Under the pieces are notes generated by a model. It did not search any database and was not told the origin of the DNA. It saw only the letters and a program-made list of their open reading frames with translations. This document shows positions 1 to 24,000 of a DNA stretch of 24,000 nucleotides, piece by piece. The position numbers were made by a program, and so were the translations under genes. Numbering within the stretch: the stretch's first letter is position 1; every line of letters begins with the position of its first letter. The DNA comes from Thermococcus sibiricus MM 739 (lineage in GTDB: Archaea; Methanobacteriota_B; Thermococci; Thermococcales; Thermococcaceae). The stretch is from contig NC_012883.1 in the NCBI RefSeq assembly GCF_000022545.1, positions 712,276 to 736,275 of the forward strand. The letters are read 5' to 3'.

Positions 1-96
1 CGATTTTGGCCCATTATAGGCTTAGAGAAGAAGAAGGGATAGGAGTTACGATTGTCTTAACTTTGATGGTTTTAATAATCTTTTTAGTCTTTAGAG

Positions 97-735
97 TTAT
101 TGTTTGACCATTTGAAATGCTTTCCATAATCTATTGTTTGTAGATTTTATGATTTTGAAAGTTTTCTCGTCGTCTTTATAGATTTTGATCACAGTGCTGG
201 CTAGTTCTTCCAATAATGGAATCACATAGGGGATGTTATTCATTAGTACATCAGTGTTAATGAAATAAAAGGCAGTTCTTTTCCTACTTCCAGCATATCT
301 AGCAATTGTATTTACTAGGGCTAGAATCTCCAGCTTGGATTCAGCTAGTAAAAACAGTTTGTCGAGTCCAACTATGGGGACTGTTGCGTGTTCTATTCGA
401 GAGAGGATATGCTCATAGTTCATTTCAAATTCTTTTGTTAATGATAGTATATCACTAACCTGAAACCGTGTTATGACGTTCCCTACTTCTAACCTTCCCC
501 CAGTTTTAAGCACTTTTATGTTGTCTAATATTTTGGAGTCTATACCTGCAAGTTCCATCTGACTCTTGTATGTGTAGAGAGTATCGAGAATGTCTTCAAT
601 AACCAAAAAGTAACCTCTTTTTTTACTCCAAGCTGTTAACTCAGCAAGCTCTTTGTATGGAAACATCAGGGAGTCATGTTCTAGAAGCACAGTCTCTCCA
701 AACTTTAGTGAATCCCAAATAATATCTGTTTTCAT
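97..735 (-). CDS. KaiC/RecA-fold protein without a P-loop (DUF257-like), terminal gene of the archaellum cluster
   Basis: 212-aa ORF. Same block order as ArlH (6021-6716): 'FGETVLLEH' sits where ArlH has 'SGSLIFIEGDRGTGKS', and 'LLEELASTVIKI' matches ArlH 'ILEEITTMLIRL'. No GxxxxGK[ST] anywhere. A GGAGGT RBS lies inside the last codons of the upstream ORF, with a 5-nt gap. Clear paralog of 13093-13776. Confidence 0.75.
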   Translation of the reverse strand: MKTDIIWDSLKFGETVLLEHDSLMFPYKELAELTAWSKKRGYFLVIEDILDTLYTYKSQMELAGIDSKILDNIKVLKTGGRLEVGNVITRFQVSDILSLTKEFEMNYEHILSRIEHATVPIVGLDKLFLLAESKLEILALVNTIARYAGSRKRTAFYFINTDVLMNNIPYVIPLLEELASTVIKIYKDDEKTFKIIKSTNNRLWKAFQMVKQ

Positions 736-740
736 ATCTC

Positions 741-2678
741 TTACCTCCTACTCCTTTCTTCAAGTTTTGCAGCAATCCAAGCAAGGAGGAGTATAAAGGC
801 CATACCTCCTGTAAATCCAGCTCCACCAAAAAGAAGTTTCTGTTTTATTGGAAATACTGTTATTGTGGAGTTTAGGACTTTTGTGTGAGTCACTGTCGTT
901 GTAATGGTTTCTTTAATAATTTTTGGTGCAGTGGAAGTAGAGGTTTCGTCTGTAGAATTCCCAAAGTTCTCTTTTTCTATGGGTGCTGGAGTGGTGAAAA
1001 TCTCCACAACTGTAGAATTCTTGATAATATACTCTCCTTTTTTCAGTGCTGCTAGTATCTCGAATTCTCCTTCTTGGTTAGGTATGAAGATTAAGGAATA
1101 TGTTTTGTTCTCCTTGAGGTTTAATGAATCTTCAAAATAAACAAATCTCCCTTGGAGGTTTATGTTTTCCCCGATTATGGCAGATCTTTCTGGAAGTGCT
1201 ATTGTTATTGTAAACGGCCCTTTAGTGTTCCCCATGTTTACAACAGTAAGGTTAAGTTGAGTGCTACTACCTACTGTGCCATTTTGGCTGTTTAGAACAA
1301 GTTTGTATTTTGGAGTTGCATTGTCCACATTTATCCAACGGGTCTCCGAAGAAAATGAGATTCTAGCAAAACCATCACATGAAAGTTGGTATGGAACATT
1401 TGCCTGGATTTCAATGTTTCCCAGTTGTAGAAACCCTCCTTTCTTTGGTTCGATTCGGACGTTAAACTCTATCTTTTCCCCTACCCCAAGTTCTGGAATA
1501 TATAGTGGATATGAGCTTATGATTTTGAATTCTTCAGAAAGCTTTGGGACTATTTCAATATGCTTCAAATCAATGTCTCCTGTGTTTTTTATTACAATAG
1601 TGCTGTTGAATGGTTCAAATTGAAGAGCCATTGAGGGAGTTAAAAAAGAAACATTTGCAAATGCGTATTCTCCGACTTTTGGTATTTCTTTTTCGTCTAA
1701 AAACCCTATTATTTTTGCTACTTTTTTGGTAGCCATGTTACTTATTTCAGTGACCCCTATATGCAAACCTCCGTGTGATACTAATGTTCCAATTTTCCCT
1801 AAACGTATCCACGCGCTCTTAAGGGTCATTCCACACGTGTTTTTAATAGATATATAGACACCATCAGAGAATATTTTTTCGAGTTTAACAATATAAGGCC
1901 CTATTTGAGTATCTTTGCCTTCTTCCAGCTCTTTATATAAACTCGGAGAAATAGAGAGGGACACGTAAGCTCCGTTTATTTTTATCGCTGTCTTCAAGTA
2001 CATTGAACCAATCAACTCCTTAGTTTCAACAATAATTCCTTCGGCTTTCAACGTGTCCCCTACTTCTATCCAGTACTCCTTGTTGTTAATAGAGATCTTT
2101 GCAAATTCTTTGAGTTCTCCGTTGATTTCAGTAATATTATAATCTTCAAGCTTTATCTGCCAATCTTGAAGGTATTTGGTACTTCCTTTGTGAAGATACC
2201 CATCAAAAAGAAGGGGCATTATAGAAAGTTGGGCTGTTAATCCATTGAATTCTATCTTACCTCCATTATATATGAGTTCTTTTTCAATGTCATTATACCT
2301 AAGCCTAATTTTTGCCCTATTTTCTTCTATTGAGAGAAGTGTGAGGGCATAGTCTTCTGCTAAAAGAGTTTGGTTTTCTAGGAGATATGGAAAAGTAATG
2401 TTAAAAATAGCATAACCTCCATTTTCTTTTAAGAATACCGAATTCATGTAAACCGAATAAAAACTTGTGTTCAGTAGCGATTCTGGTTTCAGAATGTATT
2501 CTCTATTATTGAGTTCAACAAGCAAAGAACCTTCGGTTGGTGAAACGTCCCTGACCTCTAAGGGGTAATCTTTTATCCCAATTCTAGAGGGTATTTCTAC
2601 CCATCCTGTTATGATAGAGTGTGCAGTTACATATGGGAGTAGAATTATTAGGAATAAGAGAGAGATTAACTTTTTCAT
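741..2678 (-). CDS. Secreted, C-terminally membrane-anchored surface (glyco)protein with CARDB/Ig-like beta domains; co-operonic with arlJ
   Basis: 645-aa ORF. N-terminal signal peptide 'MKKLISLLFLIILLPYVTAHS'. Two CARDB-like segments ('STIVIKNTGDIDLKHIEIV...', 'LNLTVVNMGNTKGPFTITI...'). Thr/Ser-rich stalk 'TDETSTSTAP...TITTTVTHT'. C-terminal TM helix plus basic tail '...AFILLLAWIAAKLEERSRR'. 13 N-x-S/T sequons by my count. Its ATG overlaps the arlJ stop by 4 nt (2675-2678). Confidence 0.8.
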   Translation of the reverse strand: MKKLISLLFLIILLPYVTAHSIITGWVEIPSRIGIKDYPLEVRDVSPTEGSLLVELNNREYILKPESLLNTSFYSVYMNSVFLKENGGYAIFNITFPYLLENQTLLAEDYALTLLSIEENRAKIRLRYNDIEKELIYNGGKIEFNGLTAQLSIMPLLFDGYLHKGSTKYLQDWQIKLEDYNITEINGELKEFAKISINNKEYWIEVGDTLKAEGIIVETKELIGSMYLKTAIKINGAYVSLSISPSLYKELEEGKDTQIGPYIVKLEKIFSDGVYISIKNTCGMTLKSAWIRLGKIGTLVSHGGLHIGVTEISNMATKKVAKIIGFLDEKEIPKVGEYAFANVSFLTPSMALQFEPFNSTIVIKNTGDIDLKHIEIVPKLSEEFKIISSYPLYIPELGVGEKIEFNVRIEPKKGGFLQLGNIEIQANVPYQLSCDGFARISFSSETRWINVDNATPKYKLVLNSQNGTVGSSTQLNLTVVNMGNTKGPFTITIALPERSAIIGENINLQGRFVYFEDSLNLKENKTYSLIFIPNQEGEFEILAALKKGEYIIKNSTVVEIFTTPAPIEKENFGNSTDETSTSTAPKIIKETITTTVTHTKVLNSTITVFPIKQKLLFGGAGFTGGMAFILLLAWIAAKLEERSRR

Positions 2679-4393
2679 GTTATCACCCCCAGCAGAGGAA
2701 GTAAAATGCTTGAAAACGTCATCATTTTACCCATTATGAATTCCCCAAGATAGATACCTATTGCGGACATCCATGTAAGCATAACAAAATAATAGAGGGC
2801 TATTCCTAGGTGCCCTCCATCTGCAATTTTTATTGAGAATGCTGAAATTAAGGAGTGAACTAGAAGAATAGAAATAAGGATGTAGTTTGTTAGTTGGAGC
2901 CCTTCTGGGCTTGGAACAAAAAGTATGTCTTGAATGAACTCTCCTTGTAGCTGGACACTTGAGAAAAGGTGAGTCATGTAAACTGCAACTTGAAATGCTG
3001 CTGCGACAGAAAAGGCAAAAGCTCCAGTAACTCCATAGATAACCCCTTTAAAACTGGCCACGTTCTGTTTTCTCTTTCTTCTAAGTCTTAGAAGTCTCTC
3101 AAAGTTACTAGAAATGACTTTTCCTACATAATCGGGGTCCGCTCCTAAGTGTAGACTCTTTCTAAAGATGTCTGAGAAGATATCTATGAGCCAGCTTCCG
3201 GTCTCTGAAACGAAGTATTTCCATGATTTGGTATCGTCTATCTTGAGGGAAATTCTTTTGTTCAAGTTTCGGATATCTTTAGTGAGGCTTCCAAAATCGT
3301 GAGAGCTCAAATATTTTAGAACTAGTGCCATAGATACTCCACTAGCTGCTAAAGACGAGCTTAAGCTCCTCATAAACGATGGAAAGCTCTCATCTTTTAC
3401 CAAAATCTCTTCCTCTTCTTTTGAAAGAACGTATCCAATGTATGCTATCGGAGTCAAAAACAAAGCGATGGCGATTTCTATTGGCACATCAAATCTTACT
3501 CTTATTACAAAAAAGTATAAGATTCCAACAGCGGCCGTTCCAGCGATAGAGAGTAGGATAGCTCGTATTAATTTCTCTTTTCGTTCTGGATTCATTGCAT
3601 TGTGGGCCCATATATTATCTTCCGGCATTTTATGTTTTATCAAAATCAAGACTCCCATTTCCACGACCATAACAAGTATAAATGTAAAAATTGTAAGGGT
3701 TACTAAATCTTGCCCGGTAATAATCGGCCCTATAATAATAAAGGTCACCATAAATACTACAGAAATTATTAGAGAGCTATATACCTCCTTAAAGACGTCC
3801 AAGTCGTAGAGTGCTCCCTCATAAAATGTCTGATAATCATCCATCACAATTTTCTGCTCTTGGAGTAGATATTCTCTTAGCTCCACACCACTATCCAATG
3901 AATATGCGAGTCTTTCTAGAAAGTCTGAGAAGACCTTACTTGGTGTTCTCTTAACCAAAAATCTAAACGCTTCAGGCATTCCACGATTAAACTTTGCTAT
4001 TAAATGGTAGATTTTTTCCATATCTCTTGAAATAGGCTCTAAAACCTTCTCCTTTGCTAATGTGTGTATAAGCTCATTTCTTCCAACTTCACTAGTGGAA
4101 AGTACCGCAAAATAGGTTACAAAATAAGGGATTTTTGAATTTATTTTTACTTTTTTCCCACTTGCCATTGAGTAAGGGTGCATGATTGCGTAAACCAGAG
4201 GAAGAATGGGAATCGCATAGAGAGCAATCCGAATTATCCGTGAAATTGTAGTAAACCTGGGAACAAGTGAGAAAACTATGAAAAGAATGATACTCCCAGC
4301 TATGCTGGGCAATAATACTTTTCTTGCATACCTCTTCACATCCAAATCAGCTTGGATAAATATGCTGACTTTTTCTCTTGGCATCATATTCAC
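2675..4393 (-). CDS. arlJ: Archaellum polytopic membrane platform protein ArlJ (FlaJ), T2SS-F-like
   Basis: 572-aa ORF with many hydrophobic helices and two soluble T2SS-F-like segments. It lies immediately after arlI with a 0-nt gap, the canonical arlH-I-J order. Confidence 0.9.
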   Translation of the reverse strand: MNMMPREKVSIFIQADLDVKRYARKVLLPSIAGSIILFIVFSLVPRFTTISRIIRIALYAIPILPLVYAIMHPYSMASGKKVKINSKIPYFVTYFAVLSTSEVGRNELIHTLAKEKVLEPISRDMEKIYHLIAKFNRGMPEAFRFLVKRTPSKVFSDFLERLAYSLDSGVELREYLLQEQKIVMDDYQTFYEGALYDLDVFKEVYSSLIISVVFMVTFIIIGPIITGQDLVTLTIFTFILVMVVEMGVLILIKHKMPEDNIWAHNAMNPERKEKLIRAILLSIAGTAAVGILYFFVIRVRFDVPIEIAIALFLTPIAYIGYVLSKEEEEILVKDESFPSFMRSLSSSLAASGVSMALVLKYLSSHDFGSLTKDIRNLNKRISLKIDDTKSWKYFVSETGSWLIDIFSDIFRKSLHLGADPDYVGKVISSNFERLLRLRRKRKQNVASFKGVIYGVTGAFAFSVAAAFQVAVYMTHLFSSVQLQGEFIQDILFVPSPEGLQLTNYILISILLVHSLISAFSIKIADGGHLGIALYYFVMLTWMSAIGIYLGEFIMGKMMTFSSILLPLLGVIT

Positions 4394-6019
4394 CTACAAT
4401 CTAAAGCTTAATCCTTGAATGCCCTTTTCATAGAAGTTCTTTATCTCTCTATAGACATCCCAATAGTTAGTTATTCCAAGTTCTGCCATTCTCTGGATTA
4501 TCCTAGCTCTTAGAAATAGCTCGTTGTAAATGTCCTTTGGATCTTCATAACCAGCAACTTCAGCGATTTTCCTCTCAAGGATATATGAATTGTTCATACC
4601 TCTGAATATATGTTTATCACCCACAGAATCCCATTCAAACACACTCCTTGTTGCTACTCCTCCAAGCTCCTCATAATAACCTTCAATCTCAACAACGTTG
4701 AGGATCCTTCTCAGGAATCTTCCCTTAACATATACGGCCTGCTGAAAGAGAGCAATATTCAAATTATCTATAAAAGTCACAGGGACGTTTATTGGATGCC
4801 CGGTAAAACGTTGTATCATCTTCTTTATATCGCCGGCATGAAAAGTTGCCATGACTGGATGGCCCGTTTGCATGGCTTGAAAAGCAATTGCACCCTCTGC
4901 ACCTCTGATCTCACCTACAATGATATAATTTGGTCTTGATCTCAGTGCCGCTTTCAAGAGATCAAAAAGTGTAACTCTGCTTTCCTCAGGTCCTCTTTCT
5001 CTTGTTGTAAGTCTTTGCCAAGTAGGATGAGGAACAACAACCTCTGGAGTGTCTTCAGCAGTAAAAATCTTTGATTGAGGCTTGATGAAAGGAACGATAG
5101 AGTTTAAAGTGGTGGTTTTTCCACTTGCTGTTTCTCCACATACGAAAACACTCATACCATATTCTAATGCAAGCCATAAATATGCCGCGACTTCTGCAGA
5201 AAATGTATTCCACTTTACAAGTTGGACAACACTTAGGGGAGTAGTGGAGAATTTTCTTATTGTAGCTGAGGATCCTTTTATACTAACATCTGGGCTGTAT
5301 ATTATGTTGATTCTTGATCCATCTGGAAGTGTTCCATCAACAATGGGGTTTTTGTCACTAGCAGGCCTTCCAATTCTTTCACTTAAGGCCTTGAGATAAT
5401 CGGCCAATGTAATATTACTCTCAAATTTTATATTGGTGGGTAAAGCATCAAAGATCTTGTGAATTAAAGACACATATTCGGCACCCAATATGTGAATATC
5501 TTCAATATATGGATCTCTAATGAGAACCTCTAATGGCCCAATTCCTACAATATCTCTTTTTATGAGATATCTAAATTTCTCAATTTCTATTTTTGTTATT
5601 TTAACGTTTTTTCTAGAGAAAAAACCCCTATTGTTAATCTTCTGGAGGGCCTCATTATACAGTTGATCTAGGAATATTTCAAATTCCTCCCTGTTTTCGG
5701 GTATTGTCTTTGAAGGAGCAAGTTCAAGAATTTTTTCTTTGACTAGTTCGTATTTTACTCGCTCTTCTGTGTTCTGAATTCTGGGCTCTATTACTATGTA
5801 TTTTCTCTCTGTTTTTGGGTCTCCGTAAATGTGAACAAAAAGAGGGTCTCCGACTGGATATACTATGTTGGGATACTTTATTTCTTTCAGATCTCTGCTC
5901 AGTTGAGTGTAGAATTCTGGAACTTTTCCATATTTTTTAGTAAACTTTTCAACGTATTCTCTTAAGTGTGGATTTCTTGCCATTGCGGTTTCTAAGGTTT
6001 CTCTGCTAATCTCAGCCAT
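4394..6019 (-). CDS. arlI: Archaellum assembly/motor ATPase ArlI (FlaI), type II/IV secretion ATPase family
   Basis: 541 aa. Walker A 'GETASGKTT', Walker B/Asp box 'PNYIIVGEIRGAEG', His box 'GHPVMATFHA'. 1-nt gap to arlH. Confidence 0.95.
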   Translation of the reverse strand: MAEISRETLETAMARNPHLREYVEKFTKKYGKVPEFYTQLSRDLKEIKYPNIVYPVGDPLFVHIYGDPKTERKYIVIEPRIQNTEERVKYELVKEKILELAPSKTIPENREEFEIFLDQLYNEALQKINNRGFFSRKNVKITKIEIEKFRYLIKRDIVGIGPLEVLIRDPYIEDIHILGAEYVSLIHKIFDALPTNIKFESNITLADYLKALSERIGRPASDKNPIVDGTLPDGSRINIIYSPDVSIKGSSATIRKFSTTPLSVVQLVKWNTFSAEVAAYLWLALEYGMSVFVCGETASGKTTTLNSIVPFIKPQSKIFTAEDTPEVVVPHPTWQRLTTRERGPEESRVTLFDLLKAALRSRPNYIIVGEIRGAEGAIAFQAMQTGHPVMATFHAGDIKKMIQRFTGHPINVPVTFIDNLNIALFQQAVYVKGRFLRRILNVVEIEGYYEELGGVATRSVFEWDSVGDKHIFRGMNNSYILERKIAEVAGYEDPKDIYNELFLRARIIQRMAELGITNYWDVYREIKNFYEKGIQGLSFRL

Positions 6020-6020
6020 T

Positions 6021-6716
6021 CTACACCACCGCAGCTATCTCCACTATAAATCCTGCCTTGGGTTCTACTCTAAATGGAATTACCTTCTGAAAAACTCCCA
6101 TAGCATTGTTATACTTCACGATAGTGGCAGAATTTTTCAAGTCTCCTCCGAATACTTTGACCTGCAATCTTATGAGCATTGTAGTTATTTCTTCTAAAAT
6201 CGAGAGTACAGAAGAATCGAGATCACTTGGGTTTGCTGTTAATATTATGGCCTTGTTAAGAGCACTTAATTTTTTGAGATGTTCTGTAAACTTTCTCAAA
6301 GTCTCCTCATCTATTTTTGGAGGTAAAATGGAAGGCAGTGAATCTATGATAATAACATCTTTTTCCCACAATCGTTCCTCGCTCAAGAATCTTGGTAAAA
6401 ACCTTCCTCTTTTAGAAACACTGCTCAAAAGAGGATATAACGACACAAAAAGAAGTTTTCGTTTTGTCAGAAAGGGGATTACGCTATATCCTAGTGATTC
6501 CATTTGATTTATAAATTCAGGGGTTGTGAGTTGGGTAGAAACATAACTAACTTGAATGTCATTTTTTAGAAATCCATAAGCAAGCCTCTGGGAGAATATA
6601 GACTTTCCAGTCCCTCTGTCTCCCTCTATAAATATTAAACTCCCAGAGGGTATTCCTCCACCTAATCGTCTGTGAAGCTCATCATTTGGGATTTGCATTT
6701 TAAGTAAGCGAGTCAT
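6021..6716 (-). CDS. arlH: Archaellum KaiC/RecA-like ATP-binding protein ArlH (FlaH)
   Basis: Walker A 'GDRGTGKS', Walker B 'VIIIDSL'. Start moved to the ATG at 6716 ('MTRLLKMQIP...'), which is preceded by GAGGTGA plus a 5-nt spacer. The 6779 start would overlap arlG by 53 nt. Confidence 0.9.
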   Translation of the reverse strand: MTRLLKMQIPNDELHRRLGGGIPSGSLIFIEGDRGTGKSIFSQRLAYGFLKNDIQVSYVSTQLTTPEFINQMESLGYSVIPFLTKRKLLFVSLYPLLSSVSKRGRFLPRFLSEERLWEKDVIIIDSLPSILPPKIDEETLRKFTEHLKKLSALNKAIILTANPSDLDSSVLSILEEITTMLIRLQVKVFGGDLKNSATIVKYNNAMGVFQKVIPFRVEPKAGFIVEIAAVV

Positions 6717-6726
6717 GGTGTTCACC

Positions 6727-7164
6727 TCAGATTTTGAATATAAATTCACGCTGTTTTCCATTTTCAATGACCACAACAAGTTTGTGATAGCCGGAGGAAA
6801 GAGTAGTACTTATTCTCAACTCGCCGATATCATATGGATAAAGGGTAGATGGTGTCAGCGTGAGATTTGAAGGAGGAATGAGATTCCCGTCAATAAAGAC
6901 AATAATAGTGCTGCTTGTAAAGGAGAATTCCTCACTCCCAGTGTTTTTGATATAGAACACATAAGCTCCACCCAAGAAAGGAATATTCTCTGGATCATTT
7001 ATTATTGTGAAGTCCACTCTGAGATTTTGGGCTATTATTGTTCCTCTAGTGCTTATACTATCTGCTAAGTCCTGGGTCACTATATAAAGACCTCCAGCTA
7101 TTGTTCCTGCGACAAGGAGGGAAACAATGAAAAGGATTATTTCTGAAATTACTGAGCTCGCCAT
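6727..7164 (-). CDS. arlG: Archaellum stator/anchor protein ArlG (FlaG)
   Basis: Archaellin-like hydrophobic N-terminus 'MASSVISEIILFIVSLLVAGTIAGG' followed by a beta-rich domain. Position between arlF and arlH. Start chosen at the ATG at 7164, behind an AAGGTGAT RBS. The longer 7236 start would overlap arlF. Confidence 0.75.
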   Translation of the reverse strand: MASSVISEIILFIVSLLVAGTIAGGLYIVTQDLADSISTRGTIIAQNLRVDFTIINDPENIPFLGGAYVFYIKNTGSEEFSFTSSTIIVFIDGNLIPPSNLTLTPSTLYPYDIGELRISTTLSSGYHKLVVVIENGKQREFIFKI

Positions 7165-7174
7165 TAGTATCACC

Positions 7175-7690
7175 TTAGGAGCAGTACCAAGCTTTTCCAA
7201 CAATAGAAGGTTGACCAATCGTTTGATTTGGATCAAGCCATATCCATTTCCATTCTATTTTCAGAGAACACCCCGTTTCAGTTGCTACTATCAGACTGTG
7301 GATAATTTGATCCTTCACTTCAGTAGTTCGTATTAGTATGGATTCTCCGGGAAGTAAATACGCTTTATCCTCCACTATGAGTGTCGATCCATCGGGCTCC
7401 TTTAGTTGTCCATCACGAATAAAATCCCAATATCTAGGGGATAGGGTGGAGCCATTATTGCTAATATTGAAAGTTATTGTATAGATGGACACATCACTTC
7501 CAGGATTGATGTGAGAGACATCTTGTAGAGCAAGATATGACGTCTGGGATTTTATGAAAGTTTCTTTGTACGTTTCAACGGACTCAGCTATTGAAGTATA
7601 AGTATTCTCGAGAGAGATATAGAGAGTGCCAAATGCCATTATCGACGCAATGAATATCACTGCAAAGCTTGCTGAAACGCTGAATCCCAT
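7175..7690 (-). CDS. arlF: Archaellum stator/S-layer-binding protein ArlF (FlaF)
   Basis: 171 aa. Typical FlaF N-terminus 'MGFSVSASFAVIFIASIMAFG' plus a beta-sandwich-like remainder. Position after arlD. Confidence 0.75.
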   Translation of the reverse strand: MGFSVSASFAVIFIASIMAFGTLYISLENTYTSIAESVETYKETFIKSQTSYLALQDVSHINPGSDVSIYTITFNISNNGSTLSPRYWDFIRDGQLKEPDGSTLIVEDKAYLLPGESILIRTTEVKDQIIHSLIVATETGCSLKIEWKWIWLDPNQTIGQPSIVGKAWYCS

Positions 7691-7701
7691 ACCCTATCCC
7701 C

Positions 7702-8526
7702 TTAAACACCATATACATGTTCAAGAATCTTATTCATCATCTTGAGTTCTCTTTCTAGAGAGTTCAGGACTTCTGGGGTTATTTTAGTACCTCTTAGGCG
7801 CTCAATGAACAGGAGTGATATTAAGTGATCTTGAATCGTAAGTTTGTCATCTGGTTTCCAGTTTGGTTCTCTCTGGTGAGGTCTGGTCCCGTTTGCATAC
7901 TTCAATAGGCTTTCCAATACTTCTTCGGAGATCCACCCTATTGTATAGTAAAACTCAAGGATGTTTTCTAGATTCAGCACTCCTGCTCTGTCGATGAGGA
8001 AACCTAGCCATTTTAGTGCTATCATTGTTGAGGCAGTGTCATTTGGGAGATGATCTAATCTTGCCCTCATTTTTGTTGGGTTTATTAGGGCTTCTCTCAC
8101 ATCTTTCGGAATTTGAAATTCTTCAGTCAAGATTTCTTCCTCCCCACTCATATTATTTTCAATTAATTCAATCTTCGGGGGATCATAACTTTTAATTCCC
8201 TCTTGGTGTTCAACTTCAGGAATTCTCTCTGGAACTCTCTCGGACTTTTCATTAAATTCTTTATGAAGTGTTGTTTTGTCCATTAAATGTCTTCTTATTT
8301 CCTCTAAGTATTTCCCAATCTCTTCTACTCTTTTGTCTAACCTTCTGAGCCTTTCTGCTTGACTTGAATAGTTCTCGAGGACCTTGTTTATGATTAGATC
8401 CACTTGCTCTGGTGTTAAGATGTCTATTTTTGAAACTAATTTGTTTTTTAAGTCCTTGATAAGGACATTAGGTACTTCCCCCTGTAGCTTCTGAAGTTTA
8501 CTGTCTATCTCGTTCTCGGTTATCAT
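7702..8526 (-). CDS. arlD: Archaellum switch-complex protein ArlD (FlaD/E family)
   Basis: 274 aa. C-terminal FlaD/E signature 'LPNDTASTMIALKWLGFLIDRAG...LEFYYTIGWISEEV'. Start overlaps the arlC stop by 4 nt. Confidence 0.85.
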   Translation of the reverse strand: MITENEIDSKLQKLQGEVPNVLIKDLKNKLVSKIDILTPEQVDLIINKVLENYSSQAERLRRLDKRVEEIGKYLEEIRRHLMDKTTLHKEFNEKSERVPERIPEVEHQEGIKSYDPPKIELIENNMSGEEEILTEEFQIPKDVREALINPTKMRARLDHLPNDTASTMIALKWLGFLIDRAGVLNLENILEFYYTIGWISEEVLESLLKYANGTRPHQREPNWKPDDKLTIQDHLISLLFIERLRGTKITPEVLNSLERELKMMNKILEHVYGV

Positions 8527-9008
8527 GTTTCTCCCTCCGAGATTGCTTCGTATATTATCTTGTCGAGGTCTACCCCGTGATAGGCAAGGAGTTTCAAATC
8601 TCCTCTTATCTGTGCTATTTCTTTTCTAATATCTTCGAGATCTTGCTTTAGTTCATGTATTTCTTTTACTATTGGGTTTTCACTATCCAGATCCCTAAAG
8701 GGGTTTATCTCTTGTGATACTACTTCATAGAGCATCATGACATCTTTGATAGTTTTGTCAAGCTTTTCTATTTCATCTCTTAGTTCTTGGATTTGAGACT
8801 TCAAAGTGTCGATGTTGACCTTAATTCTTGGTAGCTCATTTTCGATTTCATTAATTCTGTTCATTATGAGGGTAATTTTTTCTTCATCTTCTTTCTGCTC
8901 TTTTGGGTTTTCTTGAGTGTTTCCTTCACTTAGAGCAAGTTCTAGTTGCTCGATTTCATCTTTTTCTGATTTTTTCTTGAACTTCTCTTTCAAATAACTG
9001 AACGACAT
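8523..9008 (-). CDS. arlC: Archaellum coiled-coil protein ArlC (FlaC)
   Basis: 161 aa, charged coiled coil with the FlaC_arch-type segment 'IKDVMMLYEVVSQEINPF'. Position between arlB and arlD. Confidence 0.8.
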   Translation of the reverse strand: MSFSYLKEKFKKKSEKDEIEQLELALSEGNTQENPKEQKEDEEKITLIMNRINEIENELPRIKVNIDTLKSQIQELRDEIEKLDKTIKDVMMLYEVVSQEINPFRDLDSENPIVKEIHELKQDLEDIRKEIAQIRGDLKLLAYHGVDLDKIIYEAISEGET

Positions 9009-9029
9009 CCCTGTCCCACCCAGGAGTTG

Positions 9030-9060
9030 ATTGAAAATTGAAAAATAGAAAGAATTGAAG
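9030..9060 (-). terminator. T-rich partial terminator/attenuator between arlB and arlC
   Basis: Minus strand after the arlB TGA reads 'TTCAATTCTTTCTATTTTTCAATTTTCAATC' (T5 and T4 runs). Oligo-T tracts are the archaeal termination signal. Confidence 0.4.
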
Positions 9061-9062
9061 CA

Positions 9063-9719
9063 TCACTTGAGCTCTATAATCTTGTAGGTTCCGTAGCTCG
9101 GTGGGGTTATGACCTTGGTGTAACCCGGTGCTCCAAATTCTGGCCTGACCTCAATAGCGATTTCCGTTCTTGTTGGGATTTCACTACCAAATACATCCTT
9201 TGCGTCTACGGTCAGAATCACTACATCTCCAGCGTTTATTGTTGGTGTGTCAGCGCTGAGTGAGTTATCAGCATCTTGAATCACAAGTATTCCAAAGTGA
9301 GTTCCATCGACGTTTGTGCTCCAAGCTCCTGATAATGTGGTATTGTCGAATATGTTGTTGGTGACTGTTTTGTTAAAGGCTCCAGATCCATACTCTAATA
9401 CTGCGACTGTATTTCCATCGTTTAAGTAGAGTTTTGTCTGGGTGAGATCAATTGGTTCGCTTCCTGCATTGAGTGAGATATATATTGCAAGCATGTCTAT
9501 TCCACTAGTACCTACATGACCAACTACCTTGTCTATCTTTAATCCGCTGGCAACTTCTTTTGTTGTTTGTCTTCCTGTGGCTTCTGCTCTTTGTTGCAAG
9601 TAGCCGCTGGTGTTGATGAGTACTGCTGCAGCTACTGCTGCCACTAGAACCATGGCTATAAACACAATCAGGGTACCAATACCAACAGCACCCCTCTTCT
9701 TACCAAAAATAGGCTTCAC
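9063..9719 (-). CDS. arlB: Archaellin ArlB (FlaB), the only copy in this window
   Basis: Class III signal peptide and conserved archaellin N-terminus 'KPIFGKKRG|AVGIGTLIVFIAMVLVAAVAAAVLINTSGYLQQ'. The tracked ORF begins at a TTG (9749). I place the start at the in-frame GTG at 9719, 7 nt after GGAGGTG, which gives a 10-residue leader. Confidence 0.9.
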   Translation of the reverse strand: MKPIFGKKRGAVGIGTLIVFIAMVLVAAVAAAVLINTSGYLQQRAEATGRQTTKEVASGLKIDKVVGHVGTSGIDMLAIYISLNAGSEPIDLTQTKLYLNDGNTVAVLEYGSGAFNKTVTNNIFDNTTLSGAWSTNVDGTHFGILVIQDADNSLSADTPTINAGDVVILTVDAKDVFGSEIPTRTEIAIEVRPEFGAPGYTKVITPPSYGTYKIIELK

Positions 9720-9768
9720 CTTTTGACACCTCCATTGGAAATTCTGCAATAGGATATAAGGTTCTTTG

Positions 9769-9786
9769 ACTATAAATCAATTTTTT
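9769..9786 (-). promoter_or_regulatory. Putative arlB promoter (A-rich BRE plus TTTATA box)
   Basis: Minus strand 'AAAAAATTGATTTATAG'. The TATA hexamer is at 9776-9771, about 52 nt upstream of the GTG start. The predicted TSS near 9747 leaves a leader containing the RBS. Confidence 0.5.
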
Positions 9787-9791
9787 GTTTT

Positions 9792-9835
9792 TACATTAAT
9801 CTTTACACATGTAAGTACATATGTAGGTATATACT
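9792..9835. promoter_or_regulatory. Cluster of TACATA-type hexamers/palindromes upstream of the arlB TATA box
   Basis: TACATT 9792-9797; TACACATGTA 9804-9813; perfect palindrome TACATATGTA 9816-9825 (two inverted TACATA); GTATATAC 9828-9835. Confidence 0.45.
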
Positions 9836-9919
9836 AACATTTGGTAGTAATTTTTAGAATTTGAAGAAATATGATAAAATTGGAATAAAGCCAAGATAAG
9901 ATAAAAGAACAACAAGATG

Positions 9920-10891
9920 TTACAATATTGGCTCAAGAACAAGAACAGATTTTCCATATTCACTTATTTTGGCATCCTTCCCATAGTATTCTAATGCATC
10001 AAGAATCTCAGATTTTTTTGGAAATCTTCTGAATTCTTTTGTGAGTTTTTCGAAAAATTCCCATGCAGCTATGTTTTCAAAATTCTCTCTAAATGGCTCT
10101 ACGATTATTAGTTTCCCTCTTTCATCCACCAAATTCAGAGCCTTTATAATGTTTCTGTGTACTTCAGGAAGATACTCGAGAACAAAACTCATTATAACTA
10201 AGTCATACTTTCTTTTAGGTATGGCATTTGTTATGTCAAGCTCTCTTAGGAACACCCAATCCATACCAAGTTCTCTTATTCTTTGTTGGGCTATGCTTAG
10301 TAATCCTGGGGAAAAGTCAATGCCGATATACTCTCCATTTGGACCCACATGTTTTCCGAGTTCTATCGGTGAGACCGAGCCGCAACCAAGATCAAGGATC
10401 CTCATTCCATCTCTAAGTCCACCAACCCTAACGATTATTTCTCTATATAACTTGTTTAGGGGATTTGAAAGTCGAATGTCCCAAAAGTCCGAGTCTTTGT
10501 CAAAGTCCATCATCACTTTAGAATTCTCGAAAGATAAAAATGCATAATTTGCCATTCTGACGATCTCATCTTGTATGTCAATCCATTCTGGAATAATATC
10601 TCGTAATCTCTCATATTCAAGGGTAAAAGTACGTAAGAACCTTTTAGGGCTTAATTCAGTCCCCTTAGCTTCTAGAATTCCTAACTCATAATATGCACTT
10701 AGTAGTGCTCTTAAGTAGGCTTTATTTTTGACATCTATTAAGTTTAAAATATCTTCAAGGGTTTTAGTTTTGTCCAGTTCCTTAAAAACGCCTAATCCCA
10801 ATCCAATTTTGACTGCATTAAAGAACGAAAAGTCAATAAGAGTTGAGAGATTGAAATCGAACTGTTTTATTAAGTCATCCATTTTTTGCAC
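9920..10891 (-). CDS. Class I SAM-dependent methyltransferase with an N-terminal dimerisation/wHTH-like domain
   Basis: 323 aa. Motif I 'RILDLGCGSVSP', acidic loop 'YIGIDFS', motif IV-like 'YDLVIMSFVLEY'. 1-nt gap after the wHTH gene. Confidence 0.85.
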   Translation of the reverse strand: MQKMDDLIKQFDFNLSTLIDFSFFNAVKIGLGLGVFKELDKTKTLEDILNLIDVKNKAYLRALLSAYYELGILEAKGTELSPKRFLRTFTLEYERLRDIIPEWIDIQDEIVRMANYAFLSFENSKVMMDFDKDSDFWDIRLSNPLNKLYREIIVRVGGLRDGMRILDLGCGSVSPIELGKHVGPNGEYIGIDFSPGLLSIAQQRIRELGMDWVFLRELDITNAIPKRKYDLVIMSFVLEYLPEVHRNIIKALNLVDERGKLIIVEPFRENFENIAAWEFFEKLTKEFRRFPKKSEILDALEYYGKDAKISEYGKSVLVLEPIL

Positions 10892-10892
10892 C

Positions 10893-11213
10893 TCACATAA
10901 ATCTACTATAATATGATTGATAAGTTTTTAGGAATCCAACAACTTTTTCCCCGTGCTCAGTAAGTTTGTAATATTTAAACCCATTTTGAGTAATCTCCTC
11001 TACCAAGCCAAGATGAACTAAGGAACTATCTCCATTATAGCGGTTTCCCATGCCGACTAGGGCCCCTTTTACATTGGAAGGATCTGATCTGACGATTCTA
11101 GCAATCTCGGAAAGGTATGTAGGAGAGGGGTAAATCTCATGTAAGTAGAAAAGAATCTTTTTTCTTAGTTCGCTCCTGTGTAATGATCGTAAGATGTGAG
11201 GATCAATTACCAA
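10893..11213 (-). CDS. Small winged-helix transcription regulator, candidate archaellum regulator (EarA-like?)
   Basis: 106 aa. 'RKKILFYLHEIYPSPTYLSEIARIVRSDPSNVKGAL' is an HTH followed by a wing ('LVEEITQNGFKYYKLTEHG'). TTG start behind a GGGGGGA RBS. Located directly upstream of the arl genes. Confidence 0.65.
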   Translation of the reverse strand: MVIDPHILRSLHRSELRKKILFYLHEIYPSPTYLSEIARIVRSDPSNVKGALVGMGNRYNGDSSLVHLGLVEEITQNGFKYYKLTEHGEKVVGFLKTYQSYYSRFM

Positions 11214-11466
11214 CCTTGTCCCCCCACAAAAATCTAGACATGTTAATCTAAAACTTAGTAATACTAGACGTTATATTATATTTAAATATTTCGGTTTTAT
11301 GTTATAAATTATCTAGTTATTTGCGGTAGTTCTTATAAATTACACAGTTATGATTTACAATTGTTAATAAGTTTACATTATCCACTGGATATATATGCAT
11401 AGAATCTATGATATTTTTCTAAAATGAATGAGTTCATTAGCCCTCTTTTATCGGATAGTTATCATT

Positions 11467-11497
11467 TTGACAAAAAATCTGTCAAAAACTTTAAATA
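11467..11497 (+). promoter_or_regulatory. Putative symporter promoter: palindrome TTGACA-N7-TGTCAA abutting a TTTAAATA box
   Basis: TTGACA 11467-11472, TGTCAA 11480-11485, TTTAAATA 11490-11497, RBS AGAGGTG 11528-11534, ATG 11542. Confidence 0.4.
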
Positions 11498-11541
11498 GCA
11501 TTCAAGATTTATTGGGTTGTACTTTCAAGAGGTGCAGAAAA

Positions 11542-12991
11542 ATGGACGTAGTTTGGACTACACTTGTTTTATACATGGGAGCAATGCTAGGAATTTCAGT
11601 ATATGCCAGAAAATACATTAAAACCTCGGCCGACTTTTTGGTGGCCGGGAGAAGACTAGGGTTAGCACTAACCACTGCAACTTTGGCAGCCACTCACTAT
11701 GGTGGTGGCTTTCATCTTGGGAGGAGCTAGCTGGGGAGCCACCTATGGATTAGGAGGAATCTGGTACGGTTTTGCCTGTGGTCTGGGGCTTCTTCTCTTG
11801 GGTCTGACTCTTGCAAAGCCCATGCGCGCTTTAGCATTATACACAGTCCCAGATGTTTTGGAGATGCGTTACAAGAGTAAGGCAATAAGACTTCTAGCTG
11901 CAATGCTTTCGCTTCTGGCCCTTGTAGGTATACTTGGGGCGCAAGTATGGGCAGCATCAGCAGTCTTTGAAGCTATAGGCCTTCCTGGAACTGCAGGAGC
12001 GGTATTTGCCACGCTTATCTTCATAGCCTACACGGCCTTTTCTGGATTGTGGGCAGTAGCTTTGACGGACTTTATCCAGATAATACTTGGAAGCATTGGT
12101 GTTTTAGTTGCAGTAGTTCTCGGTTTGAATAAGGTGGGGGGCTTTGAAGGGCTTAGAACAAGCCTTTCAGCGATTCCAAACCTACCACAGGCAGGTGGAG
12201 AGTATTTCAACTTCATGTCTTTGGGCATTTCCCTATTTGCTCTAACGTTAGCAGCAACAGTAATGTACACTTTGATAGGCCAAGATTTCTACCAGAGGCT
12301 TTTTGCATCAAATGATGAGAAAACGGCCAGAAAAGGTGCGATTTACAGTGGGGTACTGCTTATGGTACTATCTTTCCTCCCAGCCCTTGCGGGAATGCTT
12401 GCATTAACCCTTTCTAGCGATCCACAGGCGATAATCGATTCACCAAAGACTGCAGTACCAAAATTGATAATCACAGTATTTGGAAGTGGTGTTGGAGCGA
12501 TATTCGTGGCCGCAATCCTTGCGGCGGTAATGAGCACGGCCGATTCACTTTTATCAGCGGCAACTTCTCACGTGGTTAAGGACTTATACCAGAGCTTCAT
12601 AGAACCTGAAGCAGAGGATAAAAAGTTACTGAATCTCTCAATAGGAACCACAGTAGCTATAGGGGTTTTAGCACTTGTAGCAGCACTTACTATTCAGGGG
12701 ATAATTGAACTTCTCATATATTCCTACGACATCTATACTTCGGGGGTCTTTGTACCACTGTTGCTTGGAATCTACTGGAAGAGGGCCACAAAAGAGGGTG
12801 CTTTGCTGGGAATGATAGCGGGCTCATTGGTTGCTGTTGTAGGGATAACAGGGTTAGTGAGCTTCAGCTACTGGGAATACATATACGTAAGTGGAGCTCT
12901 TGTTTCGGCAGTGGTTATGGTGCTTGTTAGCCTTTTAACATCACCAGAGCCTATTGATAAAGAGCTTCAAAAGGTGTTTGAGCTCTCTTGA
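11542..12991 (+). pseudogene. Sodium:solute symporter (SSS/SSF family), reading frame broken by a +1 insertion near 11710-11713
   Basis: N-terminal piece 'MDVVWTTLVLYMGAMLGISVYARKYIKTSADFLVAGRRLGLALTTATLAATHYGGGF' stops at 11730. The next frame continues 'FILGGASWGATYGLGGIWYG...' for about 425 aa of polytopic membrane protein. The join fits a single contiguous SSS TM1-TM2 region. Confidence 0.8.
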
Positions 12992-13006
12992 GCTTTTTTT
13001 CTTTTT
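12981..13006 (+). terminator. Hairpin plus oligo-T terminator after the symporter
   Basis: AGCTC-tctt-GAGCT stem spanning the stop codon, followed by T7 (12994-13000) and T5 (13002-13006). Confidence 0.5.
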
Positions 13007-13092
13007 CCAATTAATTTTGACTCAATATCGTATTTTCTATCCGAACATAAAACTTTAATAGATGAATTGCAAAAAAACAAAGGGGACCCTAT

Positions 13093-13776
13093 ATGAATGA
13101 AAGTAAGAGAGATCTAACACTTGACTCAATATTGCTTGGAATCAAGCCGGGGGAAACTGTACTGGTTGAATACACTCCCATATCATCTCCTGAAATCCTA
13201 TTGTATCTTATGATAACTAAGTGCATGAAAAGAGGTGTTCCGGTTATAATTGATGATATCGCCGATACTTTTTCAGAGTATATCACAAGGCTTAAAATTT
13301 TGGGAGTTCCAACTGAGGATCTCTTAAACGCTCCAGTTATAAAAATCGGTGGAGATAAAAATGTTGGGAAAGTTCTAGGAAACGTTGAAATTAGAAGGTA
13401 CTCTTTAGACTTTGTTGCGTATAGTGAAGTTTACGAGAAGGTCGCTCCAAAGGAGATTGTTTGTAATCCGGTTTTGGGGATCCACAAACTTTTTGTATCC
13501 CTTGATCTGCAGGATGCCAGAGGGCTTGTTCGCAATATTGCAAGCTTTGTGGGGAATGAAACTCGTTTTGCGGTGTACTTTATAAATCGGGAAATACTAA
13601 AAGAAAAATCGTTAGAAATCCTCGGTCTTCTTGAAGAGATCTCCACAAGCGTGTTTAGGTGGGAACTCCATAAGGAGGTTTACAAGCTAAGCGTCATCAA
13701 ATCTCCCAATCCTGATATCTTAGGATCAGAGTTTTCTTTCTCAGCTGCAGATCTCTCTAAACTTATAAAGCGATAA
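13093..13776 (+). CDS. Second P-loop-less KaiC/RecA-fold (DUF257-like) protein, paralog of 97-735
   Basis: 227 aa. Blocks shared with the 97-735 product: 'KPGETVLVEY'/'KFGETVLLEH', 'KRGVPVIIDDIADT'/'KRGYFLVIEDILDT', 'VIKIGG'/'VLKTGG', 'RFAVYFINREIL'/'RTAFYFINTDVL', 'LLEEISTSV'/'LLEELASTV', 'VIKSPN'/'IIKSTN'. Confidence 0.8.
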   Translation: MNESKRDLTLDSILLGIKPGETVLVEYTPISSPEILLYLMITKCMKRGVPVIIDDIADTFSEYITRLKILGVPTEDLLNAPVIKIGGDKNVGKVLGNVEIRRYSLDFVAYSEVYEKVAPKEIVCNPVLGIHKLFVSLDLQDARGLVRNIASFVGNETRFAVYFINREILKEKSLEILGLLEEISTSVFRWELHKEVYKLSVIKSPNPDILGSEFSFSAADLSKLIKR

Positions 13777-13909
13777 AAAGAGAGGCCCCATTATTCTTTT
13801 CATTGAAGGGTTGTCTTATCGTGCTTTATCCCAAATGTAGCTTGGAAGCTTCTTTGTCATTTATAATTTTCTGCAAGCTTATCTCGGGTGTCTCCTCATG
13901 TGAAAAAGC

Positions 13910-13917
13910 TTTAAAGA
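13910..13917 (+). promoter_or_regulatory. Putative enolase TATA box (TTTAAAGA) with an upstream GAAAAAG BRE
   Basis: Lies 32 nt upstream of the ATG at 13949. An alternative TTTATAAT box is at 13860-13867. Confidence 0.4.
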
Positions 13918-13928
13918 GAAACCTCAAA

Positions 13929-13945
13929 TATCACCCGAGGTGAAA
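13929..13945 (+). promoter_or_regulatory. Thermococcales glycolytic motif (TGM)-like operator TATCAC-N5-GTGAAA
   Basis: TATCAC 13929-13934, spacer CCGAG, GTGAAA 13940-13945. One mismatch to the TATCAC-N5-GTGATA consensus. Sits between the TATA box and the eno ATG. Confidence 0.6.
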
Positions 13946-13948
13946 GCA

Positions 13949-15241
13949 ATGGAAAATCCCTTTGAAATTACCGGAATCTTTGCAAGGGAAATCTTGGATT
14001 CGAGGGGAAACCCAACAATTGAGGTTGATGTATACACTCCTGTCGCAATGGGGAGAGCAGCTGTTCCAAGTGGGGCTTCAACAGGAATTCACGAGGCCTT
14101 GGAGCTTAGAGACGGTGGAAAGAGATACCATGGAAAAGGCGTTAAGAGGGCCGTTGAGAACGTCAACAAGATAATTGCCCCGGAGCTTCTTGGTATGGAT
14201 GTCACACTCCAGAGGGACATTGATATGTTCATGCTTGAGCTTGATGGCAGTGAAAACAAGAGCAATCTTGGTGCAAACGCTATTCTCGGAGTTTCATTAG
14301 CAGTTGCAAAAGCAGCAGCAAATGCTCTTGAAATACCACTTTACCGCTACTTGGGCGGGGCAAACGCTTACGTTTTGCCTGTTCCAATGAGCAACGTTAT
14401 CAACGGTGGAGCCCATGCAGGCAACGATTTAGACTTCCAAGAGTTCATGATCATGCCGGTTGGTGCAAAGAGCTTTAGGGAAGCAATTCAGATGGTAAGC
14501 GAGACCTACCACACCCTAAAGAAGATTCTCATTGAGAAGTACGGCAAGTTAGCGGTCAACGTTGGTGACGAAGGCGGTTTTGCTCCCCCGATGAAAGAGG
14601 TCACTGAGCCTTTGGATGCTCTTGTGAAGGCAATTGAAGAGACCGGCTACAAGGTTGGAGATGAAATAGCATTCGCCCTTGATGTCGCTTCAAGCGAGTT
14701 CTATGAAGAAGAAAAGAATGTGTACATTGTTGGGGGCAAGGAATATACAAGAGAGGGGCTCATCGACCTTTACAAAGATCTTGTTTCAACATACCCAATA
14801 GTTTCTATTGAGGATCCAGTTCAGGAGGAAGACTTTGAGGGCTTTGCAATGGTTACAAAGGAGCTTGGAAAGAAGATTCAGCTTGTTGGCGATGACATCT
14901 TTGTTACAAACGTGAAGAGACTTAAGAAGGGCATTGAAATGGGGGCTGGAAATGCACTTCTCCTCAAGGTAAATCAGATCGGAACTTTAAGTGAAGCAAT
15001 AGACGCTGCTTATCTGGCCTTTAGAGCAGGCTATGGAGTTGTTGTTTCTCACCGCTCAGGTGAAACGGAAGGTTCAACAATTGCCGACATAGCTGTTGCA
15101 TTAAATGCTGGCCAGATCAAGACGGGAGCACCAGCAAGAAGCGATAGAAATGCTAAATATAACCAGCTCCTAAGAATTGAAGAGGAACTTGAGGGCGTGG
15201 CATACTATCCGGGTAAGAAGTTTAGAAATCCACTACTTTGA
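13949..15241 (+). CDS. eno: Enolase (2-phosphoglycerate dehydratase)
   Basis: '[16 protein letters not shown]', '[19 protein letters not shown]', '[18 protein letters not shown]', '[23 protein letters not shown]'. Start set at the ATG at 13949 (GAGGTGA plus 5 nt) rather than the GTG at 13940. Confidence 0.97.
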
Positions 15242-15270
15242 TTTTTCTCTTCTTTGTGTATTCTTTCTCT
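15242..15270 (+). terminator. T-rich tract after eno
   Basis: 'ATTTTTCTCTTCTTTGTGTATTCTTTCTCT' begins directly after the stop codon. Confidence 0.35.
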
Positions 15271-15279
15271 GGAGATATC

Positions 15280-15287
15280 TTTAAATA
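15280..15287 (+). promoter_or_regulatory. Putative promoter TATA box (TTTAAATA) of the ATPase/PIN cassette
   Basis: Lies 34 nt upstream of the ATG at 15321. GGTGA RBS at 15310-15314. Confidence 0.4.
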
Positions 15288-15320
15288 TTCTCATAACTTA
15301 GATAAAGATGGTGAAAACTT

Positions 15321-16368
15321 ATGCTTACAAAAATGCTTATTAAGAATTATAAATCAATCAAAAAAGCAGAGCTGGAGTTCTCGAAAATTAATGTTCTCGT
15401 AGGCCCAAATGGAAGTGGAAAACATCTATTTTGGAATGTGCCGAGGTTCTGAGGAATCCATACATATACGCTAGACATATAACTCCTACTCCACCTATTT
15501 TTGAAAGAGACGTTCTTGAAAACTTATTTGAGATTAACTTCTTTGATGAAATAGTCCATGCCCACGATGTTTCTAAGACAATTCACATAAATGCTGATTT
15601 TAAAGACGTAGAAATACTAAAAGTTGAGGTCTCATTGTCAAAAGAAAAAGGTACTAGAAGACTAACTGGCAGTCATTCCTCCAACAGAGACTTAAAAATG
15701 GAACTTTCGCGAATACTTCATATTCTAAAAACTAACCGTAGAGTAGGGCGAAGATTGGGGGAGTTTTGGCAAATACATCCGCTGTTGATACATCAAATTC
15801 TCATGCAATTTTTTATTATGCTTGTTATCGTTCAGAATTCCAGGAAAATATTAGAATCATTCGTGAGTTTTATACAAAATATGGTCTCCAAAATCTCAGA
15901 TGGGTGCCAACAGAAACACAAGGCCAGTACGAAATTATTGCAACGACTCCGGGAGGAGTTGACATAAATCTCACAGATGCAGGTGCAGGATTAAATGCGC
16001 TTTTCCCAATAGTAACAGCTCTGGCATTTTATCCCAAAGGAAGTACAATTTTCATTGAACATCCAGAAATGCATCTTCATCCAAAACTTCAGTATGAACT
16101 TGCTGAGTTCTTCTTAATGGTATCAAAGAAGAGAGAGTATCAACTGATAATTGAGACTCATTCGGAGCACTTGCTATATGGGTTGTTAAATGCCGTAGCC
16201 TCGAGACGTTTATCGCCAGAGGAACTCGTTATTTACTCATCACAGAAAGAGCAAGAAGAGTCAGTCTTTAATAGGCTTATTGTTCATGAAGACGGAAGTG
16301 TTGAAGGGGATCTTCAAGACTTTTTTGAAGCAGATATAGATGTATTCCTTGATTGGCTAAAAGCATGA
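15321..16368 (+). pseudogene. ABC-type AAA_15/AAA_21 (DUF3696-like) ATPase, frame broken twice (15419-15422 and about 15757-15767)
   Basis: Frame 0: 'MLTKMLIKNYKSIKKAELEFSKINVLVGPNGSGK' (Walker A), then a premature stop. The next frame continues 'TSILECAEVLRNPY...'. The third frame (ORF 15766-16368) carries 'DAGAGLNALFPIV' (signature-like), 'STIFIEHPEMHLHP' (Walker B/D-loop), 'IIETHSEHLL' (H-loop) and 'DFFEAD'. The reconstructed product is about 349 aa. Confidence 0.75.
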
Positions 16369-16378
16369 GGGGAAGATA

Positions 16379-16891
16379 ATGATTGTCATTGTGCTTGATA
16401 CCAATGTGCTTAGAAGAGCTCTTGAAGAAGAAAAAGGTCTAAAAGGTGATGAGGGAACTAAACTTGCATATGAAATCATTACAGAGTTGATTAAAATTAA
16501 ACATGAAGATACCATTTTTGTAATTAATGAAGATACCGCAAGTGAGTATTATCGTCATTTAGAGGCTCTTAAGAAGCGACTCAAGCAGTCAAGAATCACC
16601 CCACAGTCTTTCAAATTGCTTTCCTCAATACTACGAAAAATGAGAAAAGTTCCAACAGAAAATCATAAGTTTGAGATAGAAGGGGAAGCCATTGGGAGAA
16701 AGGACTATTATTTGCTAAATTCTGCAAAAACAGGGGCCTTAGAGTTCAAAGTTGAAGATGCATTCGTTTTAACTTTTGCCCAAGATGTTTATAGAAGCAA
16801 GAGGGCCAAAAATGGCCACGGGGTTACTATCTACTTAATCAATCTTAAAGATGAAAAAGAAAGAAAACTTCTTGCGCAAAGGATTACTTAA
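16379..16891 (+). CDS. PIN-like domain protein (putative nuclease partner of the ATPase)
   Basis: 170 aa. N-terminal 'MIVIVLDTNVL' is the classic PIN strand-1 Asp motif. Further acidic positions at 'VINEDTASE', 'RKDYYLLNSA' and 'VEDAFVLTFAQD'. A GAGGGG RBS overlaps the ATPase stop, with a 10-nt gap. Confidence 0.55.
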   Translation: MIVIVLDTNVLRRALEEEKGLKGDEGTKLAYEIITELIKIKHEDTIFVINEDTASEYYRHLEALKKRLKQSRITPQSFKLLSSILRKMRKVPTENHKFEIEGEAIGRKDYYLLNSAKTGALEFKVEDAFVLTFAQDVYRSKRAKNGHGVTIYLINLKDEKERKLLAQRIT

Positions 16892-16893
16892 AT

Positions 16894-17574
16894 TTAAGGC
16901 TTTCTGACAACTATCAAGGCGTGGTCTTTCTCGTAGGGCTCTAGTGAAATTCTTTCAACTACCTCAAAGTATTCACTGAGTTCTTTTTCAACTTCTCTAA
17001 AAACTTCTTCAGGTTCTTTTGTCACGTCTATGCTTCTGCTCTTAATTGAAATCATTCCATATCCGCCGCTCTTCAAGTAGGCCTTTGCGTTATCAATGAG
17101 TATTTTGGCTTGTGTTGGCTGGGCAACGTCCTCAAAAATTACATCCACTTTTGTAACAAGGGCCCTATACTCTTCAGGTTTTGTTGCGTCACCTAAGATG
17201 GGTACGATATTTCTTCTCTCTTCCACAAGGGGAACTAATTCTCTAAGGACTCTCGGTGAGAACTCAATACCGAAGATTTTTCCTTCCCAGCCTATGATGT
17301 CGCTTACGTGTGAAGCCGTAGTACCGCTTGCTATTCCCAGGTAAAGGACAGTAGTTCCGGGCTTTATTGGGAAATTTTTGAGGTCGTTGAGAATTGCCGC
17401 GGCAAGCTTTGACCTGTTTGGATTCCAGATTCTATATTCCTCGCCTTTCCATTTGACTATTCTCTCTCCATAAACCTTTTGACCGGGCACTAGATTTTTA
17501 GTTGCTATTCTTTCACTTCCGTCATCTTCAATAACAGTATAGACTCCAGGGAATTTATGCTTTTTAACGTTCAT
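16894..17574 (-). CDS. flpA: Fibrillarin, C/D box sRNP 2'-O-methyltransferase
   Basis: 226 aa. '[16 protein letters not shown]', SAM motif '[18 protein letters not shown]', '[13 protein letters not shown]'. 5-nt gap after nop5. Confidence 0.96.
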
Positions 17575-17579
17575 TTACC

Positions 17580-18824
17580 TCACCTCCTCCTGGCTCTCTC
17601 TCCTCCTTTCTTTTGCTTTTTCTCTTTTCCTCTGAATTTCTTCTCTTTCCCTTTCTTTTTGAATTTTTTCTTCTTCTCTTTCTTCACTGGTTTTTCTTTT
17701 CGTTTTGGAGGGTTTGGATACTTCTCTTTGATCTCCTTTATTCTAATCTCGATCTCATTTTTGAGTTCTTCTGCTATATATTCGCCGGAGAAGTAGTCCA
17801 CTCTAGCAGCAATGGCTAATTTTCCAGCCAAAGCTCTTGCAATTTTTCCCCTCTGCCACCAGGGAGATTTGTTAATTGCAGGATACTGGTAGATAATACC
17901 ATGCTTTGGAGGTTTAGCACCGCTCCTTAAGTGCCTGAACAATGCTTTTTCTGCACCTAAAACCTGAATAGTAGAGGATGGCATCAGGGCCAGTTCTTTC
18001 AATCCTCCAGCCAAGCTTATTAACCTGGCTCCAAGCTTTGCACCTACTAGAGCTTTTAGATTGGGCGCGACGTCATCCATAGCTCTCTCAATGTAATCTT
18101 CTATCTCACTTCTTAGTTTGTATAAATCTTCTATTTCTTTAGCGAGGTTTTGGATAACTGTGATATCTTTTTGGTCCATCCAGGCACCCATTGTTTTTTC
18201 TTTGACTTCCAAAACTCTTGCTATCTTGTTTTCACCTAGACCAAAAGATTCTAGGTTTTCCCTCGTGATATTTTTTCTGTTTCCAATTTTTTTAATAAAG
18301 GCAACATATTGTGGGTGCTTGGGCAGAATCTCATCGATTTCGGGGAAGTGAAGTGAGTACCATTCTCTAAGTCTTGAAACTAGGAGGTTAATGACTTTAT
18401 CAATATCATCCAGCGCCTCTATGGCTTGAATTATCATTTTATCTCTTGCACCACTTTGCTCTTGTATCCTAGCTCTTGTGAGATTTATACTTGTTTTAAA
18501 GTATTTTTCAAACCAATCTGACCCTAAGAATTCTTCTGGATTTTCTCTAAGCTTCTCCCCTGCCAGGTTTGGAAATTCCACATCAACGTCAAACCCAGCT
18601 TCTCTGACTTTTCTACTTAGTTCAGGGTGCTCGACAGCAAACCTTGAATATCCATTTTCTTTCAATTCTTCCAAAAGATCAAGGAGGTCATCAATGATTT
18701 CTCCCTTAAGTAGTTTGTCTAGTGCGGCTTCTGGACTCTCTGTGAAGATTCTCTTTCCAATGAGATTGCCACCCTCATCAAAGGCATAAATCCCCTGTAC
18801 ATTTTCGCTTATGTATGCTTTCAT
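17580..18824 (-). CDS. nop5: Nop5 (Nop56/58) C/D box sRNP core protein with a lysine-rich C-terminal tail
   Basis: NOSIC/Nop domain 'AKLGARLISLAGGLKELALMPSSTIQVLGAEKALFRHL'. Tail 'KRKEKPVKKEKKKKFKKKGKEKKFRGKEKKQKKGG'. Start set at the ATG at 18824 ('MKAYISEN'), 5 nt after GGTGA. Confidence 0.93.
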   Translation of the reverse strand: MKAYISENVQGIYAFDEGGNLIGKRIFTESPEAALDKLLKGEIIDDLLDLLEELKENGYSRFAVEHPELSRKVREAGFDVDVEFPNLAGEKLRENPEEFLGSDWFEKYFKTSINLTRARIQEQSGARDKMIIQAIEALDDIDKVINLLVSRLREWYSLHFPEIDEILPKHPQYVAFIKKIGNRKNITRENLESFGLGENKIARVLEVKEKTMGAWMDQKDITVIQNLAKEIEDLYKLRSEIEDYIERAMDDVAPNLKALVGAKLGARLISLAGGLKELALMPSSTIQVLGAEKALFRHLRSGAKPPKHGIIYQYPAINKSPWWQRGKIARALAGKLAIAARVDYFSGEYIAEELKNEIEIRIKEIKEKYPNPPKRKEKPVKKEKKKKFKKKGKEKKFRGKEKKQKKGGERARRR

Positions 18825-19013
18825 GAGCATCACCTTTTCTATTCTTTGCTAAAGAAGTATAAAAGAGTTGGGCTTTTAAAGGTACGGAGCTGATAAACTT
18901 TATAGTCAATTGTCGAAAAAATATTACACATTTACCGAAAGACTTTTATAAGAGCCATACTTAACCTTCGAGAGAACACAGTCAAGTTCATTTAAAAAAG
19001 AAGGTGATGCCCA

Positions 19014-20066
19014 ATGAGACGGCTATTAAAACCAATTAAGGATGTAGGGATTGTTGGGTATGGTGCATATGTGCCAATGTTTAGAATTAAAAACGAGGAA
19101 ATTGGTAGAGTATGGGGTGTCAATGGGTTCCCCATACAAGAAAAATCTGTAAACAACTTGGATGAAGATGCAATTACTATTGGAATTGAAGCTGCGAGAA
19201 ATGCTCTTAAAAGAGCTCGTATAAACCCAAGAGAAATTAGAGCACTTTGGTTTGGTACAGAATCGAAGCCTTATGCTGTTAAACCTTCTGCAACCGTGAT
19301 AGCTGAAGCAATTGGAGCAACCCCTGATTTGGATGCAGCGGATTTTGAGTTTGCATGTAAGGCTGGAACTGAAGCCCTTCAAGCTGCAATAGGTTTTGTT
19401 GGGAGCGGAATGGCTAAATATGCTATGGCAATAGGAGCTGACACTTCTCAAGGAAGGCCCGGAGATCACTTGGAATTTACTGCATCGGCCGGAGGAGCCG
19501 CCTATATTGTGGGAGAAAAAACTTCTGATACATTAGCTTATTTTGAAGGAAGTTACTCTTATGTAACTGACACGCCAGATTTCTGGAGAAGGCAACACGA
19601 ACATTATCCAAGACACGGAAATAGATTTACTGGAGAACCAGCTTATTTCCACCAAATAATAAGTGCTGCAAAAGGTCTAATGGAAGAACTTGATTATTCT
19701 CCAAGTGATTTTGATTTCGCTGTTTTTCACCAGCCAAATGTCAAGTTTCCCCTCACAGTAGCAAAAATTCTTGGGATTCCAAAAGAGAAAGTTCTTCCAG
19801 GGTTGCTTAGTGGGATAATAGGGAACACATACAGCGGTGCAACCCTTGTGGGTATTTCGGCTGTTTTGGACATAGCAAAGCCGGGAGATAGAATTCTTTG
19901 GGTAAGCTTTGGAAGCGGAGCAGGAAGCGATGCATTTAGCCTTATTGTACAAGATGCAATTGAGGAGAAGAGAGAGCTAGCACCAAAGACAATGGACTAT
20001 GTTAACAGGAAGAAATATCTTGATTATGCTCTATACGCAAAGCACAGAGGTAAGTACATCTTGTGA
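19014..20066 (+). CDS. Archaeal HMG-CoA synthase
   Basis: 350 aa. '[11 protein letters not shown]', catalytic Cys context '[14 protein letters not shown]', '[12 protein letters not shown]', 'GNTYSGA'. RBS AAGGTGAT 5 nt upstream of the start. Confidence 0.92.
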
Positions 20067-20076
20067 GGTGGTTAAA

Positions 20077-21234
20077 ATGAGGAAGCCAGTGATTATTGGT
20101 GTGGGGCTAACTCCGGTTGGAGAACACTGGAGACTTGGTCTTAGGGACCTAGCAGTTGAAGCATTGCTCAATGCCATGGAGGATGCAGGCATTGATAAGG
20201 TGGATTCCCTCTATGTGGGAAATATGGCCTCAGGTTCATTCGTTGAGCAAGAAAACCTTGGTGCATTAATAGCTGACTGGGCAGGTCTTGGAAATATTCC
20301 AGCGGTTAAAGTCGAAGCTGCATGTGCTTCTGGAGGAGCTGCCGTTCAAGAGGGAGTAAAAGCAGTTATGAGCGGCCTTGAAGATGTTGTTGCCGTTGTA
20401 GGCGTTGAAAAGATGACCGATGCATGGCCAAGCGACGCTACAAGGTACCTCGCTTATGCTGCGGATGCAGAGTGGGAGCTCTTCCACGGGGTGAGCTTTG
20501 TTGCTTTAAACGCTCTCGCCATGAGGCTCTACATGAAGGAATACGGCTATACCGAAGAGGATTTGGCGCTATTTGCGGTTAACGCTCACACAAACGGTGC
20601 TAAAAACTCATATGCAATGTTCAAAAAGCCGATAACAGTTGAGACCGTTATGAAGAGCTCCTATGTAGCTGATCCGATAAAGCTCTTTGATGCTTCCCCA
20701 ATAGCCGACGGGGCTGCCGCGGTAATAATAACCACTGAAGAAAAAGCCAAGGAATTCGTGGATAAGGCGAAGATAGTCGAAGTTGCCGGAATGGGGAGGG
20801 CAATAGATACGATAAACCTAGCAAACAGAAGGGAGTTCCTATTCCTCAAGGCTGCAAAGGTTGCTGCTGAGAGGGCATACAAAATGGCGGGAATTAGCGT
20901 TGGTGACATAGACTTCTTTGAGGTTCACGATGCCTTTACTATAATGGCTGCCCTAAGTTTGGAGTCAATAGGTGCTGTAGAGAGAGGAAAAGGCGCAATG
21001 CTTGCAAAAGAGGGGCAGATAGCCATAGATGGAGACTATCCGATTCAAACTTTGGGTGGACTGAAAGCAAGAGGGCATCCGGTAGGAGCAACTGGAGTTT
21101 ATCAAACTGTTGAAGCAGTATGGCAGCTTAGGGGAGAGGCTCCAAATCAAGTGCCAAATGCTGAGATAGGATTGACACAAAACATAGGTGGAACTGGTTC
21201 AAATATAACTGTAACCATATTAAGGAGGGTCTGA
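20077..21234 (+). CDS. Acetyl-CoA acetyltransferase (archaeal thiolase)
   Basis: Catalytic Cys 'VEAACASGGAAV', 'FEVHDAFT', 'GHPVGATGV', 'NIGGTGS'. Start set at the ATG at 20077 behind GAGGTGG. The 19999 start would overlap the HMGCS gene. Confidence 0.92.
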   Translation: MRKPVIIGVGLTPVGEHWRLGLRDLAVEALLNAMEDAGIDKVDSLYVGNMASGSFVEQENLGALIADWAGLGNIPAVKVEAACASGGAAVQEGVKAVMSGLEDVVAVVGVEKMTDAWPSDATRYLAYAADAEWELFHGVSFVALNALAMRLYMKEYGYTEEDLALFAVNAHTNGAKNSYAMFKKPITVETVMKSSYVADPIKLFDASPIADGAAAVIITTEEKAKEFVDKAKIVEVAGMGRAIDTINLANRREFLFLKAAKVAAERAYKMAGISVGDIDFFEVHDAFTIMAALSLESIGAVERGKGAMLAKEGQIAIDGDYPIQTLGGLKARGHPVGATGVYQTVEAVWQLRGEAPNQVPNAEIGLTQNIGGTGSNITVTILRRV

Positions 21235-21236
21235 AA

Positions 21237-21644
21237 ATGGGAAGGCCAATGCAAGTTTCTAGATATTGGAGACACTTTAAAGAAAAGTATCGCCTCATAG
21301 GTGGTAAATGTAAGAACTGTGGTCATGTTCACTTCCCAAAGAGGCCCATATGTCCCGAATGTGGAAGCCAGGAGATAGAGGACTTCCAGTTCAGCGGGAA
21401 AGGTAAAGTAGTTAGCTGGACTATAGTGAGAAACCCACCAAGCGGTTATGAGTACTACAAGCCCTATCCAATAGCCCTAGTTGAGCTTGAGGAGGGGCCG
21501 GTGGTTTTGACCCAGCTCACAGATGTTGATCCAGAGGAAATATACTTTGGAATGGAAGTGGAAATGGTCACGAGAAAAGTAAGGGAGTTCGAAGAAGACG
21601 GAATAATCTTGTATGGTTATAAGTTCAGGCCTCCGATAAAGTGA
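21237..21644 (+). CDS. DUF35 zinc-ribbon/OB-fold protein (scaffold of the thiolase/HMG-CoA synthase complex)
   Basis: 135 aa. Zn ribbon 'CKNCGHVHFPKRPICPECGS' followed by an OB-fold segment. 2-nt gap after the thiolase gene. Confidence 0.88.
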   Translation: MGRPMQVSRYWRHFKEKYRLIGGKCKNCGHVHFPKRPICPECGSQEIEDFQFSGKGKVVSWTIVRNPPSGYEYYKPYPIALVELEEGPVVLTQLTDVDPEEIYFGMEVEMVTRKVREFEEDGIILYGYKFRPPIK

Positions 21645-21726
21645 CTTTTCTTCCATTTATCTATTTTTTGAATTAGTAGTTTTGGTTTACATAATTGTTT
21701 TAAACTCAATGTGAGCTATTACCCTT

Positions 21727-22139
21727 ATGAACATAATACTTGGTGTAGTGCTGGTGATCTCAGCGGCTTTTTCATTGGCTTTGGCTCGGTGTTTTCTAAA
21801 ATACTGATGAAAACTATAACTCCCTTTGCCATAAATATCATTAGGCTTATAATAGGTGGCGTTTTTTATTTTGTGGCACTTTTGTATCTTGGATTTCCTT
21901 CTTTTAGTCGGGAAGTATGGGCTATCTTAATCCTTTCAGGAATTTTAGGGTTCACTGTGGCAGATTGGATGTTTCTTGAGGGAATAAACTACCTTGGGGT
22001 TTCGAGGGCCTCCCTACTGCTGACCTCATCCCCGCCCTAAAGGGCAAGGTTTTCAAAAGAAAAAGCAATTCTATTAAAAGAGAGATTCTCAAGAAGACTA
22101 TTGTATGCGCTGATTTTAACATCTTTGGGTGTCTACTAA
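21727..22139 (+). pseudogene. Decayed single-domain EamA/DMT-family transporter
   Basis: ATG 21727 gives 'MNIILGVVLVISAAF' then shifts frame at the T5 run 21768-21772 into 'FIGFGSVFSKILMKTITPFAINIIRLIIGG...GVSRASLLLTSSPP'. After an in-frame TAA at 22038-22040 the same frame continues 'KAILLKERFSRRLLYALILTSLGVY'. Confidence 0.6.
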
Positions 22140-22152
22140 TTGCTCGCTGGGG

Positions 22153-22713
22153 TTAGTTTTTGTACTGTTGCTTTTGTTGGTTTTCTTTTGTTTGAGAATC
22201 TGATTCTCTCTTTAGATCTTTTACCATCCTCACCCAGATCCCACTCTTGCCGACAACTTTAAAGCCAAGTTTCTCGTAAAATTCTATTGCTTTTTTGTTC
22301 TTTTCTCCGACCCATAGCTCTATTCTGTTGTTGTATTTGCTTAGGTGTTCTAAGCACCTATCCATCAATTTCGTTCCAACATTTTTCCCTTGATAACCTT
22401 TATCAACTACGAACTCATGAATAGCTCCCACAATCTTGTTTTCATACCGACTATGCCAATCATTATCGCATACAATAAAACCCACTACTCTGTCTCTGTC
22501 CTTTGCAACAAAGAATCCATCACTGGCCTTGCTCCAGCACCAGCGAAGGTATCGCTTGGCATAACTTTCTCCTTCACCGCCGTATTCCCTCATCCCTTCG
22601 TAACCTCTCATATAAATCTCTACGAGGGTTTCAAGAGTCTCCTGATCCATTCTCTTGAGCTTCTCTATCTTGATTTTGTTGTTATTGTTCTTGTGCTCCT
22701 CTTCTGCATCCAT
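22153..22713 (-). CDS. GNAT family N-acetyltransferase
   Basis: 186 aa. Motif A 'IHEFVVDKGYQGKNVGTKLM', C-terminal 'AIEFYEKLGFKVVG'. Low-complexity K/N/Q-rich termini. Confidence 0.85.
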   Translation of the reverse strand: MDAEEEHKNNNNKIKIEKLKRMDQETLETLVEIYMRGYEGMREYGGEGESYAKRYLRWCWSKASDGFFVAKDRDRVVGFIVCDNDWHSRYENKIVGAIHEFVVDKGYQGKNVGTKLMDRCLEHLSKYNNRIELWVGEKNKKAIEFYEKLGFKVVGKSGIWVRMVKDLKRESDSQTKENQQKQQYKN

Positions 22714-22742
22714 ATCTATCGGGAATAAATTTAGCAGATGGG

Positions 22743-22750
22743 TTTATAAA
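22743..22750. promoter_or_regulatory. Palindromic TATA box TTTATAAA between divergent GNAT and mbf1
   Basis: This is the only TATA-like element in the 81-bp spacer. It lies 45 nt from the mbf1 ATG (22795) and 30 nt from the GNAT ATG (22713). Confidence 0.4.
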
Positions 22751-22794
22751 ATCTAACCTTCAAGTCAGAGTAGAGTGAGTTGAAGGTGGTTTTA

Positions 22795-23325
22795 ATGGCA
22801 AAAGCCAAACCAAGAATTTGTGAAATCTGTGGAGCAGAAATAGGAGGTAAAGGCCATACAGTGAAAATAGAAGGTGCTGAGCTTTTAGTGTGCCACAGAT
22901 GTTATGAAAAGTATGGTAGGAAAAAACCTGGCACTTGGAGTCCAATGCCAACGGGAAGAGAACCTAGGAGGAGATACGCTTCAAAACCAAGATCTAAACC
23001 AGCTCCAACAAGACGGAAACCACTGTATACAGAGGATATAGTGGAAGATTATGCGGATAGAGTGAGAGAGGCCATTCAAAAAAGCGGGTTAAGCTACGAA
23101 GAGCTTTCCCATATGGTGGGCCTTTCTACGAATTTAATTAGAAGAATAGCACATGGAGAGTATATACCCACCATAGACGAAGCGAAGAAGTTGGAGCGCT
23201 ACTTTAAAATAAAGCTCATTGAAAGGGTCGAAGAGGAAGTGAAGGAGAAAGCGAGTATACCAAAGGATTACGAGCCAACACTTGGAGATATTGCTAATAT
23301 CAGAGTCAAGAAGAAAAAGAAGTAG
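22795..23325 (+). CDS. mbf1: Archaeal multiprotein bridging factor 1 (Zn-ribbon plus cro/C1 HTH)
   Basis: 'CEICGAEI...LLVCHRCYEKYG' zinc ribbon, basic linker, HTH 'LSYEELSHMVGLSTNLIRRIAHGEYIPTIDEAKKLERYF'. Start at the ATG at 22795 behind GAAGGTGG. Confidence 0.9.
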   Translation: MAKAKPRICEICGAEIGGKGHTVKIEGAELLVCHRCYEKYGRKKPGTWSPMPTGREPRRRYASKPRSKPAPTRRKPLYTEDIVEDYADRVREAIQKSGLSYEELSHMVGLSTNLIRRIAHGEYIPTIDEAKKLERYFKIKLIERVEEEVKEKASIPKDYEPTLGDIANIRVKKKKK

Positions 23326-23709
23326 CTATTCCTCTTCAATTTCCTCTTCTTGAACCTTCTTTGGTGGATAAAAACCTTTCAATACTTCAAATGTCCCCCA
23401 TAGTTTAAGGAGTTCTTTGTGAACGGGAGTATCTGGAGGAATTACGATTATATGAGCAGGGGGGTGTATCTCCCTTAATCTCCCTATGGCCTTGGCAGGT
23501 GGTAGATCTACTTGGGCCACAACATGAGCCCGATATTTTTTCTTGGGTTCTTCTCCTACAATTTTTTCAACGGCCCAATCTGAAAGGGCTGGGGGTATTA
23601 TCTTCGGCTTACCCCGTATTTCCATCCCAGCATATCTCACTAAATCAGCCAATGCTATTAGAGCCTTGTCGAAGTTGTCTGTCCTTATCAAAACCATCGT
23701 GTTTAACAT
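23326..23709 (-). CDS. Conserved-looking hypothetical protein, 127 aa, acidic C-terminus
   Basis: Open frame with a GGTGAG RBS 3-4 nt upstream of the ATG. I recognise no motif. Convergent with mbf1 with zero spacing. Confidence 0.55.
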   Translation of the reverse strand: MLNTMVLIRTDNFDKALIALADLVRYAGMEIRGKPKIIPPALSDWAVEKIVGEEPKKKYRAHVVAQVDLPPAKAIGRLREIHPPAHIIVIPPDTPVHKELLKLWGTFEVLKGFYPPKKVQEEEIEEE

Positions 23710-23775
23710 GTTCTCACCGAGAAAAGGTAAGTTGAGAGGTATTTAAAGATATAGTATTGTATTTTTATAGTGAGG

Positions 23776-23788
23776 AAAAATTTATAAG
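23776..23788 (+). promoter_or_regulatory. Putative tRNA-Val promoter (GAAAAA BRE plus TTTATAAG)
   Basis: TTTATAAG at 23781-23788, with its 3' end 36 nt upstream of tRNA position 1. Confidence 0.5.
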
Positions 23789-23823
23789 TACAGGTCGGAA
23801 GAGATATGAGTGTCTTTTCGGGC

Positions 23824-23901
23824 GGGCCCGTGGTCTAGACTGGTTATGACGTCGCCCTCACACGGCGAAGGTCCGGGGTTCGAATCCCCGCGGGCCCACC
23901 A
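23824..23901 (+). tRNA. tRNA-Val: tRNA-Val (anticodon CAC) with genomically encoded CCA
   Basis: Hand-folded cloverleaf. Acceptor GGGCCCG/CGGGCCC. Anticodon stem TCGCC/GGCGA with loop CTCACAC (CAC at 23859-23861). T arm CGGGG-TTCGAAT-CCCCG. Discriminator A, then CCA at 23899-23901. Confidence 0.93.
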
Positions 23902-24000
23902 TAGGGATTTTATGAAGTTCATAATATCATTCTCCCCAAAGAGGCCTCTTCTGAGCAGGATATTAATGGACTTAGATCTTTAACCTAGTTCCTCCCTCCA

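Follow-up and report, generated by a model that had tools for sequence, protein, structure and literature searches.

Archaellum loci of Methanococcales encode a multi-Ig, S-layer-like protein, arCOG05057 (bioRxiv 10.64898/2026.04.22.720090). In the literature, the term 'S-layer-like' refers to architecture only. According to a citation in the same preprint, the Thermococcales protein treated below was noted by Makarova 2016. ArlF and ArlG offer another point of comparison. They are extracytoplasmic, beta-rich and membrane-anchored, are encoded in the archaellum cluster itself, and are thought to link the motor to the S-layer. At issue is the passage of the archaellum filament through the S-layer of Euryarchaeota, and the way in which it is braced there.

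The closest described genes to the one analysed here are PF0329 of Pyrococcus furiosus and TK0050 of Thermococcus kodakarensis, which fall in the same length class and come immediately behind arlJ, their starts overlapping it or nearly so. RT-PCR and Northern analyses in P. furiosus never found a flaJ-PF0329 co-transcript. The authors left PF0329 out of the operon, and their study did not report its product in purified P. furiosus flagella. A preliminary description of the present locus, made from the DNA letters, had referred to two co-transcribed genes downstream of flaJ in this organism; there is one, PF0329, and it was reported as not co-transcribed. The P. furiosus cluster as mapped by Stockl 2023 shows no enriched internal 5' ends and has 'arlJ and a hypothetical gene' among its members. 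In T. kodakarensis, TK0050 occupies 44441-46435. The TSS map (Jager 2014 supplement) has no entry for TK0049 and none ahead of the TK0050 start codon; the sense-strand sites that it gives for TK0050 (44714, 44865) are internal, and read counts for TK0050 resemble those for flaI and flaJ. Expression of TK0050 drops 5.4-6.5-fold in histone mutants, and that of flaH/I/J drops 5.9-8.1-fold (PMC8155482). It is these published T. kodakarensis data that support co-expression with arl.

The window analysed here is a 24,000-nucleotide stretch of the Thermococcus sibiricus MM 739 genome. Its arl cluster includes one arlB. Downstream of arlJ, the same strand carries a gene for a 645-aa protein and a gene for a 212-aa protein (Table 1). 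The arlJ coding sequence ends ...GGG GTG ATA ACA TGA, with its TGA at 2677-2675 and the ATG of the 645-aa ORF at 2678-2676. That ORF in turn ends ...AGG AGG TAA (stop 743-741), and five nucleotides, gagat (740-736), precede the ATG of the 212-aa gene (735-733). Tight packing of both genes onto the 3' end of the arl string, by an ATGA overlap of 4 nt at one junction and a GGAGGT inside the preceding ORF plus a 5-nt gap at the other, had been proposed in the preliminary description and is borne out by direct reading of the minus strand. The Shine-Dalgarno (SD)-like GGGGGTGAT at 2690-2682, inside arlJ, was not mentioned there. The stop codon of a convergent transporter gene (105-107) overlaps the 3' end of the 212-aa gene by 11 nt, so the co-directional gene string ends at this point.

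Table 1. Features at the 3' end of the arl gene string and within the 645-aa protein, in window coordinates.
Feature	Position	Strand	Evidence
arlJ, archaellum membrane platform, 572 aa	2675..4393	-	NCBIfam ArlJ/FlaJ, 724.8 bits; Pfam T2SSF
645-aa gene, PF0329/TK0050-family type I membrane glycoprotein (predicted)	741..2678	-	Full-length homologs, synteny, dN/dS
212-aa DUF257 (PF03192) gene, cytoplasmic protein without Walker A motif	97..735	-	Pfam, 161.5 bits; PDB 2EKD/PH0250
Shine-Dalgarno-like GGGGGTGAT within arlJ Leu-Gly-Val codons, 3-5 nt before ATG of 645-aa gene	2682..2690	-	Strand read directly
ATGA start/stop overlap, arlJ and 645-aa gene	2675..2678	-	Strand read directly
GGAGGT ribosome-binding site of DUF257 gene, in last codon and stop of 645-aa gene	743..748	-	Strand read directly
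Convergent membrane-transporter gene (Mem_trans-like), 3' end	1..107	+	Sequence read; homologous convergent ORF in locus L014, Mem_trans gene in locus L004
Sec-type signal peptide, residues 1-20, MKKLISLLFLIILLPYVTA|HS	2619..2678	-	Sequence, family alignments, model helix at residues 3-12
N-terminal all-beta region, residues 20-330	1689..2621	-	AF2 block-mean pLDDT about 83-94, strands only
Two Ig-like (E-set/CARDB-type) domains, residues ~340-450 and 455-562	1017..1661	-	Weak Pfam, family profile, AF2 strands
Thr-rich disordered stalk, residues 566-622, sequons N574 and N603	813..983	-	pLDDT <50; 12 Thr in 57 residues
C-terminal transmembrane anchor GGAGFTGGMAFILLLAWIAA, then charged tail KLEERSRR	753..812	-	Helix at 624-642

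A profile of the 645-aa protein matches P. furiosus PF0329 (AAL80453.1) at E=1.9e-62 over residues 1-639, which identifies the T. sibiricus gene as its ortholog. PF0329 shares the layout of signal peptide, Ig domains and C-terminal anchor with the 645-aa protein, to which it is only ~25% identical. T. kodakarensis TK0050 (664 aa) matches the family by position, size and annotation alone. An exhaustive profile search recovered ~20 full-length clusters of 610-672 aa and little besides. Named members come from P. furiosus (AAL80453, after flaJ), P. horikoshii, P. yayanosii, P. kukulkanii, T. litoralis, T. barophilus, T. celericrescens, T. henrietii and Palaeococcus ferrophilus, giving three genera, Pyrococcus, Thermococcus and Palaeococcus. 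Word-index homology searches with two alignments yielded one set of 15-16 close proteins and stopped short of T. kodakarensis and Pyrococcus, which only the exhaustive search of representatives reached. Among the ~20 clusters, those named by organism are all from Thermococcales and no Methanococcales homolog could be attributed, so any relation to arCOG05057 would be no more than analogous, or too remote for detection.

Loci were gathered from a genome scan with a single ArlJ protein (3 very close loci), from contigs encoding homologs, and from an ArlJ-profile scan of metagenomes. The family gene lies directly after arlJ in 38 of the 41 loci that could be judged (44 in all), and in every genome looked up it adjoins the 3' end of arlJ in the same orientation. 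Genomes carry essentially one copy of the family, and the one member found away from arlJ is a partial paralog on a T. nautili plasmid. By this synteny, it is with this conserved gene that the arl cluster of Thermococcales ends. Neither of two earlier characterizations of it survives: 'lineage-specific' does not describe a gene syntenic with arlJ across the whole order (Pyrococcus, Thermococcus and Palaeococcus), and 'not known' overlooks its earlier mention in work on the archaellum. The VARTIG hypervariable Ig-protein module of Thermococcales (PMC8416519) was considered and set aside; it has no arl link in that work, and the 645-aa family is single-copy and orthologous.

The gene that comes next is variable. 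It is the coupled 212-aa gene in the window, a convergent gene in P. furiosus and pcm in T. kodakarensis, and across other lineages it may be an amidohydrolase, AcnX, an HD protein or a convergent gene. One clade (loci L030, L032 and L034) retains an intact arlB-to-arlJ string in which arlJ runs straight into pcm, with no 645-aa family gene. Unless these genomes carry the gene at another site, the protein cannot be a universal requirement.

The junction itself is conserved in a manner that can be followed at the level of codons. A G-rich SD-like motif lies within the last codons of arlJ in all 32 distinct arlJ/645-aa-family junctions from other genomes and metagenomes. The spacing is -4 in 23 of these and -1, +1, +5 or +6 in the remainder; TK0049 and TK0050 likewise overlap by 4 nt (44441-44444). 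Judged by this conservation in 32 distinct junction sequences, the arrangement exceeds chance. In the clade that lacks the gene, arlJ keeps the Gly-Val pair, but encodes it as GGC GTT or GGT GTC, and the SD-like motif is absent. Disappearance of the motif where the amino acids persist points to selection on the nucleotides, beyond that on the protein alone. Values of dN/dS are 0.23 for the 645-aa gene, 0.10-0.13 for the 212-aa gene and 0.08-0.13 for arlI and arlJ, and they support purifying selection on both downstream genes. Identity of the 645-aa protein is 34-37% where that of ArlJ is 63-65% and that of ArlI 82%. Divergence so much faster than that of the motor proteins also fits a generic surface protein.

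The architecture given for the 645-aa product in the preliminary description holds up, with a signal peptide, a C-terminal anchor, richness in sequons, probable CARDB/Ig-like domains and a Thr stalk, as judged from sequon counts, the AF2 model, and Pfam and profile matches. The signal peptide contains no lipobox Cys and no class III motif. No Pfam family matches residues 20-330, which include a nearly invariant residue in the family alignments, Cys282. Matches to CARDB, BatD and DUF7507 are weak and below cut-off; those to CARDB and BatD fall at residues 463-544, and CARDB (PF07705) scores 19.5 bits against a gathering cut-off of 22.7. Among 21 family members, CARDB is matched in 12 (best E 2e-9) and TRAPPC13_C in 13. 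Two CARDB-domain structures in the PDB, 2KL6 and 3IDU (both titled 'Uncharacterized protein'), are likewise matched by the family profile; the matches span profile positions 456-554, with E about 2-3e-5. The best 50 Foldseek matches in the PDB comprise integrins, alpha-2-macroglobulin/complement and ciliary Ig proteins with TM <=0.26 throughout, generic multi-Ig matches that tie the ectodomain to no mechanism.

The protein carries 13 N-X-S/T sequons, compared with 5.4 +/- 2.1 in shuffled sequences. An ..ILLAW.. anchor is kept family-wide in the alignments. Its surroundings, GG.F.GG..FILLLAWIAAKLEER, lack PGF, PEF or PIP, and NCBIfam gives no match to an archaeosortase sorting signal. The protein matches 0 NCBIfam families, and thus no curated Arl model (ArlA-J, ArlX), in a run where ArlJ scores 725 bits and ArlH 357. 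It is about four times larger than ArlF or ArlG and has no sequence similarity to either. Those two proteins have archaellin-like N-terminal anchors (Pfam Arch_flagellin), whereas the 645-aa protein combines a cleavable Sec signal with a C-terminal anchor. Overall, the evidence supports an Ig-domain protein that is secreted, rich in sequons and anchored at its C terminus, and whose gene has stayed locked to arlJ in evolution.

The 212-aa protein scores well above the DUF257 cut-off of 25 bits and covers model positions 4-201 of 205. It matches PDB 2EKD (PH0250) with E=3.8e-23, or E=2.6e-46 with a profile, aligning to PH0250 over residues 8-187. PH0250 has no known arl link, while the window's copy is embedded in the arl gene string. 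An ArlH/KaiC-like protein without a P-loop had been suggested for this gene, and only the second half of that suggestion is supported. A Walker A motif (GxxGxGK[ST]) is missing from all six aligned DUF257 sequences, and the candidate Walker B position varies among D, H and E. As to ArlH or KaiC, the DUF257 assignment is clear-cut at 161.5 bits, no KaiC/AAA Pfam match appears at E<=1, and NCBIfam returns chance matches only, where the window's own ArlH (6021-6779) scores 357 bits to the FlaH model. Alignment of DUF257 to nine ArlH sequences with hhalign yields a probability of 4.4% over 61 columns. This weak match sets 'GETVLLEH' of DUF257 in register with the ArlH strand before Walker A, and 'MELAGID' with 'MESLGY'. 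The likeness thus comes down to similar size and a possible beta1/(P-loop position)/alpha1/beta2 register; HMM-level similarity is lacking. An AF2 single-sequence model of the DUF257 protein has a pLDDT of 42.5. A defence or mobile-element reading finds no support, as searches of PADLOC, PHROGs and a plasmid collection gave no matches.

A DUF257 gene follows the 645-aa gene only at loci L001, L002, L014 and L004, which represent the window's lineage and Thermococcus sp. 2319x1. In the latter, the same two genes overlap by 4 nt. No DUF257 gene follows in the next-closest lineage (L003, L016 and L017), whose ArlJ is 83% identical. A second paralog occurs in the window at 13093-13776, outside the operon, which shows that the family is not confined to arl clusters. 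At the 3' end of the operon, we see the DUF257 gene as a later addition, limited to two lineages and using the same read-through and coupling layout; its product is probably not a general archaellum component. An arlJ-adjacent pair is consequently kept across Thermococcales with respect to its first member and not its second.

The preliminary description also saw no oligo-T terminator after arlJ. There is indeed no intergenic space to hold one, but sense-strand runs of T5-T6 do occur within coding sequence, with six in the 645-aa ORF, two in the 212-aa ORF and five in arlJ. Such runs are found within every other arl gene too, so this point does not discriminate. A crude regex scan, too coarse to exclude internal promoters, found no BRE/TATA-like match inside arlJ. 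The same scan picked up one weak BRE/TATA-like string, AAAAATTATTAA, which starts the count at 924, lies within the 645-aa gene and is ~190 nt upstream of DUF257.

We consider it fairly probable that the 645-aa gene is the terminal gene of an Arl1-type cluster, that it is made together with ArlJ, and that its product is an envelope accessory beside the motor. Most likely, transcription from the arl promoters reads through into the gene, and ribosomes translate it in coupling with arlJ by way of the SD-like motif and the ATGA overlap. The product would then be made alongside the ArlJ membrane platform. The predicted protein has a cleaved Sec signal and a beta-sandwich ectodomain of ~540 aa, the last two modules of which are CARDB-type Ig domains. 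The protein would be heavily N-glycosylated. Its Thr-rich stalk of ~55 aa leads to a predicted C-terminal transmembrane anchor, and a short, charged tail would lie in the cytoplasm. We infer a site in the pseudoperiplasm or at the level of the S-layer, next to the motor. There, at the point where the filament passes through the envelope, the protein may adapt or patch the S-layer locally or brace the ArlF/G stator.

A general surface glycoprotein or adhesin could instead use the tail of the arl transcript for co-regulation and have no physical role in the archaellum; surface attachment while cells are archaellated is an example. In favour of this, divergence is fast, with dN/dS 2-3 times that of arlI/J. 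Its Ig/CARDB architecture is common to many unrelated surface proteins, the gene is lost in a clade that keeps arl intact, and PF0329 was neither recovered as a co-transcript nor reported in flagella. This alternative is nevertheless unlikely, though to be taken seriously: position and coupling signal are kept in three genera while all other neighbours change, the family strays from arlJ only as the partial plasmid paralog of T. nautili, and the SD motif is maintained through codon choice. The negative RT-PCR and Northern results from P. furiosus might also mean that the downstream genes are independent of arl, with a promoter buried in arlJ or the 645-aa gene. Overlaps would then reflect genome compaction, as overlapping genes are common in compact archaeal genomes, and AAAAATTATTAA could serve DUF257. 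We regard this as improbable given the empty, if crude, scan of arlJ, the missing TSS in TK0049, the lack of enriched internal 5' ends in P. furiosus, the co-regulation of TK0050 with flaH-J, and the conserved coupling signals.

It is just as doubtful that the two downstream genes form a two-part accessory module in which DUF257 is a P-loop-less KaiC/ArlH-like pseudo-ATPase acting on ArlH/ArlI or ArlCDE. Tight coupling of the two genes recurs in two lineages with only 55% identity between their 645-aa proteins, DUF257 is under purifying selection, and 2EKD was deposited with six chains. The single hhalign match also places the strand before Walker A in register, but at 4.4% and with no KaiC/AAA Pfam match at E<=1, and neither Walker A nor the acidic Walker B position is conserved. 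A module of this kind would further have to accommodate the paralog at 13093-13776 and the fact that DUF257 does not follow the 645-aa gene in any other lineage, the next-closest one included.

The association of arlJ with a surface-protein gene is largely known, having already been noted in the literature; the window adds an ortholog and the DUF257 add-on in two lineages. Further additions are the quantified conservation of the junction, evidence from codons that the SD motif is under selection, a clade that has lost the gene and kept arl intact, and a corrected account of the P. furiosus data. Throughout the order, position and coupling signals maintained at the nucleotide level tie an envelope-protein gene to arlJ. 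Its orthologs include P. furiosus PF0329 and T. kodakarensis TK0050, and both species are genetically tractable models. It is conceivable, though we hold it only tentatively, that the PF0329/TK0050-family protein, glycosylated, anchored at its C terminus and made beside ArlJ by translational coupling, is a structural collar or portal of the Thermococcales archaellum. Around the rotating filament it would hold the S-layer open or seal it again, or it would link the ArlF/G stator to the S-layer; in the window's lineage, a P-loop-less DUF257 protein would have been recruited as a cytoplasmic partner. If true, this reading would supply Euryarchaeota's envelope-level component for the archaellum.

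The 645-aa gene that directly follows arlJ (PF0329/TK0050 family) genuinely belongs to the archaellum cluster of Thermococcales, where it is conserved and coupled to arlJ. In the window, an Arl1-type cluster is complete on the minus strand, as judged by open reading frames and family-model matches (see table). Direct reading of this strand bears out all junction coordinates of the preliminary description. The arlJ and 645-aa ORFs share an ATGA overlap at 2678-2675, a GGAGGT at 748-743 lies where the 645-aa ORF ends, within its last codon and stop, and the ATG of the 212-aa DUF257 ORF follows at 735 after a 5-nt gap. One element that had gone unmentioned, GGGGGTGAT at 2690-2682, lies within the last codons of arlJ. 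The earlier view that no terminator or promoter separates these genes agrees with the lack of intergenic space for either. However, T5-T6 runs occur inside the coding regions of all arl genes, so their absence between genes says little.

Coordinates of the archaellum cluster, nearby genes and comparison loci
Feature	Sequence	Coordinates	Strand
earA	window	10893-11213	-
SAM methyltransferase	window	9920-10891	-
arlB, single copy	window	9063-9749	-
arlC	window	8523-9008	-
arlD	window	7702-8526	-
arlF	window	7175-7690	-
arlG	window	6727-7236	-
arlH	window	6021-6779	-
arlI	window	4394-6019	-
arlJ	window	2675-4393	-
645-aa ORF	window	741-2678	-
212-aa ORF (DUF257)	window	97-735	-
Split symporter	window	11543-12991	+
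DUF257 paralog	window	13093-13776	+
Split symporter	L001	~2386-2824	
Split symporter	L002	~2381-2819	
Split symporter	L004 (Thermococcus sp. 2319x1)	~731-1169	
arlJ-pcm without PF0329-family gene	L030	5998-8406	
arlJ-pcm without PF0329-family gene	L032	3854-6297	
arlJ-pcm without PF0329-family gene	L034	5992-8434	

Upstream of arlB (9750-9860, minus strand) are TACATA-type repeats, tacctacatatgtacttacatgtg, which presumably resemble EarA-binding sites, and an ATTTATA box. Translation of arlB probably starts at a GTG near 9719, after GGAGGTG, which would yield a class III signal, KKRGA/VGIG. A T-rich stretch 3' of this sole arlB gene, ttctttctatttttcaattttcaa (9030-9062, minus strand), is consistent with published intergenic poly(T) attenuators. 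The co-directional gene string terminates at a convergent transporter gene that overlaps the 212-aa ORF by 11 nt. At this tail-to-tail overlap (97-107) between the DUF257 gene and its Mem_trans-like neighbor, there is room for a terminator on neither strand.

The 645-aa family had been put forward as part of a candidate lineage-specific module, but it is distributed across the order. Searched exhaustively with a profile, 1.84 billion representatives yield ~20 full-length clusters of 610-672 aa. Named members come from Pyrococcus (P. furiosus AAL80453, P. horikoshii, P. yayanosii and P. kukulkanii), Palaeococcus ferrophilus and Thermococcus (T. litoralis, T. barophilus, T. celericrescens, T. 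henrietii and Thermococcus sp. P6). The AAL80453 gene lies between flaJ, directly upstream of it, and a convergent gene, a position that identifies it as PF0329 of Nather-Schindler 2014. In all eight gene contexts examined, a family member is located directly 3' of arlJ, and the gene that comes after it varies (DUF257, amidohydrolase, AcnX, HD protein or a convergent gene). The sole family-like sequence found away from arlJ is on a 103-kb T. nautili plasmid (NZ_OX281346.1, 15895-16605), where an 890-aa 'exported protein of unknown function' matches residues 270-502 of the 645-aa protein, its central part, with 28% identity.

An ArlJ-profile scan of metagenomes adds 30 further loci for a total of 44, and 38 of the 41 that can be judged carry the family gene after arlJ. 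Among 32 distinct junctions, 23 have a -4 ATGA or GTGA overlap and the remainder range from -1 to +6. A G-rich Shine-Dalgarno-like motif, mostly GGGGGTG, is present in the last arlJ codons at every one of these junctions. The three exceptions (L030, L032 and L034) form a single clade in which arlB to arlJ is intact and pcm directly follows arlJ. Here the Gly-Val codons read GGC GTT or GGT GTC, compared to GGG GTG elsewhere, which suggests that the motif is kept for the sake of the downstream gene. Because the order in T. kodakarensis is flaJ-TK0050-pcm, the arrangement in these loci looks like a clean deletion of the family gene. ArlJ in this Thermococcus clade is 579 aa long, as is T. kodakarensis TK0049.

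From its position, size and annotation, we infer that TK0050 belongs to the 645-aa family. TK0049 (flaJ, 42705-44444) and TK0050 (44441-46435, 664 aa) have 4 nt in common. In the T. kodakarensis map, TK0049 is assigned no transcription start site, nor does one precede the start codon of TK0050, whose read counts are similar to the flaI and flaJ counts (Jager 2014 supplement). In histone mutants, TK0050 is down 5.4-6.5-fold together with fla genes (PMC8155482). The preliminary description has two hypothetical P. furiosus genes downstream of flaJ reported as co-transcribed with the fla operon. Only one gene lies there, a flaJ-PF0329 co-transcript was never seen by RT-PCR or Northern analysis, and PF0329 was left out of the operon (PMC4263178). 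A later long-read study of P. furiosus found no enriched internal 5' ends, holds that all transcripts probably begin at arlB0, and includes 'arlJ and a hypothetical gene' in its cluster list (PMC10665913).

The 645-aa protein has the features of a surface glycoprotein. A Sec-type signal peptide precedes an all-beta region (residues 20-330, block-mean AF2 pLDDT ~83-94) that has no Pfam match. There are two Ig-like domains, whose own CARDB/BatD matches fall under the cut-off, and CARDB is matched by 12 of 21 members of the family. The family profile also matches PDB 2KL6 and 3IDU (~2-3e-5), both labelled 'Uncharacterized protein', which we take to be CARDB-domain structures. Its N-glycosylation sequons number 13, where 5.4 +/- 2.1 are expected. 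Residues 566-622 form a disordered, Thr-rich stalk, and a transmembrane helix with a charged tail lies at the C-terminus. Foldseek against PDB returns only generic multi-Ig proteins (TM <=0.26), and none of the curated Arl, S-layer or archaeosortase-signal models match. The nearest named relative, from Thermococcus sp. MV5, is 88% identical. The family diverges faster than the motor proteins (34-37% identity versus 63-65% for ArlJ and 82% for ArlI), and the dN/dS of 0.23 indicates purifying selection.

The 212-aa protein is a DUF257 member (161.5 bits) with a solved homolog, PH0250 (2EKD), and has no signal peptide, transmembrane segment or Walker A motif. On the proposal that it is ArlH/KaiC-like without a P-loop, no KaiC/AAA Pfam match is found at E<=1, and hhalign against ArlH gives 4.4% probability over a single aligned stretch. 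This stretch sits in the register expected of a RecA/KaiC-like core without a P-loop, and such a relationship may be taken as a lead, not a result. The arlJ-adjacent pair is not conserved across Thermococcales. The window lineage (L001, L002 and L014) and Thermococcus sp. 2319x1 are the only ones with DUF257 after the large gene, and in 2319x1 the two genes overlap by 4 nt; DUF257 is absent from this position in the similarly close L003/L016/L017 lineage and in all other loci compared. The gene is under purifying selection (dN/dS 0.10-0.13), and no defence, phage or plasmid matches were found for it. It is an add-on limited to two lineages, and a motor role receives no support here. Outside the arl string, ~2 kb past earA, the window encodes a further DUF257 protein of 227 aa (Pfam 180 bits), a paralog with 30% identity to the operon copy; L001 and L002 have it at the corresponding position.

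Near the cluster, two ORFs make up a sodium:solute symporter (PF00474) gene, a 62-aa N-terminal one and, in the +1 frame, one of 430 aa with its own ATG at 11699. To join them (...HYGGGF/ILGGASW...), one nucleotide must be skipped at GGC TTT C ATC. The complete Thermococcus sp. 2319x1 genome and two other MAGs carry the break at the identical nucleotide, with 96-100% conservation of each half, which excludes an assembly error. Either the break is a conserved site of +1 frameshifting or the transporter is genuinely split.

The original interpretation is thus half right: the conserved, arlJ-coupled large gene stands, lineage-specific novelty does not, and a DUF257 motor role is not supported here. 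The 645-aa gene has an ortholog that had been noted before. Such surface proteins have been proposed to prime or locally modify the S-layer for filament passage (bioRxiv 10.64898/2026.04.22.720090), and therefore both the arlJ association and the leading hypothesis are already published. A functional link between the 645-aa protein and the archaellum is somewhat favored, and a specific S-layer portal or brace mechanism is less probable than this link. Its role would most likely be that of an envelope-level accessory.

What the first reader, a model, noticed from the sequence alone, without database searches (positions are those of the whole stretch)
15280..16891. AT-rich two-gene cassette (ABC-type AAA_15/21-DUF3696-like ATPase plus PIN-like protein) between eno and flpA: candidate uncharacterised archaeal defence/abortive-infection module
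Stitching three frames together gives an ATPase of about 349 aa. It has an N-terminal Walker A ('VLVGPNGSGK|TSILE'), a signature-like 'DAGAGLNALFPIV', Walker B/D-loop 'IFIEHPEMHLHP', H-loop 'ETHSEHLL' and a 'DFFEAD' tail. From memory, this motif pattern belongs to the AAA_15/AAA_21/DUF3696 ATPases that drive ATPase-plus-nuclease defence pairs such as Septu PtuA/PtuB-HNH, PARIS AriA/AriB-Toprim, AbiL and OLD/Gabija. Here the translationally linked partner (RBS overlapping the ATPase stop) starts 'MIVIVLDTNVL', a PIN-type first strand, with later acidic residues at PIN-like spacing. I know of no named system that pairs this ATPase class with a PIN effector. The cassette has its own TATA box (15280-15287). 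It sits directly after the eno terminator and ends 2 nt from the convergent flpA stop. It is compositionally foreign: my hand counts of single 60-nt lines give about 30-35% G+C (lines 15601, 16081, 16441, 16621), against about 40-55% in enolase (lines 14041, 14401, 14881) and about 42% in flpA (line 17101).
Basis: partly seen in the sequence, partly recalled or inferred. Interest (0 to 1): 0.75.

Follow-up and report, generated by a model that had tools for sequence, protein, structure and literature searches.

The report
Decaying archaeal ATPase plus PIN defence pair
Between the enolase and fibrillarin genes of a Thermococcus genome lies a dispensable two-gene unit, an ABC-type ATPase followed by a PIN-like nuclease, that looks like an archaeal version of a bacterial anti-phage system shown to work in E. 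coli (HEC-03), but here the ATPase gene is broken.

Summary
An ABC ATPase of 349 aa, spread over three reading frames (15321-16368), is followed 10 nt later by a 170-aa ORF (16379-16891), between eno and flpA.

**What it is**
- The repaired ATPase passes Pfam AAA_15 and AAA_21. Its best PADLOC matches are Menshen NsnB and the HEC-03 ATPase. Its model resembles Septu and retron PtuA.
- The partner has no family above threshold. A confident model has PIN topology, weak hits are almost all PIN, and D7/E56/D109/D136 are conserved.
- In 13 distinct lineages of Thermococcus, Pyrococcus, Archaeoglobus and unidentified metagenome contigs, the partner always follows the ATPase directly.

- ATPase-plus-PIN pairs are already known: HEC-03 is a tested two-gene phage defence.
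- Composition is only mildly AT-rich. The evidence that the pair is accessory is presence or absence: close relatives have empty sites, a different cargo, or remnants.
- This copy is decaying. The frameshift in Walker A is shared by two other assemblies, and further lesions differ between strains.

**Verdict:** a new archaeal variant of a known kind, non-functional here. It is moderately interesting for archaeal immunity and for its unexplained linkage to nop5-flpA.

The parts
15280..15287 (+). TTTAAATA, a candidate archaeal TATA box for the cassette
   Evidence: Read directly. Conserved in the 93%-identical relatives L004 and L016. Function not tested.
15309..15313 (+). GGTGA Shine-Dalgarno-like site, 7 nt before the ATPase ATG
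   Evidence: Read directly. Relatives start with the same MLTKMLI N-terminus.
15321..16368 (+). ABC (OLD-ABC/AAA_15) ATPase pseudogene, 349 codons once two -1 frameshifts are repaired
   Evidence: Three-frame translation. Pfam AAA_15 1e-31 and AAA_21 3e-25. PADLOC NsnB 1.5e-43 over the full length and HEC-03 ATPase model 9e-38. Intact relatives at 87-92% identity.
15419..15422 (+). Frameshift 1: an A4 run where intact relatives have A5; it breaks Walker A after GPNGSGK
   Evidence: DNA alignment. The same lesion is in the window, L001 and L002, which are separate assemblies. L004 has A5.
15757..15761 (+). Frameshift 2: a G5 run one base short of the in-frame relatives; specific to the window
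   Evidence: DNA alignment. L001, L002 and L004 keep the frame here. A sequencing error cannot be excluded for this one.
15976..15996 (+). Signature-like motif DAGAGLN (GxG type)
   Evidence: D220, G222 and G224 are invariant in 35 relatives. L001 and L002 carry a 6-nt in-frame deletion here. NsnB also has GxG in place of SGG (PMC12065111).
16057..16068 (+). Walker B region EHPE: the usual D-E pair is E-H
   Evidence: E247, H248, P249 and E250 are invariant. Distant relatives have EQ or EL at the same place. NsnB has EN.
16318..16365 (+). C-terminal tail DFFEADIDVFLDWLKA, the candidate partner-binding helix
   Evidence: Helix 340-348 in the model, at low confidence. Conserved D334, F335, E337 and D339. 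Alignment to plasmid DUF3696 proteins runs to residue 340. Pfam DUF3696 itself is not hit.
16367..16372 (+). GAGGGG Shine-Dalgarno-like site overlapping the ATPase stop codon
   Evidence: Read directly. In all relatives the tblastn match to the partner begins between 22 nt before and 17 nt after the end of the ATPase match.
16379..16891 (+). 170-aa PIN-like partner, ORF intact; candidate catalytic residues D7 (16397-16399), E56 (16544-16546), D109 (16703-16705), D136 (16784-16786)
   Evidence: AlphaFold2 pLDDT 85.7 and pTM 0.82 with PIN-like strand and helix order. Foldseek best hit is the PIN protein AF1683, E 0.022. PIN_3, PIN_12 and PIN hit 20, 12 and 12 of 28 members, all below threshold. 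The acidic residues are invariant.
16709..16711 (+). Tyr111, where the family has a nearly invariant His two residues after D109
   Evidence: Alignment A2. Shared with the 99%-identical P0001. Possible loss-of-function change; this is inference.

Best explanation
This is a decaying copy of a self-contained two-gene immunity module of the 'ABC ATPase plus nuclease effector' kind. It is an archaeal counterpart of bacterial HEC-03 and of the NsnB-NsnC core of Menshen.

**Proposed mechanism in intact copies (inferred from the related systems, not shown here):**
1. The ATPase forms ATP-bound dimers or tetramers.
2. Its C-terminal tail holds the small PIN-like protein.
3. The ATPase senses a virus or plasmid product.
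4. The PIN protein is then released or activated and cuts RNA through its D-E-D-D site, which stops growth of the infected cell.

The Walker B catalytic Glu is replaced by His. This suggests an ATP-binding switch with slow hydrolysis rather than a motor.

**In this window the module is dead or dying.** The ATPase has lost its frame inside Walker A, and again 338 nt later. The partner ORF is still open but carries H111Y next to the putative catalytic Asp.
For: **Shown here**
- ATPase family and fold: Pfam AAA_15 and AAA_21 above threshold. PADLOC NsnB 1.5e-43, HEC-03 ATPase 9e-38, AriA 5e-35. AlphaFold2 pLDDT 90.4; Foldseek to PtuA of Septu and retron I-A, Rad50, SMC and OLD at E of about 1e-13 to 1e-14.
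- Partner: a confident model with beta1-D7, beta2 then E56, D109 at a helix N-terminus, and beta4 then D136. The top PDB hits are enriched for PIN proteins. PIN-clan Pfam hits recur across members. The acidic residues are invariant in close relatives and kept in distant ones.
- Strict pairing: the partner lies directly downstream in every one of 13 distinct lineages where the contig allows a test. These include relatives of the partner detectable only with a profile.
- Accessory nature: empty eno-flpA sites in L017 and L019. Empty nop5-IF2B or flpA-IF2B sites in nine species. A remnant in L021. The pair also sits at unrelated loci in Pyrococcus kukulkanii, Archaeoglobus and L099.
- Decay: frameshift 1 is shared by three assemblies. 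The window alone has frameshift 2. L001 and L002 have a 6-nt deletion in the signature motif, and L001 also has a nonsense codon.

**From the literature**
- HEC-03 (ATPase plus VapC-like PIN) needs both genes for phage defence and appeared toxic when induced.
- The NsnB tail is predicted to clamp the PIN-like domain of NsnC.
Against: - No defence function, RNase activity or ATPase-partner contact has been tested for this family.
- The partner fails every curated threshold: Pfam PIN families, the PADLOC HEC-03 PIN model, and PDB sequence search.
- Foldseek TM-scores for the partner are only about 0.4.
- Profile-profile comparison with HEC-03-type PIN proteins is not significant: probability 8%, N-terminus only.
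- No defence genes flank the pair in Thermococcus. Its neighbours there are housekeeping genes.
- The pair was not found on plasmids, phages or viral contigs.
Confidence: 0.6

Rival explanations
1. Toxin-antitoxin or addiction module rather than immunity. The PIN protein is a VapC-like toxin, the ATPase is its neutraliser, and the pair persists selfishly.
For: The partner is PIN-like with a D-E-D-D set. Distribution is patchy, with remnants. HEC-03 appeared toxic on induction. Pfam describes AAA_21 as a putative AbiEii toxin of a type IV TA system.
Against: There is no VapB-like small DNA-binding antitoxin gene. The ATPase gene is lost first in the window lineage without loss of the partner ORF, which is hard to square with an essential antitoxin unless H111Y had already disarmed the toxin. 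The pair is not on plasmids. Its nearest tested relative acts as a phage defence. The two readings are not mutually exclusive.
Confidence: 0.15
2. The partner is a catalytically silent PIN-like adaptor, like the inPIN domain of Menshen NsnC. The pair then lacks its own effector or works through another protein.
For: The best ATPase model is NsnB. NsnC N-domains are PIN-like and inactive. Structural similarity to true PIN enzymes is weak.
Against: NsnC inPIN domains lack the D-E-D-D residues and carry a C-terminal nuclease. Here the four acidic positions are invariant in 28 members and kept in distant relatives. There is no extra domain and no third conserved gene.
Confidence: 0.1
3. The frame breaks are sequencing errors at homopolymers, and the source organism has an intact, working module.
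For: Both breaks lie in homopolymer runs, A4 and G5. The second is unique to the window.
Against: The first break is identical in two metagenome assemblies from separate samples (L001, L002). Those also carry other independent lesions: a 6-nt deletion and a nonsense codon. Substitution density in the cassette is 3-5 times that of its flanks within this lineage.
Confidence: 0.08
4. A housekeeping RNA-processing pair tied to the C/D-box sRNP genes nop5 and flpA, for example a Nob1-like PIN nuclease with an ATPase partner.
For: In Thermococcus the pair lies next to nop5-flpA in three different gene arrangements.
Against: It is absent from most Thermococcaceae flpA loci, including one whose flpA is 99% identical (L017). 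It is pseudogenised or reduced to remnants in several lineages. It sits at unrelated loci in Pyrococcus, Archaeoglobus and others. Its dN/dS is 5-15 times that of eno and flpA.
Confidence: 0.05

Closest known systems
HEC-03 (Hma-embedded candidate 03; Payne et al., bioRxiv 10.1101/2024.01.29.577857; models in PADLOC-DB v2)
   Same: A two-gene unit: an ABC ATPase of the DUF3696/NsnB-like branch, followed at once by a PIN protein of about 160-180 aa, often with overlapping stop and start codons. The window ATPase hits the HEC-03 ATPase model at 9e-38. Both partners begin with a (V/I)DTNV strand. In HEC-03 both genes are required for defence.
   Different: The archaeal ATPase is about 110 aa shorter (349 against 461-469). 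It matches the HEC-03 model best over its C-terminal part only and has no Pfam DUF3696 hit. The partner is not recognised by the HEC-03 PIN model, and profile comparison is not significant. The RNA ligase gene seen after the plasmid HEC-03 pairs is absent. The hosts are hyperthermophilic archaea.
Menshen NsnB-NsnC (Millman 2022 system; analysis in PMC12065111)
   Same: The best full-length ATPase model is NsnB (1.5e-43, residues 1-338 on model positions 1-334 of 345). Both have an altered Walker B (EH here, EN in NsnB) and a GxG signature. The partner of the ATPase is a PIN-like domain that the ATPase C-terminal tail is predicted to hold.
   Different: There is no NsnA (ParB-DUF262) sensor gene at any locus. 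The partner is a single domain without a C-terminal nuclease, and it keeps D-E-D-D, whereas NsnC inPIN domains have lost those residues.
Septu (PtuA-PtuB) and retron I-A effectors; PARIS (AriA-AriB)
   Same: PtuA gives the closest solved structures for the ATPase (8eea, 8sux, 9n69; E about 1e-14). AriA models hit at 5e-35. The logic is the same: an ABC ATPase oligomer bound to a separate nuclease effector.
   Different: Their effectors are HNH (PtuB) or Toprim/DUF4435 (AriB), not PIN. Those ATPases are larger and have different inserts.
VapBC type II toxin-antitoxin pairs
   Same: A small PIN-fold protein with four conserved acidic residues. PDB hits include VapC4 and PAE2754.
   Different: There is no VapB antitoxin gene. 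The upstream partner is an ABC ATPase. Sequence scores against PIN families are below threshold.

Membership tests
OLD-ABC / Pfam AAA_15-AAA_21 ATPases | Profile match above the curated threshold | tested here: met
   AAA_15 scores 111.4 bits (cut-off 32.1) and AAA_21 scores 90.2 bits (cut-off 27) on the repaired protein.
OLD-ABC / Pfam AAA_15-AAA_21 ATPases | ABC ATPase fold close to PtuA, OLD and Rad50 heads | tested here: met
   Model of the 92%-identical P0007 has pLDDT 90.4. Foldseek finds PtuA, Rad50, SMC and OLD at E of 1e-13 to 1e-14.
OLD-ABC / Pfam AAA_15-AAA_21 ATPases | Uninterrupted reading frame with an intact Walker A in this window | tested here: not met
   A -1 frameshift follows GPNGSGK at 15419-15422 and a second lies at 15757-15761.
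HEC-03 | ATPase matches the HEC-03 ATPase model | tested here: inconclusive
   PDLC04148 scores 9e-38, but its best stretch covers only residues 210-339 and NsnB scores higher. True HEC-03 ATPases score 7e-134.
HEC-03 | Partner matches the HEC-03 PIN model | tested here: not met
   No PDLC04147 hit at E<=1 for the window partner, and none at E<=0.01 for P0127, P0142 or the L103 partner. The plasmid partners score 2e-24. hhalign probability is 8%.
HEC-03 | Gene order: ATPase, then a small PIN gene, tightly coupled | tested here: met
   The gap is 10 nt here. In relatives the tblastn match to the partner begins between 22 nt before and 17 nt after the end of the ATPase match.
HEC-03 | Both genes confer defence against viruses | not testable with these tools
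   Needs expression and infection assays.
Menshen (NsnABC) | Adjacent NsnA gene (ParB-DUF262 plus ParBDB) | tested here: not met
   The flanking genes are eno, flpA, nop5, IF-2B or unrelated genes. No third gene is conserved at the loci examined.
Menshen (NsnABC) | NsnB-type ATPase: model match, Walker B without the DE pair, GxG signature | tested here: met
   PDLC03878 scores 1.5e-43 over the full length. EH and AGAG are invariant. NsnB features as described in PMC12065111.
Menshen (NsnABC) | DUF3696 C-terminal tail on the ATPase | tested here: inconclusive
   No PF12476 hit at E<=1. A distant relative in L103 hits at 0.0056, below threshold. The alignment to DUF3696 proteins reaches residue 340.
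Menshen (NsnABC) | NsnC: an inactive PIN-like N-domain plus a C-terminal nuclease domain | tested here: not met
   The partner is one 170-aa domain with conserved D7, E56, D109 and D136.
PIN domain superfamily | Profile match above the Pfam threshold | tested here: not met
   PIN_12 scores 16.3 bits (cut-off 32) and PIN 14.4 bits (cut-off 23.6). Across members PIN_3 hits 20 of 28, best E 5e-4, and no member's hit passes the curated cut-off.
PIN domain superfamily | Three-layer alpha/beta/alpha fold with PIN strand order | tested here: inconclusive
PIN domain superfamily | Four conserved acidic residues at strand ends or helix starts | tested here: met
   E56, D109 and D136 are invariant in 28 members, and D7 is conserved in at least 90% (two members are cut at the N-terminus). 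All four are kept in the distant relatives P0158-P0164. Their positions relative to the model's strands fit. Spatial clustering was not checked.
Septu / PARIS | HNH (PtuB) or Toprim/DUF4435 (AriB) effector | tested here: not met
   No such Pfam or PADLOC hit for the partner.

The most novel reading that the evidence does not exclude
The archaeal pair is a distinct, minimal system in which an NsnB-like ATPase directly controls an active PIN RNase. Its repeated placement beside nop5-flpA, in three different arrangements, is not accidental. Either the nop5-flpA borders are a preferred integration or recombination site for this module, or the nuclease acts on rRNA or C/D-box sRNP substrates.
Probability: 0.1. 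Interest if true: 0.6.

Novelty: new variant of a known kind. Interest (0 to 1): 0.35.

Why it matters
Few archaeal immune systems beyond CRISPR and restriction-modification have been described, and current detectors would miss this pair. Its partner matches no PADLOC, Pfam or NCBIfam model, and its family is tiny: 12 hits among 1.84 billion representative proteins.

Recognising it as a counterpart of HEC-03 and Menshen would extend the 'ABC ATPase plus nuclease' design to hyperthermophilic archaea. It would also offer a compact pair of 349 and 170 aa from hyperthermophiles for structural work on how such ATPases hold and release an effector.

The natural series of intact, broken, remnant and empty loci shows that the module is gained and lost quickly.

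This particular copy is inactivated, so its value is comparative rather than functional.

Tried and rejected
- **PDB sequence search with the partner profile.** Only noise.
- **Profile-profile comparison with HEC-03-type PIN proteins.** Not significant, so I do not claim homology between the two partner families.
- **Mobile-element carriage.** No hit for the partner in plasmids or phages, or for its alignment in IMG/VR viral contigs. ATPase hits on plasmids are distant DUF3696 proteins only.
- **Insertion scars.** No direct or inverted repeats flank the cassette, and the empty sites show no remnant. The mode of gain or loss is unknown.
- **Composition as evidence of foreign origin.** Rejected as weak.
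- **Programmed frameshifting.** tRNA-Lys could slip -1 on the A run, but no stimulatory element was found, the second break would also need correcting, and relatives carry other lesions. Rejected by inference.
- **Literature.** The ABC ATPase classification paper by Krishnan et al. (2020) could not be read.
- **Context of the distant partner P0159.** Uninformative, because the contig ends just upstream of the gene.
Full report
**1. What is in the sequence**

The ORF list and three-frame translations show an ATPase reading frame that starts at ATG 15321, preceded by GGTGA at 15309-15313.
- It runs to GPNGSGK.
- It continues in the -1 frame from 15422 (TSILECAEV... to ...RRLG).
- It continues again in the -1 frame from 15760 (GVLANTS... 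to ...DWLKA), with stop TGA at 16366-16368.

The breaks lie in an A4 run (15419-15422) and a G5 run (15757-15761). The stitched product is 349 aa.

Ten nucleotides after the stop, behind a GAGGGG site, a 170-aa ORF runs from 16379 to 16891. It ends 2 nt from the convergent flpA stop codon. eno (13940-15241) lies upstream, and flpA (16894-17574) and nop5 (17580-18833) lie downstream on the minus strand.

**2. Composition**

The cassette is 36.2% G+C. The window is 39.5%, eno 45.9%, flpA 41.7% and nop5 39.9%. Among all 1612-nt windows of this sequence the cassette is at the 5th percentile, and the minimum is 33.9%. It is mildly AT-rich but not outside the host range. Composition alone does not show foreign origin.

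**3. The ATPase**

- The repaired protein passes Pfam AAA_15 (1e-31) and AAA_21 (3e-25). DUF3696 is not hit at E<=1.
- In PADLOC-DB the best model is Menshen NsnB (1.5e-43, full length). Next come the HEC-03 ATPase model (9e-38, mainly residues 210-339), AriA (5e-35) and PDC-M55A. AbiLi, Old, GajA and PtuA follow further down.
- NCBIfam gives only N-terminal P-loop matches below threshold.
- Relatives with intact genes of 347-349 aa exist at 87-92% identity. About 35 cluster representatives at 48-65% identity come from Thermococcus, Pyrococcus kukulkanii and Archaeoglobus.
- In their alignment Walker A, R140, the signature D-x-G-x-G, EHPEMHLHP, ETHSEH and the C-terminal D-F-x-E-x-D are invariant or nearly so.
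- The Walker B pair is E-H instead of D-E. More distant relatives have E-Q or E-L. NsnB is reported to have E-N and a GxG signature (PMC12065111).
- A model of the 92%-identical P0007 is confident (pLDDT 90.4, pTM 0.89). It ends in a low-confidence helix at 340-348.
- Foldseek places the model next to PtuA of Septu and retron I-A, then Rad50, SMC and OLD. By sequence the nearest solved chain is a Thermus OLD nuclease.

**4. The partner**

- Alone it gives only sub-threshold PIN_12 (E 0.014) and PIN (E 0.06) hits. Nothing credible appears in PADLOC or NCBIfam.
- The family is very small. There are 6 relatives in the first search, 34 with a profile, and only 12 hits at E<=0.001 among 1.84 billion representative proteins.
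- A source names the P. kukulkanii member 'PIN domain-containing protein'.
- When every member is scanned, PIN_3, PIN_12 and PIN are hit by 20, 12 and 12 of 28 members. No other family is hit by more than 3.
- AlphaFold2 with the 28-sequence alignment gives pLDDT 85.7 and pTM 0.82. The element order is strand 2-6, helices 8-18 and 25-39, strand 45-49, helices 51-70 and 79-87, short strands, helix 110-122, strand 127-132, strands 142-144 and 150-155, then helix 159-169. From my knowledge of PIN structures, this is the PIN order.
- E56, D109 and D136 are invariant in the 28 members and D7 is conserved in at least 90%. D7 follows strand 1, E56 lies in the helix after strand 2, D109 starts the helix after strand 3, and D136 follows strand 4. 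The distant 142-153-aa relatives keep all four.
- Foldseek against PDB finds no significant match. The top hit is the PIN protein AF1683 (E 0.022, TM 0.43-0.47). PAE2754, VapC4, Nmd4, the PIN-like RNase P HARP and T5 exonuclease also rank high.
- I conclude that the partner is a divergent PIN-like protein, probably catalytic. The fold is supported but not proven. I could not check whether the acidic residues cluster in space.

**5. The two genes are one unit**

In every locus where the contig allows a test, the partner lies directly downstream on the same strand. The tblastn match to the partner begins between 22 nt before and 17 nt after the end of the ATPase match.

This holds in 13 distinct lineages: the window group, L004-8, L016, L009-11, L012-14, L015, L024, L027, P. 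kukulkanii, Archaeoglobus, L099, L103 and L104. L103 and L104 carry partners detectable only with a profile, and their genes overlap the ATPase genes.

No third gene is conserved. In particular there is no ParB/DUF262 gene.

**6. It is accessory and often lost**

I scanned one genome per species for flpA and searched the 27 Thermococcaceae loci by tblastn. The pair lies next to nop5-flpA in three arrangements:
- eno> [pair>] <flpA <nop5 (window, L001-8, L016)
- <flpA <nop5 [pair>] <IF-2B (L009-15, L027, L031)
- nop5> flpA> [pair>] <IF-2B (L024)

Each arrangement has empty counterparts:
- flpA and eno are 40 bp apart in L017 (flpA 99% identical) and 70 bp apart in L019.
- IF-2B abuts nop5 in six species.
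- IF-2B abuts flpA in three species.

L021 keeps only fragments of both genes. In L022 the eno-flpA gap holds a different cargo: a radical-SAM/SPASM enzyme and an ABC transporter.

Elsewhere the pair sits among small hypothetical genes (P. kukulkanii, L099) or between unrelated housekeeping genes (Archaeoglobus). No flanking repeats or scars were found. It was not found on plasmids, phages or viral contigs.

It is therefore not met, although the neighbours are housekeeping genes.

**7. This copy is decaying**

A DNA alignment shows four kinds of lesion:
- The A-run frameshift in Walker A is shared by the window and two metagenome assemblies from separate samples (L001, L002). The 93%-identical L004 has A5 and an intact gene.
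- The G-run frameshift is unique to the window.
- L001 and L002 carry a 6-nt deletion inside DAGAGLN.
- L001 also has a nonsense codon after YSSQK.

Within this 99%-identical group the cassette has 3-5 times more substitutions per site than eno, flpA, nop5 or the HMG-CoA synthase gene.

The partner ORF is intact everywhere. However, the window lineage has Tyr at position 111, where the family has a nearly invariant His, and the sister strains add T8P beside D7. In L009-11 it is the partner that is frameshifted.

Over the longer comparison with L004, dN/dS is 0.22 for the ATPase and 0.33 for the partner, against 0.04 for eno and 0.02 for flpA. The pair was therefore under purifying but relaxed selection before it decayed.

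**8. Comparison with what is known**

- The ATPase's nearest plasmid-borne relatives are 'DUF3696 domain-containing proteins' on Aeromonas and Rhodococcus plasmids. Each is overlapped by a 169-177-aa gene beginning (V/I)DTNV and followed by an RNA ligase gene.
- These match PADLOC HEC-03 models at 7e-134 (Aeromonas ATPase; the Rhodococcus ATPase was not scanned) and 2e-24 (both small proteins).
- The HEC-03 preprint describes an ABC ATPase plus a VapC-like PIN protein. Both genes are required for phage defence in E. coli, and the system appeared toxic on induction.
- The Menshen analysis predicts that NsnB tetramers clamp the PIN-like N-domain of NsnC through the C-terminal tail. It likens this to the Septu and PARIS complexes.
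- A further preprint lists OLD-ABC ATPases paired with PIN endoRNases.
- A bacterial-type contig at 59% G+C (L100) also has a DUF3696 ATPase overlapping a 165-aa (V/I)DTNV protein.

The design is therefore known and has been tested in bacteria. The archaeal family differs in four ways:
- a shorter ATPase without a detectable DUF3696 profile;
- a partner family that none of the existing models detects, and whose homology to HEC-03 PIN proteins I could not show;
- no NsnA gene and no ligase gene;
- retention of the PIN acidic set that Menshen NsnC has lost.

**9. Mechanism and verdict**

Shown here: family, fold, pairing, accessory status and decay.

Inferred from HEC-03, Menshen, Septu and PARIS: the ATPase oligomer holds the PIN protein, senses an invader, and frees or activates the RNase to abort infection. 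The E-H Walker B suggests ATP binding with slow hydrolysis.

The main rivals are an addiction module, a silent PIN adaptor, sequencing error, and a housekeeping role with nop5-flpA. All are less likely, for the reasons listed under each.

I class the finding as a new archaeal variant of a known kind, inactive in this window. Interest is 0.35.

Noticed in passing
window 15242-15320 and 16892-16893; L017 7185-7225; L019 3967-4037; L022 8723-11599: The eno-flpA spacer is a variable spot. It is empty in two close relatives, holds the ATPase-PIN pair in others, and in L022 holds a different three-gene cargo: a radical-SAM/SPASM enzyme, an ABC ATPase and a permease.
   Followed up: partly
window 15321-18833; L012 3921-7556; L024 128-3647: In Thermococcus the pair lies beside nop5-flpA in three different gene arrangements, each with empty counterparts. 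Simple inversions do not obviously connect them, and the reason for the linkage is unexplained.
   Followed up: partly
window 13940-17574 compared with L004 1118-4740 and L016 1561-5175: Against L004, synonymous divergence is lower in the cassette (dS 0.13-0.18) than in eno (0.28) or flpA (0.66). ATPase identity ranks L004 above L016, while flpA identity ranks L016 above L004. This hints at exchange of the cassette between close lineages.
   Followed up: no
L009/L010 6001-6513; L021 6138-6605: Other decaying copies exist. In L009-L011 the partner gene is frameshifted: a 141-aa call, with the conserved C-terminus continuing in another frame. L021 keeps only fragments of both genes.
   Followed up: partly
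L105 3128-5756 (Aeromonas plasmid); L106 3110-5672 (Rhodococcus plasmid): HEC-03-type ATPase-PIN pairs on two unrelated conjugative plasmids are each followed by an RNA ligase gene (PF09414 at 2e-33 on the Aeromonas one; the Rhodococcus one is annotated as an RNA ligase family protein). This hints at RNA cutting and repair. The preprint text I searched describes HEC-03 as a two-gene system.
   Followed up: no
PADLOC-DB models PDLC04147 and PDLC04148: The database labels the ATPase model 'HEC-03B' and the PIN model 'HEC-03A'. The preprint text uses the opposite labels.
   Followed up: no
window 16057-16062; L103 2859-3986; L104 135-725: The catalytic Glu of Walker B is replaced throughout this ATPase family: EH in the close family and EQ or EL in distant members. 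Menshen NsnB has EN. This suggests ATP binding without fast hydrolysis.
   Followed up: partly
window 97-11213 and 23824-23901: A long minus-strand gene run at 97-9749 looks like an archaellum operon, judged only from the flagellin annotation of the equivalent region in L001. It is followed by a methyltransferase gene (9920-10891) and an EarA regulator gene (10893-11213). A tRNA-Val(CAC) lies at 23824-23901. All ordinary.
   Followed up: no
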